NCBI GenBank assembly: GCA_964568535.1
Contig: CAZMPQ010000001.1
Coordinates: 6,183 to 70,182 of the forward strand
Direction of reading: 5' to 3'
DNA: 64,000 nucleotides
From: an uncultured Candidatus Saccharibacteria bacterium
Lineage (GTDB): Bacteria > Patescibacteriota > Minisyncoccia > UBA6257 > 2-01-FULL-56-20
A model generated the notes under the pieces. It did not search any database and was not told where the DNA came from. It was given only the letters and a program-made list of their open reading frames with translations. Position 1 is the first letter of the stretch. Each line of letters begins with the position of its first letter. Below are positions 1 to 64,000 of the stretch, one piece after another. The position numbers and the translations under genes are program-made.

Positions 1-934
1 ACAGGTTATTCTGTCTTGCGACCGCGGCGAGCGCTTTTTTGATGGCTGCATGTTTCTCGGTCGGCGCAAAGAACATCACGCACCCTCCCCCGCCGGCCCC
101 AAGAACCTTGCCGCCCCATGCGCCATTGGCCATTCCCGCGTTGTAATACTCGTCGATGACGGAATTTGATGCGTTGGTCGTCAGGCTCTTCTTCTTGAGC
201 CATCCGTCGTGCAGCATCTCGCCCATGCCTTTCAGATCGCCCTTCACGAGCCGCGCTTCAAATTCCGGCACGAGGTCGGCCATCGCCTTGAGCGTCTCCA
301 TCTTCTTTGCAATATTCGCTTTTTGCTGCGTCAGGACGCTTGATGCATCCCGCGTAAGCCCCATGAAGAACACCAACATGTTTTGCTCAAGCGTTGAACG
401 CACTTTATAGTCGATCAACACCGGCCTCGCATCCACCGTGCCGTTCATATTGAACTGGAATACATTGAACCCGCCGAACGCAGCTGCATATTGGTCTTGT
501 TTTCCGATAGGTTCTCCGACAAGGTCTATTTCAAGCCGGCTCGCCGCCTCCGCGGCCTCTCCTTTGCCGATCTTCTTCCCCTGGTAGGCATGGAGCGCTT
601 TGACGAGCGCCACAGAAAAACTCGACGAAGAGCCCAGCCCGGTCTTTGATGGAAGCGGCGCGAATGATGCGATCTCAATGTTGCGCTCGATGCCCATGTC
701 CACGAGCGCGGCCTTGATCCTCGTATGACGGAGATCCTTGGCATAATCCACCGTTTCCGAAGAGCTGTAGCGCGCCGAAACTTTGTCCACCAATGGGGTC
801 CGATTTAAAACCACATAGACATATTTATCGATAGCTGCGGAAATAACGCGCCCGGGCGAGCGGCGATAAAAATCGGGGAGGTCCGTTCCCCCACCGACAA
901 AGCTGATGCGCATAGGCGCACGGGCAACGATCAT
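1..934 (-). CDS. GHMP-family sugar kinase, HddA/WcbL-like D-glycero-alpha-D-manno-heptose-7-phosphate kinase; partial, the 3' end runs off the window
   Basis: Manual reverse-strand translation. The ORF track does not list it because no stop codon lies in the window. It begins MIVARAPMRISFVGGGTDLPDFY (the GHMP motif I signature), then GLGSSSSF (the phosphate-binding loop), and ends ...GAGGGGCVMFF. Confidence 0.6.
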   Translation of the reverse strand, partial: MIVARAPMRISFVGGGTDLPDFYRRSPGRVISAAIDKYVYVVLNRTPLVDKVSARYSSSETVDYAKDLRHTRIKAALVDMGIERNIEIASFAPLPSKTGLGSSSSFSVALVKALHAYQGKKIGKGEAAEAASRLEIDLVGEPIGKQDQYAAAFGGFNVFQFNMNGTVDARPVLIDYKVRSTLEQNMLVFFMGLTRDASSVLTQQKANIAKKMETLKAMADLVPEFEARLVKGDLKGMGEMLHDGWLKKKSLTTNASNSVIDEYYNAGMANGAWGGKVLGAGGGGCVMFFAPTEKHAAIKKALAAVARQNNL

Positions 935-969
935 AACATCACTAATCTAACGGAAAAGTCCTGCTTTCG

Positions 970-1839
970 TCAATCTGAACGCCGCACCTCGCCAGATAAG
1001 AACTTCTTTACCGGCCACAGGAGCGCATGTACACGCCTGCGGATGCCGAACGGAATGACCGCATAACACAGTTGCAATAGATGAATGAAAAAGCCGTGCA
1101 AAAATCCCGGATACTTTTCGCGATACCGCCAGAGGACCCGAAATGCTTTTACCGTATGCGGCAACATATCTTTCGCAGAACGATTCAGCCCGGTCGAGGT
1201 GTAATACGAAAAATATGCCGGGAAGTTATAGAGTTTTCCCGCAAGACCCATCTTCAGCGAGAAGTCCCAGTCCTCGTTGAAATTCAGCTCACGATCAAAT
1301 CCGCCGACGCGGCGCAACACGTCCGCGCGATAGATGCCGGTGGAAGACGCGATGGGGTTCGTGACGAGCGCCGTGCGATGAATTGCTTCGTTCGTCTCTT
1401 CTTTGAAATAACGATAGATTTCCTTGCCGTCCGGGTCCACAACGATCATTCCCCCGCCGGCACCCACATAGTCCGGATGCTCGTCCAAGAACGCAACCTG
1501 CCGTGCAAGCTTATCGTTGCCGATCCAGGCGTCGTCCGAGTCCACGCGGGCGATATACTTCCCCCGCGCGACCTCCACGCCGCGATTGAACGTATAAGGA
1601 ATGCCGCTGTTTCTGTCGTTCTCCAGATAAACGATGCGCGGATCTTGTTTTGCGTACTCCGCGACCACTTCGCGCGTATTATCTGTTGAACCGTCGTTCA
1701 CCACGATAAGCTCGAGCTCGCGAAGCGTCTGTCCCAAGACGCTCGAAATAGACTTGCCGACAAATCGCGCCTGATTCCATGTCGGCATGATGACCGACAC
1801 AACCGGCATGACGGAGTTTTCCTTTGGCGCTGTGTTCAT
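970..1839 (-). CDS. family 2 glycosyltransferase
   Basis: Carries VSVIMPTWNQ...VVNDGSTDNT...DSDD (GT-A fold, DxD). I chose the start at M37 (MNTAPKEN) because it gives an ATGA overlap with the upstream gene; alternative starts are at 1809 and 1947. Confidence 0.7.
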   Translation of the reverse strand: MNTAPKENSVMPVVSVIMPTWNQARFVGKSISSVLGQTLRELELIVVNDGSTDNTREVVAEYAKQDPRIVYLENDRNSGIPYTFNRGVEVARGKYIARVDSDDAWIGNDKLARQVAFLDEHPDYVGAGGGMIVVDPDGKEIYRYFKEETNEAIHRTALVTNPIASSTGIYRADVLRRVGGFDRELNFNEDWDFSLKMGLAGKLYNFPAYFSYYTSTGLNRSAKDMLPHTVKAFRVLWRYREKYPGFLHGFFIHLLQLCYAVIPFGIRRRVHALLWPVKKFLSGEVRRSD

Positions 1840-2810
1840 TCGTCGAGTTCGGAAAGCCTGAGTTCGCGGCGGCGGTAGTATACCTTCACCAGGATCTTTT
1901 GCACGAATCCCGCAGGCAAGATAGCGAGCGGCAGCCATACGAGCCATCCGAGCATTACGCCAAGCGGATATTCCGCGAATGCGCTCGTGATGTGGGGCTT
2001 CGCCTCAGCTCTTCGCGCGTTCATCAGATATGCAAGGCCGAGATTCAACCGATAGCGCCTTCTCTGCCGACGCATATCAACGCGCATGCGTTCCTCTGGG
2101 GTCATTTTCGCATTGAGCCGTTCTAGAACTTCTAACATCGTCTCTTTCACTTTTGGCTGGCTTTCTACTCCCTGCAGATTTGCGGTCTTCCGCATGCGCA
2201 ATTTCGCCAGGCGCTTCGACAGGAACTCAAAACGCGCGCCGCCGTGCGCAAGGCGCAGCCAGAATTCAAGATCTTCAGAACGCTTGAGGTTCTCATCGAA
2301 CATGCCGAACCGCTCGATTACCGAGCGCCGGAGCACGACCGACAGCGGCGCGATGAAATTCATGGCCAAGAGATGCGGCAGGACCTCTTCGCCGGAATAA
2401 TACTCGTAGTTCAAGCGCAATAGTGTCGATTCACCGTCCCAAAAGTGGTAGAGGTTGCAGTACGAAACATCGCACGATGGGTGCGCTGTGAGATATGCGA
2501 TCTGCTCGGCTATCTTTTCGGGCAGAAATACGTCGTCGGAATCCAAAAGCGCGATGAATTCGCCCTTACTTGCCTTGATGCCGGTGTTACGCGCGCTAGA
2601 GAGCCCTGCGTTCGCTTGGTAGATGTACGTTATCTTTTTCGCGTTGATATACGGCTCCAACACTGCCTTCGTGTCGTCGGTGGAACCATCGTCAACCACG
2701 ATAATTTCACAGTTCGGATAGATTTGCGCGAGCGCAGAGTCCACCGCTTCGCGGACATAGCGCGCTGTGTTCCACGACGGGATGATAATGGAGACAAGGG
2801 GCTGCGACAT
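1836..2810 (-). CDS. family 2 glycosyltransferase
   Basis: Carries VSIIIPSWNTARYV...IIVVDDGSTDDT...LDSDD. Confidence 0.8.
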   Translation of the reverse strand: MSQPLVSIIIPSWNTARYVREAVDSALAQIYPNCEIIVVDDGSTDDTKAVLEPYINAKKITYIYQANAGLSSARNTGIKASKGEFIALLDSDDVFLPEKIAEQIAYLTAHPSCDVSYCNLYHFWDGESTLLRLNYEYYSGEEVLPHLLAMNFIAPLSVVLRRSVIERFGMFDENLKRSEDLEFWLRLAHGGARFEFLSKRLAKLRMRKTANLQGVESQPKVKETMLEVLERLNAKMTPEERMRVDMRRQRRRYRLNLGLAYLMNARRAEAKPHITSAFAEYPLGVMLGWLVWLPLAILPAGFVQKILVKVYYRRRELRLSELDE

Positions 2811-2817
2811 GGCTCAC

Positions 2818-3873
2818 TTACCGCAAGGGTAATTCGTTCATGATGGCGCGGAAGCGTTCTTCGTAGGTATGTTCGCGCAGTGTTCGTTCATACGCGGCTC
2901 GCGCCATACGCTCGCGCTCTTCCGGACGTTCGAGATAATAGCGAACTTTTTCCACCAATTCTGCATGCGTGCGGAAGAACGCCATTTCGCGGTCGGGCTC
3001 GTAGTATTGCTCCACGCCAGCGGTGTATCCGGAAACGACGCACGCGCCGCACGCCGCGAGCTCAAAAATACGTGCGTGAATATGCGACTCAGCGAAATGC
3101 CACCACGCCTGCGCGTTCCGCACGATGTGGCGGTCCGGCACGATGCGGTTCCGCGATTTCATGAAGAATAGTCGCCCGAGCACCCATGGATCAAACCGCG
3201 ACGGACGGTCGTTCAGGTTGAGCATCATCTTGCTGCGACCGATGATGTCCATCATCTGCTTGGGCGATATGCGGCCCGATGGCCAGCCGAGCCCGAACGC
3301 CTCCACGCGAAATCCTGCGCTGCGCAACGCTCGCACCGCCTCTTCTCGCGGCCGTTTCCACTGCCCGATAAACGCCACGTCGATATCGCGTTCACCGGTC
3401 GTTTCAACCGGCCAGTAGGCGTTCGGATTCGCCGCCCATTGCGAGAGAAAAATATTCTGTATGCCAGCATTCTTGTACCATGCGACCGCCTGCGGCGCCG
3501 TCGTCACCGCGAGCGTAAAATATGGGGCCCAGATGCGCGAATAGTTCCAAAATCGCCAGTAATCGTCCGCAAACCATGCAACGGTCTTCGTTGTTGTTTC
3601 CTTGCGAATACGCTCCAGAACTGCCGGCTCGCATTCATCGGTATACATGAACACGAAAAGCATCTCCGGCTGTTCACGCTTTACCAAGTGCCACAATTCT
3701 TCGTTCCACATACGCTTGCCCATCGCGAGGATGCGGTCGAACGGGTGCGCAAGAACAGAAACGCCTGGCATACGCGCAAGCGTTCCCAGAAAATTCACTT
3801 GCTCAAAGCTCGGCGACCGCTTCGGGTCGTAGTTCTCCGCTTCGATACCGGCATAGAGGACCTTCATGCGCAC
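2818..3873 (-). CDS. CgeB-like glycosyltransferase (DUF3880 / Glyco_trans_1_2)
   Basis: The C-terminal region FELAACGACVVS...YYLERPEERERMARAAYERTLREHTYEERF is typical of the CgeB family. It is a paralog of the 23153..24202 gene. Confidence 0.6.
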   Translation of the reverse strand: MRMKVLYAGIEAENYDPKRSPSFEQVNFLGTLARMPGVSVLAHPFDRILAMGKRMWNEELWHLVKREQPEMLFVFMYTDECEPAVLERIRKETTTKTVAWFADDYWRFWNYSRIWAPYFTLAVTTAPQAVAWYKNAGIQNIFLSQWAANPNAYWPVETTGERDIDVAFIGQWKRPREEAVRALRSAGFRVEAFGLGWPSGRISPKQMMDIIGRSKMMLNLNDRPSRFDPWVLGRLFFMKSRNRIVPDRHIVRNAQAWWHFAESHIHARIFELAACGACVVSGYTAGVEQYYEPDREMAFFRTHAELVEKVRYYLERPEERERMARAAYERTLREHTYEERFRAIMNELPLR

Positions 3874-5135
3874 ATCCCAAATAGCCCTACGGAGGGTGGC
3901 GGATTTTGTCGGACGCGCGATAACAAACGTGAAAGTTGCTTTTCAACCATAGGCACTGAAATTGCAGCGATGCATGGCGATGGTTCGTTTGGCGGCAAAT
4001 CGCGGCCACATCGCCAATTATCACCGTAACACGGAGACAGCGCAGCAACCCACACATTCGTATCCGGATAGCCATAGTCCTGAAACATACCGTACTGCCC
4101 ACCTCCCGTAACGCAGATGGAGGGGTGCTTGATTGCTACTGCAATGTGTATGCTCGCAGTGTCGTTCGTAAGAAGCACTATTGATCCTCGCATAAGCTCA
4201 ACGAGCTCCCCAAGGGATGTTTTTCCCGTGATATCCATGTGTTTTTCTTGAATAAGACGCGTGACCGCCGCAGATGCCTCCGCATCGGCAAATGCACCCA
4301 CAAATACCGGCGTAATCTTTCGTGCTGAAAGAATCCTCGCCATCGCCGCAAATCGATCCTTAGGCCACCGCTTATAGGCAACGCTTGCACCAACGTTCAC
4401 TAAGGCGTAGTCCTCACCAACAAGCCCGAACTTCTCACGCGCCGCAACCGTATCGCCGAGGCGTGGCAATTCGGTTGCGTAATCTTGTTCTGCAAAACCT
4501 GTTGCTCCTTCATAGATGATGATGTAGTGACTGATGACGTGTGGTAAGCGCCCACTGGGGTCACTATTATCCGAAATCGCGGGGATGACTTTCGTGTATC
4601 TGGGTAGATACTGGTCACGGACGATACGTAGGTTGCGCGACTGCTGAAAGTCAAAGGGATTTCGATATTCGAACTTCATACCCTCATACCCGACAACCTC
4701 ATTTGCTCGGAGCGATGTGGCAATTATCTTGCCCATAATTTCTGAAGCGCTGAAATCATGATTGATGACTCGCGAAAATCCACGGCGACGGAGATCGCTG
4801 ATTATGCGCAGACCAATCAGTGGGTTCATCGCAAATGAGGAGTATGGAACAAGCACGATGTCGTCTACATAATATCCCGCAGCAAATACCTCAAAACCCG
4901 TACCCTGTTTGATGAGCAATGTGATATGTGTGTCGGGAAAACGCCGCTTATAGTGCTTGAGGACCGATGTAAACAACACGAGGTCGCCGAGCGCCTCCAG
5001 ATTGATGATGAGCAGCCGCTTATCCCAGCCAACGCGGTTCGGCGCCGGAGCAAAAAGCGCCACGAGCGCCGCTCGGAGTGGCGTTACGAGCTTTGTTTTG
5101 ATGATGAATTTCAAAACGCTGCCGAGCATCCTCAT
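3864..5135 (-). CDS. GT9 ADP-heptose:acceptor heptosyltransferase (RfaF/RfaC-like)
   Basis: Carries LLIINLEALGDLVLFTSVLKHYKRRFPDTHITLL (N-terminal) and LLTNDTASIHIAVAIKHPSICVTGGG (GT9 C-terminal). It sits next to the heptose-nucleotide biosynthesis genes. Confidence 0.7.
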   Translation of the reverse strand: MRMLGSVLKFIIKTKLVTPLRAALVALFAPAPNRVGWDKRLLIINLEALGDLVLFTSVLKHYKRRFPDTHITLLIKQGTGFEVFAAGYYVDDIVLVPYSSFAMNPLIGLRIISDLRRRGFSRVINHDFSASEIMGKIIATSLRANEVVGYEGMKFEYRNPFDFQQSRNLRIVRDQYLPRYTKVIPAISDNSDPSGRLPHVISHYIIIYEGATGFAEQDYATELPRLGDTVAAREKFGLVGEDYALVNVGASVAYKRWPKDRFAAMARILSARKITPVFVGAFADAEASAAVTRLIQEKHMDITGKTSLGELVELMRGSIVLLTNDTASIHIAVAIKHPSICVTGGGQYGMFQDYGYPDTNVWVAALSPCYGDNWRCGRDLPPNEPSPCIAAISVPMVEKQLSRLLSRVRQNPPPSVGLFGMCA

Positions 5136-6101
5136 TTACGCAGGCCGCGCCAGCGCGCGTTTTAGTTCGCCGGCAGTGAGCGCCGTCGTTCCCTCGCGGC
5201 TCACTACGAGACCCGCGGCAGTGTTCGCGAGACGCGCTGCAACAAGGAGCGGCTCGCCCGAGGCGAGCGCAAGCGCAAGTACTGCGGCGACCGTATCGCC
5301 CGCACCCGTCACGTCGAACACCTCACGCGCGTTCGACGGAATATGCACCGCTCCCTTGCGAGCGATATCGCCCACGGTCATGCCATGCTCACCCCGCGTG
5401 AGCACTACGGACGCATTGAATTTCTTCCGAAGTGCCTCTGCTGCCTCACGGGCGGTTTGTGCCGTCGTCGCGTTTATCCCCACGAGCGCTCGTGTTTCAA
5501 CAATGTTCGGGGTGACTGCTGCGATGCCGCGGAAGAACGTGGCATGTTGGGGCTTACAATCGGCAATGATACGCTTTCCTCCAAATCGCTTGCGGAGCGC
5601 GGAAACCACACGCGGGGTCACTACTCCTTTTGCGTAGTCGGATACAACAATGAAATCAACTGGGTCGAGCCGGGCGATCTCTTTAAGCACTGCGGTCTCC
5701 GCTCCTCGAGTAAGACCCCCCGGTGTTTCATGGTCCAAGCGAAGTAATTGGTGCCTCCGCGCAGCTATGCGCGTCTTGACGGTCGTCACGCGGTGCGGGT
5801 CGCGAACTAAGTGCGTTGCGATGTTCATCGCCTTCGCGAGTCGACCGAGCTCCGTTCCAGCAGTATCATTCCCGACAACCCCAAGTAAGATTGCCTTTCC
5901 ACCGAGAGAAGCGACGTTTGCCGCCGTGTTTCCCGCGCCGCCCAGGTGTCCACTTCGCTCGCGTTCCACCACTACCGGCACTGGTGCTTCTGGTGAGATA
6001 CGCTCCACATCGCCACGCACGAACGCATCAAGCATCACATCACCAACTACAAGAATGGTTTTTTTTGTAAACTGATCGATTATGGACGTTTTTGTGCTCA
6101 T
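5136..6101 (-). CDS. hldE: D-glycero-beta-D-manno-heptose-7-phosphate kinase (pfkB/ribokinase family; equivalent to HldE domain I, i.e. HldA)
   Basis: Carries ILVVGDVMLDAFVRGDVERISPEAPVPVVV and GGAGNTAANVASLGG, with the C-terminal pfkB signature DVTGAGDT. Confidence 0.75.
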   Translation of the reverse strand: MSTKTSIIDQFTKKTILVVGDVMLDAFVRGDVERISPEAPVPVVVERERSGHLGGAGNTAANVASLGGKAILLGVVGNDTAGTELGRLAKAMNIATHLVRDPHRVTTVKTRIAARRHQLLRLDHETPGGLTRGAETAVLKEIARLDPVDFIVVSDYAKGVVTPRVVSALRKRFGGKRIIADCKPQHATFFRGIAAVTPNIVETRALVGINATTAQTAREAAEALRKKFNASVVLTRGEHGMTVGDIARKGAVHIPSNAREVFDVTGAGDTVAAVLALALASGEPLLVAARLANTAAGLVVSREGTTALTAGELKRALARPA

Positions 6102-6463
6102 GTATGTAATTGCGAATCCCCATTCGCGAGGCGATACGTATCATCTTCACGATGCTCTGTAGAGAATTCAAATACCTCGCTCTGCTCCACGCCAGTGAAC
6201 TGGTGCGGCAACCCAGGTGGGATGTGTATGGACTCCCCGGCGCGCATCATGCGGCGAATCGGCTCCGCGGGATATCCAAACGGGTAGGTATCCATCTGCA
6301 CGGCGCCGCTCTGCACATAGAACGTCTCATCCTTCAGCTTGTGATAATGGACGCTGCACCGCTTCCCCTTATCGAGCAAAAGCTTTTTCCCGCAATACTG
6401 GGGGTTATTCGCTATCCATTGTTCCTCCCCCCAACCCTTGGGATGTCGTTCGGGAGCTTCCAT
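6098..6463 (-). CDS. cupin-domain protein (possible sugar isomerase/epimerase)
   Basis: Carries WGEEQWIANNPQYCGKKLLLDKGKRCSVHYHKLKDETFYVQSG (cupin_2). I moved the start to M86 at 6463 to avoid overlap with the divergent plus-strand gene. Confidence 0.45.
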   Translation of the reverse strand: MEAPERHPKGWGEEQWIANNPQYCGKKLLLDKGKRCSVHYHKLKDETFYVQSGAVQMDTYPFGYPAEPIRRMMRAGESIHIPPGLPHQFTGVEQSEVFEFSTEHREDDTYRLANGDSQLHT

Positions 6464-6506
6464 AACGATTGTAAGAATGTCATACCTTCCGTATGATGAC
6501 AATATC

Positions 6507-7007
6507 ATGACGCACATGGCCACAAAACGCATCGTCACGCTTACCGAAGCCGCACGCATCGCGCGGCGGGCTCGTTGGGCAGGCAAGCGCGTCGTTACGA
6601 CGAACGGCTGCTTCGACATCCTCCACGTCGGCCACATCCACAATCTGGAAGCCGCGCGAGCGCTTGGCGACCTCCTCATTGTCGGCGTAAACTCCGACGC
6701 ATCGGTAAGCTCGTTCAAAGGCCCAGGGCGGCCTATCGTGACCGCGCGCGAACGCGCCGAGGTTCTTGCCGCACTTCGGCCGGTCGATTATGTCCTCATT
6801 TTCTCTGAACCGACGCCGAACCGCTGGCTCGCGGCGGTCCGTCCGCACGTGCACGTGAAAGGCGGTGATCGACCGATGAGTCAGATCGTCGAACGTGACG
6901 TCGTTCGGCGTGCCGGCGGAAAGATCGTACTCCTCAAGACCATCGCCGGGAAATCGACGACGAACATCATCGGGCGTATCGCCCGGACGTTACGAAAGCG
7001 CTCCTGA
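6507..7007 (+). CDS. hldE: D-beta-D-heptose-1-phosphate adenylyltransferase (cytidylyltransferase-like; equivalent to HldE domain II, i.e. HldC)
   Basis: Carries KRVVTTNGCFDILHVGHIHNLEAARALGDLLIVGVNSD (the HxGH nucleotidyltransferase motif). The start at 6507 is a choice; 6516 and 6438 are also possible. Confidence 0.75.
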   Translation: MTHMATKRIVTLTEAARIARRARWAGKRVVTTNGCFDILHVGHIHNLEAARALGDLLIVGVNSDASVSSFKGPGRPIVTARERAEVLAALRPVDYVLIFSEPTPNRWLAAVRPHVHVKGGDRPMSQIVERDVVRRAGGKIVLLKTIAGKSTTNIIGRIARTLRKRS

Positions 7008-7901
7008 CATAGCATAATCCGAGATGCCACGCTCTAGATCGTACTCCGGCACGAATTCGATGAGTTCTTTTGCACGTGTCATATCGCATTCGGTATATGT
7101 TTGATAGGTCGCAGCGTATGGGTTATCGATATAGACCGGTTTCCGCGTGGTGCCCATCACGCGATTCAGCGTCGCAATGACGTCGTTGAACGTCCGCGCT
7201 TTTCCGAATCCGCAATTCACAGTACCGCTCGCACCGGCTTGCGCAGCGAGGAGATTTGCGCGAACGGCGTCCTTTACGTAGATATAATCGCGCCTCTGCT
7301 CGCCATACTTAAAAATCTTTGGGTCTCCGACTTTCATTTGCCGGGCAAGCTGATATACCATACTTGCCATTTTGCCCTTATGGCTTTCCCCGGGTCCGTA
7401 TACATTGCAATATCGCAAACCGACAACAATTGTGTCTGGGTTTCCGCCTGCGAATCGCATCGCGAACTCGTCCAGCGCTTTTTTTGACTCGCCGTACGGA
7501 TTAAGCGGAGCAAGTGGGCCGTCCTCGCGATACGGCGCCGGAACGTTCCCGTAGACTGCGGTTGACGATGCATACACGATGCGTCGGCAGCCGGCATTGA
7601 CTGCACTGGCGAAAAGCGGCTTCACCGCCTCTACGTTCACGAAGAACATCTTTTCACGGTCGGTCACAAGGGTATCCGTAATGGCTGCTTGGTGGAATAG
7701 GACATCAATGGAGCCGATCTTTTCCCAATCGATATCGTGGAATGTCGGCTGGAGTATGGGACCTCGGAACCCAGACAGTTTTTGTTCTGCATCACTCCCA
7801 GTTACTATGACGTCCCATCCTTGCGCGTCCAGCGTACGCACGAGATTAGAGCCGATGAAACCGGTCCCGCCAGTTACTAACGCTTTTTTCTTTCTTAGCA
7901 T
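6990..7901 (-). CDS. hldD: ADP-L-glycero-D-manno-heptose-6-epimerase
   Basis: Carries ALVTGGTGFIGSNLV, YASSTAVYG, YGESK, LRYCNVYGPGESHKGKMASMVYQLARQ and DYIYVKD. It is collinear with E. coli HldD over its full ~300 aa length. Confidence 0.8.
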   Translation of the reverse strand: MLRKKKALVTGGTGFIGSNLVRTLDAQGWDVIVTGSDAEQKLSGFRGPILQPTFHDIDWEKIGSIDVLFHQAAITDTLVTDREKMFFVNVEAVKPLFASAVNAGCRRIVYASSTAVYGNVPAPYREDGPLAPLNPYGESKKALDEFAMRFAGGNPDTIVVGLRYCNVYGPGESHKGKMASMVYQLARQMKVGDPKIFKYGEQRRDYIYVKDAVRANLLAAQAGASGTVNCGFGKARTFNDVIATLNRVMGTTRKPVYIDNPYAATYQTYTECDMTRAKELIEFVPEYDLERGISDYAMSGALS

Positions 7902-7963
7902 TATCCCAAAGTATATAAGCGGCCCTACAATCGCACAACAATCATTTCATCTGATTGTGACGC

Positions 7964-9166
7964 TCAGATCATCGCGTCAACAATGCCCTGCGCGAATTTT
8001 TCCCAGGACATGTTTTCCTGCACGAACGTCTGACCCGCCGTGGCTATTTTTTTATAGAGCTCAGAGTCGTCCACAACCATCTTCACCTTGTCTGCTATCT
8101 GCTGCGGCGACATCGGGTCAACGGCGAGCGCGGTTTCGCCGTCCCGAAGCGCTTCCATCACGTCGTTCGTGCGGCAAACAATAAGCGGTAACCCTGCCGC
8201 GAGCGCCTCAAAAGCCGTCATCTGCCAGCCGAAACCGTTCCGCGGCGGCGGGAGGTGGATGGGCAATATGAATATGTGGCTCGTCGCGTAGAGTTTTTTG
8301 AGCTCGTCCTCGCTCGCCCCCTCGGGCATGAGCCGAACGTGCGGTTCAAGCTTCCGCTCGGCCACGAACCGTCGGAGTTCCGCAAGATATTCGTCCTGTC
8401 CCCAGATGTTCTTGCATACCACAACAAGACGCACGTTCCGACCCTCCTCGTGGAGGATACGAACGGCATCTATCGCGTCCTCAAACCGACGATATTTGTT
8501 GAGCGCACCGACCGTCATGAGCGTGACTTGCCCTTTGCCGTCCATATTCCGCACCGGCGCCGCGAATGCTTTGACATCAATGCCGGTCCACGCGATGGAC
8601 GTTCGCACGCCGCGCGCCTCAAGCCACACCTGATTTCGTTTCACGAGCGTCACTGCGGCGTCCAAACTTGCGAACGCCTTGCGTTCAGTCATGTCGGCAT
8701 ACATATTCCACGCCCGGCTTGCCCAATCGTAGAGCATGTTTGCTTTCGGTAAGTATTGGTATGGCGGGTCTGCCATGTACCACACAAGCTTCGCTCGCGA
8801 AACGCGCGGACGAACGTATGGTGCGACGCGATATGCAAAGTCGTGCAGGTTCACGAGGTCGGTATCGGCGTCTATCGCCGCAGCAATGCGGCGTGCAGCG
8901 TCGTCCAAACGGCGGACTTGCTCGCGTTTTTCTCGGATGCGCCCCCAAAGCCCCGCGCTTGCGTATTGCCACACGAGCGGACGCTCTGGACGCACGATGC
9001 GGATGTCTATCCCCCGCCGCAGTTCCGGATATACTTGCTCGTCAAACTCCGGCGCATATAACGCGACCGTATGCCCCAAGCGCGTGAGCGCATGCGCTTC
9101 CTCGTAGATAAGCCGCACGCCGCCGGCTTGCCAGCTCAGATTGAAACAAACAAGCGCAATTCTCAT
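7964..9166 (-). CDS. GT4 (group 1) glycosyltransferase
   Basis: Has the C-terminal GT-B signature EALAAGLPLIVCRTNDVMEALRDGETALAV. Confidence 0.75.
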   Translation of the reverse strand: MRIALVCFNLSWQAGGVRLIYEEAHALTRLGHTVALYAPEFDEQVYPELRRGIDIRIVRPERPLVWQYASAGLWGRIREKREQVRRLDDAARRIAAAIDADTDLVNLHDFAYRVAPYVRPRVSRAKLVWYMADPPYQYLPKANMLYDWASRAWNMYADMTERKAFASLDAAVTLVKRNQVWLEARGVRTSIAWTGIDVKAFAAPVRNMDGKGQVTLMTVGALNKYRRFEDAIDAVRILHEEGRNVRLVVVCKNIWGQDEYLAELRRFVAERKLEPHVRLMPEGASEDELKKLYATSHIFILPIHLPPPRNGFGWQMTAFEALAAGLPLIVCRTNDVMEALRDGETALAVDPMSPQQIADKVKMVVDDSELYKKIATAGQTFVQENMSWEKFAQGIVDAMI

Positions 9167-10026
9167 CCTTTTTTGAGCAACAGGTTGGTCATTCGCTCGT
9201 TCTCTCGTGGATAGCGCTCCAAAAGCTCGTCCGTTGTCACAGGACGATCGATGTCCACCTCAATGTCGTAGAACACAAATCCGAGTGCTGCCCATGCCGC
9301 AAGGAATTCCTGCGGATCCTCCCCCGCCTGTGCGAGGAGCATGGGGTAGAACTCCATGATCACCTTTACGTTTGGATTTTTCGCCAGCACATTCCGCATA
9401 CCGCGCAAGACCCGTCCTTCTGAACCTTCTACATCAATCTTCACGACAGCTATGCGCGGAGTTTGAGTGGAGAAAAATTCGTCTAACGGCAAAACTTCCA
9501 CCATGCGCGATGGTGCACCTTCCGCAAATCGGTCATAACCGAGGGAACTGTGCGGGCCGTTCTCGTAGAACGGCAACGAACCGCGTTTGTCGGAAAGCGC
9601 TTTCGGCACAAGGGTGACGTTCGCAAAGCCATTCGTTGCAATATTCTTCTCCAAGAACCCGAAGCTTCGCGGATTCGGCTCAAACGCAAAGACGCGTCCC
9701 GACGGACCGGCGAGTTTCGCCGCAAGGCACGCGTAGTAACCGATATCCGCGCCGATATCTAATACCGTGTCTCCTGTGCGGACCAATTTTCGCATGACGT
9801 CTGTCGTCCGCTCCTCAAACTTCGTAGCGTCTATGCCTTCGCGAACATCAACCTGGAGCGTGTATCCGTTCACCTCAACGACAGATGCCCGTGCCCTACC
9901 GGCGAGGAACTCTTGCAGGCGCGCCACCACGGGAAACCGCTTTTTGAGATGCAATCCGCCAAAAAGCGTTCGCCCCATGGCGTAGAGTACTCTCGATATC
10001 GGCTGGGTGATGCGGCGCATATGCAC
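9163..10026 (-). CDS. FkbM-family SAM-dependent methyltransferase
   Basis: Carries VLDIGADIGYYACLAAKLAGPSGRVFAFEPNPRSFGFLEKNIATNGFANVTLVPKAL. Confidence 0.75.
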   Translation of the reverse strand: MHMRRITQPISRVLYAMGRTLFGGLHLKKRFPVVARLQEFLAGRARASVVEVNGYTLQVDVREGIDATKFEERTTDVMRKLVRTGDTVLDIGADIGYYACLAAKLAGPSGRVFAFEPNPRSFGFLEKNIATNGFANVTLVPKALSDKRGSLPFYENGPHSSLGYDRFAEGAPSRMVEVLPLDEFFSTQTPRIAVVKIDVEGSEGRVLRGMRNVLAKNPNVKVIMEFYPMLLAQAGEDPQEFLAAWAALGFVFYDIEVDIDRPVTTDELLERYPRENERMTNLLLKKG

Positions 10027-10033
10027 CTATTGT

Positions 10034-10954
10034 CTATATCTTTCGTGAGAAGAACAAGCGCATCATCACCAAGATGTTCCACAGCTGTAATTTCAACCGC
10101 TCCCCGAATGACAGCCCCGGCGCACTCGCAATGTGACGCGCGACGTACCAGAAGTATGGCGAGGCAAAGATCTTTTCCAATCGGCGAGCGACCGTTACGG
10201 CAAGCCGCGGCAGGAACCATCGCGGCGGACGGTATTCATCCAGCACCCGCGAACGCCTAAAGAATCGTTTCTGCGGCACGAATCCCACCGGCCCGTTCGT
10301 GATACTTCGAAAGACGAGATAATTATCGAAACCCCAATAATAAGGATATCGATCGTCGCGCTCATGGGGACCAAAGAGCGGCTCACGGAGCACTGCGTTC
10401 CGGCGCCAGAGCCCGAAGATGAGTTGGAGCTTGCCATCGTCCATATAGAGCAGCATGTGCTGTTTGAGACGCTCGTAGAGCTCGTTTGCCGTCGGCATAT
10501 AGTCCCGCGGGTCGATGTGCTTGAATTCACGGCCATCCTTATCAATATCCACCATATCCGCGAAGACCAAGGATAACTCAGGGCGCGCGCGGAATGCCGC
10601 GAGGCAATCTTCTAAGAACTGCCTATCCCATAGATCATCATCGGAAGCCCAGATAAAATACTCCCCACGCGATTGCTGCACGATGAACTTGTAGCAACCG
10701 GGCGCGTTCAAGTTCTTTTTCTGCTGGAAATACCGCACGCGCGGATCCTTGCGCGCATATTCCTCGGCGATAGCGCGGGATTCCACGCCCTGCGGGTCGT
10801 CGTCGGAAATAATGAGCTCAAAATCCTTGAATGTCTGCGCAAGCCACGATTCTATCGTCCCGCGAAGGTAGTGCGGGCGTTTGTACGTCATGAGGCACAC
10901 GCTCACGAGCGGAGCTGCCGCGTTGAACGTTGCGGTGGTATTCTTCTCTTCCAT
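10034..10954 (-). CDS. family 2 glycosyltransferase
   Basis: Carries VSVCLMTYKRPHYLRGTIESWLAQTFKDFELIISDDDP. I moved the start to M49 (MEEKNTT...) to avoid overlap with the downstream deacetylase gene. Confidence 0.7.
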   Translation of the reverse strand: MEEKNTTATFNAAAPLVSVCLMTYKRPHYLRGTIESWLAQTFKDFELIISDDDPQGVESRAIAEEYARKDPRVRYFQQKKNLNAPGCYKFIVQQSRGEYFIWASDDDLWDRQFLEDCLAAFRARPELSLVFADMVDIDKDGREFKHIDPRDYMPTANELYERLKQHMLLYMDDGKLQLIFGLWRRNAVLREPLFGPHERDDRYPYYWGFDNYLVFRSITNGPVGFVPQKRFFRRSRVLDEYRPPRWFLPRLAVTVARRLEKIFASPYFWYVARHIASAPGLSFGERLKLQLWNILVMMRLFFSRKI

Positions 10955-10962
10955 GCGAGCGT

Positions 10963-11664
10963 TCAGAGCGTCGTCCGGAGCACGTGATACGCCTCTGCGA
11001 GCGTTCCGCCCATCTCCTTGCCATATATGCGCGCCAGGCGCTCCATATTCTCTACGCTCCGGGGAAACGGGTCTTTCCGCACCTGTGTCGTGTGGCAATG
11101 ATAAAGCTGTACTTTGAAATCCAACAAGTTGCCTTTTCCAAATTTTTCGCTCAGATCCAGATACGCGTTCGGCGTCCGCTGAGGACGGGAGCTCCAGGTA
11201 TACGGCTCAAAATATTCCAGCACGTGGTCCACGAAATGCCGCGCGGAGCGCGGAGTTGGCCGAAGTGCAGCTATGCATGCGTCGAACGTCGCGCGATGGT
11301 CCTGATTATAGCTGGACGACGCCGGCACAGCCATTATGGTGGGACGGAACTCCTCCAAGAGGTCGTCTAGGCGCTCCACGATGTCTTTCTGCGGGATAGC
11401 GTCGAGCTTTACATGGTCTTTCTGCACATACAGCACGCGCACATCCGCGCCCGTGAGCTTCTTTACCGCTTCAACCTCCTTCAAACGATCGGCTCCGCGC
11501 GTCTTCCCGGTAACAAGCTGACGGCTGTCGCCTACCCCCATGTAGAGGATAAGTACTTTTCCGCCCTCCTTCTTTACTTTGCCGATAAGCCCGCCGACGC
11601 CATCTGCTTCATCGTCAGGATGCGGAGCGACCACGAGAAGCCGCGCTGTGCGATCAATATGCAT
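10963..11664 (-). CDS. PIG-L/LmbE-family N-acetylglucosaminyl deacetylase
   Basis: Carries LLVVAPHPDDEADGVGG (the PIG-L zinc motif). I chose the start at M29; the longest ORF extends to 11748. Confidence 0.7.
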   Translation of the reverse strand: MHIDRTARLLVVAPHPDDEADGVGGLIGKVKKEGGKVLILYMGVGDSRQLVTGKTRGADRLKEVEAVKKLTGADVRVLYVQKDHVKLDAIPQKDIVERLDDLLEEFRPTIMAVPASSSYNQDHRATFDACIAALRPTPRSARHFVDHVLEYFEPYTWSSRPQRTPNAYLDLSEKFGKGNLLDFKVQLYHCHTTQVRKDPFPRSVENMERLARIYGKEMGGTLAEAYHVLRTTL

Positions 11665-11701
11665 ATGTTTTTGTATCGGGGGTGCACCCCCTGTATCTAT
11701 T

Positions 11702-12808
11702 CTACGCAAGATGCCCGAGTTTGCGAAGCTGCCGGGCAAGCGCGGCATGACTCAGCTTCTCCGCGTTCTCAGAACTATATACCTGCCCCGTAACAAGCGT
11801 TCCACCGGAGACATGATACTCGGCAAGTTGAGGCATGTGGTCCGCAAGGAATTTGTACGGTAACACGACAAAATGCCTGGGGAATTCCCATATCCGCCCC
11901 ATCTCATCCTGCGACACGAGCACTTCATGGAATTTCTCTCCCGGCCGCGCACCGATGCGCTCACGTTTCGTTCGCGCGTTTCCTAACTCCTTGATCATCA
12001 CTGTAGCAAGCGTTCCGACATCAACCGCGGCCATTTTCGGGATGAATATCTCGCCACCCCTTCCTTCCACGCCCATACGCAGCGCGAACGTCGCGAGGTC
12101 CTGAGGTATCTCCAAAAATCGCGTCATCCGTTCATCAGTTATCGTCACTTTGTTCCGACGCCTGATCTGTTCGCGGAACAGCGGCACAACGCTCCCGTGG
12201 CTTCCCGTGAGATTCCCGGAACGGACGCAGACGAATTTTGTCTCGGGCGAGTGCGCGTTCGCTGCGATGAACATCTTTTCGGCGATGGCTTTCGTATACC
12301 CATAATTATTAGACGGGTCGGCAGCTTTGTCGGATGAAATAAGAACCGCGCGGGGTACTCCGCTTGCCTTCGCTGCCTCGATCACATTCCGAGTCCCAAC
12401 CACGTTCGTCAGTACGAACTCCCAGATGTGCTGCTCGCCAACGGGCACATGTTTCAATGCCGCAAGGTGGAATACCACGTCCATCCCCCGCATGACCTCT
12501 GCTAAGCGTTCTCGGTCGCGTACGTCACCGATATAAAAGTGCAGGCGCGGATCCGCAAAATCACGCGCCATTTCCACTTGCGCGTTCTCGCCGCGGCTCA
12601 TAATGCGTACTTCGGCAGGGTCGTGCCTCAGGAGCTCTGCGGTCACTGCCTGGCCATACGAACCTGTGCCACCGGTGATGAGTATCCGCTTTCTCGCATA
12701 GAACGGCATCGGCTCTGCGGCTTTCGCTTTTGCGGCCCGGCGGCGTGACGGTGCGGCATGCTTCCGTTGGGCGATCACTCGGGGCCGTTTTGTAGCTTGT
12801 TTTTTCAT
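11702..12808 (-). CDS. polysaccharide biosynthesis protein, CapD/PseB/FlaA1-like UDP-GlcNAc 4,6-dehydratase
   Basis: Carries ILITGGTGSYG, LISSDKAADPSNNYGYTKAIAEK and RSGNLTGSHGSVVPLF. The first ~35 residues form a basic extension. Confidence 0.75.
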   Translation of the reverse strand: MKKQATKRPRVIAQRKHAAPSRRRAAKAKAAEPMPFYARKRILITGGTGSYGQAVTAELLRHDPAEVRIMSRGENAQVEMARDFADPRLHFYIGDVRDRERLAEVMRGMDVVFHLAALKHVPVGEQHIWEFVLTNVVGTRNVIEAAKASGVPRAVLISSDKAADPSNNYGYTKAIAEKMFIAANAHSPETKFVCVRSGNLTGSHGSVVPLFREQIRRRNKVTITDERMTRFLEIPQDLATFALRMGVEGRGGEIFIPKMAAVDVGTLATVMIKELGNARTKRERIGARPGEKFHEVLVSQDEMGRIWEFPRHFVVLPYKFLADHMPQLAEYHVSGGTLVTGQVYSSENAEKLSHAALARQLRKLGHLA

Positions 12809-12874
12809 GGTAGTGGTCCGAAAAATCCCACACAGAATACAACTTCTGGCGGCGTTACGTCAAGCGATTCTCAA

Positions 12875-13432
12875 TTACGAGAACAGATCTGATTCCGGAC
12901 GAGCAAGCCACTTTTTGAAGCTCTGCGCTGCCGCATCTTTTTCGGAGAGAATGGGGTCTTTGACCGGCCACGCAACACCGATATCTGGGTCGTTCCATCG
13001 GATGCTTGATTCCGCGTTCGCGTTCCGCAATGCGGTATAAAGATATTGCACATCGGCCGGCGCCTCAAGCGTGCAGAATCCGAACGCGAATCCCGGCGGA
13101 CAGTAGAGCGCCTTGCGGTTCTCCGCGCCTAACTCCAGGCCAAACCACTTGCCCAAGGTCGGCGATTTCTTGCGGATATCTACGCCGACGGCGAACGCCT
13201 TCCCGCCGATGACGCGCACAAATTTCCCGAGCGGCTTATCCCATTGGAAATGAAGCGCGCGAACAACACCTGCCTTGGATGACGAAAGGTTCTGCTGAAC
13301 GAATGCGATCGGCGCGCCGCGCTCCACGAGGCGATCCTGCCGGAAAAGCTCCATGAAATACCCTCGCTCGTCGGGAATCGCCTCGGGTGTTATGACGAGG
13401 AGTCCCGCAAGCCCAGTTTCTTCAATGATCAT
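12875..13432 (-). CDS. dTDP-4-dehydrorhamnose 3,5-epimerase-like cupin (RmlC family)
   Basis: Carries IPDERGYFMELF, RALHFQ and KFVRVIGGKAFAVGVDIRKKSPTLGKW. I chose the start at M9. Confidence 0.7.
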   Translation of the reverse strand: MIIEETGLAGLLVITPEAIPDERGYFMELFRQDRLVERGAPIAFVQQNLSSSKAGVVRALHFQWDKPLGKFVRVIGGKAFAVGVDIRKKSPTLGKWFGLELGAENRKALYCPPGFAFGFCTLEAPADVQYLYTALRNANAESSIRWNDPDIGVAWPVKDPILSEKDAAAQSFKKWLARPESDLFS

Positions 13433-13439
13433 GAAAAGC

Positions 13440-14672
13440 TCAACGGTAGCGCGCAAGGAACGCTCCGAAGACCTGTTTTATGCGCGCGATGTGCTTCGAA
13501 GTGATGCCCTGATGGCACCCGATGAGGAACGCGTTCTGCATCACGCGGTCTGCGACGGGATAACCGTCCGGGTTCTCGTGGCGAAGCGCATGCTCAAAGC
13601 CCGGCTGGCGCATAATGTTCCCGGTCATCACCGGACGCGTCTGAATGTTCTGTTCCTCCAGATATTTCGTTATCTCGAAGCGCGTGAACGGCGCTTCCTT
13701 CCGCACAATGAGCGGGAATGTAAGCCAGTTCACCTCGGCGTTCGCCGGCTCTTCCGCCAAGACGAAGTAGTGTTCATACTGCTTGAAATATTTGAGCAGC
13801 TCGTCGAAGTTCCGACGGCGGAGCGCGGCGAACTTCGGCAGACGCTTCAGTTGCTCAAGGCCGAACGCAGCCGACAGTTCAAGTGGCTGGAAGTTGTAGC
13901 CAATCTCCGTAAAGAGGAATTTTGCGTCATAGGGTTTACCGTTCAGCGTGCTCGTAAACCGCCGCTTGATCTCCTCGGACTTCTCGTAGAATCCGAAGAG
14001 TGTTGATTGTCGCCCCCAGTTCGCCAGGACTTTCGCTTTTTGCGCAAGCTTCGGGTCATGAAAACAGACCATTCCCCCGCCACCGGCGGCAGTCACAATA
14101 TGCGAAGCGTAGAAACTCGTTGTGGATACGTCGGAATACACACCGCTCCGTTTCCCGCGAAACTTCCCGCCGATCGTATCGCAGGAATCCTCAATGAACC
14201 ATAGCTTGTGTTTCTTCGCGATGCGCTGGAGTTTCGCGAGATCCGGGAAGTTCCCGATGAGCGACGGTATCATGAGCGCTTTTGTCTTTCGCGTTATTTT
14301 CCGTTCTATCTTCGCAGCGTCGATGTTATACGTGCGCAACTTGACGTCCACGAAGACCGGCTTCAACCCTTTCTGCAAAAGCGGTGCGACAGTCGTAGAG
14401 AACGTGAGCGCCGGCGTGATGACCTCTGCGCCGCGTGGGATATCCAACGCTTCAAGCGCGATGAGATTTGCCGAGGAGCCCGAGTTCGTCATCACCGCAT
14501 ACTTCTTGCCGAAGAGCTTCGCAGTCGCAAGCTCAAAATCGCGGACGTTCGGCCCAGCCACGATCTTCTCGGGATTGCTCAATACGCGGAGCACCGCATT
14601 CACCTCCTCCTTCCCATATACCGTCCGGGCGTAAGAAACCCGGAGTCCTTCCCGTGTGTGTTTTTGTCCCAT
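13440..14672 (-). CDS. DegT/DnrJ/EryC1-family PLP enzyme with His in place of the Schiff-base Lys; a ColD/RfbH(E1)-like sugar 3-dehydratase
   Basis: The aminotransferase fold carries SFYASHIVTAAGGGGMV where aminotransferases have SFxxxK. There is no C-terminal Cys cluster, so it resembles ColD more than E1. Confidence 0.7.
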   Translation of the reverse strand: MGQKHTREGLRVSYARTVYGKEEVNAVLRVLSNPEKIVAGPNVRDFELATAKLFGKKYAVMTNSGSSANLIALEALDIPRGAEVITPALTFSTTVAPLLQKGLKPVFVDVKLRTYNIDAAKIERKITRKTKALMIPSLIGNFPDLAKLQRIAKKHKLWFIEDSCDTIGGKFRGKRSGVYSDVSTTSFYASHIVTAAGGGGMVCFHDPKLAQKAKVLANWGRQSTLFGFYEKSEEIKRRFTSTLNGKPYDAKFLFTEIGYNFQPLELSAAFGLEQLKRLPKFAALRRRNFDELLKYFKQYEHYFVLAEEPANAEVNWLTFPLIVRKEAPFTRFEITKYLEEQNIQTRPVMTGNIMRQPGFEHALRHENPDGYPVADRVMQNAFLIGCHQGITSKHIARIKQVFGAFLARYR

Positions 14673-14700
14673 GAAAGTATCGTTCTCTTGTTAGTCCATT

Positions 14701-15636
14701 CTATCTCACCTTGAGCCATTCTGTCATCCGCTCAATGCCCATCCGCAGGTCGCATGCCGGCCGCCACGGGAGCGCGGCGAAGGTTTTTGTCATGTTCGCC
14801 TGCTGGCATCCTTTGTCGTACGCCACGGCCTTCGCGCCGCCCCACACCAGCTTGCTCCGCGAGCCGGTCAGCGTAAATGTAACGTCTACGAGCTCCTTGA
14901 GCGTCACTGCCTTACCGCACGCGGCATTCAACACTTCTCCCGCAAGCTTGCCGGCATGTTCCGCCGCCTGCATGTAGAGTTGAACGAGATCGTCTATAAA
15001 AATGAAGTCGCGGCTCACGTCGGGACTTGTGAGCGTAATGTCCTCGTTCCGCAACGCCTTGCGGACGACCGCTTCCACGAGGCGGCCCTCTTCCATCTGC
15101 GGTCCATACGGCGAGAAGATGCGAAGCGCGACCACGGGCTTTCCCGCGTTCCGCGCGACCGTTTGCCCGTAGAGCGTCATCGCGAGCTTGGTCAGTGCGT
15201 ATATTTCGAGCGGCTCGCATCGGTCGCTTTCCTTGAGCGGCGTCTCGTGCGTTCCATACTCTAAATAGCTCCCACTGTTCACGAAGAACGCGTAATCCAC
15301 GTGCTCCAACGCTTGGAACAAGCGGATAGTGTTTCCGATGTTCGCGCGAATAAGCTCATCCTCCGCCGCAGCAACGCCTTGCTTAATATTGGATGCCGCG
15401 CAGTGGAACACGCCCGACGGGTTCAGTTCGGTGAGAAGTTTTTTGAGCCGCGGGGCGTCCGTCATGTCGTCACGGACGACCGCGAGCTGCGGCAAGATGT
15501 CCGCGATGCGGTGCGTGTCCGTCGTCTCTCTTATGAGCACTGCCGCCGGCCGCCCGTCCCGCACGAGCCGATGCAGTAGATGGCTACCGATAAATCCTGC
15601 TCCGCCGGTCACGAGTACCGGCCGTTCATTCTTCAT
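14701..15636 (-). CDS. NAD-dependent epimerase/dehydratase (extended SDR)
   Basis: Carries VLVTGGAGFIGSHLLHRL and a YxxxK site (YALTK). Confidence 0.75.
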   Translation of the reverse strand: MKNERPVLVTGGAGFIGSHLLHRLVRDGRPAAVLIRETTDTHRIADILPQLAVVRDDMTDAPRLKKLLTELNPSGVFHCAASNIKQGVAAAEDELIRANIGNTIRLFQALEHVDYAFFVNSGSYLEYGTHETPLKESDRCEPLEIYALTKLAMTLYGQTVARNAGKPVVALRIFSPYGPQMEEGRLVEAVVRKALRNEDITLTSPDVSRDFIFIDDLVQLYMQAAEHAGKLAGEVLNAACGKAVTLKELVDVTFTLTGSRSKLVWGGAKAVAYDKGCQQANMTKTFAALPWRPACDLRMGIERMTEWLKVR

Positions 15637-15734
15637 AATGGGCCTAGTGTAGTACGGAAGTCAGAGCGAATCAATGAAAACGGCCTCGCGCGGAGCGTGT
15701 CCACGCGAGGCCGAATTACCGAAGCTGTTGATGG

Positions 15735-16064
15735 TCAGTTCATGAACCCCCAGCCCGGGGCTCTCAAGTTACGCCGGAGGAATTCCTTGACCTCGGCGTT
15801 CGCCGACGAGATCATGCGTGGCTTCTCCACGTGCATGAGACAGAGCACCTCTTGACGCTTTGGGAACAACCCCAACCGCTTCCCTGGCGGGCGCACGCGC
15901 ACGGCATATCCCCAGCACGCCTCCATCGGGTCGATGGCGACATCCCGGAAGAGCCACTCCACCGCCAGCTCCCCGCTCACTTTCGCGGCGAGGATGTTCA
16001 TCGCCTGTTCTGCCACGGACTTCGCCTCCAACGCTTCCGCCGACTCCCTGGTCGTTGCGAGCAT
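15735..16064 (-). CDS. hypothetical small protein
   Basis: A 109-aa ORF that does not overlap its neighbours. The alternative 195-aa ORF 15769..16356 overlaps the HD-domain gene out of frame. Confidence 0.3.
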   Translation of the reverse strand: MLATTRESAEALEAKSVAEQAMNILAAKVSGELAVEWLFRDVAIDPMEACWGYAVRVRPPGKRLGLFPKRQEVLCLMHVEKPRMISSANAEVKEFLRRNLRAPGWGFMN

Positions 16065-16102
16065 GCTTTTCTCCTTTCAGCTTATCTAACAGATTGTCAA
16101 CG

Positions 16103-16765
16103 CTAGAGCGTGATGCCGACGAGGCCGAGGTCGGCGTACTGCTTCTCCACGCCGGCGACGAAGACCGCGAGCTGCGCGGCGTAACGATTCGCGAGGTCGC
16201 GGCCTCGTGGGGTCCGCATCGGGTGGAGCATCTCGTAGCAAACGCGTACGCCGTCCAACGCCGAGCACGGCTCATCCCATGTCGTTCTGGGATTCCGTCT
16301 CCCAGCGAGGTACCCGAACTCCATGGCCGGCACTTCGGCATAGAGCTGTGCCGCACGGATCACAACCGAGAGCATGATGTTCGCAAGGCGGTCGGCGTCC
16401 ATCAGGACGCACTGGACGAGCGAGTCGTCGTCGCGCGGCTCTCGGTGTCGCATGACCGACTCAAAGATGTCGTCCAGCTCTTCCCGTGTGAAGTATCCGC
16501 TCGGCAGGTACTCCAGATGCGCCGCCACGATGTCTCGCACGTACGCCCCCTTCTCCACGATGCGATCCACCGAGTGGAGCAGGCCGGCGCAGAATGCGAG
16601 CTCCGCGGTCCGCGCGTCCGGCGCGAGCCAGATGGCGAGCGCAGCGACCGTCACGTCGTGATCCAGTCCGTGGCCGCGATGCGGCCGCTTGGACGTCTCG
16701 TGCAGACGCTTCACCGCATCGTAGAACTCCTGGAACCGTTCCCGATATTCCTCGAATGCGCTCAT
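16103..16765 (-). CDS. HD-domain phosphohydrolase-like protein
   Basis: Carries HRGHGLDHDVTVAALAIWLA (H...HD). Confidence 0.5.
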   Translation of the reverse strand: MSAFEEYRERFQEFYDAVKRLHETSKRPHRGHGLDHDVTVAALAIWLAPDARTAELAFCAGLLHSVDRIVEKGAYVRDIVAAHLEYLPSGYFTREELDDIFESVMRHREPRDDDSLVQCVLMDADRLANIMLSVVIRAAQLYAEVPAMEFGYLAGRRNPRTTWDEPCSALDGVRVCYEMLHPMRTPRGRDLANRYAAQLAVFVAGVEKQYADLGLVGITL

Positions 16766-16843
16766 CGGCGCACCTCCTCAAGCCTGCCGAACACCCGCCC
16801 GGCAGATAGCTGGGCAATATTATAGTAGAAAAATTCTACAAAG

Positions 16844-18388
16844 TCAATCTTCTGCGCCGGCTCCACCGCACTCGTACGCCGCGAAACCGTATCCCGGCAT
16901 GGTGTTCGTGAGTTGCACGCCGAGGATGCGCGGCACGCCGCGAGTCAGGTGGTCAACAATGAGCGCGCACCCCTCGGCCTCTTGCGGGATCGCAACTTCC
17001 GAACCATTCTCCCCGCGCAGATACGTGCGGTCCAGGACCATCAACCGACGTTCAGGCAACACGACTAATGGAAGAACGTCTCCCGAGTAGTGCATCCGGC
17101 TATATTCTTCTGAAATCACCCACAAGTTCCCCGCGACGAACACTTCATCACTGGGATATTGCGCCAAGATCGGAGCGAACTCCTCGCGCGCCTCGGCGAT
17201 GCCCATCCCCCGCTCCAGATATGCTGGGAACGCGAATACGGTCTTGAGTGAGATGAGCGCGAAGAGGACGAGAAACGCGAGCGCTCCGTATCGCGCCCAG
17301 CGCGGAAGCGCGCCTTGCGTCAGATATCTGACGATGAACGCGAACACGATGAGCGCAAAAAGTGTCGCGTAGTAGGTCTTCGTGCCCATGAAGACCATCT
17401 TCACCAAGAGTCCCGCGAGCGCCGCGGCAAAAAGCAGAAAGAGCGGCAGCGAACGGATCTCGCCGCGGATGCGCACAAAGAGCCGGAACGCCGCGAACGC
17501 GAGGAATACGCCAACGACGGCGTAGGAAAGCGCATACGTGCTCTTCAAGAATGCAGCAGCGTTCCGCAGTTCTATCTTCGCGACCTCAAGGTCCGCGTGG
17601 CGCGATACGCCCTGGAGCGTTTCCGCAATGCTGTACGGCGAGAACTGCATGACGAGGAGATACGTCATGAGCGCGATGCCCGCTACCATCGCAAGCTTCG
17701 TGAGCGCTTCGCGCCACGGATACCGGAACGAGATGTAGAGTCCCACGAGAAGCGGCGAGAACATCGCGCCGAACGGATGGATCGCGGGCATGAGACCAAC
17801 TGCGACACCGCACGCCGCAAGCACCGTCCGCTCGCGCTTCGCGGCGAGTACGATAAGACAAACAATGAGCAGCAAGACGGCTTCCAGGTTCTCCGGGCGC
17901 GCCATATTATTCCATACGGAACGCAAGATGATACAGAGCGATGCCGTGATGAGCAGAACGCCGTATCCCGTGAGCGGCGTGCCGCCGGACGTCGCGACGC
18001 GGAAGAAGAACGTGCCCGCGAGAAGCGCGACTGCTGCGGCGAAAAAACCCATCACCGTCATCGCCTGCTGCGGCAGCGGCATGGCGAACGAGGGCGAGAT
18101 GAGCGTCCCCACGACGAGCTGCAGGAGCGGCGGGAAATAGAGATACCGGTCCGCGCCCGTCGGGTCGCCCCAGGACGTGCGCGTGTCGGTCAGTGGGTTC
18201 ATGAGCCCGTCGCCCATCGCCCAGTTTATCGCCGGAGGGATGAAGAACGACGCGTCGTGATAGCCGTTCAGCGAGTGCCCCGTCGCGCCGAACGCCGCGG
18301 TCATCACCGCAAGCGCGAGCACGATGCCCGCGAGGACGTTCGGCCAGATGTTCCGGGTAGGTTCCATATTAGAAATCATAATAGCCAC
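16844..18388 (-). CDS. polytopic membrane protein, putative GT-C-fold glycosyltransferase/polymerase; paralog of the 34957..36432 gene
   Basis: About 11 predicted TM segments followed by a soluble C-terminal domain. The C-terminus GVQLTNTMPGYGFAAYEC is shared with the paralog (GVQLAHAVPGYGFAVYDC). It is adjacent to a Dpm1-like GT2. Confidence 0.55.
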   Translation of the reverse strand: MAIMISNMEPTRNIWPNVLAGIVLALAVMTAAFGATGHSLNGYHDASFFIPPAINWAMGDGLMNPLTDTRTSWGDPTGADRYLYFPPLLQLVVGTLISPSFAMPLPQQAMTVMGFFAAAVALLAGTFFFRVATSGGTPLTGYGVLLITASLCIILRSVWNNMARPENLEAVLLLIVCLIVLAAKRERTVLAACGVAVGLMPAIHPFGAMFSPLLVGLYISFRYPWREALTKLAMVAGIALMTYLLVMQFSPYSIAETLQGVSRHADLEVAKIELRNAAAFLKSTYALSYAVVGVFLAFAAFRLFVRIRGEIRSLPLFLLFAAALAGLLVKMVFMGTKTYYATLFALIVFAFIVRYLTQGALPRWARYGALAFLVLFALISLKTVFAFPAYLERGMGIAEAREEFAPILAQYPSDEVFVAGNLWVISEEYSRMHYSGDVLPLVVLPERRLMVLDRTYLRGENGSEVAIPQEAEGCALIVDHLTRGVPRILGVQLTNTMPGYGFAAYECGGAGAED

Positions 18389-19106
18389 GCAGATACCGCC
18401 ACATGATCTTCAAGATGTTCAAGCCGTACTGGATGGGCTTCAGGTGGCTCACTTCGTCCGCATAGCGGGTCGGAATGGGCAGTTCCGTAACGCCCAGCCC
18501 TTTCTTTGCGCCAACCAAAAGCATCTCGCCGTCAAAATGGAACGTGTCCGATAGCTTTATGAACGGAATGGTCTGCAGCGCCTTCCGCGAGTAGAGCATG
18601 TATCCCGAGTGGTACTCCGCAAAACGGAGCCCGTAGACCAGATTCTCCATTGTGCTCAGCACGATGTTCGCGATCCACTTATAGAGCGGCATCCCGCCGC
18701 GCAACGCGTCGCGTTTCCGCATCATGCGCGAGCCCTGGACGATATCAGCGCCCTCCTCGGCGAACGGCCGCAGCAGCGTCGGCAACATTTCCGGCGCATA
18801 CTGGCCGTCTGCATGGAGCAAGGCCACGATATCCGCGCCGCGCGCAACAGCTTCAGCGAACGCGCTTTTCTGCGCACGCGCGTAACCCTCGTTCTTCGGC
18901 TTGTCTAACATCGATATCCGGTCGCCCCATCGCGAGCGTATCTCGGCTATCTTCTGCCTTGTCCCGTCGGTGCTTCCGTCATTCACGATGATGACCGAAG
19001 TGCCTGCGTCCCACACCTCCTGTGGGATGCGCTCAAAGACCGAGACGAGCGTCTTCTCGGCGTTATACGCTGGTACGACGATCGTGATACGCTTGCCGTT
19101 CGTCAT
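18369..19106 (-). CDS. GT2 polyprenyl-phosphate sugar transferase (Dpm1/ArnC-like)
   Basis: Carries ITIVVPAYNAEKTL...VIIVNDGSTDGT...LHADGQY. Confidence 0.75.
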   Translation of the reverse strand: MTNGKRITIVVPAYNAEKTLVSVFERIPQEVWDAGTSVIIVNDGSTDGTRQKIAEIRSRWGDRISMLDKPKNEGYARAQKSAFAEAVARGADIVALLHADGQYAPEMLPTLLRPFAEEGADIVQGSRMMRKRDALRGGMPLYKWIANIVLSTMENLVYGLRFAEYHSGYMLYSRKALQTIPFIKLSDTFHFDGEMLLVGAKKGLGVTELPIPTRYADEVSHLKPIQYGLNILKIMWRYLRGYYDF

Positions 19107-19118
19107 GAAAGCGGCGCC

Positions 19119-20132
19119 CTAAAACAGCTTATCTTTCCACGTGCGCGGGGTCTTCGGACTCACGATCTCCAAGTCCAAGTGGTACCGAAAGGGTTTCACG
19201 CCGCGCGTCTGGATATAGACGATCATGTCGCGCAGGCCGTGCTCCAAGGTCGTTGTGGTCTTGTAGCCGAGCAACTTGCGCGCTTTTTCTGCGCTGCAGG
19301 TTGCGAGCTTCACTTCGTTCGGCCGGTCGGGCATATACACGGGCTTCAGCGGGAAATCCAGCAGCTTTGCGACGGTCTCGGCGAGCGTATTGATCGTGAT
19401 GAACTCTTCGTCCGGCCCGACGTTCACCACCTCCCCCACCACGCTCCGATCGAACGCCATTTTTTCCAGGGGGTCCACCACGTCCTGCACGAACGAAAAG
19501 CACCGTTTCTGCTCGCCGTCGCCATAGATCACCGGCTGACGGTTCTGCAACATAAGATTGATCATAATGGACGCGACGTTCCGATACGGATCGTCATACT
19601 TCTGTCGCGGGCCGATGATGTTATGGGGGACGGCGATAACATACTCGATGCCGTGCGTTTCGCAGAGGTTCCGTACCGTGAGTTCCGCAGCGTACTTCGC
19701 GATGCCGTAGGGGTCCTGCGGCTTCGGCGTCATGTCCTCCGTGAACGGAACGCGTTCCTGCGTGCCGTAACGCGCCATACTTGAACACAGCACGAACCGC
19801 TTGATCTTCTGGGCGATACCAGCGGAAAGCACCGATACGGTGATGTCGTACACATTGCGCGTCACGAGGTGCGGCGAAAAGACGCTCAATCCTTCGTATG
19901 CCGTCGCGGCGCAGTGGTAGACCACGTCAACGCCGTCCATGATGCGCGTCATCGCCGCGCGGTCGGCGCAATCCAGTGTATGGAACTCAACACCCGGCGG
20001 TACGTTGTCCAAATAGCCGCCCAAAAGATTGTCTACGCCGATCACCCGGTGCCCGCGCTCCAGGAACCGTTCAGCAAGATAACTGCCTAAAAAACCGGCC
20101 GCGCCGGTAATGAAGATGGTCTGTTTCGCCAT
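19119..20132 (-). CDS. NAD-dependent nucleotide-sugar epimerase/dehydratase (GalE/UXS-like SDR)
   Basis: Carries IFITGAAGFLGSYLAERF and YGIAK. Confidence 0.75.
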   Translation of the reverse strand: MAKQTIFITGAAGFLGSYLAERFLERGHRVIGVDNLLGGYLDNVPPGVEFHTLDCADRAAMTRIMDGVDVVYHCAATAYEGLSVFSPHLVTRNVYDITVSVLSAGIAQKIKRFVLCSSMARYGTQERVPFTEDMTPKPQDPYGIAKYAAELTVRNLCETHGIEYVIAVPHNIIGPRQKYDDPYRNVASIMINLMLQNRQPVIYGDGEQKRCFSFVQDVVDPLEKMAFDRSVVGEVVNVGPDEEFITINTLAETVAKLLDFPLKPVYMPDRPNEVKLATCSAEKARKLLGYKTTTTLEHGLRDMIVYIQTRGVKPFRYHLDLEIVSPKTPRTWKDKLF

Positions 20133-20178
20133 TCGCGCCTTTCATTGTAGTCGGCGGCGGCGCGAACGTCAAAGAAAT

Positions 20179-20997
20179 CTAGCTTTCCCGTATCGTCCTG
20201 CGAAGATCCTCGTTCACTTCCTCAAGCGTCTCCAGAAGCCGCACATCAACGCCCGCGGCTTTTGCGAACGCCGTGAGGGCACGCACATCCTTCGGTAGAC
20301 ACGCCCCCGCATATCCGCGATATCCCTCGTCAAAGACATCAAAGTGGCTCCCGCCGACGCGCGCATCCTGTGCAACGCCCTCTTTCACGGCTGTGTAATC
20401 GATATCCAGTGTTTTGCAGATGTCGTACATCTGGTTCGCGAAGACGACGCGCGCGGCGAGGAAGTTGTTGTTGAAATACTTCACCATCTCGGCCTCTCGC
20501 GCGCGCAGAACGCGCGCGTAGGGCGCTGGCGGGAGCATTGCAAGGACCGCTTCCGCAGCGCGCTTGCCCGCCTCGTTCGCATATCCGACGAGCTGCCGGT
20601 CGGGACGCAGAAAATCCTCATTCGCCGTTTTCGCGCGGAGAAATTCCGGATTGAACAGGATGGTCTTCCCGGGAAACTGCTTCTGATACCGTTCGGTGGA
20701 TGTCGGGAGCACTGTGGACTTCACGACCGCCACCTTGCCGTCGGCGACGGTGGTGAGCGACTCCACAACAGCCGAATCGTCGTATCCCTGTTTGCCGGAC
20801 GCAGGGTCCGTATGGAACGGCGTCGGCACGGCGATGAATACGGTGTCCGCGCGGTTCACTTCCGCAAGCGAACCGAGCCGTTTTGCCGTGTCGTAGAGAA
20901 ATACCTCGTACTCGTCGCGCTTCCCTTCGAACCAGTTCCGGAGCGCGCCGCCCACGTATCCCACCCCAATGATGCCGATCTTCTTCTTTGCGGGCAT
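20179..20997 (-). CDS. UDP-glucose/GDP-mannose 6-dehydrogenase-family protein lacking the C-terminal UDP-binding domain
   Basis: Carries KIGIIGVGYVGG, IAVPTP, FNPEFLRAKTANEDF and GYAGACLPKD (catalytic Cys). It stops after the central domain, about 273 aa from M51. Confidence 0.55.
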   Translation of the reverse strand: MPAKKKIGIIGVGYVGGALRNWFEGKRDEYEVFLYDTAKRLGSLAEVNRADTVFIAVPTPFHTDPASGKQGYDDSAVVESLTTVADGKVAVVKSTVLPTSTERYQKQFPGKTILFNPEFLRAKTANEDFLRPDRQLVGYANEAGKRAAEAVLAMLPPAPYARVLRAREAEMVKYFNNNFLAARVVFANQMYDICKTLDIDYTAVKEGVAQDARVGGSHFDVFDEGYRGYAGACLPKDVRALTAFAKAAGVDVRLLETLEEVNEDLRRTIRES

Positions 20998-21002
20998 CGT
21001 GC

Positions 21003-22058
21003 TCAATAATATTGGGCGCGCGACTGCACCTGGTAATGCTTCTGGAACGCCTGCGTTGCCTTGATCTTCCCCCACCAATCCGGATGCTTCACATACCACG
21101 ACACGAGGTCCGCCGCGGCGTTCTCCAGCGTGAACTGCGGCGCCCAACCAAGCTCGTTTTTTATTTTTGACGAATCAAGCGCATACCGCAGGTCCGCGCC
21201 CGGGCGATCGGCGACGTGCTGCCGGTGATGGGCGAGGTTTTTCCCCAAGTGATGCGCGAGCAGTTCCAGTACGCCCAAATTGGTCTTCTGCGCTCCGCCG
21301 GCGTTGTAGATGCTGTAATCAGACGCTTCGTGGGCAACAAGGTCTATCGCCGCGCAGAAGTCCTCCACGTGCACCCAACTCCGTGTGTGCTCGCCCGTTC
21401 CATGCACGGGTATCTTCTTCCCTTCTATCATGTTCGTGATAGCAAGCGGGATGAGCTTCTCGGGGTACTGATACGGCCCGAAATTATTTGACCCGCGGAC
21501 GATAAGCGCGGGTATCTGGTGTGTCTTTATCCATGCCTGCACCAAGAGGTCTGCGCCGGCTTTTGAGGACGAGTAGGGATTGGATGGGCGGAACGGCGTT
21601 TCTTCCGTCGCGAACCCTTCAGGAACCGACCCGTATATCTCGTCGGTTGATACCTGGATAAAGCGCGTCGTGCTGAATTTGCGCACTGCTTCAATGAGCG
21701 ACCGCACGCCTTCAATATTCGTCCGGATGAAGTCGTAGCCATTCACAATGGAACGGTCCACATGGCTCTCGGCGGCAAAGTTCACGACGAGATCAAATGC
21801 GTGTTCGGAGAAGATGCGCTCCAGGAGCTTCTCGTCGCAGATGTCCCCGTGGATGAACTGATAGCGGCGCTTCTCCGGGGGGAGCGCCCCGTCTTCCGCA
21901 GCAATGTCCGCTAAATTGTCCTGATTTCCCGCATACGTCAGGAGGTCCAAATTAAAAATACGCATCTGCGGATGCTTGCGGTATGCGTACCGGACGAAGT
22001 TAGATCCGATGAATCCCGAACCGCCGCATATGAGCGCGTTCTTAAAAGTCCGACGCAT
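21003..22058 (-). CDS. rmlB: dTDP-glucose 4,6-dehydratase
   Basis: Carries ALICGGSGFIGSNFVRY, STDEIYG and YSSSKAGADLLVQAW. It is collinear with RmlB. Confidence 0.8.
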   Translation of the reverse strand: MRRTFKNALICGGSGFIGSNFVRYAYRKHPQMRIFNLDLLTYAGNQDNLADIAAEDGALPPEKRRYQFIHGDICDEKLLERIFSEHAFDLVVNFAAESHVDRSIVNGYDFIRTNIEGVRSLIEAVRKFSTTRFIQVSTDEIYGSVPEGFATEETPFRPSNPYSSSKAGADLLVQAWIKTHQIPALIVRGSNNFGPYQYPEKLIPLAITNMIEGKKIPVHGTGEHTRSWVHVEDFCAAIDLVAHEASDYSIYNAGGAQKTNLGVLELLAHHLGKNLAHHRQHVADRPGADLRYALDSSKIKNELGWAPQFTLENAAADLVSWYVKHPDWWGKIKATQAFQKHYQVQSRAQYY

Positions 22059-22166
22059 GGTGGCTGGTGGTAAAAGCGGATGATATATGAAGAGCGCGGC
22101 GACCGCGCCGCGCGCGCAACCCTCTCATCCTACCGGCGAGCATCGCATTGTCAAGCGACGCTTTGG

Positions 22167-23156
22167 TCACCGCCCGCCGGTGCGGCGCTTTGCGAACACA
22201 TCAGTTGATCGATTGTCTTTGCATCGCACCATCAGCTCGCCCGGGGAGATCGGGGACATTGCGGTGGCGTGCTTTGTCAGTCGGAACGCATCCTCATTCG
22301 CATCGTAGAATGCAAACCCCATGCGCTCCAAGTCATACAGAAGCGCGGCCGGGTCCGTGCCGTAGAGGCGCATGCCGGCGGGCCACAGCTCAAAATGGAG
22401 CTTTATATCAGGATTTGCCTGCAAGAGCCCACGCATGCCGGCGATGACCGCCCCCTCCGAGCCCTGCACGTCTATCTTCACCAAGCTGACCGGACGCTTT
22501 TCGCCCTTCATGAATTCATCAAGCGACACCATCTGCACCTCAACAGACGGACGGAGGCCTGCTTGTTCAAGCACGAGCGATTTGTCTTCCTTGGTCAATG
22601 CCGTTGAGTGCGCAAGACGTTCCTGCGGATCGTAGCTTCGGTGGTCGCCCGGATTCGCTTCGGACATGTAGAGCCGCACCGTGCCGGCGCGTTCGCCAAC
22701 TGCTTTCGGAACGATGTCTACATTCGCGTAGTTGTTCATTGCAACATTTTTCCGCAGGAGAACGAGATTGTCCGGTCCCGGCTCAAAGGCGAATACCTTC
22801 CCCTCCGGGCCTACGCAGCGCGCGAAGGTCAGCGTGTGCATGCCGATGTTCGCACCGACATCCACGACCGCCGTGCCGCGGGGTATCTCGCGTTCAAAGA
22901 GGCGGCGCGTGTCGGCCTCGCGCTCGCCGCCGAACACGGCGAATGCGGCGCGGAATTGCCCGGGGACGGCGATGCGGTGCCCGTCTATCTCGTAAACCTC
23001 CGGCCACTCGTGGTGCTTCAGTGTCGCGTCTATTGTCCGGTAGAGGTAGCCGAACGGCCACACTTTCTGCAGACCTTTGCCGCGCAGATACGTCGTACCA
23101 ATGCGCCAAAAGAACGCTGCTCCCGCTATCTTTGCCTTCTCTAATATTCCCTTCAT
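22167..23156 (-). CDS. FkbM-family SAM-dependent methyltransferase
   Basis: Carries VVDVGANIGMHTLTFARCVGPEGKVFAFEPGPDNL. I chose the start at M47, which gives an ATGA overlap with the upstream gene. Confidence 0.7.
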   Translation of the reverse strand: MKGILEKAKIAGAAFFWRIGTTYLRGKGLQKVWPFGYLYRTIDATLKHHEWPEVYEIDGHRIAVPGQFRAAFAVFGGEREADTRRLFEREIPRGTAVVDVGANIGMHTLTFARCVGPEGKVFAFEPGPDNLVLLRKNVAMNNYANVDIVPKAVGERAGTVRLYMSEANPGDHRSYDPQERLAHSTALTKEDKSLVLEQAGLRPSVEVQMVSLDEFMKGEKRPVSLVKIDVQGSEGAVIAGMRGLLQANPDIKLHFELWPAGMRLYGTDPAALLYDLERMGFAFYDANEDAFRLTKHATAMSPISPGELMVRCKDNRSTDVFAKRRTGGR

Positions 23157-24202
23157 GCCGTGTGGTTCCCTGAAGATCGCAGGTGTCCGAGCATTTGCTG
23201 GGCACGATGGCGCCAGGTGTGGTGTTGCAGCACGTACTCGCGGACACGTGCCGCGCGCTTTGCACGCTCCGCGTCCATTCCCGGCGCGAGCCAATGGTCC
23301 AGAAGCGGATGTATCTCTTTTGCCGAGCTGAACGTCACGAGCGAATCCTTCGGGAAGAGGAGGTCGTGGTCCGCGCGATGGTCCACGAGCTGAAACAGCC
23401 CTGCAAGCGCGACCTCAAAGGTCCGCGCGGATACGGAGGTGAAGTGCCACGTCGAATGGATGTTGAGGAATAGTTTCGTCTTTGCATACAACTCGTTCAG
23501 CGCCGCCGTGCTCAACCGCCCGCTTTGGACAACGCGCTGTTTGAGCCCCGGGAAGTAGCGGTGCCAATACTCCAGCCCTGTGCCGCAGACGGCAACACGG
23601 TATTTTTCAGGAATGTCGGCGAGTATCTTTGCGCGCAGATAGCCGTCCCCGCTCTGCGGCGGCAAGCTGCCGGCGAAGACGATGTCGTATTCCTTTTTCG
23701 GCTCCGGCGAGAGCGGATGGAATACTTTGGGGTCGCCAGCAAGCGGGAGGTGCACCGCATCTTGCTCGCCGTAGAGGATGGTCATCCAGGACGGGAATCG
23801 GTCTATCGTGAACACCCGGTCCACGTACGCGAGCGCCGCGAGGGCGTCCTTTGCCTGCGCGCCTGCGGCGGGAGAATCCATCCAGTAGAAGATGGGTTTC
23901 TTGAGCTCTCGCGCTTCGCGGACCGCCTCGGGCAGGATGTTCGGCGCGTGTTCCAAAACAATGAGGTCCGGCTTCGCGTCGCGGACGCTCTGGAGCCAGT
24001 CGCGGCTCACTGCCCTGCGAAACACGTCTTCCGCGCCATACTGCACCTTCGGAATGCGCGTGCCGATACGCTGTATCCATCGCTGGGTCTTCGTGCCGTT
24101 ATCGTTGAAAAACGAGACGCTGTGCCCAAGCTCGCGCAGGGCATCGCCGAAGAACGCGCCGAATCCCCCATGCCAAACCGGCGTCGTATAGTGTATCTTC
24201 AT
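23153..24202 (-). CDS. CgeB-like glycosyltransferase (paralog of the 2818..3873 gene)
   Basis: Carries FEVALAGLFQLVDH...DAERAKRAARVREYVLQHHTWRHR. Confidence 0.6.
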   Translation of the reverse strand: MKIHYTTPVWHGGFGAFFGDALRELGHSVSFFNDNGTKTQRWIQRIGTRIPKVQYGAEDVFRRAVSRDWLQSVRDAKPDLIVLEHAPNILPEAVREARELKKPIFYWMDSPAAGAQAKDALAALAYVDRVFTIDRFPSWMTILYGEQDAVHLPLAGDPKVFHPLSPEPKKEYDIVFAGSLPPQSGDGYLRAKILADIPEKYRVAVCGTGLEYWHRYFPGLKQRVVQSGRLSTAALNELYAKTKLFLNIHSTWHFTSVSARTFEVALAGLFQLVDHRADHDLLFPKDSLVTFSSAKEIHPLLDHWLAPGMDAERAKRAARVREYVLQHHTWRHRAQQMLGHLRSSGNHTA

Positions 24203-24267
24203 GCACAGACAGGATAATCCAACTCTCGCCCGAATGGAACCCGTGCGCGAATTGCTGCGTGAATAGA

Positions 24268-24302
24268 CCCCGAGCGGCGTGCTACGAGCACGCCGCTCGG
24301 GG
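24268..24302. terminator. perfect 16-bp inverted repeat with a 3-nt loop (CCCCGAGCGGCGTGCT-ACG-AGCACGCCGCTCGGGG)
   Basis: Read directly from the sequence. It lies between the end of the surface-protein operon and the start of the CgeB-like gene. There is no strong T-tract, so it is either a stem-loop terminator or an RNA stability element. Confidence 0.4.
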
Positions 24303-24319
24303 CGTTTACCGTATCGCTC

Positions 24320-24397
24320 TTACTGGGACGTAGAACTCGGAGCTGGAGCCGAAGGAGTTGAGGTAACGTGGATGGGAGGTGGAAGGGGTGGTAGTCC
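24320..24397 (-). pseudogene. relic 3' end of a third small-partner gene (it encodes ...GLPPLPPPIHVTSTPSAPAPSSTSQ*)
   Basis: The minus-strand translation matches the C-terminal tail of the 26134..27117 protein (PPPPPPIHVTSTPPAPAQSSTSQ*). No corresponding N-terminal or central domain lies upstream of it. Confidence 0.55.
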
Positions 24398-24404
24398 CTC
24401 TTTA

Positions 24405-24752
24405 TTAGAATAAAGTCGGGTGAGCAAACATTTGAGAGGCACCATACATAAAAAAAGCTGTCGATACGAATACCCCCAAAGAAAAGAAGAGAAAAGAAAA
24501 GAAGAGAAAAGAAGAGCCCAATCTTCTTAGCTGTTCTCGAAATCGCTTTATGAAGAAGTTCACCAAGAAAAATGGTAAAGAAAAAACACTGATGATTTCC
24601 AAGATTAGTGAATAAATGTTTTCAAATGGAAAGAGCGCCTTTGGCAAGCTTGGGAATACATCTAACGAATAGGGAATCGTAAAAACTAACAATCCGACTA
24701 CTATGCCACCTAAAAGATTTCCGACATAAAACAAATTTAACTTTTTTTTCAT
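24405..24752 (-). CDS. hypothetical small Phe-rich membrane protein in a low-GC (~30%) patch
   Basis: A 115-aa ORF with three or four hydrophobic segments. It begins MKKKLNLFYVGNLLGGIVVGLL, similar to the partner-protein signal anchors. The local GC content is far below the window average. Confidence 0.35.
   Translation of the reverse strand: MKKKLNLFYVGNLLGGIVVGLLVFTIPYSLDVFPSLPKALFPFENIYSLILEIISVFSLPFFLVNFFIKRFREQLRRLGSSFLFFSFLFFSLGVFVSTAFFMYGASQMFAHPTLF
24481..24516. repeat. simple purine-rich repeat, roughly (GAAAAGAAGA)x3.5
   Basis: The sequence reads gaaaagaagagaaaagaaaagaagagaaaagaagag. Confidence 0.6.
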
Positions 24753-24781
24753 GAATTTTTGATATTATTAACAAGATTATA

Positions 24782-26137
24782 TCACCATTTGATTATCCCT
24801 TTAATTCTATAAGGGTCGAAGATGGGGTTTAGCTTAGAACTCCAAAGCATTTCAAAATCGCTTATATCTTGGGTACCCAAGTCAGTCTTGGGCGATACAA
24901 GACCGCAAGTGCTAGTGGAATTATCCATAATATTATTTCCTGTACTATGCGCCAGACCGAGTGCGTGCCCAAGCTCATGCGTAATAGTGCATTGTTTCAT
25001 TGAATTCGTATAAGGATCCATATAGTAAGTATTGAAAAGGATATGAGGTTGGTTTGGTGTGGTTGTAGGAACCCATAATCCTGCTTTTCCCATCCATTGA
25101 CCAACGGTCGAGCTGACGACGTCTACATATATATCCCAATCTGAACCAGATGTAGAGGTTGATTTCTTGAGATTCACATAGCTTGCAGTCGCGTCATTCC
25201 AAGTAATGATTGCGTTTAACATTTGCGCATCATATGGCGTAGAACTGCCTATTCTCATGATATATGGCGATGTGCTTGTATTGACGCCCGGCGGCGACCA
25301 CTCGGTATTGTCAGGACGTGACAAGAACGCCGTGTAATAATTGTCCGCATCAATATAGTCAGAAATCTTCGCACCTGTTCCTGAAGCGTTCTGCGTGGCA
25401 TGCCAGGGTCCGGCGTTCTCCGTAGAACTGTTGGCATCATCCAGCGGATACCACCCACCCCAGAAGTTCAATCTCATTGTGGAGGTCGGACTGCCAGTCT
25501 TCCAAGCACTGCTTGTGCTGTTGTTGTATATCGTGCTCGACGCCACCGTCACCGTCCCGCCGGTAATATACAGGCCGTAATCGTTATCGTGTATCGCTGA
25601 TTCCGTTACCGTCGTCGCGCCTCCCGTGCTGTATATCCCGTAGTCCGAAGCATAGGAGATGTCGGTATATCTCGTATTGAGCGTGCCGCCAGTAACGTAC
25701 ACGGTACTGCCTGCTGTGTTTCCGCCGTATCTCACGACGGTTCCTGCGAGAGTCGTGCTCGCGCCGGAGGTAATTTGAATATTTCCCCAATCCCCTGCGG
25801 CTCCCGTTGAAGTTCCATCTCCATTCAGATCCCCTCCCACGCTGTCGTCTTTGAAGGAGGTGAAATATACGAGGGTAGGGCTCAGTGCTCCTCCTTTCAC
25901 ATCAAGCTCTCCGTTCACGATGAGGGAGGTAGATGGTTTGAACTTGATGATGGTGCCGGGTTCAATGGTGATAGTCTTGCCTGCATTGATGGTGACGGTT
26001 GAGGAGACGATATATGGGCCTTCGGCTTTGGACCAGGTGGTGGAGGTTGCGATGGAGCCGGAGAGGGTGCTGGATGGCTTCGCCACGAGTGGTATGCATA
26101 CAAGCATACCACTTTGTTCTATGCGCTCACAGCTCAC
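24782..26137 (-). CDS. secreted parallel beta-helix plus metzincin zinc-metallopeptidase domain protein (a truncated paralog of the 1058-aa protein, lacking the LamG domains)
   Basis: It is about 85-95% identical to the C-terminal ~440 aa of the 27152..30328 gene product. It carries HELGHALGLAHS. An ATGA overlap couples it to the upstream partner gene. Confidence 0.6.
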   Translation of the reverse strand: MSCERIEQSGMLVCIPLVAKPSSTLSGSIATSTTWSKAEGPYIVSSTVTINAGKTITIEPGTIIKFKPSTSLIVNGELDVKGGALSPTLVYFTSFKDDSVGGDLNGDGTSTGAAGDWGNIQITSGASTTLAGTVVRYGGNTAGSTVYVTGGTLNTRYTDISYASDYGIYSTGGATTVTESAIHDNDYGLYITGGTVTVASSTIYNNSTSSAWKTGSPTSTMRLNFWGGWYPLDDANSSTENAGPWHATQNASGTGAKISDYIDADNYYTAFLSRPDNTEWSPPGVNTSTSPYIMRIGSSTPYDAQMLNAIITWNDATASYVNLKKSTSTSGSDWDIYVDVVSSTVGQWMGKAGLWVPTTTPNQPHILFNTYYMDPYTNSMKQCTITHELGHALGLAHSTGNNIMDNSTSTCGLVSPKTDLGTQDISDFEMLWSSKLNPIFDPYRIKGIIKW

Positions 26138-27117
26138 TGACTGGTTGATGACTGAGCAGGTGCTGGAGGCGTTGAGGTAACGTGGATAGGAGGCGGAGGG
26201 GGCGGAGTTGGTGGTTGGGGTGGAGGCGGATAAAATGGGGCGCAGTCGGGGTCTTGGGCGTCGGTGAGGTTGTCGAGGTCGTTGTCTTTGTTGTCACGAC
26301 AATTCACCTGATGGTCCTCTCGATAATATGGCCGGCAGTTGGGGTCGCCCTGATCGACAAGTCTATCTCCGTCATTATCTATGCCGTCGCGACAACTACT
26401 CCCTGAAGTTTCTGTTGTATCTTGTGGTAGTGGCGGTGGCGGCAATGTCTCTGGCACAGGACGGGGAGGTATGAGTTCAGCAAATTTATTGTGGACTGCC
26501 TGTTTCTCAGCTTGGGAGAGCGACTGGAATAAATTAGCGGCAGATTCGCCTGTTGTGCGTCCGTCAAATGGTATCTCATTCGGATACGCATTGAGTAGTT
26601 CGTATGTCCGCGCGTGTCGTAAAACGAGTTCTCTTAATTGCTCCTTACTCAAGTTGGCGTGCTCACTCACTACGGTCTTAGTCGCCGGATGAAAACCTAC
26701 AAAATACCATGGGCCAGCTTCATCGGGGAGATGAGTAGCTCCAAACAGATACGTTGTGCCGGGTGCAAGTTTATCCCCTTTTGTAGAATCCAAGCTCACA
26801 ACAATCCTATCCTCGGCAATACCTTTGATATTGTAAATAACCTCAACGTCATATTGTGTTCTTGATAAACCCAGTGAGTTATCGCTTCTTCCTGCTTCTG
26901 CAAGCACCTTGCCGGCAAATACATTTTGGTAATAACCAACCAACCTGCGGTTGTTATTGAAGTCAGTTGCCCACGTCGCGGCAATGCCGGATTCTCCCAT
27001 GTTCTTTACGCCTGAGTCAGTTGGTGTCTGAAAACCAACCTGCTGTACACCCCTCATCCCGAGATAGATTGCACCGAAAATCAAGATACTTCCAACGATA
27101 AATAGTCGTTTCTTCAT
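26134..27117 (-). CDS. secreted partner protein: signal anchor, a conserved domain of unknown function, two Cys-bracketed Asp-rich (TSP3-like calcium-binding) repeats, and a poly-proline C-terminal tail
   Basis: Starts MKKRLFIVGSILIFGAIYLG. Carries CRDGIDNDGDRLVDQGDPNC and CRDNKDNDLDNLTDAQDPDC, and ends PPPPQPPTPPPPPPIHVTSTPPAPAQSSTSQ. It is a paralog of the 38053..39054 gene. Confidence 0.6.
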   Translation of the reverse strand: MKKRLFIVGSILIFGAIYLGMRGVQQVGFQTPTDSGVKNMGESGIAATWATDFNNNRRLVGYYQNVFAGKVLAEAGRSDNSLGLSRTQYDVEVIYNIKGIAEDRIVVSLDSTKGDKLAPGTTYLFGATHLPDEAGPWYFVGFHPATKTVVSEHANLSKEQLRELVLRHARTYELLNAYPNEIPFDGRTTGESAANLFQSLSQAEKQAVHNKFAELIPPRPVPETLPPPPLPQDTTETSGSSCRDGIDNDGDRLVDQGDPNCRPYYREDHQVNCRDNKDNDLDNLTDAQDPDCAPFYPPPPQPPTPPPPPPIHVTSTPPAPAQSSTSQ

Positions 27118-27151
27118 GGTGATGGTTAATTATGTGATGACCCTATGGAAC

Positions 27152-30100
27152 TTATTGCCATTGAATGATGTTTTTCAATCGGTGCGGATCGAAAATAGGG
27201 TGCAGAGCGGGGGTCCAAAGCAATCGAAAATCGCTTATGTCTTGGGCACTTAGATTGGTCTGCGACGATCCTATCTGGCACGTCTGGTCCATTAAGTTGC
27301 CTTCCGGACTATGCGCCAATCCCAAAGCATGCCCGAGCTCGTGGGTGGTTACGCACTGCTTATTCATCTCGACGCCCATTCGCGCGGTATTGAAGTAAAT
27401 GTGAGCGATGCTAGTTGAAGACGGGATATAAAACCATGCCCAACCTCGAGGAACATAAAGCCCGGCCCAATCCAGTGTAGAACTCGTAATATCTGCCGCG
27501 GCCACATCCCACTGCGAGTTCGGGTACGAACTTGCCTTCTCTAAGTTAATATAACCTACGGTTGTATCATTCCAAGTATCAATGCCATCCTCCAATTGCG
27601 TCTGATATTGAGTAGAACTGCCCACCCGCATCACGTATGTTGATGTATTAGTGTAAACAGCTAACGGCGACCAAGTGTTAACATTAGGATGAGACAAATA
27701 CGCGGTGTAGTAATTGTCCGCGTCTATGTAATCGGATATTTTCGCTCCAGTCCCACTAGTATTCTGCGTAGCGTGCCACGGTCCAGCATTTTCCGTCGAG
27801 GTGTTCTTTTCGCTTGAGCCATCATAAGTATCGTCGAGCGGATACCATCCACCCCAGAAGTTCCATTTCATTGTGGAGGTCGGGCTGCCGGTTTTCCAAG
27901 CACTGCTTGTCGCGTTGTTATATATCGTGCTCGATGCCACCGTCACCGTCCCACCGGTAATATACAGACCGTAATCGTTGTCATGTATCGCTGATTCCGT
28001 TACCGTCGTTGCCCCTCCTGTGCTGTATATGCCGTAGTCCGAGGAGTAGGAGATATCGGTATATCGGGCGTTCAGCGTGCCTCCAGTCACGTAGATGGTA
28101 CTACTTGCAGTGCTTCCACCATAGCGGACAACGCTTCCTGCGATGGTAGTACTCGCCCCCGAGTTGATTTGGATATGCCCCCAATCCCCTGCCACCGGCG
28201 CTGTCGCTCCTCCGTCTCCATTCGTATCCCCACCCACACTGTCATCCTTGTATGACGTGAAATATACGAGCGTGGAGCTCAGTGCTCCTCCCTGCACATC
28301 AAGCTCTCCGTTCACGATGAGGGAGGTAGAGGGTTTGAACTTGATGATGGTGCCGGGTTCAATGGTGATAGTCTTGCCTGCATTGATGGTGACGGTTGAG
28401 GAGACGATATATGGGCCTTCGGCTTTGGACCAGGTGGTGCTGGTTGCGATGGTACCGGAGAGGAGGCCTCCGCAGCCGGAGGATTGGGCGCAGACGCGCC
28501 TGCCCTGACTACTGTTCCAGAGCTTCGTCACTTCGCCTGCGGTCAATGCGCGGTTCAGGACCACCACCTCGTCAATCATAGCAGAGATCTTTCCGTAACC
28601 GCCGCCTGAGGGGTAGCCGCCGTGGGCGCCGATGCCGGTGCCGGTGTCTACCGCCGAGGTGCCGTTCCCGGAGCCAGCGGCTGCCTCGGCCTTGAGGTCG
28701 TTCTGCACATAGAGGCGGAGGCTCGTGCCGTCGAAGGTGCAGGCGACGTGGTACCAGGTGGAAGTTGCGAGGCCGTTCCCGCCATTCGTCCAGGAGGCGG
28801 TCTCGTTCGCGGCGCCCCAGCGATTCCGTTGGCAATAAAGTGTCCTCGTGCTCCCGCCGGTATATTCAATGCCGTAGGCAACATCAGTGCCGCTGTCCAC
28901 GACGGAGACGATTTCCTGGTCTCCGGAGGCGATGCTGGCGAACTTGACCCAGGCCGCGAGAGACATGGCGCCCCCGGAGATACCGAGATTCTCCGACGCG
29001 TAAAGATACTTCGTCGTGTTGTCCGTCCCGAAGTCCGCGGCAGTGCCGAGCACGCCGGTTCCCGTTGCGGCGGGGCCGTAGTTCGTCAGGGTGTAGTGAT
29101 TGCCGCTCGCGTCGGCGGCGAAGTGATGGTCAGTATGGTAGAGCGCTCGGATCGCGCCGTCGGTGATCTGGAGATACGGCGATGGGTCCGTTTCCACCGT
29201 GAAATCAAATACATCCGCCGTCCCGAATTGCGTCCAGGAGGATGTGGCGAAAGTCACAGTGTCCTGCGCCCGCGCGCGCCAGTACCAGGACCCGGGCGTG
29301 ATAGAGGAAACGGTCGTTGACGCCTGTGCGCCAGGCGCGACTGGGGAGCTTGTCTGCGTCATTGGGCCGGCGAACGAGGTGCTCGTTGCGAGCTCCACCT
29401 GGACTATGAGCTGGTTCGTGGATGAGGAGTTCGGGATAGCCTTGAGCACGACGCTCGTCTCCGCCGTCGTTGCTCCTTCGGCGAGCGAGGTCGTACCGTT
29501 AGACTTGAACTGGAGGAGATCGCCGATGCTCGGCGGCGTGGACGACGTGCAGCCTACCGTAACGCAAATCGTATCCCCCGAACCGCTGTTCCAGAGCGCA
29601 TTGCGAGTAGAGGTGGAGATGCGGGTGTTCATGAAAAAGAGCTCATCGATATGGAAGTCACCGAGTGCAGCCGCGTTGCATACGGGATTCACGTTCGCCG
29701 AGCGGCCGTTCACGCAGATATCCGTCGTGAAGTTCGTCGTGTCACTGTCGCTCCCCGAGGTCACGATGGTGTTGTTCACATACCACTCTACCGAGCTTCC
29801 CGTACGGGTCAGGAGATGCCACTGCCAAGCGCCGACTGGCGGGCTGGAGGTGGTGTATTGCATCTCGCAGGGCGGCGTACCGTCCACGAACTCCAGGACG
29901 CCTGCGGCACAGGCCTGCGCACGGCTTATCTGTTCGATGCTGTCAGCTCCCGCACTACGGCGGCTGATCACGGCATCATCGTCCAGGGTCGCTTGTGCAT
30001 TAATCCAGAAACCGATGCTGAAATCACTGGAGAGGTCCATAGCGCTGGACGAGGCTCGGAACCAGCCGGTTCCCTGAGTGTCGCCGGCGTTGCCGAACCA

Positions 30101-30328
30101 ACCGGTCACGTAGGCGGTGCCGCTTGCGGTGAGGTTCCTACCGTTTCCTGAGGAATCGCTTGCATCCTCAAAGTGGTAGAGGGCGGTGACGGAGCTTGAG
30201 GGGATGTATACAGTGGCGGAGGCGGGGTGGGGGAAGAAAAACGCCGCCAAGATGGCGACGGTAGGGACGGCGAGGACAGCGGCGGACGTTATTCCACCGA
30301 ACGGAACGACCCTGGCGTTCCTGAACAT
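27152..30328 (-). CDS. very large secreted surface protein: signal peptide, two LamG_3 (concanavalin A-like) domains, an Ig/FN3-like region, a parallel beta-helix and a C-terminal metzincin (M10-like) catalytic domain
   Basis: Starts MFRNARVVP followed by a hydrophobic helix. The LamG_3 domain ends are ALYHFEDASDSSGNG...IDELFFMNTRISTSTRNALWNSG and ALYHTDHHFAADASGNH...IDEVVVLNRALTAGEVTKLWNSS. The beta-helix repeats include TGGATTVTESAIHDNDYGLYITGG. The zinc motif is THELGHALGLAHS, and the conserved C-terminus is FDPHRLKNIIQWQ. Confidence 0.75.
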   Translation of the reverse strand: MFRNARVVPFGGITSAAVLAVPTVAILAAFFFPHPASATVYIPSSSVTALYHFEDASDSSGNGRNLTASGTAYVTGWFGNAGDTQGTGWFRASSSAMDLSSDFSIGFWINAQATLDDDAVISRRSAGADSIEQISRAQACAAGVLEFVDGTPPCEMQYTTSSPPVGAWQWHLLTRTGSSVEWYVNNTIVTSGSDSDTTNFTTDICVNGRSANVNPVCNAAALGDFHIDELFFMNTRISTSTRNALWNSGSGDTICVTVGCTSSTPPSIGDLLQFKSNGTTSLAEGATTAETSVVLKAIPNSSSTNQLIVQVELATSTSFAGPMTQTSSPVAPGAQASTTVSSITPGSWYWRARAQDTVTFATSSWTQFGTADVFDFTVETDPSPYLQITDGAIRALYHTDHHFAADASGNHYTLTNYGPAATGTGVLGTAADFGTDNTTKYLYASENLGISGGAMSLAAWVKFASIASGDQEIVSVVDSGTDVAYGIEYTGGSTRTLYCQRNRWGAANETASWTNGGNGLATSTWYHVACTFDGTSLRLYVQNDLKAEAAAGSGNGTSAVDTGTGIGAHGGYPSGGGYGKISAMIDEVVVLNRALTAGEVTKLWNSSQGRRVCAQSSGCGGLLSGTIATSTTWSKAEGPYIVSSTVTINAGKTITIEPGTIIKFKPSTSLIVNGELDVQGGALSSTLVYFTSYKDDSVGGDTNGDGGATAPVAGDWGHIQINSGASTTIAGSVVRYGGSTASSTIYVTGGTLNARYTDISYSSDYGIYSTGGATTVTESAIHDNDYGLYITGGTVTVASSTIYNNATSSAWKTGSPTSTMKWNFWGGWYPLDDTYDGSSEKNTSTENAGPWHATQNTSGTGAKISDYIDADNYYTAYLSHPNVNTWSPLAVYTNTSTYVMRVGSSTQYQTQLEDGIDTWNDTTVGYINLEKASSYPNSQWDVAAADITSSTLDWAGLYVPRGWAWFYIPSSTSIAHIYFNTARMGVEMNKQCVTTHELGHALGLAHSPEGNLMDQTCQIGSSQTNLSAQDISDFRLLWTPALHPIFDPHRLKNIIQWQ

Positions 30329-30349
30329 GATTCGATTGTATCTCCAAAG

Positions 30350-30358
30350 CCCCCCCCC
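30350..30358. repeat. homopolymeric tract, C9 on the plus strand (G9 on the coding strand), 21 nt upstream of the ATG of the 1058-aa gene
   Basis: Read directly. On the coding strand the context is CTTGCCTCGGGGGGGGGCTTTGGAGATACAATCGAATCATG, i.e. TTGCCT, then 19 nt including G9, then TACAAT, then 6 nt, then ATG. Confidence 0.8.
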
Positions 30359-30380
30359 GAGGCAAGGAGGTTATGCACAG

Positions 30381-31655
30381 CTACTCGCCGATCACTTTGA
30401 ATTCCGGTAACGGCACAATGAACTTGCCGCCGCGGGCGAAGAATTCCTTCTCACGCTCTCTGAACTCCGGCAGAAAGTGCCACGGCAGGATGAGGAAGTA
30501 GTGCGGCGCGTCCGCGCGGGCCTGCTCTTCGGAAATGATGGGTACGCGGCTCCCAACGGTCTTCTTTCCCCACTTCTGCGGATTTCGCTCTGCGGCGAAC
30601 GGGATGTGTCCATGATCAAGCCCGTAATACTGGAGGAGTGTGTTCCCCTTTGTTGATGCGCCATATACATATACTTTCTCGCCGCGCTTTTTCGCATCTT
30701 TGATGAATTGCACCGTCTTTGCCTTCATCTCCTCAACGCGCTTTGCGAATGCGTCGTAGGCCTTCCGTTCTGAAAGCTCAAGTTTTTTCTCTTCCGCATG
30801 CAACGCTGCGATGCGCTCTTTCGCGCCTTCGGGAATATGGAGGTGCTTGCCTCCGCCTTCGTGCTTTATATACACGCGGAAGCTGCCGCCGTTCACATCG
30901 TTCAGCTCCACATCGCAAACCTCAAGCTTGTGGCGCTTCAAGAGGTGTTCCAGCGAGCGGAGTGAGTAATATTCCAGGTGTTCATGGCAGATGTTATCGA
31001 ACGCGTTCTGCGACAGCATGAGCGGCAGATAACTCATCTGGATGATGAAGATGCCATCCTCGTGCAGAAGTTTCGCCACATCGCGGACGAACGCATTCGG
31101 GTCCTCCAGGTCGTAGAACATCGCGATAGCCGTCACGATCTTCGCCTTCTTGCCCGGAAGCTCCTTGTGCCACGCGTCGTAGTTGAAGAAGTCATTGATG
31201 ACCTTGTCTGCGCTCAACTTCGTTACCGGAACGAGATTTCGCGCCGGTTCAAAGCCGACCTTCACGACCGGGTCTGTGGCGTATCCACGAAGGAGCGTCC
31301 CGTCGTTCGCGCCGATATCCAATACGTGGTCTCCCGCCTCAAGCGTCGCGAATTTTTTCGCCGAGCGTACGATGTCGTGCAGGGCGTTCGTCATCGTCTG
31401 ATTCGTACCCGACACATACCAATAGTTCCGGTACATGACCTCGTTCGGCACCGTGTGCCGGAGCTGAAGCAGTCCGCACCCGCCCTGCTTCTCGTCACAG
31501 AGAGCAAGGGTCAGCGGATATGGCTCAAGCTCTTCATGCTCCTTATCGTCCACGAACGCGGACACGTAGAGATCCCCGAGAGAGAGTATCTCTTCAAGGT
31601 TTGCACTGCCGCAGACGCGGCAGGCGGATATTTCTTTGACGCCGTTCGTGCTCAT
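30381..31655 (-). CDS. sugar C-methyltransferase (TylC3/TcaB9-like: N-terminal Zn-ribbon, class I SAM-dependent methyltransferase domain, C-terminal C-methyltransferase domain)
   Basis: Carries ACRVCGSANLEEILSLGDL, then VLDIGANDGTLL, then a C-terminal domain of about 150 aa. Confidence 0.65.
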   Translation of the reverse strand: MSTNGVKEISACRVCGSANLEEILSLGDLYVSAFVDDKEHEELEPYPLTLALCDEKQGGCGLLQLRHTVPNEVMYRNYWYVSGTNQTMTNALHDIVRSAKKFATLEAGDHVLDIGANDGTLLRGYATDPVVKVGFEPARNLVPVTKLSADKVINDFFNYDAWHKELPGKKAKIVTAIAMFYDLEDPNAFVRDVAKLLHEDGIFIIQMSYLPLMLSQNAFDNICHEHLEYYSLRSLEHLLKRHKLEVCDVELNDVNGGSFRVYIKHEGGGKHLHIPEGAKERIAALHAEEKKLELSERKAYDAFAKRVEEMKAKTVQFIKDAKKRGEKVYVYGASTKGNTLLQYYGLDHGHIPFAAERNPQKWGKKTVGSRVPIISEEQARADAPHYFLILPWHFLPEFREREKEFFARGGKFIVPLPEFKVIGE

Positions 31656-31667
31656 GGAATGCCAGGC

Positions 31668-32729
31668 TTAGCCCGCAATATCGCGGACGAGCGCTCGTAT
31701 ATCCCTCATCGTAGAACGGTCGCGCAGAAACCGCAAGATATTTTCTCGGTACCGGGCCATATCCGCCTCCGTGCGCGACGCAAGAAAGCGGTGCACGTCC
31801 GCGTCGCTGCTGAACGTTCGCCGGTCGATAAAGCAATCTTCTGGCACGATCGTCGCGATGTCCGGCGCGCCCAGATAGACCGGGACGCATCCTGCCGCAA
31901 GACAGTCAAAGATCTTTTCGCTCACATATCCCGGGTACGCGGAGTTCTCATAGCAGATGGCAAATCTATATGTACTCATGAGCGGCATTTTATATTCCAC
32001 TCCTCCCCGCCACGCGCGCGCAACGTACGTGCCGTAGTGCATATAGAATGGGTGGCGGGGAGCGTGCTCCCAGCCGTGACCGTAGAGGTCAAACCCCGAA
32101 ACCCCGCTCCAATAACGGATAGCGCGAAGCCGCTCGCCATAGAGCTCATGCCGCAACGAGTGCGGACGCACGTTCCCGTTCACCAGCACCACAAACTTAT
32201 CTTTTCTATCTCCGAAATAGGGGCTCACGATATCGCGGTTGCGATAGAAGAACGGGTTGTAATATATGATGTCGTCTCCCCATCCTCGTCCCATCACCAT
32301 CATTGCGTGATACGTACCCGACCGGCGTATCGCACCCAGACGGTCGTATACATACGGCATCACGAGCGGCGACTCGCCCTGCACAAGCACGCGCCGTTTG
32401 AAAAACTTGAAGTTGTCAGCGAGGAACTTCTGCCGGGCACGCAAGAACCCCCCGCCGGAGCGGGCGTGTTTTACGGCATAGAACACGCGCCAGATGAGCG
32501 TCTCGCCTGGATGGTTCTGCACGAGCAGCACATCGTCCGGCCCTGCCATTTCGCGCGACCAGGCGTCCGTGGTATGCACTTCTATTCCAAGCTTTCGCGC
32601 TTCATCGGGAAATCCCTCGCCGAAGAACGGGATGTCCCACATGCCGCCCTCATAAATGCGTTTTGGGTTGCCGAACACCTGACCGCGAAGGCCTTGTTCG
32701 CTCGTCGGCAGTACGAATATGCGCTTCAT
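31668..32729 (-). CDS. GT10-like (alpha-1,3-fucosyltransferase family) glycosyltransferase
   Basis: Carries FAICYENSAYPGYVSEKIFDCLAAGCVPVYLGAP, which matches the GT10 FxxxFENSxxxxYxTEK and C-terminal motifs. Confidence 0.5.
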   Translation of the reverse strand: MKRIFVLPTSEQGLRGQVFGNPKRIYEGGMWDIPFFGEGFPDEARKLGIEVHTTDAWSREMAGPDDVLLVQNHPGETLIWRVFYAVKHARSGGGFLRARQKFLADNFKFFKRRVLVQGESPLVMPYVYDRLGAIRRSGTYHAMMVMGRGWGDDIIYYNPFFYRNRDIVSPYFGDRKDKFVVLVNGNVRPHSLRHELYGERLRAIRYWSGVSGFDLYGHGWEHAPRHPFYMHYGTYVARAWRGGVEYKMPLMSTYRFAICYENSAYPGYVSEKIFDCLAAGCVPVYLGAPDIATIVPEDCFIDRRTFSSDADVHRFLASRTEADMARYRENILRFLRDRSTMRDIRALVRDIAG

Positions 32730-34123
32730 TTCCTCTCCAAAAGATACAACGTGCGTTTCGTGCCCGGAATGGCGTACCGCTCACGCACGAGGAACCGCTC
32801 GGCGAACGCCTGTTCAAACCGCTCCGCCGTGTAGTCCATGAAAATGTCGGCACGGTTCCGCAGGAGCCGCTCCGCTTGCGAGTCGTCCTTCGGCACGAAT
32901 TCAATGACGAGCGTCCGGCAGATGCCCGCGAAGAACTCCGCCATCATCGCGAACGGGACGTTATTCGTGATGGCGAGATGATGCACGAGCGCGAGGGCAA
33001 GCGCCATATCCGCCGGGCCGCGCTCCGCGAGCGACATGCGCTCCGCATTCGCCCACCCAAGCGCCGGGCTAGGGTTCGTGAGGTCCAAGACGAGCGGGAG
33101 GAGCCGTTCTTCTTTTTTCTCTTTCACCGTACGGTATCCGTGCTCCACCGCCGCCGGGTCAATATCAAATGCGACGGTCGGAATGCCGGCATCGCTCGCC
33201 ACGCGGCTGTACGTTCCGTCGTTTGCGCCAAGGTCCCATACTGTTCTCGGTTTCACCGTCGCGACGAACCGCGCAACGGCGCGCGCTTTTTCGTCTGCCG
33301 CAGATGCGGAATAGTTCGTATTGCCGTAATACTCGCCCCATTCGGTGCCTGTGGACTTCCACCGCAGCGAGCGCACGCCGGAGGCGAGATTCGCGACGAG
33401 GTCGTCCATCGCAGAGCGCGGGAACGAGCTTTTTCCTGCGCGCACCGTACGTTCGGCATTGCGACGCTGGCTCCGCGCGTGCATGTGGATATGAAAGAAC
33501 GTTCCTGCACTCAACCAACTTCGCCACGGCAAAAGCTTGCTCGCAAGATCCAGCGGAATGCCGTGCACCGACACGCGGAGCAACTGCCCCAGCCGGACTT
33601 CGGCGAAGCTCATGAGCGCAAGTGGTGCGAGGAAGTGTTCGCAGAACTGCTTGTATGCGACCCACGGCATGCCTTCCGCGTACGGCTCAAACGAAAGCGT
33701 ATCTATCAGGATGGGTTTTCCGTTGCGGAACTGAACATTGTATGCCGAAGCATCCTTCAGCGTCATGCCGAACTTCAGCGCAAGCTTCTGAACCCTGAGC
33801 GTGAGGAGCGCTGCGTCCTGCAGCTCGCTGAAACACCATTCGTAGGGATACGAGATGAACGGAATGCGCTCGGGTTTCAAGAGCTTATACGCGCCTGCTG
33901 CCGGCGGAACTTCCTCGTGCGGCACGAGATATCCTTTCTTCACCAGTTCATCGTAGAGCCCCGAACTCATGAGGGTGTCGTAGCTTTGTGCGTATGATCC
34001 GTTCACCTGCCGATAGAGCACGTCGTCTTTCGTGAACACAAAGCCGCTCGGATCGCGGAACGACGAGGCAACGCGCGCTTCTCCGCTCGCGTGCCGTACT
34101 GAACCATGCGTGCCGTGTTCCAT
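32726..34123 (-). CDS. class I SAM-dependent methyltransferase with a ~270-aa N-terminal domain of unknown function
   Basis: Carries VWDLGANDGTYSRVASDAGIPTVAFDIDPAAVE. Confidence 0.55.
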   Translation of the reverse strand: MEHGTHGSVRHASGEARVASSFRDPSGFVFTKDDVLYRQVNGSYAQSYDTLMSSGLYDELVKKGYLVPHEEVPPAAGAYKLLKPERIPFISYPYEWCFSELQDAALLTLRVQKLALKFGMTLKDASAYNVQFRNGKPILIDTLSFEPYAEGMPWVAYKQFCEHFLAPLALMSFAEVRLGQLLRVSVHGIPLDLASKLLPWRSWLSAGTFFHIHMHARSQRRNAERTVRAGKSSFPRSAMDDLVANLASGVRSLRWKSTGTEWGEYYGNTNYSASAADEKARAVARFVATVKPRTVWDLGANDGTYSRVASDAGIPTVAFDIDPAAVEHGYRTVKEKKEERLLPLVLDLTNPSPALGWANAERMSLAERGPADMALALALVHHLAITNNVPFAMMAEFFAGICRTLVIEFVPKDDSQAERLLRNRADIFMDYTAERFEQAFAERFLVRERYAIPGTKRTLYLLERK

Positions 34124-34177
34124 TGAACACCACCATCCTAGCCGAGAACCGCGCGTGCGGCAACCGGCGCACGCCGC

Positions 34178-34909
34178 TCACTTCGCGGCGTTCTTCGCGC
34201 GTTTACCCGTGCGGATGCGCTCCTTCCATATCATCACCGACATCATGAACCCAACCTTCGCCGAACGCGGGATATTGCCCGTTCCTTTTGACACGCCGAC
34301 CCGCGGCAAGTAGCGCACCGGCACCTCAACCGAGCGCAAACCATGCTGGATAACGCGAATCATGACCTCGGGAGAAAAGTGCAATCCTTTCACGGTAAGG
34401 TCGTTCTTGATGGCCTCGTATGTATGGCGTTTCAGCAATTTGAACGTGCAGCCAACCTCCGTAAAGGACGGCCCGTCAAAAAGAAAGCTCAGCATCTTCG
34501 CCACCGCCCAGTTGCCCATGCGGACCGGGCGTGGCATGAATGCGCCGGGGCTGATCAATGTGCGCGAGGTTCGCGTGGAGAATACGGCATCAAAATCGTC
34601 GCTGTATGCAAGCAACTTGTGGATGTCGGATGGCGCATAGGTGCCGTCGGAATCCGCGGTCACGATGATGTCTCCTGTCGCCTCGCGCATCCCCCGCTGT
34701 AGCGCAGAACCGTATCCGCGCTCGGGCTCCAACACATACCGCGCTCGCGTGCGTTTGATCTCTGCAGCGGTCGCGTCGGACGACGCGTTATCCACCGCAA
34801 CGACCTCATCCACTTCCGGCTGGGCGAAAAATCCTTCTATGGTATCGCGAATGCACCCTTCCTCATTGTAGGCCGGGAGCACCACGCTCACTTTCTGGTT
34901 CCGATACAT
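34178..34909 (-). CDS. GT2 polyprenyl-phosphate sugar transferase (Dpm1-like)
   Basis: Carries VSVVLPAYNEEGCI...VVAVDNASSDAT...VTADSDGTY. Confidence 0.75.
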   Translation of the reverse strand: MYRNQKVSVVLPAYNEEGCIRDTIEGFFAQPEVDEVVAVDNASSDATAAEIKRTRARYVLEPERGYGSALQRGMREATGDIIVTADSDGTYAPSDIHKLLAYSDDFDAVFSTRTSRTLISPGAFMPRPVRMGNWAVAKMLSFLFDGPSFTEVGCTFKLLKRHTYEAIKNDLTVKGLHFSPEVMIRVIQHGLRSVEVPVRYLPRVGVSKGTGNIPRSAKVGFMMSVMIWKERIRTGKRAKNAAK

Positions 34910-34956
34910 ATATATGGAGATGCGGTCCCATGCCGGGGCCGCGCATGGTCATTGTA

Positions 34957-36432
34957 TCACTTCACACCGGGGGCGCGGCAATCATATACCGCAAAACCAT
35001 ATCCGGGAACGGCGTGCGCAAGTTGGACGCCAAAGAGCTTTGGCGGACGCGACACATAGAACTCGCGCTCCAACGCGCAGCCGCTATAGTGCACCGAAAG
35101 ATCCGGCGATTCCCATTCTTCCGTAATGAGCAGATATTGCGAAGCGCCCGGATTCGCCGGAATTTCCGCAACGAACATCCGGTCGTAGGACTCGGAAAGC
35201 ATCCACATCCGCGAACCGCCAGGCATAAAGGGAGCGCCGGTATGTTTTGCGAGGACATCGGCGAACGCCGCGCGCGCCGCGGGGAGCGTGACGCCGTCAC
35301 GCAGGAAAAGCGGGAAGAGCGCTGCGGGAACGAGCGACAGCGCAGCAAGCATCCCGACGAACACAACAAGCGGATACATTACGCGCTTATCCCTCCGGAT
35401 GCCGGAAGCGGGGTGCAGCAGCGCGGCGAACGCGACGACCACGAATGGCGTGAGGTAGTAGAATCTGGCGTTCGCCGCGGCAAATGCGCCGTAGGCCGCG
35501 AACACGAGCGCTGAGAGCACGACGAGCGCGGGCGAGCCGATAGCGCCGGCACGCATCTTGCGCACGAACAGGCGCACGGCGAAGAATGCGAATATTCCGG
35601 CGAATACCACGAGCGGCGGGCGGCTGAAAAGCGCCGCGGCGATGCCCGCAGGCGTGAGGCGCGACACCATCGCCGAGCCATGGCGCAGCGTGCCGTTTAT
35701 CATCTCGCCGATGGGAAATGGGCTCAATTGCATCACCGCGACGAATGCGACGGCCGCAGTTGCCGCGATAATGGCGAGATACGTTGCGCTTGTGCGCATG
35801 TCGTACCGTATACCGAAGAACATCGCTCCAAGCGCGGCGAACGCGACGGGGATGACCACGTGCGTAGCTACGGTAAACCCGATGAGCGCACCAAGCGCGA
35901 GCGCGAGACGCCGCGGCTCACGAAAAGCGACCGCAGCGACGAGGCCGAGCGTCACAAAAAGGCGGGCGAGTATCTCTGGTCGCGTCCCGAACGTCCACGA
36001 AGCGCGGAAAACGAGGGCAATGCCAACGCAGATAAGAAGCGCGGTTAGCCAATCAAGCCGCGTTCCATCGCTTGACGCGATGCGCATGAGCGACCATGCA
36101 GAAAGCGCGAGCGCTGCGGCCGTGATGAGCGCCATGCCTTTCATCGCCTGGAGCGGCGCAGGTGTTGCAGCGTCCGGCGAGACGAACCAACTAACGACGA
36201 TAGGAAAGAGCGGCGGATACGACAGGAACGGACCGTTCCCGCCGATAAGTTTCGAGTCCAGCCATCGAATGGGGTTTTGCAGATCGCCCGAACGGGCACG
36301 TTCTATGCCCGGCGCCATGAACCACGCGCCGTCGTTCATGCCTGCAGGCGGATAGCCGAACGCGCCGAAGAGCAGCGCAAGCCCTGCGAAAAACGCCGTT
36401 ACGCCGATGACCGTTCCCCGTTGCGCCGTCAT
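34957..36432 (-). CDS. polytopic membrane protein, putative GT-C-fold glycosyltransferase; paralog of the 16844..18388 gene
   Basis: Many TM helices. The C-terminus GVQLAHAVPGYGFAVYDC is shared with the paralog. It is adjacent to a Dpm1-like GT2. Confidence 0.55.
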   Translation of the reverse strand: MTAQRGTVIGVTAFFAGLALLFGAFGYPPAGMNDGAWFMAPGIERARSGDLQNPIRWLDSKLIGGNGPFLSYPPLFPIVVSWFVSPDAATPAPLQAMKGMALITAAALALSAWSLMRIASSDGTRLDWLTALLICVGIALVFRASWTFGTRPEILARLFVTLGLVAAVAFREPRRLALALGALIGFTVATHVVIPVAFAALGAMFFGIRYDMRTSATYLAIIAATAAVAFVAVMQLSPFPIGEMINGTLRHGSAMVSRLTPAGIAAALFSRPPLVVFAGIFAFFAVRLFVRKMRAGAIGSPALVVLSALVFAAYGAFAAANARFYYLTPFVVVAFAALLHPASGIRRDKRVMYPLVVFVGMLAALSLVPAALFPLFLRDGVTLPAARAAFADVLAKHTGAPFMPGGSRMWMLSESYDRMFVAEIPANPGASQYLLITEEWESPDLSVHYSGCALEREFYVSRPPKLFGVQLAHAVPGYGFAVYDCRAPGVK

Positions 36433-37826
36433 GTCTGCACGGGCGATGATTCGCTCTGTTCCGGCATATTCGGAATGAACGGCACGAGTTGACGTTCCAA
36501 TCCATCCGCCACAGAACGCTTCGTGTCATACAAGTTCTCTTTTTCTCCTGCGTCGTCCAACGCGTACAGATGTTTTTGCCCCTTCCAGCGGAAGAATTTG
36601 TATCCGCCGGAGATCATTGCGATACCGGTGAATTTCCGATCGGTGAGGTCGCCTGCGCTCTCCGATGCCTGCACGATGACCGGCCGTTCGTCCACCTCCA
36701 ACAAGCTTTTTCCTTTATATGTATCCGGCAGCTGCACCCCCGCAAGCGCAAGGAGCGTTGGCGCAACGTCCACCAAGCTCACGGGGCGCTCAATACCGCC
36801 CGCGGGTGCCCGGCCCGGCGCGTGCATGATGAGCGGCACCTGCACGTTCACGTTATAAAGCTTCTGCGGATGACCGAACGAGCCATGTTCCAAAAATTCC
36901 TCGCCATGGTCTGCATGGATGACGACGACCGCGTCATCGTTCAGCACACCGCGCTCCTTGAGCGCGGCAAGAAGCTTTTGTATGCCTTCGTCCACATAGC
37001 GCAGTGAGTCGTCGTAGGTGCTTTGCTGAAGCGGCATGAAATATTTGAATACTGAAGGGAATTCGCCAAAGAGGAATGCGGATAGTTCTGTTGCGTGGAA
37101 TTTGAGTGCTTTGAAAAAGCCTTTTCCGCGGCGATAAAAAAGTCCGTAGGGCGCGTGTGCGTCAAGATAATGGAGCCACAGATAGACAGGACGGCCGGAT
37201 GCGCCATCCAGCGCTTTCAGCAGCTCGCGGTTCATTTCCTCCGCAGTAAAGAACGGCGGTTTGAATCCCAACATATCCTTCAGGATCTTCCGCAGGGTGA
37301 GCACGACCCGTTCCGCCGCCTTCACGAGCGATGCAAGGAGCCGCGAACGCCTGCGGAGCCACTCATGCCCCGCTGCGGTCTTTTTGAGGACTTTTGATTT
37401 CGTCGTTCCTTTCCGGAGACCGGGGCTCATCGGAGCCGATTGGCCGGTTGTCTTTTTAAAGTAGTTCAAATACTTGAACACATTCCAGCCACGGTTGTAG
37501 CCAAAGTAGTCCGAAAGATAGGGTGAAGAATGGATGCCGATGGTCGCGTAGCCCGCCCGCTGCAGCGCCTCGGGCAGAAGAACACGCGGCGTTTCAATAA
37601 AGCCATAGCCGCCATGATCCAGCGGATAGGTAGAGGTGAACATCCCGACGAACGACACTGAAGAGCCGGGGCCTGTTGCGTACGCATGCTTGAACCACGC
37701 GCTCTTCGCGGCGAGTGAATCCAAAAACGGCGTTGTCCCCTTGCCGTATCCGGCGAACCCCATGTGGTCCTGCCGGCCGCTATCAAAGGTAATATGGATG
37801 ATATTGGGTTTTTTCGCGGAATTCAT
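36429..37826 (-). CDS. sulfatase-like hydrolase/transferase (alkaline-phosphatase superfamily)
   Basis: Carries IIHITFDSGRQDHMGF...YATGPGSSVSFVGMFTS...HADHGEEF. It lacks the CxPxR formylglycine motif and has no N-terminal TM segment. Confidence 0.65.
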   Translation of the reverse strand: MNSAKKPNIIHITFDSGRQDHMGFAGYGKGTTPFLDSLAAKSAWFKHAYATGPGSSVSFVGMFTSTYPLDHGGYGFIETPRVLLPEALQRAGYATIGIHSSPYLSDYFGYNRGWNVFKYLNYFKKTTGQSAPMSPGLRKGTTKSKVLKKTAAGHEWLRRRSRLLASLVKAAERVVLTLRKILKDMLGFKPPFFTAEEMNRELLKALDGASGRPVYLWLHYLDAHAPYGLFYRRGKGFFKALKFHATELSAFLFGEFPSVFKYFMPLQQSTYDDSLRYVDEGIQKLLAALKERGVLNDDAVVVIHADHGEEFLEHGSFGHPQKLYNVNVQVPLIMHAPGRAPAGGIERPVSLVDVAPTLLALAGVQLPDTYKGKSLLEVDERPVIVQASESAGDLTDRKFTGIAMISGGYKFFRWKGQKHLYALDDAGEKENLYDTKRSVADGLERQLVPFIPNMPEQSESSPVQT

Positions 37827-38052
37827 CTATTCCCCTTCTTCAGGCCCAGAGCCGCCGAAGAGCTTGCGAACGCCGGCAGTGAGCCGGAAAAAACGCGCGA
37901 GCGCCATCTGCCACAGCGAACTCCCCGCGCCGGGGTCAATGTACCCCAGGGCTTTCAATTGCTCTACAACTTCGTCACGTGAGGGATCTTGTTCGTCAGC
38001 CACGCGATGATGGTAGCAGAGGAAATGGAGGGTGTAAACGCTGACACGCCAA

Positions 38053-39054
38053 TTACTGCCCGGTTGAGGTCGGAGCCGGTGCCGGAGGCGTTGAAGTGGG
38101 CGCAGTAGGAGATGGCGCGAAGTTCTCCGGTGGGAGTGGAGCGGAAGGCGGAGGAGGTGGGGGTTGTGGCGGATAGAATTGGGCGCAGTCGGGGTCGGCG
38201 GAGTCGGTGAAACCGTCGCGATCGTTGTCGATGTTGTCTCCACAAAGGGCTGGGAGGTCTTCTCGGAGAGCCCCACCACAGTCGGGATCTGCTTTATCAA
38301 TTAGCCCATCTTTGTCGTTATCTTCTTTATCACCGCAACGACTCCAAGAATTCTCAGGTATACTATCGCGGCTTGTAGAAATGGGAGGCAAAATCTCCGG
38401 CACCGGGCGTGGAGGTATCAACTCCTGGAATTTGTCGTACACTGCTCGCTTGTTCGCTTCAAAAAGGGATTGGAAAGAGTTTATCGTCCGGCCCTTTTGA
38501 ATATCAATATCTCTCAATATCTCGTTCGGATATGCGTTGAGTAATTCATACGTCCTTGAGTGTTTTTTTACAATGTCGGTCAGTTCTTCGTTTGTAAGAC
38601 GCGAACTCTGGCTTATGGACACATGGAAGGCGTTCGGGGAACCAACGTAATACCACGGTTCTGTTTCGGCCCAGTGACGAGCGGCAAGGATATACGTGTT
38701 GCCCGGGACAAGTCGAGCGCCCTCAAATGCTTCTATATCAACTTGTATCCTACCACTCGCAGTGCCTTTGATGTTGTAAAGAACTTCTACTTCGTACTGA
38801 TAATGTGCAAGCTGACTACCTCCAGGGAGTGTTTGAGGATTGTTTCCTCTCTCTGCGAGGACTTTCGCCGCAAAGACCTCTTGGGCGTAGCCCACTAAGA
38901 CGCGCGGATTGTCGTAGTTGATTGCGTATGAAGCTGCGGGGCTAGAATTTTCTTCGTTTTGCCCATTATCAAGGGGTAATTCAGAGTTCACGGCGACATA
39001 GAAACCAACGATAACTGCTACACTGCTTACGATGATGGCTAGTTGCCTTTTCAT
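38053..39054 (-). CDS. secreted partner protein (paralog of the 26134..27117 gene): signal anchor, a conserved domain, two Cys-bracketed Asp-rich repeats and a poly-proline tail
   Basis: Starts MKRQLAIIVSSVAVIVGFYVA. Carries RTYELLNAYPNEI, CGDKEDNDKDGLIDKADPDC and CGDNIDNDRDGFTDSADPDC, and ends PPQPPPPPPSAPLPP...TPPAPAPTSTGQ. Confidence 0.6.
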   Translation of the reverse strand: MKRQLAIIVSSVAVIVGFYVAVNSELPLDNGQNEENSSPAASYAINYDNPRVLVGYAQEVFAAKVLAERGNNPQTLPGGSQLAHYQYEVEVLYNIKGTASGRIQVDIEAFEGARLVPGNTYILAARHWAETEPWYYVGSPNAFHVSISQSSRLTNEELTDIVKKHSRTYELLNAYPNEILRDIDIQKGRTINSFQSLFEANKRAVYDKFQELIPPRPVPEILPPISTSRDSIPENSWSRCGDKEDNDKDGLIDKADPDCGGALREDLPALCGDNIDNDRDGFTDSADPDCAQFYPPQPPPPPPSAPLPPENFAPSPTAPTSTPPAPAPTSTGQ

Positions 39055-39079
39055 TGCATTGTTTAATGTGTTAGGGACC

Positions 39080-42000
39080 TTACCATTGAATGACGTGCTT
39101 CATCCGGTGTGGGTCAAAGAAGTAAGACGGGCTCCAGAGAAGATTGAAATTGAATAAATCTAAAATGCCTAATGTTGTTTGGGGCTCAAGAATTCCTGGG
39201 AAGTAATCGCATGAATGACGCGCCATAATACTATCCCCGTATTCAGTGTGCGATAAACCTAACGCATGACCAATCTCATGGGTTGCAACACATTGTTGCG
39301 AGTCTGAGTAAGAATTCATTCCATTTGTGTTGAATATAATGTGAGCGGTACTCGTAACAAATGGATACCACAATCCCGCCCACGATGAGGTGTCTACTGT
39401 GATATCAGCCACGTATATATCCCAGGTATCACTCGATGACGCACTTGCATTGACGACCATCACATAGCCCGATGACGAAGCGTTCCATGTGCTCATACCA
39501 TCAATAAGTTCTGATTGGTATTGCGTAGAGCTTCCCACTCTCATTTTCAGAGTACTAGAATTCACTCCAGGCGGAGACCATGTTGACTCACTAGGACTCG
39601 CAATAAATGCACTCATGTATGGACTAATGTCAATGTAATCCGATACGTCATCACCTGCTCCTGATGGGTTTTGACCAGAATGGTAAGGTCCTGCGTTGTC
39701 GGTAGATGTAGAGATATCATCAAGCGGAAACCATCCTCCCCAGAAGTTGTTGGTCATCGTAGATGTCGGCCCCGATGCATCGTGGAGCGCACCGTAGCCT
39801 GCAGTCGCATTGCTGAAGACGGTACTTGAAGACATCGTCACATTGTTGCCGCTCGTAACTCTTACGCCGTTGTAGTTGTCGTGTATTGAGGCGTATATGA
39901 TAGTCGTTGTTCCGGCCGTAAGGTACAAACCGTGCGTTTCTGCATAGGAGACATCGCTGTTTCTGATGTTCAGCACTCCCCCGTTGTTGTAGATATTTGC
40001 ATCACTTGCCGCATCTCCTCCGCCATATCTGACAACGCTTCCCACAAGCGTACTGCTCGCACCTGTATTGAACTTGATATGTCCCCAGTCACCTACCGCC
40101 GGCTGCGTCGTACTGTTGTTTGTGTCCCCTCCTACCGCATCATCGTGATACGACGTGAAATATACCAAGGTTGAGCTCAGGGCTCCTCCCTTCACATCAA
40201 GCTCTCCGTTCACGATGAGGGAGGTATTGGGTTTGAACTTGATGACGGTGCCGGACGCTACGGTGATTTTCACGCCGGAGGCGATGGTAGCGGTACTTGT
40301 GACGATGTATGGGGAGAGGTTGTGGGTCCAGGTGGTGCTTGCGGTGATAGTGCCGGAGAGGAGGTTCGCCGTGCCGCACCCTGCCGTCGTACACACTTCC
40401 GCACCGCTTCCGCTGTTCCAGAGCGCATTCCGAGTACTCGTGGATATCCGCGACGTGGACAGGAATAGTTCGTCAATATGCCAGCTGTGCTTGTAGTCGG
40501 CGTTCAAGCCGTTCACCTGGAGATCGGTGGAGTAGTTCGTGGTTGCGCTGTCGGTGAACGAATGTTGGCGCACGTTGTCCACGTAATAATCAACGATCGA
40601 GCCGCTGCGAAGCACTGTTACCCAGTACCACGTGGATGTCGCGAGAGAATAGGAGAAGTTCCCCTTGCAAGTCCCGTTGTGCCTGAACTCAAAGTTGTTT
40701 CCCGCGCACTGGGCGCCATACATCACCGCGTCATTGCTTGTTCCGCCCGTCGTCCTGCCGACAAGGGAAGTGTCGTTCAGGGCTTCCATCGGCTTCATCC
40801 AGAACCCAATAGAGAAGTCCCCCGAAAGGTCCATAGCGGATGAGGACACTGTCCAATATCCGGAACCCTGCGTAATGCCTGCGGTTGATAGCTTGCCCTC
40901 GGTAGATCCTGTCCCCCACGACGTGAGGTGGCGCGCGTTCCCCGAGGCGTCGGACGTGTCCTCAAAATGATACAGGCCGACAACGTTTGAAACCTCTACC
41001 CGCGGATTGGGAACGGTCTCCACCACGACGTCCACCACATTGTCTGTGCCGAATTGTCGCCAAGAGGATGTGGCGTTCGTCGCGGTATCCAGCGCTCTCC
41101 CTCGCCAATACCAGAATCCATCGGGGATGGCCGAGATGGTTGTTGTGGCATACGAGCTCGGAGTCACTGCGGTGCTTGTGCCGTGAAGTGCGTTCGTGAA
41201 CGACGTGCTCGTAGAAAGCTCAACTTGAAGCATGAGGTTGTTTGACGATGAGGAGTTCAAAAAAGCTTTGAAGAATACCGTGCTCTCCGCCGTGGTCGCG
41301 CCCTCGCTCAATGGGGTCGTGCCATCAGCTTTGAACTGCGTTGTTGAGGAGATGACGGGGATAGAGGAGGTCGCACATCCTAGTGTAGCGCATATCTCCG
41401 CCCCACTACCACTTGCCCAGAGCGCATCTTTCGTGCTCGTCGTGATGCGAGCGTTCATGAAAAAGAGTTCGTCCATAAGATAGGCGTGGTTGTACGATGA
41501 GCAACCGCCACCCGAGAGACCAAGGGCGCCGATACAGAGGTCGCTGCTGATATTTCCCGTCTCGCTGTCGGTGAACGGGAATACTACGCTGTTGTTCACA
41601 TAATAATCGGTGTTCGTTCCCGTTCGGGCGATGAGGAACCAGTACCAGGTGTTCGTCGAGAGCGTGTATGCCGAAGTATGGCACGTGTTGTTGTGCTTGA
41701 ACTCAACGTGGCTCCCCGCGCATGTATTCCCATAATACACGCCTTCGCGGGAAGAACCGGATATCCGATCAATGAACGGCGTGTCGTTCAGAGATACCTG
41801 TGGGTATATCCAGAATCCGATAGTGAAGTCGCCCGACAGATCCATAACTGATGACGATGCCCGGAGGAATGCGCCGCTCGCGAAGTTTGCCGCATTGGAC
41901 AGCGTACCAGTTGTGAACGTGGTCCCGGAAGCGTTTACGAGGTCGTGTCGGTTCGCCGATGACGTAACGGAGTCTGTCAGGTTCTCCATGTGGTAGAGGG

Positions 42001-42139
42001 CGGTGATGTTGGGGACGTACACGGCGGCGGAGGCGAAGCTTGGAAACAAAAACGCCACCAGAGTGGCGGCGAGGAACGCGGTGGAGAGAGCAACAAGCGT
42101 TGTTCTTTGTGACGGAACGACCCTGGCGTTCCTGAACAT
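39080..42139 (-). CDS. very large secreted surface protein with the same LamG, LamG, Ig/FN3-like, beta-helix and metzincin architecture (paralog of the 27152..30328 gene)
   Basis: I chose the start at the conserved MFRNARVVP; the ORF extends to 42199 across the poly-G tract. Carries ALYHMENLTDSVTSSANRHDL...MDELFFMNARITTSTKDALWASG, ATHEIGHALGLSH, DSIMARH (the Met-turn) and FDPHRMKHVIQW. Confidence 0.75.
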   Translation of the reverse strand: MFRNARVVPSQRTTLVALSTAFLAATLVAFLFPSFASAAVYVPNITALYHMENLTDSVTSSANRHDLVNASGTTFTTGTLSNAANFASGAFLRASSSVMDLSGDFTIGFWIYPQVSLNDTPFIDRISGSSREGVYYGNTCAGSHVEFKHNNTCHTSAYTLSTNTWYWFLIARTGTNTDYYVNNSVVFPFTDSETGNISSDLCIGALGLSGGGCSSYNHAYLMDELFFMNARITTSTKDALWASGSGAEICATLGCATSSIPVISSTTQFKADGTTPLSEGATTAESTVFFKAFLNSSSSNNLMLQVELSTSTSFTNALHGTSTAVTPSSYATTTISAIPDGFWYWRGRALDTATNATSSWRQFGTDNVVDVVVETVPNPRVEVSNVVGLYHFEDTSDASGNARHLTSWGTGSTEGKLSTAGITQGSGYWTVSSSAMDLSGDFSIGFWMKPMEALNDTSLVGRTTGGTSNDAVMYGAQCAGNNFEFRHNGTCKGNFSYSLATSTWYWVTVLRSGSIVDYYVDNVRQHSFTDSATTNYSTDLQVNGLNADYKHSWHIDELFLSTSRISTSTRNALWNSGSGAEVCTTAGCGTANLLSGTITASTTWTHNLSPYIVTSTATIASGVKITVASGTVIKFKPNTSLIVNGELDVKGGALSSTLVYFTSYHDDAVGGDTNNSTTQPAVGDWGHIKFNTGASSTLVGSVVRYGGGDAASDANIYNNGGVLNIRNSDVSYAETHGLYLTAGTTTIIYASIHDNYNGVRVTSGNNVTMSSSTVFSNATAGYGALHDASGPTSTMTNNFWGGWFPLDDISTSTDNAGPYHSGQNPSGAGDDVSDYIDISPYMSAFIASPSESTWSPPGVNSSTLKMRVGSSTQYQSELIDGMSTWNASSSGYVMVVNASASSSDTWDIYVADITVDTSSWAGLWYPFVTSTAHIIFNTNGMNSYSDSQQCVATHEIGHALGLSHTEYGDSIMARHSCDYFPGILEPQTTLGILDLFNFNLLWSPSYFFDPHRMKHVIQW

Positions 42140-42165
42140 GATGATTGAACGATACCACGGAGGAA

Positions 42166-42177
42166 CCCCCCCCCCCC
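42166..42177. repeat. homopolymeric tract, C12 on the plus strand (G12 on the coding strand), 26 nt upstream of the conserved start of the 1039-aa gene
   Basis: Read directly. On the coding strand the context is GTGCGGGGGGGGGGGGTTCCTCCGTGGTATCGTTCAATCATCATG. With 12 G the tract is in frame with an upstream ATG at 42199. Confidence 0.8.
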
Positions 42178-42199
42178 GCACAAGCGGGGATGTGCACAA

Positions 42200-43138
42200 C
42201 TATCCGCTGCTTTTCAAATACCACTCAATCGTCTTCTTCAGCCCTTCCTCAAAATCTGTCTTCGCCTTGAATCCGAATTCTTTTTCCGCGCGCGTGGTGT
42301 CCAACATTCGGCGCGGCTGGCCGTCGGGCTTTTCTGCATTCCACTTAATATCGCCTGCGTAGTCCGTAAGCCGCGCGATAAGTTCCGCAAGATTCTTGAT
42401 AGAAATTTCCATCCCTGAGCCGAGGTTCACGGGATCCGACGTATCATATTTCTCTAATGCACTTACGATGCCTTCCGCGGCGTCTTCAACATATAAGAAC
42501 TCGCGCGTCGGCCGGCCGGTACCCCATGCTTCCACGGATTTCGCGCCACTTTGCTTTGCTTCCGCAAATTTCCTGATGAGCGCAGGGACGACGTGTGAGG
42601 ATTTCGGATCGAAGTTATCTCCCGGGCCGTACAGATTCACCGGCAGGAGAAAAACAACATTCATTCCGTACTGTGTGCGATATGCGCGGGCTGCGGTGAG
42701 GAACGATTTTTTTGCGAGCCCGTAAGGCGCGTTCGTTTCTTCTGGATATCCGTTCCAGAGGTCTTCTTCATTGAACGGCACGCGTGTGTACTTCGGATAG
42801 GCGCAGATGGTGCCGAGCAGAATTATCTTTTGCACATTCGCCTTCCGCGCGGCTTCCAAAAGCCGCGCGCCCATGATCGCGTTGTCGTAAAAAAGCTCGC
42901 CGGGTTTTTCCTGGTTGTACCCGATGCCGCCCACTTTCGCGGCCAAATGGATAACCAAGTCCATCCCTTGGACGGCACGCTCGCAATCCTCGGCTTTCCG
43001 TAGGTCGTAGTCCCCCATCTGCGGGACGCGAATATCCTCGTCGCGTACGCCGCGCGCGCGGAGAACGTTCAAAATATGCGCGCCTAAAAATCCGGCGCCG
43101 CCGGTCACGAGAATTTTTTTGTTCTTCAAATCAAGCAT
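42200..43138 (-). CDS. fcl: GDP-L-fucose synthase-like (GDP-4-keto-6-deoxy-D-mannose 3,5-epimerase/4-reductase)
   Basis: Carries MLDLKNKKILVTGGAGFLGAHI, YGLAKK and NLYGPGDNFDPKSSHVVPALIRKF. I chose the start at M29. Confidence 0.75.
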   Translation of the reverse strand: MLDLKNKKILVTGGAGFLGAHILNVLRARGVRDEDIRVPQMGDYDLRKAEDCERAVQGMDLVIHLAAKVGGIGYNQEKPGELFYDNAIMGARLLEAARKANVQKIILLGTICAYPKYTRVPFNEEDLWNGYPEETNAPYGLAKKSFLTAARAYRTQYGMNVVFLLPVNLYGPGDNFDPKSSHVVPALIRKFAEAKQSGAKSVEAWGTGRPTREFLYVEDAAEGIVSALEKYDTSDPVNLGSGMEISIKNLAELIARLTDYAGDIKWNAEKPDGQPRRMLDTTRAEKEFGFKAKTDFEEGLKKTIEWYLKSSG

Positions 43139-44075
43139 GGTTCGTAAAATCGTTTTCGTTCCACGCGATGGTCTCGCGCAGGCCGTTCTCAAGTGACGTC
43201 GTTGCGCGGAAACCGAATTCACGCTCCGCGCGGCCCGGGTCTAGAATGCGGCGCATTTGGCCGTCGGGCTTCATGCTATCCCACTGCACCTCGCCGCGGA
43301 AATCCATGAGCTTTGCAATGGTCTCTGCAAGCTCGCGAATGGAAATCTCCCATCCCGAGCCGATATTGACCGGTTCCGGCTTGCTGTACCGCTCTGCCGC
43401 AGAGACGAACGCCTCGGCGGCGTCCTTCACGAAAACGAAGTCGCGTGTCGGCGAGCCCGTTCCCCACAATGTGATGGACGATGCGCCGTCGCGCTTCGCC
43501 TCAAGTATTTTGCGGATGATGTTCGTGATAACGAATCCGCGCACCGCTTCCTTGCCGGGACCGTACATGTTGGTCATCAAAAGATGCACCGCATCAAAGC
43601 CGTACTGCGCGCGATATGCCTGCGCTTGCACAAGAAGCATCGTCTTCGCCACGGAATATGCCTCGTGGAGCTCCTCGACCGGCCCGGCCCAGATATCTTC
43701 CTCGCGGAACGGCATTGGCGCTCGCGCGGGATATTCGGTGATGCTTCCGGCGGTGACGAATTTTTTGACGCCGTTTTGCCGCGCGGCCTCCATAAGCTCC
43801 ACGCCCATCACCAGATTGTCGTGGAAAATTTCCGCAGGATGTTCGCGGTGGAACTGCCCGTCGCCCGTGATGCCGGCCAAATGGATAACCACGTCCACGC
43901 CCTTCGTCACCTCGCGGCATGCAGACGCGTTCCGTAGGTCGTGCGTTTCACGCGTCGGAACGACGATGTTCTTCTCCGGCGCGCCGCGGTCTTTCAATGC
44001 CTGGACCACGTGCGTGCCGAGAAAGCCGCTCCCGCCAGACACCAGGATTTTTTTATCGCGGAGGTCAAGCATCAA
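43131..44075 (-). CDS. second Fcl-like GDP-sugar epimerase/reductase (a tandem paralog; it may act on a 3,6-dideoxy intermediate, i.e. ColC-like)
   Basis: Starts MMLDLRDKKILVSGGSGFLGTHV. It shares the same SDR fold, is about 40-45% identical to the downstream paralog, and lies 2 nt before that gene's start. Confidence 0.7.
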   Translation of the reverse strand: MMLDLRDKKILVSGGSGFLGTHVVQALKDRGAPEKNIVVPTRETHDLRNASACREVTKGVDVVIHLAGITGDGQFHREHPAEIFHDNLVMGVELMEAARQNGVKKFVTAGSITEYPARAPMPFREEDIWAGPVEELHEAYSVAKTMLLVQAQAYRAQYGFDAVHLLMTNMYGPGKEAVRGFVITNIIRKILEAKRDGASSITLWGTGSPTRDFVFVKDAAEAFVSAAERYSKPEPVNIGSGWEISIRELAETIAKLMDFRGEVQWDSMKPDGQMRRILDPGRAEREFGFRATTSLENGLRETIAWNENDFTNHA

Positions 44076-44127
44076 TGCTTTGATACTACCCCACCGAATG
44101 ATGAAAAAACAACCGTAAAAGTACGTC

Positions 44128-44162
44128 GGCCCCGGACGCGCAACAGGTGCGCAGCCGGGGCC
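44128..44162 (-). terminator. GC-rich hairpin (8-bp and 5-bp stems) followed on the minus strand by TTTTACGGTTGTTTTTT
   Basis: The sequence is GGCCCCGG-ac-GCGCA-acagg-TGCGC-ag-CCGGGGCC. A T-rich run follows in the direction of transcription of the 44169..44777 gene. Confidence 0.5.
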
Positions 44163-44168
44163 AAGTCA

Positions 44169-44777
44169 CTACTTGACGAGCTCCACGTCGTCGATGTCAA
44201 CGAGAGATGCGAACGTCTCGGTGATGAACTGCCGATGGACCTCCGGCATCGGGTCGGGAAGCCGGTCCGCTCGGAAGAACCGGCGGTGCGGCGTTTCCTG
44301 CACGGGTGCCCGCGGAACGCACTTCACGAAGAGCGATAGCGGGTTGCCGAAGGGATGCGCCGCTGCGGGGTCCGTCTCGCGCGACGGCCAGAGCATCGGA
44401 TTGGGATACGAGCTCATATAGACCACATCCACGCCGACCTCCCGCAACGCGATCGTGGAACAGGCCTCCTGGAGCGTGCCCATCACCGGCTTGTACCACG
44501 CGCCCGGGATGACCCAGTGGTCACGGAACGCCTCGGTCGCGCCGTCGTAGAACGTGAGGAGTATCTCGCGGATGTGCGGTTCGTTCGGTGTGGGCCGGTC
44601 TAGTACGAGCTCCGGCGCCCACGTGGAACGTCCCGCTTCGGCGATGCGCCAGCAGCGCTCGCTTGGAAGCAGCCCCTTGTCTCGCGCTACCTTACCGAGC
44701 AGATGGTAGAGCGCCGCCTCCTCGCCGGTCGTGAACGAACTCTTCGGATGGATCTTCTGCAGACCTTCGTCGTTCAA
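44169..44777 (-). CDS. hypothetical protein; possibly a degenerate Nudix-fold hydrolase (GDP-mannose mannosyl hydrolase-like, by context)
   Basis: Carries PGAWYKPVMGTLQEACSTIALREVGV, which loosely resembles a Nudix box. It lies between the gmd and fcl genes. Confidence 0.35.
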   Translation of the reverse strand: MNDEGLQKIHPKSSFTTGEEAALYHLLGKVARDKGLLPSERCWRIAEAGRSTWAPELVLDRPTPNEPHIREILLTFYDGATEAFRDHWVIPGAWYKPVMGTLQEACSTIALREVGVDVVYMSSYPNPMLWPSRETDPAAAHPFGNPLSLFVKCVPRAPVQETPHRRFFRADRLPDPMPEVHRQFITETFASLVDIDDVELVK

Positions 44778-44793
44778 GACGTCCTCCTTCCTC

Positions 44794-45159
44794 TCAATTC
44801 AGATGCGCCGACTCGCCAGGATGGCGGACTGCACCGTCTTCCGTTCCTTCCTGCGACACCCACCGAACGGGCCGGCGACGCCGGATCGCATCGTCAGCGA
44901 GATCCATCTTCACGATGAAGCGGACCTTTCCGCTTCCGCGCTCGGTCTCCACATCGGCCTCGAACAGCTGACCGGAGACGCTGCCGATGCAGGTATGTGC
45001 GAACTGCGTTGTGATGCGGCCATCCATCTCGTCCGTCTTCACGCGCCGAGCCGCCTTGTACTGCCGCGCCATCTCACATGCGTTCAGCATGAGGCGCTCG
45101 GCAATGCTCGGGGTGACGCACACCTCCGCCCGCAACACGAAAAACCTCTGCCAGTGCAT
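44794..45159 (-). CDS. hypothetical protein
   Basis: A 121-aa ORF with no recognisable motif. Confidence 0.3.
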   Translation of the reverse strand: MHWQRFFVLRAEVCVTPSIAERLMLNACEMARQYKAARRVKTDEMDGRITTQFAHTCIGSVSGQLFEADVETERGSGKVRFIVKMDLADDAIRRRRPVRWVSQEGTEDGAVRHPGESAHLN

Positions 45160-45211
45160 ACCTCCACCTTCCCTTCCGTAAAAAGCCGGCAGTATATTAC
45201 GATAAAAAAAT

Positions 45212-46228
45212 CTACTTTGTCAATTTTCCTCCAACTGCCTTCAATTCCGCGCGGACCATGAGCTTCACCAGGTCTTTGAACTTCGTCTTTGCTTTCCAGC
45301 CAAGCTTCGTCCGTGCTTTGCGCGTATCAGCGACAAGATGCTCAACTTCGGACGGACGGTAGTAGCGCGGGTCTATCGCCACGTACTTTTTCCAATTCTT
45401 GATACCGGCTTCGGCGAACGCGAGCTCCACGAACTCGCGGACCGTGTGCGATTCACCCGTGCCGATAACATAATCGTCCGGTTTCGGTTGCTGGAGCATC
45501 TTCCACATCGCTTCCACATACTCCGGTGCATATCCCCAATCGCGGCGCGCGTTCAGATTTCCTAGATAGAGCTTTTTGTCCAAGCCCGCTTTGATGCGCG
45601 CAACGCCTCGCGCGATTTTCCGCGTCACAAAGGTCTCGCCGCGCCGTTCGGATTCATGATTAAAGAGAATGCCGTTCACGGCATAGATGCCGTACGCTTC
45701 GCGATAGTTCACGGTGGTCCAATAAGAGAACACTTTGGCAACGCCGTAAGGGCTCCGCGGATGGAATGAGGTCGTCTCCGACTGCGGCGGCTTCGCCGAA
45801 CCAAACATCTCTGATGAAGATGCCTGATAGAACCTCACTTTCCGGCCCGTTTCCTCCTCGTAATCCTTCACCGCTTCCAAAACGCGCAGGGTGCCGATAC
45901 CCGTGATGTTCGCGGTGTATTCCGGAATGTCGAAGGACACGCGGACGTGCGACTGCGCGCCGAGATTGTAGATTTCCGTCGGACGAACTTGATGGATGAG
46001 CTTCCGGACCGTGTTCGCGTCTGAAAGGTCGCCGAAGTGCAGGTGAAATCGTGACCCAGCTGCGTGGACGTCGCGGTAGAGATGCTCAATGCGCCCCGTG
46101 TTAAAGGTGGAAGCGCGACGGATGACCCCGTGCACGTCGTATTTTTTCTTCAACAAGAACTCGGCGAGGTAGGAACCATCCTGGCCCGTGATACCGAAGA
46201 TGAGAGCGGTGCGCGAGCGGGGTGTCAT
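45212..46228 (-). CDS. gmd: GDP-mannose 4,6-dehydratase
   Basis: Carries [50 protein letters not shown] and [21 protein letters not shown]. Confidence 0.85.
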
Positions 46229-46230
46229 GC

Positions 46231-46902
46231 TTATTGCTGTGCTTGGCCGGGTAGTTGAACGGGGCCGTTTATGCGTTCGAATTCGTCCAGTCGGCGCAGA
46301 AATTCGTCGGTTGCCGGAGCCACGCGATCATCATCCGGCCAGTTCTCTACTATCTTCTCCTGCATCTCCAGAACCCCTGCCCGGTCGCCGAGCATCCGAT
46401 ACACATCAAAGAGACCGTACAAGAATTGCGGCCGCTTCGGCGCAAGCGCGATGCCGCGAAGATAGTTTTGCTTTGCCGCTTCGAGATATCGGACATCGCC
46501 TGTCCGAACGAACGCGGTCTGATACATCGTCGCGAGCACGAAGATGTTCTGTGTGAAGCTCATGCCGGTCCCCCGGTCCATAATGCTCCGGTAGTTCTCT
46601 TCGGCAAATTGCACGATGGCGGGGAGCACTTCTTTGTTCTTTTCGTTGCTCAAATATGGCGTAATACTACTCACGAGATGCCGCACCAGCTCCTCTTGCC
46701 CAATCGGAGAAGGGATAGCAAGAACGCCCGTGAATACCTCTCGAAAGCTTCCGATGGTCGTCGTTGGAGCGTTCACTGTTCGCATCCCCTTAATGAACTC
46801 CTGCGACTTGCGCATCGGCAGATAACTTCCATAGTACGCCACACCGATGACGGCCACGGAGGCGGCGAGCGCAACGAGGCGTTTTACAGCAGAGCTCATC
46901 AT
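46231..46902 (-). CDS. hypothetical membrane-anchored protein
   Basis: An N-terminal TM segment ([17 protein letters not shown]) followed by a soluble helical domain. Confidence 0.4.
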
Positions 46903-48284
46903 GATATGCGGTGGCGGTCAAAAAGGAATCCGGCGAATGCAAGGAAAAGAAACACGTTTAGGTAGATGGGTAACACATCAAAAAGGATCATCCCCTGTAC
47001 CAGATATGCAGTGGGCAGCGCCGCAAGGAGCGCGGCTTCGGCGGGCGAAAGGTGCCGCTCACCGTTCGGCAGTATGACCGCAGCACCGTCACGTATGCGG
47101 CGATAGAGCGCGTTCGCAAAGACAGCGAACATGGCGATGAACGTTCCGAACCCTACAATGCCGGTCGTCGCGAGGTAGTCAAAAACGATGCTGTGGGCGC
47201 GGTCGAACCAAGTTTCGCCGCCCGACAGCGGATCAAAGTGCCGCGAATCAAAATGTTTGTCGAACGCCATACTAAAATTCTCCGGGCCCCAACCAAATGC
47301 CGGACGCTCCAAGAAGCCGCGCCACGCTGAGCCCCAGGTCCACAAGCGCGTTTGCGCCGACTGTGCCGAGAAGGTTGTTGTGAGAAGCCGCCCAGCGGGA
47401 AGCGCCGAGATATCGTCCCGACCGGCGAAAAGTTGATGCACAATAAGGATGAGTAGGACCAGTCCCGCAATGCCGCCGAATATCCTGTTCCGCCACCGAC
47501 GGTCCAGAAGCGCATATACGATAAGGAACACAAATATGGCGGCGAGCAGTCCCAAAAACGCTCCGCGTGTCTGGCTCATAATAAAGAACACGAAAAAGAA
47601 CGCGGCGAGCGTGCCGTAGATCGCATGTCGATTGCGCTGCTTCGGCTCGGTGAGCCACAGCCATCCGACATAGAAAAGTGTGAAGAGGAGATAGGGAGCT
47701 ACGAATGCGGGGTTTCCCAGCGAGCCCTGGAACCGGCTGGATGAGAATATCGTTTTTAACACGTTCCCTGCGTTCGGATCGCTCGGAGCGTACGGTCCCA
47801 CAAATCCGGGCACAAGCGCGGCGGCGAGCAGACCATACGCAATCATGAGCACAGCAGCCACAATGGACGCGCGGAGCGCCAAACGCCAGTCCGACCATCG
47901 GTCAAAGAGCACAGACAACAGTACAAAGAACAGATAGTAATGCAGCATTTGGAACCCGCCTTCGCCGCGTTCGTAGTTTGACCAGAACGCGCCATATGGG
48001 TCGTATGCGAACACGGTCGCGAGCAGGTACGCGAGCACGAACGCCGACACCGCAATGAAGAGCGGACGGCGCGACACAGCCCGCAGCCGCTCGCCGAGCT
48101 CTCCATCCTTTGCCTCGAACGCCCACCAGAGAAGCAGGAACACCAAGCCCAGCTCGGTCATCACGCGGAAGAAGTAGTACTTCCCGCCGATGAATGGGAA
48201 GAATGTCGTGCTCATCACAACCACTACGCTGAAGAGTGCGGCGGCGGTGAAGAACTTCGCGAGGTGACGGAGCGTGATGACCAT
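46899..48284 (-). CDS. O-antigen ligase/polymerase-like membrane protein (Wzy_C family)
   Basis: About 10 TM helices with a large loop near the C-terminus; carries LWTWGSAWRGFLERPAFGWGPENF. Confidence 0.6.
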   Translation of the reverse strand: MVITLRHLAKFFTAAALFSVVVVMSTTFFPFIGGKYYFFRVMTELGLVFLLLWWAFEAKDGELGERLRAVSRRPLFIAVSAFVLAYLLATVFAYDPYGAFWSNYERGEGGFQMLHYYLFFVLLSVLFDRWSDWRLALRASIVAAVLMIAYGLLAAALVPGFVGPYAPSDPNAGNVLKTIFSSSRFQGSLGNPAFVAPYLLFTLFYVGWLWLTEPKQRNRHAIYGTLAAFFFVFFIMSQTRGAFLGLLAAIFVFLIVYALLDRRWRNRIFGGIAGLVLLILIVHQLFAGRDDISALPAGRLLTTTFSAQSAQTRLWTWGSAWRGFLERPAFGWGPENFSMAFDKHFDSRHFDPLSGGETWFDRAHSIVFDYLATTGIVGFGTFIAMFAVFANALYRRIRDGAAVILPNGERHLSPAEAALLAALPTAYLVQGMILFDVLPIYLNVFLFLAFAGFLFDRHRIS

Positions 48285-48304
48285 AGGGGTGCTTCTATTG
48301 TACC

Positions 48305-49831
48305 TTATCGGGCCACTTCCACCGCGCGCATTTCACGGATGACCACCACCCGTATCTCGCCCGGATATTTGAGCTCCGATTGCACGCGGTTCGCCACTTC
48401 GCGGGCAAGCTCCAGCGCACGGAAGTCGTCCACCTTTTCCGGCGTGACAAAGATGCGCAGTTCACGCCCAGCCGAGATGGCGTACGCCTGTTTCACACCC
48501 GGAAAATCCATCGCGATCTTCTCCAGGTCCGCAAGCCGCTTGATGTAGTGCTCCAGCGTGTCGCGCCGCGCACCTGGCCGGGCGGCGGAGAGCACGTCCG
48601 CCGCGGTTACGATGTGCGCTTCGGCGTTCCCGTACGGATAGTCCTCGTGGTGCGATTGCATCGCCGTGATAACGGCCTCGTCCACGTTGTATTTTTTGAG
48701 AATCTTCATCCCGAGATCCACATGCGTTCCCTCCACATCGTGGTCGATGGCTTTGCCGATGTCGTGGAGGAGCGCTCCCTTTTTGGCCACCTCAACGTTC
48801 AATCCGAGCTCGCCCGCCATCGCGGCAGCAATGTAGGCCATCTCCATGGAGTGCGTGAGGACGTTCTGGCCATAGCTCGTACGGAAGTGGAGCCGCCCCA
48901 AAAGCTGCAAGAGCTCCTTTGGCAGGTCGTACACGCCAACCTCCATCGCGGCGGCTTCTCCGATCTCCAGGATGCGTTTCTGCAACTCCTGTTTCGCCTC
49001 CTCAACCTTCTCTTCTATCTTCGCCGGCTGGATCCGCCCGTCCTTGATGAGCTTCTGGAGCGCGATCCGCGCAGTCTCGCGACGATACGGGTCAAAGGAC
49101 GAAATGATGATGGTGTCCGGCGCTTCGTCAACGATGAGCTCCACGCCAGTTGCGCGTTCCAATGCGCGAATATTCCTTCCCTCGCGGCCGATGATCTTGC
49201 CTTTCAGGTCGTCGTCGCCACCCAGCGGGAACGCGCTCGTCGTGAGCTCCGAAACGTGCGAGCGAGCGTACCGCTGTAACGCGACGGTGATGATGCCGAG
49301 CGCGCGCTTTTCCACCTCGTCAACTTTTTCTTTCTCAAATTTCTGCAGGACCTGCGCAAGCTCCTGTTCATGCATCCGCTGCATGGTGTGCACGAGCTCC
49401 TCTTTCGCCGCCTGCACGGAGAGTCCTGCGACTTGCTCCAGCTTCCGGCTCATTTCCTCTTCGCCGGATGCAAGGCGCGTTTCGCGAGCTTTCAACTCCT
49501 CTGCTTTCTGCTTGAGCTTCGCATCATCCGCGTCCATCGCTGCGCGACGCTTATCAAGCGTCTCTTCGCGTTGGAGCAGCCGCTCCTCTAAAGCGGTTAT
49601 CTTCGATTTCCGTTCGCGCTCATCGTTCTGCGCGTCGAGCAAAAGCGCCGCCGCTTTTTCCTTCGCGTCGGCAGTTATCTTCTTCGCCTCCGCTTCTGCG
49701 GCGTCCTGGCGAACTTTTATCTGCTGCTCAGCGGACTGCGAATCGCGGAGTGCCTGCGCCCGCCGGATGAGATATCCAGCGATGCAACCAACCACAAGCG
49801 CGCCAGCTCCTACAAGGAGTGTTGTCGTCAT
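48305..49831 (-). CDS. rny: ribonuclease Y
   Basis: An N-terminal TM segment, a coiled-coil region, a KH domain (GKIIGREGRNIRALE) and an HD domain (LLHDIGKAIDHDVEGTHVDLG). Confidence 0.85.
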   Translation of the reverse strand: MTTTLLVGAGALVVGCIAGYLIRRAQALRDSQSAEQQIKVRQDAAEAEAKKITADAKEKAAALLLDAQNDERERKSKITALEERLLQREETLDKRRAAMDADDAKLKQKAEELKARETRLASGEEEMSRKLEQVAGLSVQAAKEELVHTMQRMHEQELAQVLQKFEKEKVDEVEKRALGIITVALQRYARSHVSELTTSAFPLGGDDDLKGKIIGREGRNIRALERATGVELIVDEAPDTIIISSFDPYRRETARIALQKLIKDGRIQPAKIEEKVEEAKQELQKRILEIGEAAAMEVGVYDLPKELLQLLGRLHFRTSYGQNVLTHSMEMAYIAAAMAGELGLNVEVAKKGALLHDIGKAIDHDVEGTHVDLGMKILKKYNVDEAVITAMQSHHEDYPYGNAEAHIVTAADVLSAARPGARRDTLEHYIKRLADLEKIAMDFPGVKQAYAISAGRELRIFVTPEKVDDFRALELAREVANRVQSELKYPGEIRVVVIREMRAVEVAR

Positions 49832-50044
49832 GAGTAAGGAAGATCCCCCGATCCGTTCTCAGGTATATGGCTGATGTCATAGTTCCGAACACGTGAACAA
49901 AGGGACCCCAATGGGTGAATGACTCTTTGGTAATATCGTAGGTTCAGTATATCTCCCGCCGCGACGTTCGTCAATCGTCCAAAGCCGAAAATCCCCCCTC
50001 CGAACGTTCACGAACGCCCCCGGATGGCGTACAATGGTCACTGT

Positions 50045-51583
50045 ATGACCAAGCGACCCGTTGTGCTCATCATCTTCGATGGTTTCGGCATCGGCGCGCA
50101 GAACGAATCGAATCCCGTCCATGTCGCGAACCCCCAGAACCTGAAGTGGCTCGGGGAAAATTATCCACTCACGTCGCTCCAGGCCTCCGGCATCTCCGTG
50201 GGACTCCCGTGGGGCGAGGTCGGGAACAGCGAAGTGGGACACCTGACCCTTGGCGCCGGTAAAGTGGTCTACCAATACTATCCCAAGATCACGATGGCCA
50301 TTGAGGATGGGAGCTTCTATCAGAACGAGGTCTTGAAGGCTGCGTGCGACCATGCGAAAAAGAACAACGGCTCCGTGAACTTCGCTGGCCTGCTTTCTAA
50401 GGCGAACGTGCACGCATCGCTCCAACACCTCCAGAAGCTCGTCCAGATGGCGGAGCAAGAGGGCGTCCCGCGCGTGAAGCTCCACATCTTCTGCGACGGC
50501 AAAGACAGTCCGCCGCACACGGTCTTTGAATTTCTAAAGCAGATACCGATGGACAAGGTGGCAAGCATCATGGGGCGGCACTACGGCATGAATCGCAGCG
50601 ACCATTGGGAACTGACGGAACGCGCCTACCAGTGCATGACCGGCCAGCTCGGCGACATCACGACCGATCCTGTGCCGCTCATCCAAGAGATGTATCCGAA
50701 GAACCTGTCCGAAGAGTTCCTGCCGCCGCACCGCATGGGCGACGGCACAGGCGTCACGGACGGCGACGCGCTCGTGTTCTTCAACTTTCGTGAAGACAGC
50801 ATCCTGCAGATCGCTGAATCTTTCGCTATGCCCGGCTTCGATAAGTTCAAGACGCTGCCATTCCAGAACCTTTATGTCGCGACCTTCACACGGTACAGCG
50901 AAAAACTCGCGTGTCCGGTCGCCTTTCCCGCGGACACGGTCGAAAAGCCGCTTGGGCAGGTCCTCGCGGAGAACGGATTCACGCAGCTGCGGCTCGCGGA
51001 ATCCTACAAGCATGCGCATGTCACTTTTTTCTTCAACGGCCATCGCGAGGAGCCCTTCCCCGCCGAGTACCGCGTGCTCATCCCCTCCCTCCCCACGACG
51101 CATCCCGAAGAACATCCGGAGCTCATGGCGGGGCCCATCACCGACCGGCTTTTGGAGGCCATTCAGAACCGCGGTTTTGATTTCATGCTCGTGAACTATT
51201 CAAATTCCGACACCATCGCGCACACCGGCAATTACGACGCGTGTCTCACCGCCGTGAAGGTTCTGGACGAACAGCTCGGCCGCATCCTCAAGGTAGTCCT
51301 CGCCACCGATACCATCCTCATCCTTACGTCCGACCATGGGAACATGGAAGAGGTCATTAGCCCCGTGACCGGTGAATTCGAGACCCAGCATGACGCGAAT
51401 CCCGTGCCATTCTATATGGTCGCGAAAGAGTTCAAGGGGCGGAAGTTCTTCAATTATTCGAACCTTCTGCACGAAACGACCGGTGTCCTTGCGGATGTCG
51501 CACCAACCATTCTCGAGCTCCTTGGCATCCCGAAACCTCCGGAAATGGGCGGCCGGAGCCTACTCAAGGACCTGCTCCCCTAG
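50045..51583 (+). CDS. gpmI: 2,3-bisphosphoglycerate-independent phosphoglycerate mutase
   Basis: Carries KRPVVLIIFDGFG, SGISVGLPWGEVGNSEVGHLTLGAGKVVYQ and TSDHGNMEE. I chose the start at MTKRP (50045); the ORF opens at 50024. Confidence 0.85.
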   Translation: MTKRPVVLIIFDGFGIGAQNESNPVHVANPQNLKWLGENYPLTSLQASGISVGLPWGEVGNSEVGHLTLGAGKVVYQYYPKITMAIEDGSFYQNEVLKAACDHAKKNNGSVNFAGLLSKANVHASLQHLQKLVQMAEQEGVPRVKLHIFCDGKDSPPHTVFEFLKQIPMDKVASIMGRHYGMNRSDHWELTERAYQCMTGQLGDITTDPVPLIQEMYPKNLSEEFLPPHRMGDGTGVTDGDALVFFNFREDSILQIAESFAMPGFDKFKTLPFQNLYVATFTRYSEKLACPVAFPADTVEKPLGQVLAENGFTQLRLAESYKHAHVTFFFNGHREEPFPAEYRVLIPSLPTTHPEEHPELMAGPITDRLLEAIQNRGFDFMLVNYSNSDTIAHTGNYDACLTAVKVLDEQLGRILKVVLATDTILILTSDHGNMEEVISPVTGEFETQHDANPVPFYMVAKEFKGRKFFNYSNLLHETTGVLADVAPTILELLGIPKPPEMGGRSLLKDLLP

Positions 51584-51632
51584 TCAGGGCAATTGCAACA
51601 CCCTCATATATACCGACATACCGAAGGTACCT

Positions 51633-51989
51633 ATGCGACTTCTTGCACGGCTCATCGTCACGGTCATCGGGAACAGCGTCGCGCTCTTTGCCGCGGAGCG
51701 CTTCGTGCCGGGATTTTCAGTCGTCACAGAACCGCTCTGGGATCTGCTCGCGCTCGCGCTTGTGCTTACCGCGCTCAACATCTTTGTGAAACCGGTCTTG
51801 AAGCTCCTCATCGGGCCCATCATCGTGCTCACGCTCGGCCTCGCGCTCATCGCGGTGAATGCCCTCGTGCTTGCGTTGCTTGACTTTCTCTCGGGAGACC
51901 TTACCATTCAGAATATCCAGGCATTGTTCTTCGCATCGCTCATCGTCGGCGCGGTGAACACGCTTTTCCATCTTGCTCGCAAGTCCTGA
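51633..51989 (+). CDS. phage_holin_4 (PF04020) family small membrane protein
   Basis: Starts MRLLARLIVTVIGNSVALFAAERFVPGFSVV and carries LKLLIGPIIVLTLGLALIAVNALVLALL. It is a four-TM protein of 118 aa. Confidence 0.55.
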   Translation: MRLLARLIVTVIGNSVALFAAERFVPGFSVVTEPLWDLLALALVLTALNIFVKPVLKLLIGPIIVLTLGLALIAVNALVLALLDFLSGDLTIQNIQALFFASLIVGAVNTLFHLARKS

Positions 51990-51996
51990 GATCGCC

Positions 51997-52215
51997 ATGC
52001 AAAACTACCTCCCCATCATTCAGATCATCGTATCGGTCCTCATCGTCGGGCTTATTCTCCTTCAGGAACGCTCCGCAGGGCTTTCAGGCCTCATGGGCGG
52101 CGAGGGTGGCGGATTCTATCAGACCCGGCGCGGCCTTGAGCGGGTCATCTTCATCGCCACCATTTGCCTCATCGTGGTCTTTGTCGCGCTCGCGGTCCTG
52201 CAACTCGTGATCTGA
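51997..52215 (+). CDS. secG: preprotein translocase subunit SecG
   Basis: Carries MQNYLPIIQIIVSVLIVGLILLQ and a glycine-rich loop (GLMGGEGGGFYQ), followed by a second TM helix. Confidence 0.7.
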   Translation: MQNYLPIIQIIVSVLIVGLILLQERSAGLSGLMGGEGGGFYQTRRGLERVIFIATICLIVVFVALAVLQLVI

Positions 52216-52232
52216 ACTTTCCGGTCAACGTG

Positions 52233-53858
52233 ATGATCGTCAAACGCATCATCGCCGTCCTCACGCGCGCAGAGCGCAATATTTTCATCGCCGCCCTTGT
52301 GGCTGCTGGCGCTTCGGCGGCAGCGCTCGGCATCTTCACCTTTCAGGCGCTCACGCTCCCCGTTCCCGCTCGCGGCGGCACGTTCACGGAAGGCGTCGTC
52401 GGCCAGCCGACGTATGTGAATCCCATTCTTGCCGAGAATCCTGCCGACAAAGCGCTCGCGCGGCTACTTTTTGCGAACCTTCCCGTCCTCGTCGAAAAAA
52501 TGGCCCCGGACGAGACCGGACGCGTGTGGAACGTGCGGCTCAAGGAGAACGTGCGCTGGTCGGATGGCAGAAAGATAACCTCCGACGACCTGCTTTTTAC
52601 GATCGGCGCCATCCAGGACCCGGATACCGCTTCGCCCCTTTTCGTGAGTTGGCAAGGCATCGCCGGCCAGCGGCTTTCCGAACTGGAGATACAACTCACG
52701 CTTGGCGGTCCGTATCCGTTCTTCCGCCGGACATTGGAGATGCTTTCGCCCGTGCCGAAACACATCTTCGCGGACACGCCCGGCAAGAACTGGCGCCTGT
52801 CCGATTACAACCTCGCGCCAATCGGCAGCGGCCCGTATGCGTTCATGTCCTATGAACGGCGTGCGGACGGATTCATCGAGACCTACTCCGTCACGCGCAA
52901 TGCGACCTATGCAGGCAATGTTCCGTTCATAGATACCATCCTCTTCCGTTTCTTCACGCAAGAGGACGACCTCCTCCGCGCGTTCAACGGCGGGCGAATA
53001 GACGGGTTCGGCAAGTTGGATCCGGCTCTCCTATCAAAACTTTCGCGCAGCTACACAGTGACGCCATTCTCGCTCGCCGGCTATTATGCGGTGTTCATCA
53101 ACCAAGGAGAGCATCCTGCGCTGAAGGAAGTTGCGGTGCGGCGCGCGCTTGCATCCGCCATCCGCCGCGACGAGCTTGTAACGGGCGCGCTTGGCGGATA
53201 TGGCCGCGCGGTACTCGGACCGACCGAAGTTGCACCGGCAGGAGACCCTCCGGCGCCGGCCGATGCCCCAGATATCACGCTCGCCGCGGCCGGCTGGAAT
53301 CCGGGAGCGGACGGTGTCCGCGAAAAAAGTATCAGTGGGCAGACCGTGCGGCTTGCCTTTGAGCTCGTCGTACCGGATGTGCCATTCCTCGTACAAGCGG
53401 CGAACGAGCTTGCCGAGATGTGGCGACCGCTTGGCGTCGCATTGACCGTTCGGGCGCTGAATTCCCAAGACATCGCCGCCGCGCTCAGGAATCGACAGTA
53501 TCAGACCATCCTCTTCGGCAATTTCTTGGACCCCGCCGACGACCTCCATCCGTTCTGGCATTCCGATGAACGATTTTCGCCGGGACTGAACCTTGCGCTC
53601 TGGAACAGTTCGCGCGGCGATACGCTTTTAGAACAGGTACGGCGGGAGCTGAACGATGGGAAGCGTACGGAACTGCTCGCCGAACTTGAAGCGCTCATCC
53701 GGCGCGATATGCCGGCGCTCTTCCTCTTCGCTCCTGATTATCTCTATGTGACGAGCCGCAACGTGCGCGGCGTGAATGGCGAACGGGTCGCCGACCCTGC
53801 CGGGCGGTTCGCCCGTGTTGCCGACTGGTACCTCCACATGACCCGCGCGTTCCGCTAG
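52233..53858 (+). CDS. ABC transporter substrate-binding protein, family 5 (oligopeptide/nickel type)
   Basis: A signal anchor followed by an SBP_bac_5-like region (RLKENVRWSDGRKITSDDLLFTI). Confidence 0.65.
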   Translation: MIVKRIIAVLTRAERNIFIAALVAAGASAAALGIFTFQALTLPVPARGGTFTEGVVGQPTYVNPILAENPADKALARLLFANLPVLVEKMAPDETGRVWNVRLKENVRWSDGRKITSDDLLFTIGAIQDPDTASPLFVSWQGIAGQRLSELEIQLTLGGPYPFFRRTLEMLSPVPKHIFADTPGKNWRLSDYNLAPIGSGPYAFMSYERRADGFIETYSVTRNATYAGNVPFIDTILFRFFTQEDDLLRAFNGGRIDGFGKLDPALLSKLSRSYTVTPFSLAGYYAVFINQGEHPALKEVAVRRALASAIRRDELVTGALGGYGRAVLGPTEVAPAGDPPAPADAPDITLAAAGWNPGADGVREKSISGQTVRLAFELVVPDVPFLVQAANELAEMWRPLGVALTVRALNSQDIAAALRNRQYQTILFGNFLDPADDLHPFWHSDERFSPGLNLALWNSSRGDTLLEQVRRELNDGKRTELLAELEALIRRDMPALFLFAPDYLYVTSRNVRGVNGERVADPAGRFARVADWYLHMTRAFR

Positions 53859-53901
53859 GACGCCACCCCGGATTACACACGCCGATTTTCAAGGTACACT
53901 T

Positions 53902-54909
53902 ATGAGCGTGGAGCCATATCTCAAACATATTGAACGATTCAATGAACAGCTCACGCGCCGCGGCCTTGTGAGCGTCGGCTTGGACGGCCTGAGGCGCCGC
54001 GCGTCGGACACGGTCATTTTAGCAGGCATGGGCGGCTCGGCATTGCCGGGCGAGATCGTGAACGCCGTTGCGGAAGAACTCGGCCTGCGGCACACGGTCA
54101 TCATCTGGAAAGAATATGGACTTCCCCGCGTGTCGCACCACCACCGTTCGCCCCTCTACATCTTCACTTCATTCTCAGGCAACACCGAAGAAACGCTTTC
54201 GGGGCTCCGCGAGTTCTTAAAGACGTCACGCGCACGGTCTGGAGCACGCGCGGCGGTCATCACGACCGGCGGCGAACTCTTGCGCATCGCGAAGGCGAAC
54301 CGCATCCCTTACATCACATTCCCCGCCGGGGACTTGACACCGCGCCAGGCATCGGGTAAGATGTTCTATGCCATCAGTGAACTCCTCTTCGCCGCCCGGC
54401 TCATCGCCCGGAGGCCTCCGGAATTCACTCACCTTCGACCTCTGCTATGGAAACGGCGTGGCTACGAACTCGCCCGCCGCTTGAATCGAAAGCTCATTGT
54501 TATCTACACCGGAACCGCCGACCACTATTTGGGTTATTTCTGGAAGATCAAGTTCAATGAGTCCGCGAAAGTGCCGGCGTTCAACAACGTTATCCCCGAA
54601 ATGAACCACAATGAGCTCGTCGGGTTCACCAGGCCGAACTCGCCTGCTGCGGCGCTTCTCCTTGAACATCCGAACGCCCATGTACGAGTAAAGAAGCGGT
54701 TCCGCGTTTCCGCTCGACTGCTCTCCCGTCAAGGGGTCACGGCGCTCCTCATGCCCTTCGTCGGGAAAAGCAAGCTTGAAGAGACCTGGAACACTATTAT
54801 GTTCGCTGACTGGACCACCTACGCGCTCGCGAAATTGCGGCGAGTCGACCCTCGGGAGACCGAGATCATCGATGGACCGCAGGGGCTCAAAGCTGCGATG
54901 CGGAAGTAG
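53902..54909 (+). CDS. bifunctional phosphoglucose/phosphomannose isomerase (SIS domain, archaeal-type PGI/PMI)
   Basis: Carries VILAGMGGSALPGEIV and IFTSFSGNTEETL, and is about 330 aa long. Confidence 0.65.
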   Translation: MSVEPYLKHIERFNEQLTRRGLVSVGLDGLRRRASDTVILAGMGGSALPGEIVNAVAEELGLRHTVIIWKEYGLPRVSHHHRSPLYIFTSFSGNTEETLSGLREFLKTSRARSGARAAVITTGGELLRIAKANRIPYITFPAGDLTPRQASGKMFYAISELLFAARLIARRPPEFTHLRPLLWKRRGYELARRLNRKLIVIYTGTADHYLGYFWKIKFNESAKVPAFNNVIPEMNHNELVGFTRPNSPAAALLLEHPNAHVRVKKRFRVSARLLSRQGVTALLMPFVGKSKLEETWNTIMFADWTTYALAKLRRVDPRETEIIDGPQGLKAAMRK

Positions 54910-54959
54910 GTCTGGTTCGCACGGAGTGAATATATCGGGTATCGTTCATACGGCAATTC

Positions 54960-55041
54960 GGGGATGTGGCGGAACTGGCATACGCGTACGCTTCAGGAGC
55001 GTATGGAGCAATCCTTGAGGGTTCAAATCCCTCCATCCCCA
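54960..55041 (+). tRNA. tRNA-Leu (anticodon CAG), a type II tRNA with a long variable arm
   Basis: Hand-folded. The acceptor stem pairs GGGGATG with CATCCCC. The anticodon stem TACGC/GCGTA carries the loop TTCAGGA. The T-arm is GAGGG-TTCAAAT-CCCTC. CCA is not encoded. Confidence 0.7.
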
Positions 55042-55222
55042 CGAGCAGTAAATAAAAAGTCGTTATTGCCACACACCACAACACAAGAGAAATTTGTCGC
55101 TCGGGATTTGAACGGGAAAGGGGTCGGGGAAACGGGAGTTTCCCCGTGGAGGAAAACAGCCCCGCCAAATGGCGGGGCGCTAGAAACCGAGAGGTGTCTA
55201 GGGAGCGAATGAAATGAGCGAC

Positions 55223-55251
55223 GTTCAAATCCCTCCATCCCCACGAGCAGT
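55223..55251 (+). repeat. exact 29-bp direct repeat of the tRNA-Leu 3' end plus 8 flanking nt (GTTCAAATCCCTCCATCCCCACGAGCAGT); the first copy is at 55021..55049
   Basis: Read directly. The second copy has no matching 5' acceptor strand, so it is not a second tRNA. This is an attL/attR-like arrangement. Confidence 0.7.
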
Positions 55252-55342
55252 CATAAACTCTCAATAATCATTCATCAAATCTAACGTCGAGCGTTTTCCC
55301 TCTCGCCAGATCGCGAACAGGCGAAACGCAACAATTCATCAC

Positions 55343-57256
55343 ATGATGATACAAAAACCAAAACAGCCGCTCCGGCGCCCCGGAGCGCAGAAGCGCGGTA
55401 GCGCGCACGGAGCGCAAAAACCAACGGGTCCTCATCAACAAGACCGCGGTCCTCGCCGCGGCCCACGCCGCGACCGCGGCCGGCACGCTCCCCCAGAAGG
55501 CCCGCGGAGCTTCGGCCAGATACGGAAAACCAAGCATTATCGCGACCTTCCGCCGGATGTGAACGGCGAGCAAAAACCAGCCGGCCCGCGCGACCAAAAC
55601 GCAGTGCGGTTCGTACCGCTCGGCGGCCTTGAAGAGATCGGCCGCAACTGTTCGTTCTTTGAATACCAGAACGAGATCGTTGTCGTTGACGTCGGCATCC
55701 AATTCCCCGAAGAGGAGACGCCGGGCATTGACTACATCATCCCGAACGTCGCGTATCTCGAGGGGCGGAAGCAGCACGTCAAAGCGCTCTTGCTCACGCA
55801 CGGCCACTACGACCATATCGCCGCCATCCACTACCTCATTGAAAAGCTGGGCAATCCCATCATCTACACGTCCAAGTTCACGAAGGCCATCGTGGAAAAG
55901 CGGCACGAAGAGTTCCCGAACGCGCCGAAGCTGAAGTTCGTCGCGGTAGACAGCGGCACTCGCGTGAAACTGTCCGAACATTTCACGGCGGAATTCTTCG
56001 AAGTAGAACACACCATTCCCGAAGCGTACGGATTCGCTCTTGAAACGCCCGTCGGGAACATGGTGAACTTCGGTGACTTCCGCCTGGATTACAACAAGAG
56101 CGGCGAGCCCCGACAGCTTGAGATATTTGACCGGCTTGGGGCAAAGGGCATCCACTCGCTCTTTATGGATTCCACGAACGCGGACATCACCGGCAGGGGC
56201 GCATCCGAAGAAACGGTGAAAGAGAACTTGGAGGCGCTCATCAAAGCCGCGCCAGGACGCATCATCATCACGTGCTTCGCCTCGCTCGTAGACCGCATCA
56301 TTGAGATAACGGATGTGGCCCAGCGTCTCGGCAGGAAGGTGGCGGTCATCGGCCGCTCCATGACGAGCAACTTGGAAATTGCCCGTCAGCTCGGATACCT
56401 CAAAGAGAAAAAGGACCTTTTCATCCCCATTGAGGAGGCACAGAAATACAAGGACGACAAAATCCTCATCCTCACGACCGGGAGCCAGGGTGAACCGAAC
56501 GCACAATTCATGCGCATCGTGAACGGCGAGCATCGCATCGTGCGATTGAAACCTTCGGACACCGTCGTTTTCTCGTCGTCCGTCATTCCTGGAAACGAAC
56601 GGAGCATTCAGGCCTTGCAAGACAATATCTCTCGCCAGGTGGATGAGCTCTATAACTCTAAATTACTGGACATCCACGCGTCCGGACATTGTCACAAGGA
56701 AGATCTTGCGCTCGTGCTCTCGCGTGTGAAACCGAAATTCGTCGTACCTATCCACGGGTACTACTTCAAACGGAAGTCTGTCATCAAGACCGCGGGTTCG
56801 GTCGGTATCGACCGAGATCGCGTTGTTCTCATGGACAACGGCCAGGTCGCCGAGCTCACGCCTGATAAGTTCACCGTGACGAACGAGAACGTTCCCGCGT
56901 TCTATGTGATGGTAGACGGCCTCGGCGTCGGCGATGTGGAGGAGGTGGTCATTCGCGACCGGCGTTCCCTCGCGCAGGAGGGCATGATCGTCACCATCAT
57001 TACTGTGGACCGACACAACGGCCGGCTCCTGAAGAATCCCGACATTATCTCGCGCGGGTTCATCCTCATGAAGGACAACCAGGAGATCCTGGACGAGATA
57101 CGAAAGCGCGTACGGAACGTCATGGCGGGGCTCCCAGCGTACCGTGAAGTTGAGCCGGACTACCTGAAGACCCTTATCCGCGACCAATTGGGCACGTTCC
57201 TGTACAATAAGACCAAGCGGCGGCCGATGATTCTCCCTGTTATCATAGAAATATAG
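55343..57256 (+). CDS. rnj: ribonuclease J (beta-CASP metallo-beta-lactamase), with an Arg/Pro/Gly-rich N-terminal extension of about 70 aa
   Basis: Carries HGHYDHIAAIHYL, the beta-CASP region and the C-terminal domain. The N-terminus reads RRPGAQKRGSAHGAQKPTGPHQQDRGPRRGPRRDRGRH. Confidence 0.85.
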   Translation: MMIQKPKQPLRRPGAQKRGSAHGAQKPTGPHQQDRGPRRGPRRDRGRHAPPEGPRSFGQIRKTKHYRDLPPDVNGEQKPAGPRDQNAVRFVPLGGLEEIGRNCSFFEYQNEIVVVDVGIQFPEEETPGIDYIIPNVAYLEGRKQHVKALLLTHGHYDHIAAIHYLIEKLGNPIIYTSKFTKAIVEKRHEEFPNAPKLKFVAVDSGTRVKLSEHFTAEFFEVEHTIPEAYGFALETPVGNMVNFGDFRLDYNKSGEPRQLEIFDRLGAKGIHSLFMDSTNADITGRGASEETVKENLEALIKAAPGRIIITCFASLVDRIIEITDVAQRLGRKVAVIGRSMTSNLEIARQLGYLKEKKDLFIPIEEAQKYKDDKILILTTGSQGEPNAQFMRIVNGEHRIVRLKPSDTVVFSSSVIPGNERSIQALQDNISRQVDELYNSKLLDIHASGHCHKEDLALVLSRVKPKFVVPIHGYYFKRKSVIKTAGSVGIDRDRVVLMDNGQVAELTPDKFTVTNENVPAFYVMVDGLGVGDVEEVVIRDRRSLAQEGMIVTIITVDRHNGRLLKNPDIISRGFILMKDNQEILDEIRKRVRNVMAGLPAYREVEPDYLKTLIRDQLGTFLYNKTKRRPMILPVIIEI

Positions 57257-57280
57257 TCCGGTTCGGCTGGCTGCTAATTC

Positions 57281-57610
57281 ATGGAAACGCCAGGAAAATC
57301 GCCTGAAGGAGTGCGCGAGAAATTCACCCGCACCATACATGACGCACCCGACAGCATCACGGCGGAAATGGCCCGAACTCCGAACGACTGGTTTTCCTGC
57401 TTCGGCAGTGTAGTATTCACGCTAGAGAACCGGCTCTTCGTTATGATACATAACGAAGAACTGACCATTGACGAAGGTAAAGCGAAAACCGAAACATTGG
57501 AGCGCATTAAGGCTCGACTCCACGAACTCGGTGAGCAATATGGCGAGACTAAGAACCCTCCGGGGTCGGTAACCACAGAACTCCTCGGAATGTTGCAGGA
57601 ACTCCTGTAA
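57281..57610 (+). CDS. hypothetical protein
   Basis: A 109-aa ORF lying between the rnj and trpS genes. Confidence 0.4.
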   Translation: METPGKSPEGVREKFTRTIHDAPDSITAEMARTPNDWFSCFGSVVFTLENRLFVMIHNEELTIDEGKAKTETLERIKARLHELGEQYGETKNPPGSVTTELLGMLQELL

Positions 57611-57622
57611 AATACTAGCGAG

Positions 57623-58612
57623 ATGCCCGAACCAATTCTTGTATCAGGAATCCAGCCCTCCGGCCGTCTCCATATCGGGAACTACTTGGGCGCGCTCAAA
57701 AACTTCGTTGACCTGCAGAACTCGCGGAAATATTCCTGCTACTTCTTCCTCGCGGACCTGCACTCGCTCACCGAGTATCCCGCAGGCGCTACGGAGCAGA
57801 AAAAGCGTATTCTAGAACTCACCGCTGATTTTCTCGCGGCTGGTTTGGACCCGAAGAAATCACTCATCTACCAACACTCGCAGATCCCCGCGCATAGCGA
57901 AATGGCGTGGATTTTGAACACCATCACGCCGATGGGCGAACTGGAACGAATGACGCAGTACAAGGACAAGTCCGTGCGCCAACATGAGGTGAACGCTGGC
58001 CTCCTCACCTATCCGACGCTTATGGCCGCGGACATTTTGCTCTACGATGCGAAGTATGTCCCTGTCGGGAACGACCAGGACCAGCACCTTGAGCTCACAC
58101 GCACGCTCGCGCGAAAGTTCAATAAAAAATTTGGGAAGACGTTCGTTGAACCGGAAGGACTCCACACCGCGACTCCGCGTGTGATGTCTTTGAAAGACCC
58201 GTCAAAGAAGATGTCTAAATCTCAGCCGGAGACGTGCCTTTTTCTGGATGAATCCCCCGTTGAGCTAGAGAAGAAGATAAAAAGTGCAACGACCGACTCC
58301 GGAAGCGATGTGCGGTACGATGCGAAGGAAAAGCCGGGCATCTCGAACTTACTTGATATCTACTGCGGCGTAACCGGAAAAACTGTTCCGCAGGCGGTCA
58401 AAGAATTCCGCGGCAAGCAATACGGCGCCTTCAAGCAAAAAGTTGCGGAGGCGGTTGTGAAACATCTCGCGCCGTTCCGCACGAAAAAGGCAGCGCTCAT
58501 GAAAAAACCGACGGTGCTCGCGAAAGTGCTCGCAACCGGCTCGGCAAAAGCGGCGAAAGTCGCAGACGCGAAGATCGCAGGAGTGAAGGAGAAGGTCGGG
58601 CTTGCGCTCTAG
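57623..58612 (+). CDS. trpS: tryptophanyl-tRNA synthetase
   Basis: Carries the HIGH-class motif GRLHIGNYLG, plus KMSKS and GNDQDQHLELTR. Confidence 0.85.
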   Translation: MPEPILVSGIQPSGRLHIGNYLGALKNFVDLQNSRKYSCYFFLADLHSLTEYPAGATEQKKRILELTADFLAAGLDPKKSLIYQHSQIPAHSEMAWILNTITPMGELERMTQYKDKSVRQHEVNAGLLTYPTLMAADILLYDAKYVPVGNDQDQHLELTRTLARKFNKKFGKTFVEPEGLHTATPRVMSLKDPSKKMSKSQPETCLFLDESPVELEKKIKSATTDSGSDVRYDAKEKPGISNLLDIYCGVTGKTVPQAVKEFRGKQYGAFKQKVAEAVVKHLAPFRTKKAALMKKPTVLAKVLATGSAKAAKVADAKIAGVKEKVGLAL

Positions 58613-61600
58613 ACCTTTCGCACGCCGAGCCAGATATCAACGCCGTCCAGTTTTGCCTGGATCTCGGCGGTAAACTTCCCTTTCTTATACTCTATTGTCT
58701 TTGCGCCTACCTCGGTTTTGAGGAATTTTTCGTTCTCCTGAACGATCGCGCCGACGCTCGGCGCTTCTACCATCAGCACAATGGCGTCCTTCGCCTGAAG
58801 CCCGGCATTCTGCCGCAACTCCTGTACCATCCGCACGAGGTCGCGCAACGTTCCCTCGGCTTTGAGCTCCGGTGTAATGGTTGTATCGAAAACAACCTCG
58901 TCGTTCTTTGTCGCATCATCCCATACAATTTCCTTCACGTTTATCTCGTCTTTCAGGATACTGATGAGTTCTTTGTTGCTCTTGACACCTGATACCTGAT
59001 ACCTGACACGAACGGATGCGAGCGGCTGACGAACCTTAATACCAAGTTCCGCGCGCTTCGCGAGCGCTACGCTTGCAATGCGCCGTATTTCGCCCATTGC
59101 GGCAACCAGTTTCGCATCCATTTGTTTTTTGTCTAACGCGGGCCAGGTATCCAGATGCACCGACTCCTTTTCGCCCAATCCGTGATAGATGCTTTCCGCA
59201 AAGAACGGCGTGAATGGGGCCATCAGTTTCGCGGTCTCGCGCAATACATGCGCAAGCATTGCGGACGCGGCTTCGTAATCGGCTTTTGAATCGGGCTTCT
59301 GCAAACGCCGGCGCGAGCGGCGGATGAACCAGCGCGAAAGGTCGTCCACAAGCGTCTCTATCGCGAGTGCCGCCTCGCGTATCTCGTACTGCTCTAATTG
59401 TTTCGTCGCTTCGGCTATCGTCTCGTTCAACCGCGCTAGTATCCAACTATCCAACACATTTCCTGATACCTGATACTTGACACCTGACACCTTGGCGGCA
59501 TATGTCCGCCAAAAGATCAGCGAGTTGTAGACGATGAGGTGCACGCGCCGGAACGTTTTTTGGATGTCCACTTCGTCGAAGTTTTTCGGTTCGCCGAGCG
59601 GCGAATTCGTATAGAGATACCAGCGCACGGCGTCCACGCCATATTTTTCGATGACCGCGAACGGCTCCACGATATTCCCCTTGGACTTGCTCATCTTCTG
59701 CCCGTTCTTATCGTTCACAAGCCCGAGGCAGACGACGTTCTTGAACGGCGCGGGGTATCCGAGCGCGGTCGCGATTGCAACGAGCGTATAGAACCAGCCA
59801 CGCGTCTGGTCGATGCCTTCAGAAATATAGTCCGCAGGAAATGCTGACGGGCGCTTCCCGCGCTTCACGAACGGGAAGTGCTCTTGTGCGTATGGCATTG
59901 CACCCGAGTCGTACCATACGTCTGCGACCTCCGGCACACGACGCATCTCTCCCTTGCATTTCTTGCATGGGAGCGTGAGTTCGTCCGCGAACGGCCGATG
60001 GAGATCTACTTCGCCGGTATCGTTCCGCGGGATAGTTTTGAGCTCCAATGGGACCACTTCTCCGGTGCGCATGAACACATCGTTATGCAGCGATTTCTTC
60101 TCGGCTGTTTCTTTCTCCGTCCATCCATTCGCGATCTGCGAGAGCATCCAGATGGTATCTTCATGGCTCACCAAAAGTATCCGTTTCCCGGCATACGCCT
60201 TCTCGGTCCCTTGCAAGAAGTCCCATGCGCGCGTACGAACATCGCGAAGCGACTCGGCGCGTGGCACGGCATGTTCGCTGAATCGCATCTCCTGCTCGGG
60301 AATTTTTTTCTGATACTCCCCCACTGGCCGCCCAGACAGTTCCGCAAGTTGTATTTCACGAAGTCGCTTATCGAACAGAACTTTTTTAATGCCGAGCTCT
60401 TTTGCAACAATGGCCGCGGTTTCTTTCGTTCGAAGGATGTCAGATGCGATGATGACGTCTATCTTTTCCTTTTTGAGCCTCTTCGCGGCTTGCTTCACCT
60501 GATCTTTTCCGAGCGTTGAGAGGTGAAATCGCTGATTGCCCGAGTCAATGATGTGTTTGATGTTTCCTTCTGCCTCTCCGTGCCGAAGTGCGAAATAGGC
60601 ATTTTTTGCCCTCTTCCCGCGCGCGGAAAGTTCGTGCAAGCTTCCGATCACTTCGCGCGTATCGCACTTCTTGCACTCCCAAATTGGAAGCGGTACGCCC
60701 CAGTAGCGTTCGCGAGACAGGTTCCAGTCCTTCGCTTCGCGGAGCCACTCACCAAAACGGCCTTCTTTGATATGATCCGGCACCCACGTGATGCCCTTAT
60801 TGTTCGCGAGCAGTTCTTTCCGAAGCTTGGACATCGCGATGAACCACGACGTCCGCGCGTAGTACAAGACCGGCGTTCCGCATCGCCAGCAAAATGGATA
60901 TTCGTGCTTATACTTCTCTATGCGCAGGAGGTTCTTGTTCTTTGTAAGATGTGCGAATATCTTATCCTCGGTTTCTTTCGCCTTTGCGGACATGCCCGCA
61001 AGCCCGCCGGGAACTTCTTTCTTAAATATGCCCTCTTCCGTTACGGTGTGATGTTGCGGCAAGCCCACCTTCACGCCAAGTTGGTAGTCGTCCTCGCCGT
61101 ACATTACAGCGGTATGCACCACGCCCGTGCCATCCGTTGTTGTCACGAAGCTTGCAGGATATACCTTGTATGCCGCCTCGTTCTTCAGTGCCAAGATTTT
61201 GAACAGCGGTTCGTATTCCAGGCCAACAAGGTCTTCGCCGCTCACTTTGCCGATAACATCGTATTCGGTTTTGCCAAGCACCGCGGGCGCCAATTCTTCC
61301 GCTACCACATATGTTTCTTTCGCGCTCTTCGGCCGCACGAGCGCATATTTCACTTTTTCGCCCACTGCAAGCGCGACATTTCCCGGCAGCGTCCACGGCG
61401 TCGTCGTCCACGACAGAATAAAGAGCGGACCGTCTGTTTTAAAATGCGGCCTTGATAGTACTTTGAACTTCAGATAGACCGATTGGTCCTCTACTTCCGC
61501 ATATCCTTGGGCCAATTCGTGCGATGAAAGCGCCGTTCCGCACCGCGAGCACCACGGCACGACTTTGTGGCCTTTGTAGAGCAATTTCTTCTTCGCGATC

Positions 61601-62112
61601 TCCGAGAGCGTCCACCAGATGCTTTCAATATAGTCGGCGGAGTACGTGACATAGGCGTTCTTCAAGTCCAGCCAGTAGCCGATGCGCTCCGTGAGCCGCT
61701 CCCATTCGTCCTTGTAGAGCCAGACGGCTTTTTTCGCCTCTTCGTTGAACTTTTGAACGCCGAACTTTTCTATGTCGGCTTTGGACTTCAATCCGAGCGC
61801 CTTTTCTGCCGCAATCTCCACGGGCAATCCGTGCGTGTCCCACCCAGCTTTGCGCGGCACGCGATATCCCTGCATCGTTTTAAAGCGCAGGATGATGTCT
61901 TTCACGACGCGCGCGAGCACGTGGTGAATGCCCGGCTTCCCGTTCGCGTACGGCGGCCCCTCGTAGAAAACAAATATCTTTTTTCGTTTCGGATCGAGCG
62001 TCTTCTCGAATATCCGATTCGTTTTCCAAAATTCCAGTACTTTTTCCTCCACTTTTGGGAGGTCGAATCCATCGCTCAAAAAGTCACGGCGCGTAGCTGC
62101 CCTCTTTTGCAT
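58609..62112 (-). CDS. ileS: isoleucyl-tRNA synthetase carrying an inserted histidine-phosphatase (PGAM-like) domain
   Basis: Carries PYANGKPGIHHVLARVVKDI, the editing domain, KMSKSKGN and the anticodon-binding region. An insert of about 190 aa (residues ~500-690) carries ALRHGEAEGN...IIASDILRTKETA...ILLVSHEDTI. Confidence 0.85.
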   Translation of the reverse strand: MQKRAATRRDFLSDGFDLPKVEEKVLEFWKTNRIFEKTLDPKRKKIFVFYEGPPYANGKPGIHHVLARVVKDIILRFKTMQGYRVPRKAGWDTHGLPVEIAAEKALGLKSKADIEKFGVQKFNEEAKKAVWLYKDEWERLTERIGYWLDLKNAYVTYSADYIESIWWTLSEIAKKKLLYKGHKVVPWCSRCGTALSSHELAQGYAEVEDQSVYLKFKVLSRPHFKTDGPLFILSWTTTPWTLPGNVALAVGEKVKYALVRPKSAKETYVVAEELAPAVLGKTEYDVIGKVSGEDLVGLEYEPLFKILALKNEAAYKVYPASFVTTTDGTGVVHTAVMYGEDDYQLGVKVGLPQHHTVTEEGIFKKEVPGGLAGMSAKAKETEDKIFAHLTKNKNLLRIEKYKHEYPFCWRCGTPVLYYARTSWFIAMSKLRKELLANNKGITWVPDHIKEGRFGEWLREAKDWNLSRERYWGVPLPIWECKKCDTREVIGSLHELSARGKRAKNAYFALRHGEAEGNIKHIIDSGNQRFHLSTLGKDQVKQAAKRLKKEKIDVIIASDILRTKETAAIVAKELGIKKVLFDKRLREIQLAELSGRPVGEYQKKIPEQEMRFSEHAVPRAESLRDVRTRAWDFLQGTEKAYAGKRILLVSHEDTIWMLSQIANGWTEKETAEKKSLHNDVFMRTGEVVPLELKTIPRNDTGEVDLHRPFADELTLPCKKCKGEMRRVPEVADVWYDSGAMPYAQEHFPFVKRGKRPSAFPADYISEGIDQTRGWFYTLVAIATALGYPAPFKNVVCLGLVNDKNGQKMSKSKGNIVEPFAVIEKYGVDAVRWYLYTNSPLGEPKNFDEVDIQKTFRRVHLIVYNSLIFWRTYAAKVSGVKYQVSGNVLDSWILARLNETIAEATKQLEQYEIREAALAIETLVDDLSRWFIRRSRRRLQKPDSKADYEAASAMLAHVLRETAKLMAPFTPFFAESIYHGLGEKESVHLDTWPALDKKQMDAKLVAAMGEIRRIASVALAKRAELGIKVRQPLASVRVRYQVSGVKSNKELISILKDEINVKEIVWDDATKNDEVVFDTTITPELKAEGTLRDLVRMVQELRQNAGLQAKDAIVLMVEAPSVGAIVQENEKFLKTEVGAKTIEYKKGKFTAEIQAKLDGVDIWLGVRKV

Positions 62113-62168
62113 ACCCGCGTAGAATAGCCCAAAATCCCTTGAAAATCAAAGGTTTTTAGCCGCCTCAG

Positions 62169-63857
62169 CTAGATCTTCTCTAGCACCCTGATACCCAAAA
62201 GACCAAGCCCCCACTTCAGCACGTCTGCAATAGTTGCGACGAGGAGGAGCCGCGCGTTGCGGCGGTTTTCGTTTTCGTCTTTCAGAATTGGCGTGGATTC
62301 ATAATAGCGGTTCGCGATATCGGCGAGTTCGTAGAGATATGTCGCGATAACATGCGGCGCAATGTCCCCCGCCGCGCGTGATACGGCATCCGGAAATTCT
62401 GAAACTTTTCGCATAAGATCAAGCTCTCCACTTGTTTCGAGATTTTTTGCATCACCTTCTGGAGCGGGTGATTTTGCGAGAATGCTCTTCATGCGCGCAT
62501 AGGTATATTGCAGATATGGACCGGAGTCACCATGGAAGGCGATGGAGTGTTCCATATCAAAAATGATGTCTCCGCCGATGCTTTGCTTCAAAATGGAATA
62601 GCGAATCGCGGCGATGGCAACGGTTTCCTGTATCTCCTCGCGCTCCGCATCGGTCAGTTCGCGTTCATTTATCTTTTCGTGAACGGCACGTTTCACATCG
62701 TCAATAAGCGATTCTGCGGTAATCACATCGCCGGTGCGCGAGGACATCTTTCCGGTTGGAAGACGCAACATTCCGTGGCCGATATGCTTCGTTTTTGCCG
62801 CTACTTCAGGCACAACAAGCTCCATCGCTTTCAGCAATACGCGGAAGTAGTCGTTCACCTCGTTTCCGGTCACGATGAGCGAACTGTCGGGATGATGCGT
62901 GTCGAATTTCTTCTTGTTCAAGCCCAATTCTTTCGCCTCGTAGGTCGGCAAGCCTTGCGCGGTCACAAAGACACGATTGTGGAGGCCGTGCTCCTCGCCC
63001 CGAAAGATGGTTGCGCCCTCGCTCTGCACGAAGATATCGGGGTGCGCCTTTACGATAGCAAGCCCGTCCGGCCCCGCTTCGCTTTCAAAGTAATACTGGT
63101 TGAACTTCGTGCCGAGCCGCGCGTAGAGCGTTTCAAAGTAGTCCAAGCTCCATTTCCGTCCGGCATCATAGAGCTCATTTACTTTCGCATCGCTCCGGTC
63201 GTATATCTTCTTGTTGAGTCCGTCCATCTCCCCTTTCGTCCCCGGGTCGTCATATGCTTTCGCGCCCGTTGCGTACGCCTCGCCGAGGAACGCAACTTTC
63301 TCTCCAAGTGACGCGTCAGTTTTCGGCATCTTTTCGCTCAGCCGCATCATCCCCCAAATGCTTTTTGCAACATGAAGGCCAACGTCGCCCTGATAATTCG
63401 CGCGCAGAACTTCGGCGCCCGATGCTTCATAGAGCCGCGCGATGGATTCGCCGATGACATTCGTCATGAGGTGGCCGATGTGAAACTGCTTGAATGGATT
63501 TGGGTCGGTATATTCCACCATCACGCGCTTCCCCTTCCCTACTTGCGGTACGCCGAACTTCTCGTCCTTTGCAAGCCGCGTAAATTCTGCCCGAAGCGTC
63601 TCATCCGTCAGCCAAAAGTTCACGAATCCCGGCGGAGCGGCTTCTACTTTCGTGAAAAATCCCGGCGGGGCGGCTTCTCCTATCTTCTTCGCAAGGTCTT
63701 GCGCGATTTCCATCGGCGGCTTTCCCGCCGCCTTCGCAAGCCGGAGCGCAACGCTCGTAGAATAATGTCCCATCTCCGCTCGCGGCGGAATTTCAATGAT
63801 CGCAACGGTCCCTGACGGAACCGCTTTCTGGAACAGCTCTGCAATGCGTTCTTTCAT
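62169..63857 (-). CDS. argS: arginyl-tRNA synthetase
   Basis: Carries FHIGHLMTNVIGESIARL (HIGH), the core catalytic domain and the DALR anticodon-binding domain. I chose the start at M40 (MKERIAELF). Confidence 0.85.
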   Translation of the reverse strand: MKERIAELFQKAVPSGTVAIIEIPPRAEMGHYSTSVALRLAKAAGKPPMEIAQDLAKKIGEAAPPGFFTKVEAAPPGFVNFWLTDETLRAEFTRLAKDEKFGVPQVGKGKRVMVEYTDPNPFKQFHIGHLMTNVIGESIARLYEASGAEVLRANYQGDVGLHVAKSIWGMMRLSEKMPKTDASLGEKVAFLGEAYATGAKAYDDPGTKGEMDGLNKKIYDRSDAKVNELYDAGRKWSLDYFETLYARLGTKFNQYYFESEAGPDGLAIVKAHPDIFVQSEGATIFRGEEHGLHNRVFVTAQGLPTYEAKELGLNKKKFDTHHPDSSLIVTGNEVNDYFRVLLKAMELVVPEVAAKTKHIGHGMLRLPTGKMSSRTGDVITAESLIDDVKRAVHEKINERELTDAEREEIQETVAIAAIRYSILKQSIGGDIIFDMEHSIAFHGDSGPYLQYTYARMKSILAKSPAPEGDAKNLETSGELDLMRKVSEFPDAVSRAAGDIAPHVIATYLYELADIANRYYESTPILKDENENRRNARLLLVATIADVLKWGLGLLGIRVLEKI

Positions 63858-64000
63858 GCGAATATTGACGGTGTCTTTCAGTGTGTTTGAATACCGTATA
63901 GTAAGCGAGGTGCGGCCCCCGTAAAATCGGGAATACCGTTCTGGGCGGCACGTGGGCCCGGAATCCCGCCTCAACGACGGTGGAACACGACCCCGCCAGA

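Follow-up and report, generated by a model that had tools for sequence, protein, structure and literature searches.

A structured non-coding insert with tRNA-derived arms beside a tRNA-Leu(CAG) gene, a member of an apparently undescribed element family in Patescibacteria

Results

A tRNA-Leu gene with a repeated 3' end

The locus lies in a window of 64 kb, by which we mean the whole stretch of DNA analysed, and comprises an intact tRNA-Leu(CAG) gene, a non-coding interval and the RNase J gene rnj. ARAGORN places the tRNA at 54960-55042 on the plus strand as its sole tRNA call and finds no second tRNA or tmRNA in the window. The 29-mer GTTCAAATCCCTCCATCCCCACGAGCAGT occurs as two exact copies in the window, at 55021-55049 and 55223-55251 on the same strand, confirming the initial annotation, which had described an exact 29-bp repeat of the tRNA 3' end lying 202 bp downstream. 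The copies are 202 bp apart from start to start with 173 bp between them, and none of 100 dinucleotide-preserving shuffles gave any match to the 29-mer at three or fewer mismatches. The first copy does combine the end of the tRNA with its flank, although it holds the last 21-22 nt and 7-8 nt of flank rather than 20 and 9 as had been stated. The second copy was rightly not taken for a second tRNA; it has no 5' acceptor partner because no further tRNA or tmRNA is called. A second tRNA, a tmRNA and a permuted tmRNA were likewise rejected as readings of the repeat region, where the 5' strands of T-stem and acceptor are missing.

Both GC hairpins that had been noticed at the outset are present, at 55125-55146 and 55159-55178. 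To these we add a perfect 12-bp inverted repeat, absent from the earlier description, that pairs 55103-55114 with 55222-55233, overlaps the second copy and closes the whole structure. The accompanying statement that the interval holds no ORF needs qualification: mechanical ORFs of 125 aa (54887-55264, minus strand), 82 aa (54964-55212, plus strand) and 73 aa (55023-55244, minus strand) do overlap it, but the longest has no Pfam match, all run over the tRNA, and indels of 4 nt and 1 nt in an orthologous copy disrupt their frames.

The features of the locus are given below, with reference to two comparison loci: L001, the closest empty site, and L204, the orthologous copy in a sister species (RNase J 89% identical in amino acids).

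54960-55042, plus strand: tRNA-Leu(CAG), intact (ARAGORN; Rfam RF00005 at 54960-55041, 55.9 bits); 83/83 positions identical in L204
55021-55049, plus strand: repeat copy 1; tRNA-Leu positions ~53-76 and 8 nt of flank
55043-55086, plus strand: native tRNA-to-rnj spacer, outside the element; alignable with the L001 spacer as far as the anchor CACAACACAA (55077-55086); 68-72% identity to L204, neutral-like
55087-55267 (each end +/- ~5 nt), plus strand: inferred inserted block, holding all parts of the element; missing from L001
55103-55114, plus strand: IR-L, 5' arm of P1, GGGATTTGAACG; P1 covariation; antisense to tRNA G53-C63 (T-loop and start of the T-stem 3' strand)
55114-55125, plus strand: joiner J1/2, GGGAAAGGGGTC; invariant in 20/20 aligned members
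55125-55146, plus strand: hairpin P2, CGGGGAAAC-GGGA-GTTTCCCCG, with a GNRA loop on the plus strand (the first of the hairpins noticed earlier); covariation; identical in L204
55147-55158, plus strand: joiner J2/3, TGGAGGAAAACA, family consensus GTGGCGGAA..; from the alignment
55159-55178, plus strand: hairpin P2a, GCCCCGCC-AAAT-GGCGGGGC (the second hairpin noticed earlier); optional and lineage-variable, present in a subset of members with differing sequences
55180-55201, plus strand: hairpin P3, CTAGAAACC-GAGA-GGTGTCTAG; compensatory changes
55202-55221, plus strand: variable segment GGAGCGAATGAAATGAGCGA at the P4 position, where other subtypes have a hairpin; 70% identical to L204, neutral-like
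55222-55233, plus strand: IR-R, 3' arm of P1, CGTTCAAATCCC; repeats, in sense orientation, the tRNA T-loop and the first part of the T-stem 3' strand
55223-55251, plus strand: repeat copy 2, formed by IR-R and the tail; tRNA positions 53-73 in sense and 8 nt of tRNA flank; 29/29 identical to copy 1

In the predicted fold, IR-L and IR-R pair as P1, which closes a junction of P2, P2a and P3 with invariant purine-rich joiners, and the 3' part of repeat copy 2 (55234-55251) is left single-stranded. The multi-hairpin fold of the window copy has a z-score of -3.6. Folding also gives a weak hairpin, GCAGTAA/TTATTGC, directly 3' of the tRNA and within the native spacer. A pseudoknot between J2/3 and the P3 loop (GCGG/CCGC) was discarded on inspection, its covariation being inconsistent. 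A minus-strand small RNA ending at the GCCCCGCC hairpin as a 'terminator' was also rejected: P2a is optional, and the supposed T-run is the complement of the conserved A-run of J2/3.

Empty sites and the point of insertion

Comparison of the tRNA-Leu locus with its counterparts in relatives revealed empty sites and varying occupancy. The gap between tRNA and rnj is 10-90 nt in empty relatives as against 300 nt in the window, and a covariance model built from the family (R1, described below) finds a match at 3 of ~67 syntenic tRNA-Leu/rnj loci, leaving ~64 of the 67 without the element. In L001, which has the same acceptor stem and an RNase J of 73% identity, the anchors CACAACACAA and TCATTCATC stand 4 nt apart, as against 181 nt in the window, giving a block of ~177 nt whose boundaries rest on these two short anchors; their colinearity was reproduced in 0 of 5000 shuffles.

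This comparison puts the point of insertion ~44 nt downstream of the tRNA, with the second repeat copy inside the inserted block. It also shows the spacer of the window to be native, which disposes of the spacer as a part of the element or as a target-site duplication. Because this native spacer lies between the tRNA and the element, the inserted DNA is not bracketed by the two copies, and the attL/attR geometry at first proposed for them cannot be upheld. Of the origins that the initial annotation had offered, namely the scar of an excised or decayed element, a small non-coding insert or a structured leader of rnj, the small non-coding insert proved correct: this is extra inserted DNA tied to a tRNA 3' end.

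No consistent short target-site duplication was seen at the inferred boundaries (+/- 5 nt), and neither a near-identical pair of occupied and empty strains nor a circular junction was found among the loci compared. The tRNA-Leu/rnj junction is a general hot spot for insertion, holding islets and tRNA fragments unlike the resident tRNA. It is from their distribution only that we infer mobility of this element and its relatives.

Conservation in a sister species

The repeat is conserved in the sister species, yet occupancy of the junction varies between genomes. In the comparison with L204, J1/2 and P2 together are 92% identical, P3 96% and J2/3 88%, and the tRNA-derived 21 nt of the tail are identical at 21/21 positions. 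The flanking intergenic DNA reaches 59-72% with gaps counted and up to 76% without, while the optional hairpins (70-79%; P2a 75-79%) are neutral-like. The element has been inherited vertically, with core and tail conserved above neutral flanks, and is not decaying. The scar of a decayed element is accordingly set aside, the more so as the same compact core recurs with covariation at ~35 loci. Conservation between orthologous copies argues for a host-level function over a purely selfish element.

A family of elements 3' of tRNA genes

About 35 relatives share the core (of 120 hits in a metagenome pattern scan, ~34 proved to be true members), and further members were found in genomes or contigs at L003, L038 and L204. 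We regard them as a family of apparently undescribed structured elements 3' of tRNA and tmRNA genes in Patescibacteria (CPR bacteria), a range established for the named MAG loci. The window copy scores 91.9 bits (E = 3e-25) against R1. Of 34 members, 27 have a tRNA or tmRNA gene ahead of them on their own strand, at a distance of 14-115 nt (median ~56 nt), and every tRNA- or tmRNA-linked member is on the strand of its tRNA or tmRNA. The neighbouring genes cover at least 11 amino acid specificities (among them Ala, Glu, Ser, Gly, Val, Thr, Arg, Met, Gln, Phe and other Leu isoacceptors) and one tmRNA. At L114 and L173, IR-L begins only 14-15 nt after the tRNA.

The family core consists of the invariant joiner GGGAAAGGGGUC, a GNRA-capped P2, the joiner GUGGNGGAA and P3, with P2a and P4 as optional additions. 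Cores at different tRNAs are nearly identical in sequence, which could reflect concerted evolution instead of recent movement. The 21-mer that forms the variable P4 segment of the window copy recurs at a different position in L038. Each locus holds one copy among the windows of ~10-60 kb (up to 64 kb) examined, and tandem, nested or inverted partial copies accompany L103, L120 and L154. A second, unrelated core (AGCCGGAGCG...GTGACC) has the same arm architecture.

Some members are expanded. In the cargo form L105, a ~65-nt repeat brackets 1.76 kb with Ham1, PRTase and GrpB genes; the core stands at the right end, and the gene downstream encodes an HD-domain protein. This cargo is one of nucleotide-metabolism genes and contains no recombinase. 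The expansions of L099 and L138 lie in P2 and are non-coding, P2 of L132 contains a small ORF for what by eye we take to be a helix-turn-helix protein, and L156 is interrupted by an unrelated transposase-like ORF that is, by inspection, presumably IS481-like. No autonomous ORF-bearing version and no recombinase was found among the expanded members inspected, nor does any of the 54 ORFs of the 64-kb window encode an integrase, transposase, reverse transcriptase, HUH or GIY-YIG protein.

An Rfam search of the insert, as the initial annotation had suggested, returned no family beyond tRNA: with the window copy and a consensus-like member as queries against Rfam 15 (E up to 10), only the tRNA scored, and all other matches had E >= 0.07, far below gathering. 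Phage and plasmid collections held no match to the element, a pattern scan of viral contigs gave chance matches only, and literature searches found no description of such an element.

Covariation and strand

P1, P2 and P3 have 85% of their cells paired, as against at most 60% in slid controls, and their covariation score was reached by 0 of 500 shuffles. Across 20 members, each outer pair of P3 shows 3-11 double compensatory changes; P2 has 99% of its cells paired and shows compensatory change between A-U and G-C. P1-P3 is a conserved secondary structure backed by compensatory changes. The P2 loop is of GNRA type on the plus strand in 17 of 20 members and, together with tandem G.A, suggests that the element acts as an RNA of the same strand as the tRNA. 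Folded single-stranded DNA could equally account for the structure; the wobble count (G.U to A.C, 12:14) favours neither strand, and the fold is equally stable on both. We found no conserved promoter at a fixed distance upstream of IR-L, and read-through from the tRNA would therefore be the simplest source of an RNA.

Both arms match the adjacent tRNA

Throughout the family, the 5' arm is antisense to the T-loop and T-stem 3' strand (positions 53-65), and the 3' arm is a sense copy running from the T-loop to the tRNA 3' end and a few nucleotides beyond. Pairing of the arms as P1 leaves the acceptor-strand copy as a 3' tail. Copies have no more of the arms in common than the T-loop-like inner 8-9 nt; the outer parts are locus-specific and track the local tRNA. 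IR-L agrees with its own tRNA at 3.76 of 4 positions in the interval 57-60 (2.71 cross-locus) and at 3.28 of 5 in the interval 61-65 (2.31 cross-locus; p<5e-5 by permutation for positions 57-65). The tail matches its own tRNA at positions 61-73 in 21 of 26 loci (11.8 vs 8.1; p<5e-5, permutation). The likeness of IR-L ends at about position 65 and is at chance level at 66-69; the tRNA-proximal spacer was thus rejected as a full inverted copy of the tRNA tail. Three of the 10 informative loci carry CCA in the tail though the tRNA gene lacks it. Gene conversion with the tRNA, rather than selection, could be the cause of tail identity.

Discussion

A probable tRNA-addressed insertion module

We judge it reasonably likely that the insert at about 55087-55267 is a tRNA-addressed, non-autonomous structured insertion module, probably working as RNA. 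Such a module would be, or would once have been, mobile or duplicative, with the tRNA-derived arms serving as its 'address'. The neighbouring tRNA gene, or the transcript of it, may be the template from which the arms are written and updated, with the T-loop-like inner ends of P1 seeding the copying and no integrase crossover involved; the RNA would be made from the tRNA's strand, most simply via read-through. The route by which the arms gain tRNA sequence is conjecture.

The same evidence has to be weighed against a host-functional, essentially non-mobile non-coding RNA, either a conserved small RNA gene or a 3' trailer domain; selection would keep its arms matched to the cognate tRNA, and its patchiness would reflect ancient origin and frequent loss. 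This has an appreciable claim, though we think it unlikely. Its role might, for example, be to control tRNA 3' processing or insulate it, to serve as a decoy that draws off factors binding or cutting the tRNA tail, or to alternate between two pairing partners, the T-arm of the tRNA and its own tail. The conservation of the L204 ortholog far above neutral flanks, with its tail intact at all 21 positions, is what such a role would predict, as are the tRNA specificity of both arms and the covariation with GNRA loops; IR-L would have two possible pairing partners, the real tRNA and the tail, of which L114 and L173 are examples, and no mobilising gene lies nearby. What speaks against it is the distribution: the element occupies 3 of ~67 syntenic loci and is missing in L001 despite the same acceptor stem, while nearly identical cores stand at different tRNAs. 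Furthermore, the cargo of L105 and the partial copies at L103, L120 and L154 resemble insertion behaviour, an unrelated second core carries the same arms, and the junction is a general hot spot.

A bolder proposal, which we hold to be improbable, is that the module is a mobile RNA element with a tRNA address, perhaps a ribozyme of a new class, that could retarget itself to any tRNA and has no protein gene. Its 5' arm would be an internal guide sequence pairing with the T-loop and T-stem of the tRNA or pre-tRNA; the RNA would join to the tRNA 3' fragment at about position 56/57, and the chimera would be copied back into DNA beside the cognate tRNA gene. Joining at ~56/57 would account for tails that start in the T-loop, and the proposal as a whole would account for tails that end at the mature or precursor 3' end and for the CCA in three of them.

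Integrases of the T-loop class have a textbook signature at tRNA and tmRNA genes: a direct repeat in fixed orientation that starts in the T-loop and extends a few nucleotides past the 3' end of the tRNA. A footprint of this kind would make the 29-bp copies attL and attR, produced by crossover in the T-loop, with the core supplying arm sites, and the insert would then be a decayed or minimal element or an attP-only satellite that a tyrosine integrase mobilises in trans. Such a tRNA-end direct repeat is present, the 202-bp spacing of its copies is attP-sized, the hot spot contains islets and tRNA fragments unlike the resident one, and L105 resembles a repeat-flanked island. We nevertheless consider a tRNA-targeting integrase a poor candidate. 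Native spacer separates the tRNA from an element inserted ~44 nt 3' of it, the antisense arm IR-L has no place in att geometry, and copy 2 has no T-stem 5' half-site. An integrase element would be expected to have one tRNA target per family, set by an identity block in attP, whereas here one core serves at least 11 specificities and a tmRNA; indeed, conservative recombination cannot yield one core with tRNA-specific 3' ends at a dozen intact tRNAs. Freely covarying stems point to a nucleic-acid structure and not to protein-binding double-stranded sites, the element is conserved rather than decaying, and no integrase occurs in the window or in the L105 cargo.

Slightly less credible again is a folded single-stranded DNA recombination site of the attC or CTX-phage hairpin attP type. 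Here P1 would recreate, in cis, the T-loop region of the tRNA gene as a duplex to be recognised by a structure-specific enzyme, either a tyrosine recombinase or an HUH nuclease; the hairpins of the core would correspond to the variable terminal structure, and any cargo would take the upstream place of the ORF in a cassette. An inverted repeat that is long, imperfect and a mimic of the target does close a variable branched structure 3' of optional cargo, stability on both strands and wobble counts that pick no strand would fit, 'empty' cassette-sized versions predominate, and on inspection the G|TTC and GAAC inner ends recall R-box GTT and AAC. These GAAC/GTTC motifs are at the inner and not the outer end of the stem, however, and the joiners, unlike attC, are strongly conserved in sequence as well as in structure; GNRA bias and tandem G.A favour RNA. 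The tRNA-specific tails are as problematic here as for any conservative recombinase, the insertion point is outside the T-loop, and the window has no IntI-like or HUH gene.

A structured 5' leader or cis-regulator of rnj, the remaining origin raised by the initial annotation, is very improbable: the element does stand on the rnj strand, 91 nt ahead of the start of that gene, and has a conserved copy in the sister species, but it is missing at ~64 of 67 tRNA-Leu/rnj loci and matches no Rfam leader, and elsewhere it is found after at least 11 other types of tRNA and after a tmRNA, where the genes downstream are unrelated.

Significance

If the family is real and, as Rfam 15 and the literature suggest, undescribed, it would be a new type of tRNA-linked element in tiny-genome bacteria that are rich in RNA elements. 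To our knowledge, almost no regulatory RNAs are known in Patescibacteria, and the conserved tail and core offer a predicted, testable candidate for a tRNA-interacting RNA. The family raises the question of how a ~180-bp element with no protein gene writes the sequence of a neighbouring tRNA into both of its ends. Candidate answers are templated gene conversion, RNA capture and guide-directed insertion, each bearing on tRNA insertion hot spots and on RNA-guided mobility. For annotation, tRNA 3'-end repeats in Patescibacteria MAGs should not automatically be read as att sites of prophages or islands, and R1 can be used to identify elements of this kind.

Comparison with known systems

With the integrative elements that target tRNA and tmRNA genes, namely tyrosine-integrase genomic islands and prophages of T-loop sublocation, and with derivatives of these that lack an integrase (CIME-type and satellite elements), the insert has in common the tRNA 3' end, fixed orientation, a direct repeat from T-loop to end, sporadic occupancy of a hot spot, cargo-bearing and cargo-less forms, and tandem accretion. 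Unlike them, it lies ~44 nt past an untouched tRNA, includes the second copy and has no integrase; one core serves many tRNAs, each with its own tail, and there is an antisense arm and a covarying fold conserved between species.

Bacterial MITEs and Correia/CREE, ERIC, REPIN and RUP elements are likewise non-autonomous, non-coding, intergenic units of 100-200 bp that can be co-transcribed and whose terminal inverted repeats fold as a long hairpin. The terminal repeats of the insert, by contrast, are copied from a neighbouring gene and differ from locus to locus, its site is tied to tRNA 3' ends on one strand with no short fixed target-site duplication seen, and its joiners are as invariant as in a functional RNA. 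Integron attC sites with their gene cassettes and the single-stranded attP of CTX phage share an imperfect inverted repeat that mimics or completes the target, a variable branched centre, a position 3' of optional cargo and 'empty' units. The insert departs from attC in its conserved primary sequence, tRNA target, long tRNA-specific tail and RNA-like loops, and it has no IntI/Xer context.

tRNA mimics such as the bacterial Y RNA YrlA, tmRNA and viral tRNA-like structures similarly place T-arm-derived sequence and a tRNA-like 3' end in a larger RNA. In the insert, only the 3' strand of T-stem and acceptor is copied and its partner is the antisense arm, so that no tRNA-like L-shape results; the sequence is specific to the adjacent tRNA, and none of these RNAs was matched in Rfam.

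Group I introns sit in Patescibacteria tRNAs (PMC13011429), and structured RNA elements are abundant there and tied to tRNA genes. A likeness to self-splicing and processing RNAs, group I introns and R2 among them, may be seen in IR-L, which as the reverse complement of an intact T-loop and T-stem resembles an internal guide sequence, and in putative co-transcription with a host RNA gene. R2 elements have an HDV-like ribozyme whose P1 includes host 28S sequence. Unlike at a group I intron, the tRNA is uninterrupted (ARAGORN), neither RF00028 nor any ribozyme model is matched, there is no ORF or reverse transcriptase, and the putative splice site has no U.G, IR-L pairing U54 and U55 through A and not G.

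Guide-addressed transposons, namely CRISPR-associated transposons at tRNA genes and IS110 with its bridge RNA, differ in carrying transposase, Cas or recombinase genes and Tn7-like ends, none of which is found in the ~180-bp insert, where a guide role of the arms is hypothetical. What the insert shares with them is a carried match to the tRNA, a single orientation and a tRNA left intact. Their insertion falls at a roughly constant ~50-65 nt past the matched site, and that of the present family at a similar, if less fixed, 14-115 nt.

A folded insert downstream of tRNA-Leu(CAG)

The sole tRNA of the window, tRNA-Leu(CAG) (54960-55042, + strand; Rfam, 55.9 bits), stands within the gene order bacterial PGI, tRNA-Leu, RNase J (rnj) and TrpRS, with IleRS on the opposite strand. 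The initial annotation described an exact 29-bp repeat of the tRNA 3' end, and this is borne out: the window contains exactly two copies of the 29-mer GTTCAAATCCCTCCATCCCCACGAGCAGT, at 55021-55049 and 55223-55251 (spacing 202 bp), with a match in 0/100 dinucleotide-preserving shuffles. Copy 1 runs from G53 of the tRNA through its 3' end and 8 nt of flank. Both GC hairpins described there are also present. The reported lack of an ORF needs qualifying: mechanical ORFs do overlap the region, yet none has a Pfam match and their frames are broken by indels in the orthologous copy of a sister-species contig (L204). Absent from that annotation was a perfect 12-bp inverted repeat pairing 55103-55114 (GGGATTTGAACG) with 55222-55233, which overlaps repeat copy 2; once it is included, a closed multi-hairpin junction is predicted (z = -3.6, both strands).

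Comparing the locus with relatives, as had been proposed, yielded both an empty site (L001) and occupied ones (L003, L038, L204). Among relatives with an empty site, L001 is the closest, and it has the same acceptor stem as the window; on either side of a gap, the short native spacer of L001 can be aligned to the window. The left anchor CACAACACAA (55077-55086) and right anchor TCATTCATC (55268-55276) are separated by 4 nt in L001 and by 181 nt in the window, and their colinear occurrence was reproduced in 0/5000 shuffles. Since these anchors bracket it, the inserted block is ~55087-55267. It begins ~44 nt 3' of an untouched tRNA-Leu and contains repeat copy 2, a geometry that contradicts the proposed attL/attR insertion footprint and likewise a target-site duplication of the insertion point.

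Parts of the inserted element, in window coordinates
55103-55114: IR-L, antisense copy of the neighbouring tRNA, spanning G53 to position ~65
55114-55125: J1/2, invariant joiner N-GGGAAAGGGGTC
55125-55146: P2, hairpin of 8-9 bp with a GNRA loop in 17/20 members
55147-55158: J2/3, joiner GTGGNGGAA..
55159-55178: P2a, optional hairpin, represented in the window by the GCCCCGCC hairpin
55180-55201: P3, hairpin of 8-9 bp
55202-55221: P4 position, variable hairpin or segment
55222-55251: IR-R and tail, sense tRNA copy from T-loop to 3' end, plus 0 to >25 nt of flank

The element has a conserved folded core whose closing helix, P1, pairs antisense and sense copies of the adjacent tRNA T-arm region (IR-L with IR-R), followed by a copy of the acceptor strand as tail. 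In many members IR-R reads GTGA, not GTTC, placing tandem G.A/A.G beside the junction. On the family alignment, 85% of cells in P1, P2 and P3 are paired, compared with at most 60% when partners are slid, and the observed covariation score was reached by 0/500 shuffles; in P3, each outer pair underwent 3-11 double compensatory changes.

By permutation test, the two arms are each specific to the tRNA of their own locus. IR-L agrees better with its own tRNA than with those of other loci at positions 57-60 (3.76/4 vs 2.71, p<5e-5) and 61-65 (3.28/5 vs 2.31, p<5e-5), with no own-tRNA excess at positions 66-69. In 21/26 loci the tail agrees with the local tRNA over positions 61-73, in 17 of them perfectly (11.8 vs 8.1, p<5e-5), and its 3' end typically falls within 1-3 nt of the tRNA 3' end. 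The motif (C)AGTA directly follows the tRNA-like tail in the window (55244-55251) and in L003, L126, L160, L110 and L146, and in L114 it follows the tRNA itself; such a motif might signal a boundary or a processing site.

A family at many tRNA genes

At four rnj loci besides that of the window, a distinct tRNA-Leu tail of the locus's own is also duplicated downstream. A conserved core is common to the window, L003 and L038. Scanning metagenome contigs with a degenerate core pattern matched at least 120 stretches. Among the 120 matches listed, at least ~34 are true relatives, with the core ..ATTCGAAC-N-GGGAAAGGGGTC-GGGAAAAC-GGGA-GTTTTCCC-GTGGCGGAA..-AAACC-GNNN-GGTTT.. Of these 34 listed members, 27 have a same-strand tRNA 14-115 nt upstream (median ~56 nt; a tmRNA in L167), and the remainder are cut by contig ends or bear cargo. 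Specificities represented upstream comprise Ala, Glu, Ser, Gly, Leu (three isoacceptors), Val, Thr, Arg, Met, Gln and Phe. Under a covariance model derived from 20 members, the window copy reaches 91.9 bits; among 80 rnj loci the hits of this model are confined to the window, L038 and L003, and each metagenome locus has a single copy. Neither the window element, for which an Rfam search had been suggested, nor a consensus-like member matches Rfam 15, which speaks against a known RNA family; phage and plasmid collections also gave no match.

Two tRNA-Arg genes are followed by a second, unrelated core (AGCCGGAGCG...GTGACC) with arms of the same design, so this architecture is a property of the process rather than of one core. 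The fuller form of the second core, ..GGAATCGAA|AGCCGGAGCG...GGGGTCGCGA...GTGACC|GATTCC.., lies at ~2766-2900 in L115, where the tail resembles another tRNA-Arg of the same contig, and on the reverse strand at the contig end of L107, where the repeat comprises the tail and at least 25 nt of flank.

L105 has 1.76 kb of cargo, with Ham1, PRTase and GrpB genes, between two copies (~85% identical) of a ~65-nt repeat made up of the tRNA-Gln tail and ~37 nt of flank, the core forming the right-end module; the window copy is the cargo-less form. Long near-perfect palindromes (14-20 bp) start at tRNA +1 to +3 in ~19/27 occupied loci, against ~3/32 other tRNAs of the same contigs (for example L134 4922-4960, L150, L107 and L108). 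Their left arms are A-rich and right arms T-rich, their sequence is unique to each locus, and CTYGY, or the reverse complement of it, is frequent in the loops. These palindromes may be native terminators preferred by the element, or may be made together with it.

Inverted or tandem partial core copies or degenerate tails accompany full elements in L154 (~3324-3477, with CCCGACCCCCTTTC upstream), L103 (~140-260, second unit truncated) and L120 (~3290-3375), which suggests that insertion or rearrangement has happened more than once at a given tRNA. In L156 (~150-1400) a member is broken shortly after P2 by a 445-aa ORF, by eye an IS481-type DDE transposase, with the IR-L-like GCGAGAATCGAAC repeated on both sides.

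The tRNA-Leu/rnj junction and its surroundings

Judged by its RNase J relatives, the window belongs to Patescibacteria (Parcubacteria, Paceibacteria or Minisyncoccia-type MAGs). The tRNA-Leu(CAG)-rnj synteny is kept in ~67/80 species representatives, most with a gap of 10-90 nt compared with 300 nt in the window. In other relatives, translations inspected by eye place HIT, HAD, toxin-antitoxin or nucleoside-transferase-type genes at the junction. Downstream of the intact resident tRNA-Leu, L002, L014, L024, L068 and L072 carry tRNA-Leu 3'-end fragments unlike it, that of L068 including anticodon-arm sequence and a tail identical to the L038 type; this suggests repeated exchange or insertion. 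With such varied genes and non-resident fragments occupying it, the junction is an insertion hot spot. L023 (3552-3862) holds a different insert type that shares the tail-copy theme: a 79-aa stand-alone GIY-YIG nuclease gene (Pfam) begins directly after the CCA of tRNA-Leu and precedes a perfect tail copy, with a 47-nt perfect palindrome exactly within the T-loop of that copy (GAGTTC|palindrome|GAATCTCC...).

Several features of the surrounding genes may be recorded here. The RNase J ORF opens with a basic, low-complexity N-terminal extension of ~85 residues (55343-55620), very variable in length among relatives (alignments begin at query residues 1 to ~88); its DNA contains an imperfect 38-nt direct repeat (55407-55444 and 55563-55600, 71% identity) and a GC hairpin (55368-55387). 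Within the 1167-aa IleRS (58609-62112, - strand), the two catalytic-domain halves are separated by a full histidine-phosphatase domain (His_Phos_1, residues 509-668, E = 7e-33), an unusual insertion or fusion for IleRS. Two large paralogous proteins of ~1050 aa (27152-30328 and 39080-42199, both - strand), with Laminin_G_3 and a C-terminal Matrixin-like metalloprotease motif, lie inside or beside a very large glycosyltransferase and sugar-nucleotide cluster (~970-24200 and 34000-48300).

Inheritance, mechanism and alternatives

The nearest RNase J relative (P0001, 89% amino acid identity) lies on L204, where synteny is identical and an orthologous element is present. Identity between window and L204 is 64% in the upstream intergenic region, 68-72% in the native spacer, 59-76% in the downstream intergenic region, 75-79% in P2a and 70% at the P4 position; it is 83% in IR-L, 92% in J1/2 plus P2, 96% in P3, and 100% in both the tRNA and the 21 tRNA-derived nucleotides of the tail. 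The lone IR-L change within the conserved GAAC retains pairing as G.U on the + strand. This ortholog, with its high core and tail identity, demonstrates vertical inheritance under selective constraint and excludes the scar of an excised or decayed element envisaged in the initial annotation, of whose readings only a small non-coding insert survives. The tail identity reflects selection or, possibly, gene conversion with the tRNA. The module is inserted, heritable, constrained and non-autonomous.

On balance we favor a mobile or duplicative module that acts as RNA from the strand of the tRNA, with the tRNA-derived arms serving as its address and written by templated copying. GNRA loops and tandem G.A pairs argue for RNA function from that strand; wobble statistics favor neither strand. 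As no fixed promoter was found, read-through from the upstream tRNA would be the simplest source. Such copying, with the neighbouring tRNA gene or its transcript as template, would both create the arms and keep them current; the T-loop-like inner ends of P1 would seed it.

The main rival, a host-functional, essentially non-mobile tRNA-linked RNA that is frequently lost, appears unlikely, if still a serious contender. Rather less probable is that the 3' fragment of a tRNA or pre-tRNA is captured as RNA and then copied back into DNA. In its favor, IR-L is the exact reverse complement of intact T-loop/T-stem sequence, tails begin at about position 56/57 and mostly end at the tRNA 3' end, and at 3/10 informative loci (~0.7 expected by chance) the tail has a CCA that the gene lacks: tails of L084, L087 and L160 read ...N73-CCA, while the adjacent genes encode CAA or CAT at 74-76. 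Conversely, genes in L134 and L151 encode a CCA missing from their tails, and group II introns, with their reverse transcriptase class, are reported absent from Patescibacteria (PMC13011429).

An integrase satellite is improbable. The same core bears locus-specific tails at a dozen tRNAs, each intact, which conservative recombination cannot yield; the antisense IR-L has no att role, and neither the 54 window ORFs nor the L105 cargo include an integrase, transposase, RT, HUH or GIY-YIG gene. A folded single-stranded DNA recombination site, which the fold predicted on both strands would suit, we regard as slightly more doubtful still. A structured rnj leader, as once suggested, is scarcely credible for an element missing from ~64/67 rnj loci and found beside many other tRNAs. 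Nor is this a classical MITE: its terminal repeats are locus-specific, with no fixed short duplication seen.

We rate the family among tRNA-associated non-autonomous elements or structured non-coding RNA motifs. It is a widespread and apparently unannotated set of structured insertion modules that mimic tRNA tails in Patescibacteria, and there is a real chance that it could prove categorically new once its mechanism is known. A literature search returned no description of it, the nearest system being the group I introns that sit in the anticodon loops of Patescibacteria tRNAs (PMC13011429). It is tempting to liken IR-L, as the reverse complement of an intact T-loop/T-stem, to the internal guide of introns.

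Follow-up and report, generated by a model that had tools for sequence, protein, structure and literature searches.

Why should an isoleucyl-tRNA synthetase (IleRS) carry a phosphatase in the middle of its chain? Aminoacyl-tRNA synthetases (aaRSs) are among the best-studied enzymes, and their accessory domains, which serve editing, tRNA binding or signalling, are a classic theme; a phosphatase is absent from those that have been described. An earlier note, made from the sequence of a 64,000-nucleotide stretch of an uncultured Candidatus Saccharibacteria genome (contig CAZMPQ010000001.1; hereafter the window), proposed that its IleRS contains an inserted histidine-phosphatase domain. Here we locate this domain, follow its relatives across other genomes and weigh what it may do for the synthetase.

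A histidine phosphatase in the zinc-knuckle loop of IleRS

The window holds one ileS only, and its product is a type-2 (eukaryote/archaea-like) IleRS (Table 1). The protein scores 874.6 bits against the NCBIfam ileS equivalog TIGR00392 (cut-off 621.4 bits), in agreement with the host and the length of 1167 residues, read as a single ORF, that had been assigned to it, and in the PDB it is matched best by 8c8w and 1ile. The class I signature, the editing-domain motifs (TTTPWT at residues 236-241, as well as conserved H333 and D342) and the type-2 C-terminal domain, which Pfam recognizes as DUF5915, are all present, and the HIGH signature occurs in its swapped GXHH form. GXHH is found in IleRS2 alone and has been tied to mupirocin hyper-resistance in these enzymes (PMC10485003). 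An AF2 model of the full-length protein (pLDDT 86.5, pTM 0.80) matches the IleRS2 structures with target-normalized TM scores of 0.81-0.91. Judging by the conservation of these motifs and by the presence of a sole ileS in the window, isoleucine aminoacylation is probably kept despite the insert.

Within the connective-peptide region, the domain interrupts the loop of a zinc knuckle in frame, shortly before the catalytic fold resumes with its second half. Residues 497-701 of the query align to chain residues 476-485 of P. megaterium IleRS2 (8c8w), and the same gap is bridged by ~8-20 residues in four insert-less IleRS of the candidate phyla radiation (CPR). As the earlier note had placed it, the insert falls between two CxxC pairs (CKKC 480-483 and 716-719), the first of which (C480/C483) we take to be T. 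thermophilus C461/C464, based on the offset of the 1ile alignment range and the numbering of that enzyme. The two pairs are 232 residues apart in the window IleRS, as compared to ~35-65 residues in P. megaterium IleRS2 and the insert-less CPR enzymes; the figure of about 60 residues previously given for other IleRS is approximate.

The insert is a branch-1 histidine phosphatase of the small PhoE/PspA/GpgP type. Pfam His_Phos_1 (PF00300) matches residues 509-668 (nucleotides 60109-60588, E = 6.8e-33), which lies within the range of 60043-60615 originally proposed; this range had the location of the domain right and its extent slightly too narrow, as the insert occupies approximately 60013-60618. 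The insert is confidently predicted to adopt the alpha/beta PGAM fold, both of its linkers have pLDDT values of 91-94 in the full-length model, and the model suggests that the phosphatase is attached to IleRS in a fixed rather than a floppy manner. By its sequence, it retains the full catalytic set (R510, H511, R561, E586 and H650): the RHGxxxxN motif (RHG 510-512 and N517), the arginine (R561) and the second histidine (H650) that had been read from the translation are all present, and E586 is found in addition. Other conserved features of the insert family are KNxY before RHG, IIDSG, FDKRLRE and a GE[LV]R C-terminal strand. The insert scores below the equivalog thresholds for dPGM (84.8 versus 225 bits), the phosphoserine phosphatase PspA (63.6 versus 350 bits), the alpha-ribazole phosphatase CobC (66.8 versus 162.9 bits) and the phosphohistidine phosphatase SixA (34.9 versus 74.5 bits).

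Table 1. Position of the IleRS gene, its parts and the genes discussed with it (window coordinates)
Feature	Position	Strand	Basis or remark
argS (ArgRS), directly upstream of ileS	62169..63974	-	marks conserved argS-(hisphos)-ileS locus
ileS, type-2 (eukaryote/archaea-like) IleRS, 1167 aa, insert host	58609..62112	-	single uninterrupted ORF
GIHH, swapped (GXHH) form of HIGH, aa 61-64	61921..61932	-	motif read in translation
First CxxC pair, C480/C483 (CKKC), of the insert-split zinc knuckle	60664..60675	-	Cys invariant in homologue alignment
Inserted histidine-phosphatase domain with linkers, aa 499-700	60013..60618	-	alignments to insert-less IleRS
Pfam His_Phos_1 (PF00300) core, aa 509-668	60109..60588	-	E 6.8e-33, 114.4 bits versus cut-off 21.7
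RHG motif: R510, nucleophile H511, G512	60577..60585	-	invariant in 60 fused homologues
R561, second phosphate-binding Arg (SDxxRTKET motif; SDILRTKET here)	60430..60432	-	invariant in 60 fused homologues
E586, presumed general acid (DKRLRE motif)	60355..60357	-	invariant in 60 fused homologues
H650, second catalytic His (VSHE motif; VSHED here)	60163..60165	-	invariant in 60 fused homologues
Second CxxC pair, C716/C719 (CKKC), same zinc knuckle	59956..59967	-	Cys invariant
WYDSG, nucleotide-binding motif, second half of catalytic fold, aa 733-737	59902..59916	-	14 aa past knuckle
KMSKS signature loop, aa 806-810	59683..59697	-	motif read in translation
iPGM gene, ~8 kb off	50024-51583		encoded in window

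Conservation, insertion sites and the argS-ileS locus

The fusion is a trait of whole lineages and not a peculiarity of the window protein. PF00300 is carried by all 120 of the closest IleRS homologues, which come from independent assemblies (NCBI, JGI, ENA and Logan), many of them on contigs that measure between 50 kb and 0.9 Mb; this shared architecture, the continuous frame and a GC content that is even across the insert borders dispose of the concern, raised in the earlier note, that the segment might be an assembly chimera. In 60 aligned fused homologues (57-81% identity), R510, H511, G512, R561, E586 and H650 are invariant, N517 is kept in 38 sequences, and the position of E586 is occupied by Asp in some free-standing relatives. 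The insert evolves more quickly than the synthetase core and is only 49% conserved overall among the 60; because its catalytic residues are nevertheless invariant, it appears to be under purifying selection. The phosphatase family comprises 895 clusters at 50% identity, and in the 150 best cluster representatives R/H/R/H is retained in nearly all of ~165 domain copies, including both copies of the two-copy proteins.

In other CPR lineages the same family is found at no fewer than four distinct IleRS loops (A1, A2, B and C), each the site of an independent insertion. From one to four copies occur, and their catalytic residues are conserved; the WYDSG motif falls between sites A2 and B. One IleRS (P0372) instead contains two intact, COG0546-like HAD phosphatase domains (DxDGV) at site B, and an extra HD/HD_3 (nucleotidase-like) domain occurs on an IleRS that also bears His_Phos. 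GNAT, P-loop kinase, alpha/beta-hydrolase and endonuclease inserts are present in related IleRS as well. Beyond IleRS, one ValRS holds a family member at the homologous loop (a metagenome scan for more ValRS fusions found none), and single fusions occur with ArgRS and with TsaC, although reading through from one gene into the next might account for the ArgRS case. Given these cases, the idea that the family is strictly exclusive to IleRS was dropped. ValRS, ArgRS and TsaC are likewise enzymes of tRNA metabolism that convert ATP to acyl-AMP and PPi, and no hosts outside tRNA-metabolism enzymes were found among the best 150 family representatives.

The nearest free-standing relatives are encoded immediately 5' of ileS in the order argS-hisphos-ileS, whereas the order in the window is argS-ileS with the phosphatase inside ileS. 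This split arrangement was seen in each of five loci looked up, with gaps of -4 to 57 nt, and the phosphatase gene would be translationally coupled ahead of ileS. The genome scan for the family used a profile built from 11 sequences. Among 80 species-level loci, the domain is fused within ileS in ~64 and encoded immediately upstream in nine; of the remainder, two lie 0.9-1.3 kb upstream, three are elsewhere and one is undecidable owing to an early contig end. The gene argS is located upstream of ileS in both forms, and synteny extends to most related loci of either architecture. Free-standing copies away from ileS also exist (L015, L062 and L078), and the genes around copies not adjacent to ileS offered no clue to function. 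In neighbour-joining trees built for the domain and for IleRS, split and fused forms are interspersed; as these trees bear no support values, repeated fusion was judged from the distinct insertion sites.

What the phosphatase may do for the synthetase

The insert is most likely an active small-molecule phosphatase that works in cis with IleRS. Because several CPR classes retain the family together with IleRS, in forms that stand in for one another (a separate coupled gene, an insert at one of the four or more surface loops, from one up to four copies and, in a single protein, a HAD replacement), there is a strong case that it would be a functional partner of the synthetase and not a passenger. 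In the reaction that we envisage, H511 would attack a terminal phosphoryl group to produce a phospho-histidine intermediate that is then hydrolysed, all of this beside the synthetase. As the substrate we favour, tentatively and at less than even odds, a small compound that adenylation leaves behind from its nucleotide (PPi, AMP or a related nucleoside phosphate); its removal on the spot would drive isoleucine activation and charging in these low-energy symbionts. The other partners of the family also make acyl-AMP and PPi from ATP. The substrates suggested in the earlier note, a nucleotide, a tRNA end or alarmone-like products such as (p)ppGpp and Ap4A, would likewise be compatible with the evidence. 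Taken together, an intact phosphatase, a functional partnership with IleRS, a phospho-histidine mechanism and a preference for an adenylation by-product form a reading whose chances we judge to be slightly better than even.

Several observations count against this reading. Product removal offers no obvious cause for IleRS being favoured over the other 19 synthetases, the hydrolysis of AMP would waste purine in organisms that are unable to make purines, and the GNAT, alpha/beta-hydrolase and endonuclease inserts do not suit a theme of nucleotide by-products. The ValRS, ArgRS, TsaC and HAD cases are one observation each, and for one CPR IleRS, whose contig measures 1 Mb, there is no insert and no separate copy of the domain within 5 kb. 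Moreover, we know of no histidine phosphatase that serves an aaRS, and to our knowledge inorganic pyrophosphatase activity is not established for the fold, whose known anhydride cleavage is of the NDP and PP-inositol type only. A search of the window with an E. coli Ppa query gave no meaningful match to an inorganic pyrophosphatase, which carries little weight for a stretch of 64 kb.

The main rival explanation, which we consider unlikely, is that the domain heals tRNA ends. While IleRS holds a tRNA-Ile that is damaged or has been modified by a toxin, the domain would strip off a 3'-phosphate, 2',3'-cyclic phosphate or 3'-(pyro)phosphate, so that the CCA end could again be charged or the anticodon-loop end ligated. 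Toxins specific for particular tRNAs would account for one synthetase being favoured, and every partner of the family (IleRS, ValRS, ArgRS and TsaC) belongs to tRNA metabolism. In some related IleRS, distant from the window protein, a P-loop kinase adjoins the phosphatase, and such pairing of kinase and phosphatase is a hallmark of end-healing enzymes. Among solved structures, this kinase comes closest to the polynucleotide kinase domain found in the RNA-repair complex of Pnkp1 (4xrp, E = 1.2e-5); however, the similarity is weak and of a generic sort, no ligase accompanies the domains, and the window protein is without a kinase. Unrelated phosphatase folds have been exchanged among RNA-repair systems (PMC4411300), and the occurrence of His_Phos, HAD and HD domains in IleRS resembles this swapping. 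The HAD replacement is nevertheless of the capped COG0546 small-molecule type and not of the T4 Pnkp type, the structures closest to the insert are all small-molecule phosphatases, and the domain is not uniformly basic in charge (fused copies range in pI from 5.2 to 10.0). Finally, we know of no enzyme with the histidine-phosphatase fold that acts on RNA ends.

We assign a low probability to a housekeeping role, in which a phosphoserine, sugar-phosphate or cofactor phosphatase, or a mutase, is mechanistically unlinked to IleRS and would be a bystander of the argS-ileS operon that, in streamlined genomes, ended up inside tolerant loops of a protein that is both large and essential. The closest characterized relatives are indeed metabolic phosphatases, the insert changes faster than the synthetase core, some free-standing copies lie away from ileS, and CPR IleRS seems generally prone to taking up enzyme domains of unrelated kinds (GNAT, kinase, hydrolase and endonuclease). 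Four or more independent insertion sites, multiple copies and an analogous replacement are, however, hard to explain without selection for proximity, and the restriction to tRNA-metabolism hosts among the best 150 representatives points the same way. A version in which a glycolytic dPGM moonlights was rejected on account of the iPGM gene located 8 kb away and the missed equivalog thresholds, including that of dPGM.

It is still less probable, and in our view quite improbable, that the phosphatase is protective or regulatory, acting on IleRS or another protein so as to reverse an inhibitory kinase, or on a phosphorylated antimetabolite or inhibitor directed against IleRS. The superfamily does include protein phosphatases (SixA, PGAM5 and Sts), but these are more distant structural relatives of the insert, which also falls short of the SixA threshold. 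The co-occurring GNAT, P-loop kinase and alpha/beta hydrolase belong to classes typical of small-molecule or antibiotic modification, and the GXHH motif of the window IleRS, with its link to mupirocin hyper-resistance, shows that there is pressure from IleRS inhibitors. The phosphatase, however, accompanies GXHH and canonical HXGH enzymes equally (26 versus 19 fused IleRS), so that a link between the domain and the resistance motif was rejected, and we know of no phosphorylated IleRS inhibitor. The remaining explanation, an inactive structural insert or an assembly or gene-calling artefact, has a negligible chance of being right: N517 is missing from part of the 60 sequences, but the invariant catalytic Arg, His, Arg, Glu and His speak against a pseudo-enzyme, the continuous ORF, even composition and 120 like homologues rule out a chimera or frameshift, and the fold is predicted with confidence.

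The preferred reading, that of a phosphatase partnered with IleRS, has wider consequences. Alternation between neighbourhood and fusion, repeated independent insertion and analogous replacement are the usual marks of a true functional partnership, and the three are seen here; a phosphatase that is catalytically intact, as judged by its residues, is bound up with IleRS over a very large share of the uncultivated bacterial radiation. If the coupling is true, some step of tRNA charging in energy-poor symbionts with reduced genomes needs help, be it product removal or end repair. It is conceivable, though we would put it somewhat below an even chance, that the phosphatase constitutes a third catalytic centre of IleRS beside synthesis and editing, needed for productive Ile-tRNA in much of CPR through either destruction of adenylation products or repair of tRNA-Ile ends; the split-gene lineages would then hold a novel IleRS-phosphatase protein complex. 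As a rule for annotation, the proteins of this group (1150-1250 residues), which now go under 'class I tRNA ligase family protein' or 'hypothetical', are to be read as IleRS with an embedded phosphatase.

Comparison with known systems

Full-text literature searches found no description of the pairing of a phosphatase with IleRS, which upholds the earlier statement that the fusion had not been described as far as the literature is concerned; in databases, on the other hand, the architecture is already present in hundreds of entries with automatic Pfam and JGI labels. The window IleRS is homologous over its full length to P. megaterium IleRS2 (8c8u/8c8w) and T. thermophilus IleRS (1ile) (E = 7e-231), and it shares with the IleRS2 group the editing motifs, KMSKS, both zinc knuckles, the DUF5915 C-terminal domains and GXHH. 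At the second zinc knuckle, however, the known enzymes have a short loop where the window protein has ~200 residues of phosphatase, and no solved IleRS with such a domain was found among the structural matches of the model. The NCBIfam model NF040702 (ileS_w_GNAT) indicates that curators already recognize CPR-type IleRS with an extra enzyme domain, and many proteins of this type also carry His_Phos, but the model names an acetyltransferase and not a phosphatase. The window IleRS is not a member, as it scores 323 versus 1999 bits and no GNAT is found among its Pfam matches.

Among the small branch-1 phosphatases, the insert is nearest to PspA (4ij5), PhoE (1h2e), glucosyl-3-phosphoglycerate phosphatase (6s2q, 4pz9) and the riboflavin-pathway HFP (9mmh), with which it shares 23-28% identity while remaining under every NCBIfam equivalog threshold. 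PspA/PhoE-type relatives are free-standing metabolic proteins, whereas the insert family lives in or beside ileS. T4 Pnkp and Pnkp1-Rnl-Hen1 resemble the IleRS system in the idea that a phosphatase, sometimes with a P-loop kinase, would act on tRNA, and in that unrelated phosphatase folds are interchangeable; however, they combine HAD or metallophosphoesterase folds with a ligase, and as Pfam finds neither a kinase nor a ligase domain in the window protein, it is not an end-healing module of the Pnkp type. The actinobacterial RNase H/acid phosphatase (PRK07238; Rv2228c/SCO2299 type) ranks second among the NCBIfam models that match the insert (81 versus 326 bits, below threshold). In it, a histidine phosphatase is also joined to an enzyme of nucleic-acid metabolism, but by end-to-end fusion to a different partner rather than by internal insertion. 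Mycobacterial MutT1 (9cxx/3fjy), which ranks 27-28 among the structure matches of the insert, combines a Nudix domain with a histidine-phosphatase domain. MutT1 works on a nucleotide diphosphate, so that the fold is able to take a terminal phosphate off nucleotides.

A histidine phosphatase domain within isoleucyl-tRNA synthetase

The earlier note had described an isoleucyl-tRNA synthetase (IleRS) of 1167 aa, and a single unbroken ORF does encode this enzyme (NCBIfam TIGR00392, 874.6 bits against a cut-off of 621.4). The protein contains the Pfam domains tRNA-synt_1, Anticodon_1 and the type-2 C-terminal DUF5915, and its nearest solved relatives are Priestia megaterium IleRS2 (PmIleRS2; 8c8w, E 7e-231) and Thermus thermophilus IleRS (1ile). 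All motifs quoted in the note are found in the protein, as is the histidine phosphatase match that it had anticipated (His_Phos_1, PF00300). In the alignment to 8c8w, chain residues 476-485 lie opposite residues 497-701 of the window IleRS, and four insert-less IleRS proteins of the candidate phyla radiation (CPR) span the same gap with ~8-20 residues; the insert bounds in the table follow from this gap and short bridge. Cysteines C480/C483 precede the insert and C716/C719 follow it. Judged by range offsets in the 1ile alignment alone, these four match the second zinc site in the T. thermophilus enzyme, which we take to be C461, C464, C502 and C504. By the ranges of PmIleRS2, whose catalytic core comprises residues 40-168 and 513-632, the insert is placed in the connective-peptide region, directly ahead of the second half of the catalytic fold (PMC10485003). 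The host is otherwise an ordinary type-2 IleRS with a known variant of the HIGH signature, the swapped GXHH form (here G-I-H-H), which is tied to mupirocin hyper-resistance in IleRS2 (PMC10485003).

Nothing points to the assembly chimera that the note had considered, as the reading frame is unbroken, GC content is even across the insert borders, and PF00133 and PF00300 occur together in 120 of the 120 best homologues (56-100% identity, 1129-1258 aa). Assemblies from NCBI, JGI, ENA and Logan supply these homologues, many of which lie on contigs 50 kb to 0.9 Mb long; where labelled, they are assigned to Paceibacterota, Parcubacteria or Patescibacteria. In an alignment of 60 of them, insert residues R510, H511, G512, R561, E586 and H650, the four cysteines of the split zinc knuckle, and H63 and H64 of GXHH are invariant; N517 of the RHGxxxxN motif is kept in 38, and mean identity is 49% over the whole insert versus 68-71% over the catalytic parts of the synthetase. 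These comparisons indicate that the insert is no artefact and is under selection. In the full-length AlphaFold model (pLDDT 86.5, pTM 0.80), pLDDT is 90-97 over the greater part of the insert, whose weakest 10-residue blocks score 84 and 87. Both linkers reach 91-94, and these high values throughout suggest that the insert is attached to IleRS in a fixed manner.

When the insert is modeled alone (pLDDT 96.3), the closest structures are small-molecule phosphatases: glucosyl-3-phosphoglycerate phosphatase (6s2q, score 22.7), PspA phosphoserine phosphatase (4ij5, 22.7), PhoE (1h2e, 21.7) and a riboflavin-pathway histidine-family phosphatase (9mmh, 21.2). With solved structures the insert shares 23-28% sequence identity, and it reaches no NCBIfam equivalog threshold (dPGM_arch, 84.8 against 225; RNase H/acid phosphatase, 81 against 326; CobC, 67 against 163; PspA, 64 against 350; SixA, 35 against 74.5). 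It forms a separate family within the histidine phosphatase superfamily and is a new family-level member of a very familiar fold. The window also encodes a dedicated cofactor-independent phosphoglycerate mutase 8 kb from ileS, so the insert is unnecessary as a glycolytic mutase. The stop codons of the convergent ileS and trpS genes overlap by 4 nt (58609-58612), which leaves no space for a terminator between them.

Coordinates of features in the window and in loci from the species scan
Feature	Location (nt)	Strand	Remarks
ileS	58609-62112	minus	IleRS
HIGH signature (GXHH)	61921-61932	minus	aa 61-64
Insert	60013-60618	minus	~aa 499-700
His_Phos_1 (PF00300)		minus	aa 509-668; Pfam E 6.8e-33, 114.4 bits (cut-off 21.7)
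argS	62169-63974	minus	ORF as listed opens at TTG ~40 codons upstream of likely true start (MKERIAELF...)
trpS	57623-58612	plus	
RNase J-like metallo-beta-lactamase protein	55343-57256	plus	637 aa, by eye (HGHYDH motif); ~90-aa Arg/Pro/Gly/Gln-rich, seemingly disordered N-terminal extension
tRNA-Leu(CAG)	54960-55042	plus	sole tRNA gene in the window
Phosphoglycerate mutase	50024-51583	plus	Metalloenzyme + iPGM_N
RNase Y	48305-49831	minus	RNase_Y_N + KH + HD
Two Laminin_G_3 (concanavalin-like) proteins	27152-30328; 39080-42199	minus	~1050 aa each; C-terminal matrixin-type metalloprotease motif; possibly surface or host-interaction proteins
Locus L015	4238-7275		argS-phosphatase-recO
Locus L062, archaeon GW2011_AR19 (DPANN)	1581-2171		free-standing phosphatase
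Locus L074	~7830-8475		HD/HD_3 domain in IleRS
Locus L091, GCA_964532505.1	17319-21332	plus	1337-aa ValRS with phosphatase at aa 508-692

Fused and split arrangements

A search with the insert alone retrieved free-standing proteins of ~190 aa, 38-42% identical to it, in MAGs labelled Pacebacteria; they have in common with the insert a KNxY motif before RHG, SDxLRTKETA, FDKRLRE and a GE[LV]R C-terminal strand. In all five free-standing loci examined the gene order is argS-phosphatase-ileS, the spacing between the phosphatase gene and ileS ranges between a 4-nt overlap and 57 nt, and the encoded IleRS proteins (938-976 aa) are without the insert. The window holds the counterpart, with argS directly upstream of ileS and the phosphatase domain within ileS; the argS-ileS gap of 56 nt is unaffected by the choice of argS start.

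A profile of the free-standing proteins was then used to scan one genome per species, yielding 175 confirmed loci, of which 80 were classified. The domain lies within the ileS ORF in ~64 of these 80, from lineages that include Sungiibacteriota and Colwell-, Yanofsky-, Wildermuth-, Wolfe- and Liptonbacteria, and these inserts are only 30-52% identical to that of the window. It is a separate gene immediately upstream of ileS in nine (including Nealsonbacteria and Staskawiczbacteria), lies 0.9-1.3 kb upstream in two and elsewhere in three, one of them in a DPANN archaeon, and in one locus the contig ends too early for placement. Most fused and split loci have argS upstream on the same strand. L015 shares the synteny of the split loci except that ileS is gone from its slot, where recO follows the phosphatase gene, and the phosphatase remains with argS when ileS relocates. 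The L062 member adjoins a methylpurine-DNA glycosylase gene, and its presence in a DPANN archaeon makes the family common to CPR bacteria and DPANN archaea.

Insertion sites, copy number and other hosts

At E <= 1e-30, a profile search through 1.84 billion cluster representatives matched 895 clusters. The top 150 of these comprise 98 free-standing proteins with one domain and two with two, 38 IleRS proteins with one copy and nine with two, an IleRS fragment with four tandem copies, and C-terminal copies in one ArgRS (P0185) and one TsaC/Sua5-YciO-YrdC protein, a threonylcarbamoyl-AMP synthase (P0259). Alignment reveals at least four insertion points in IleRS: A1, the window type, ahead of the DLHRP segment; A2, behind the second CxxC; B, in the loop between the WxDSG and GxDQTRGWF motifs; and C, where the anticodon-binding helix bundle joins. 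Some IleRS proteins (P0196, P0291) carry inserts at B and C and none at A; the cluster of P0196 numbers six members, whose contigs measure up to 1.06 Mb. The R/H/R/H residues are retained in nearly all copies, both copies of doubles included. In the 1161-aa fragment P0151 (ENA, 3.9 kb contig), the N-terminal part of IleRS is followed from aa 426 by four tandem domains, all with RHG and the second Arg; either genuine amplification or faulty assembly could account for this array.

Homologues of P0196 are IleRS proteins labelled Gracilibacteria, Peregrinibacteria or Peribacteria, and most contain PF00300, often alongside GNAT, P-loop kinase, DUF559 endonuclease or alpha/beta-hydrolase inserts. 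Gracilibacteria- and Peregrinibacteria-labelled IleRS (1200-1860 aa; P0312, P0323, P0373, P0389, P0362 and others) are a hot spot for such enzyme inserts, with the kinases resembling AAA_33, AAA_18 or Zeta_toxin and the endonucleases DUF559/Vsr, all in the same loops, sites B and C. At site B of another IleRS, P0372, which has no His_Phos, stand two tandem, apparently intact HAD phosphatase domains (aa 566-760 and ~760-960; motifs DFDGV and DNDGV). They most resemble COG0546 phosphatases and put a phosphatase of unrelated descent at the same position. The 1339-aa IleRS of L074 bears a His_Phos insert and, as its C-terminal 214 aa, an HD/HD_3 domain of the YfbR-like nucleotidase type. In L091 the phosphatase sits in ValRS directly behind HQIPVW, in the loop homologous to site A, followed by another ~230-aa insert without a Pfam match; the IleRS 4 kb away on this contig is without an insert. 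The ArgRS, TsaC, ValRS and HAD cases are single instances, and the ArgRS fusion could be a read-through of adjacent argS and phosphatase genes.

Candidate roles and precedents

The comparisons establish that a folded histidine phosphatase with a complete catalytic set is embedded in IleRS and that a whole radiation shares this trait. We strongly infer that the phosphatase and IleRS work together, because neighborhood alternates with fusion, there are at least four independent insertion sites, copies multiply with their catalytic residues retained, and one unrelated phosphatase has been substituted at the same loop. The domain would remove a terminal phosphoryl group via phospho-H511. As its substrate we tentatively favor a small by-product of adenylation that derives from a nucleotide (PPi, AMP or a related nucleoside phosphate), on three grounds: its nearest structures, like the HAD and HD_3 domains that replace or accompany it, are phosphohydrolases of types acting on small molecules or nucleotides; the WxDSG strand, which binds nucleotide, has site A2 on one side and site B on the other; and the partners IleRS, ValRS, ArgRS and TsaC all make an acyl-adenylate and release PPi. 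The by-product reading explains neither the strong preference for IleRS nor the GNAT or hydrolase inserts; PPase activity is, to our knowledge, not established for this fold.

The main rival, healing of phosphorylated tRNA-Ile ends, seems rather unlikely, as we know of no RNA-end phosphatase with the histidine-phosphatase fold. Some distant IleRS proteins do have a kinase, for which the polynucleotide kinase Pnkp1 is the best solved relative (E 1.2e-5; PMC4411300), but the HAD domain does not belong to the Pnkp type and the charge of the phosphatase domain is not consistently basic. We consider it quite doubtful that the domain is merely a co-expressed metabolic phosphatase, and a protective or regulatory role is improbable, as GXHH and HXGH forms both occur with the phosphatase in related loci and its presence does not correlate with the GXHH motif. 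That it is a pseudo-enzyme or an artefact can be all but dismissed.

The pairing of IleRS with a histidine phosphatase is real, widespread and undescribed, and the genomic evidence for functional coupling is unusually strong; its function is a proposal. In line with the earlier note, full-text searching for IleRS or tRNA synthetases together with histidine phosphatases, phosphoglycerate mutases, CPR, Patescibacteria or Parcubacteria turned up no description, and the pairing is absent from one recent detailed study of IleRS evolution and another of its structure and phylogeny. tRNA synthetases are well known to carry accessory domains, and a curated model already exists for a GNAT-bearing IleRS (NCBIfam NF040702). 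Conceptually, the closest precedents are the actinobacterial RNase H/acid phosphatase fusion and mycobacterial MutT1, in which a Nudix domain is fused to a histidine phosphatase.
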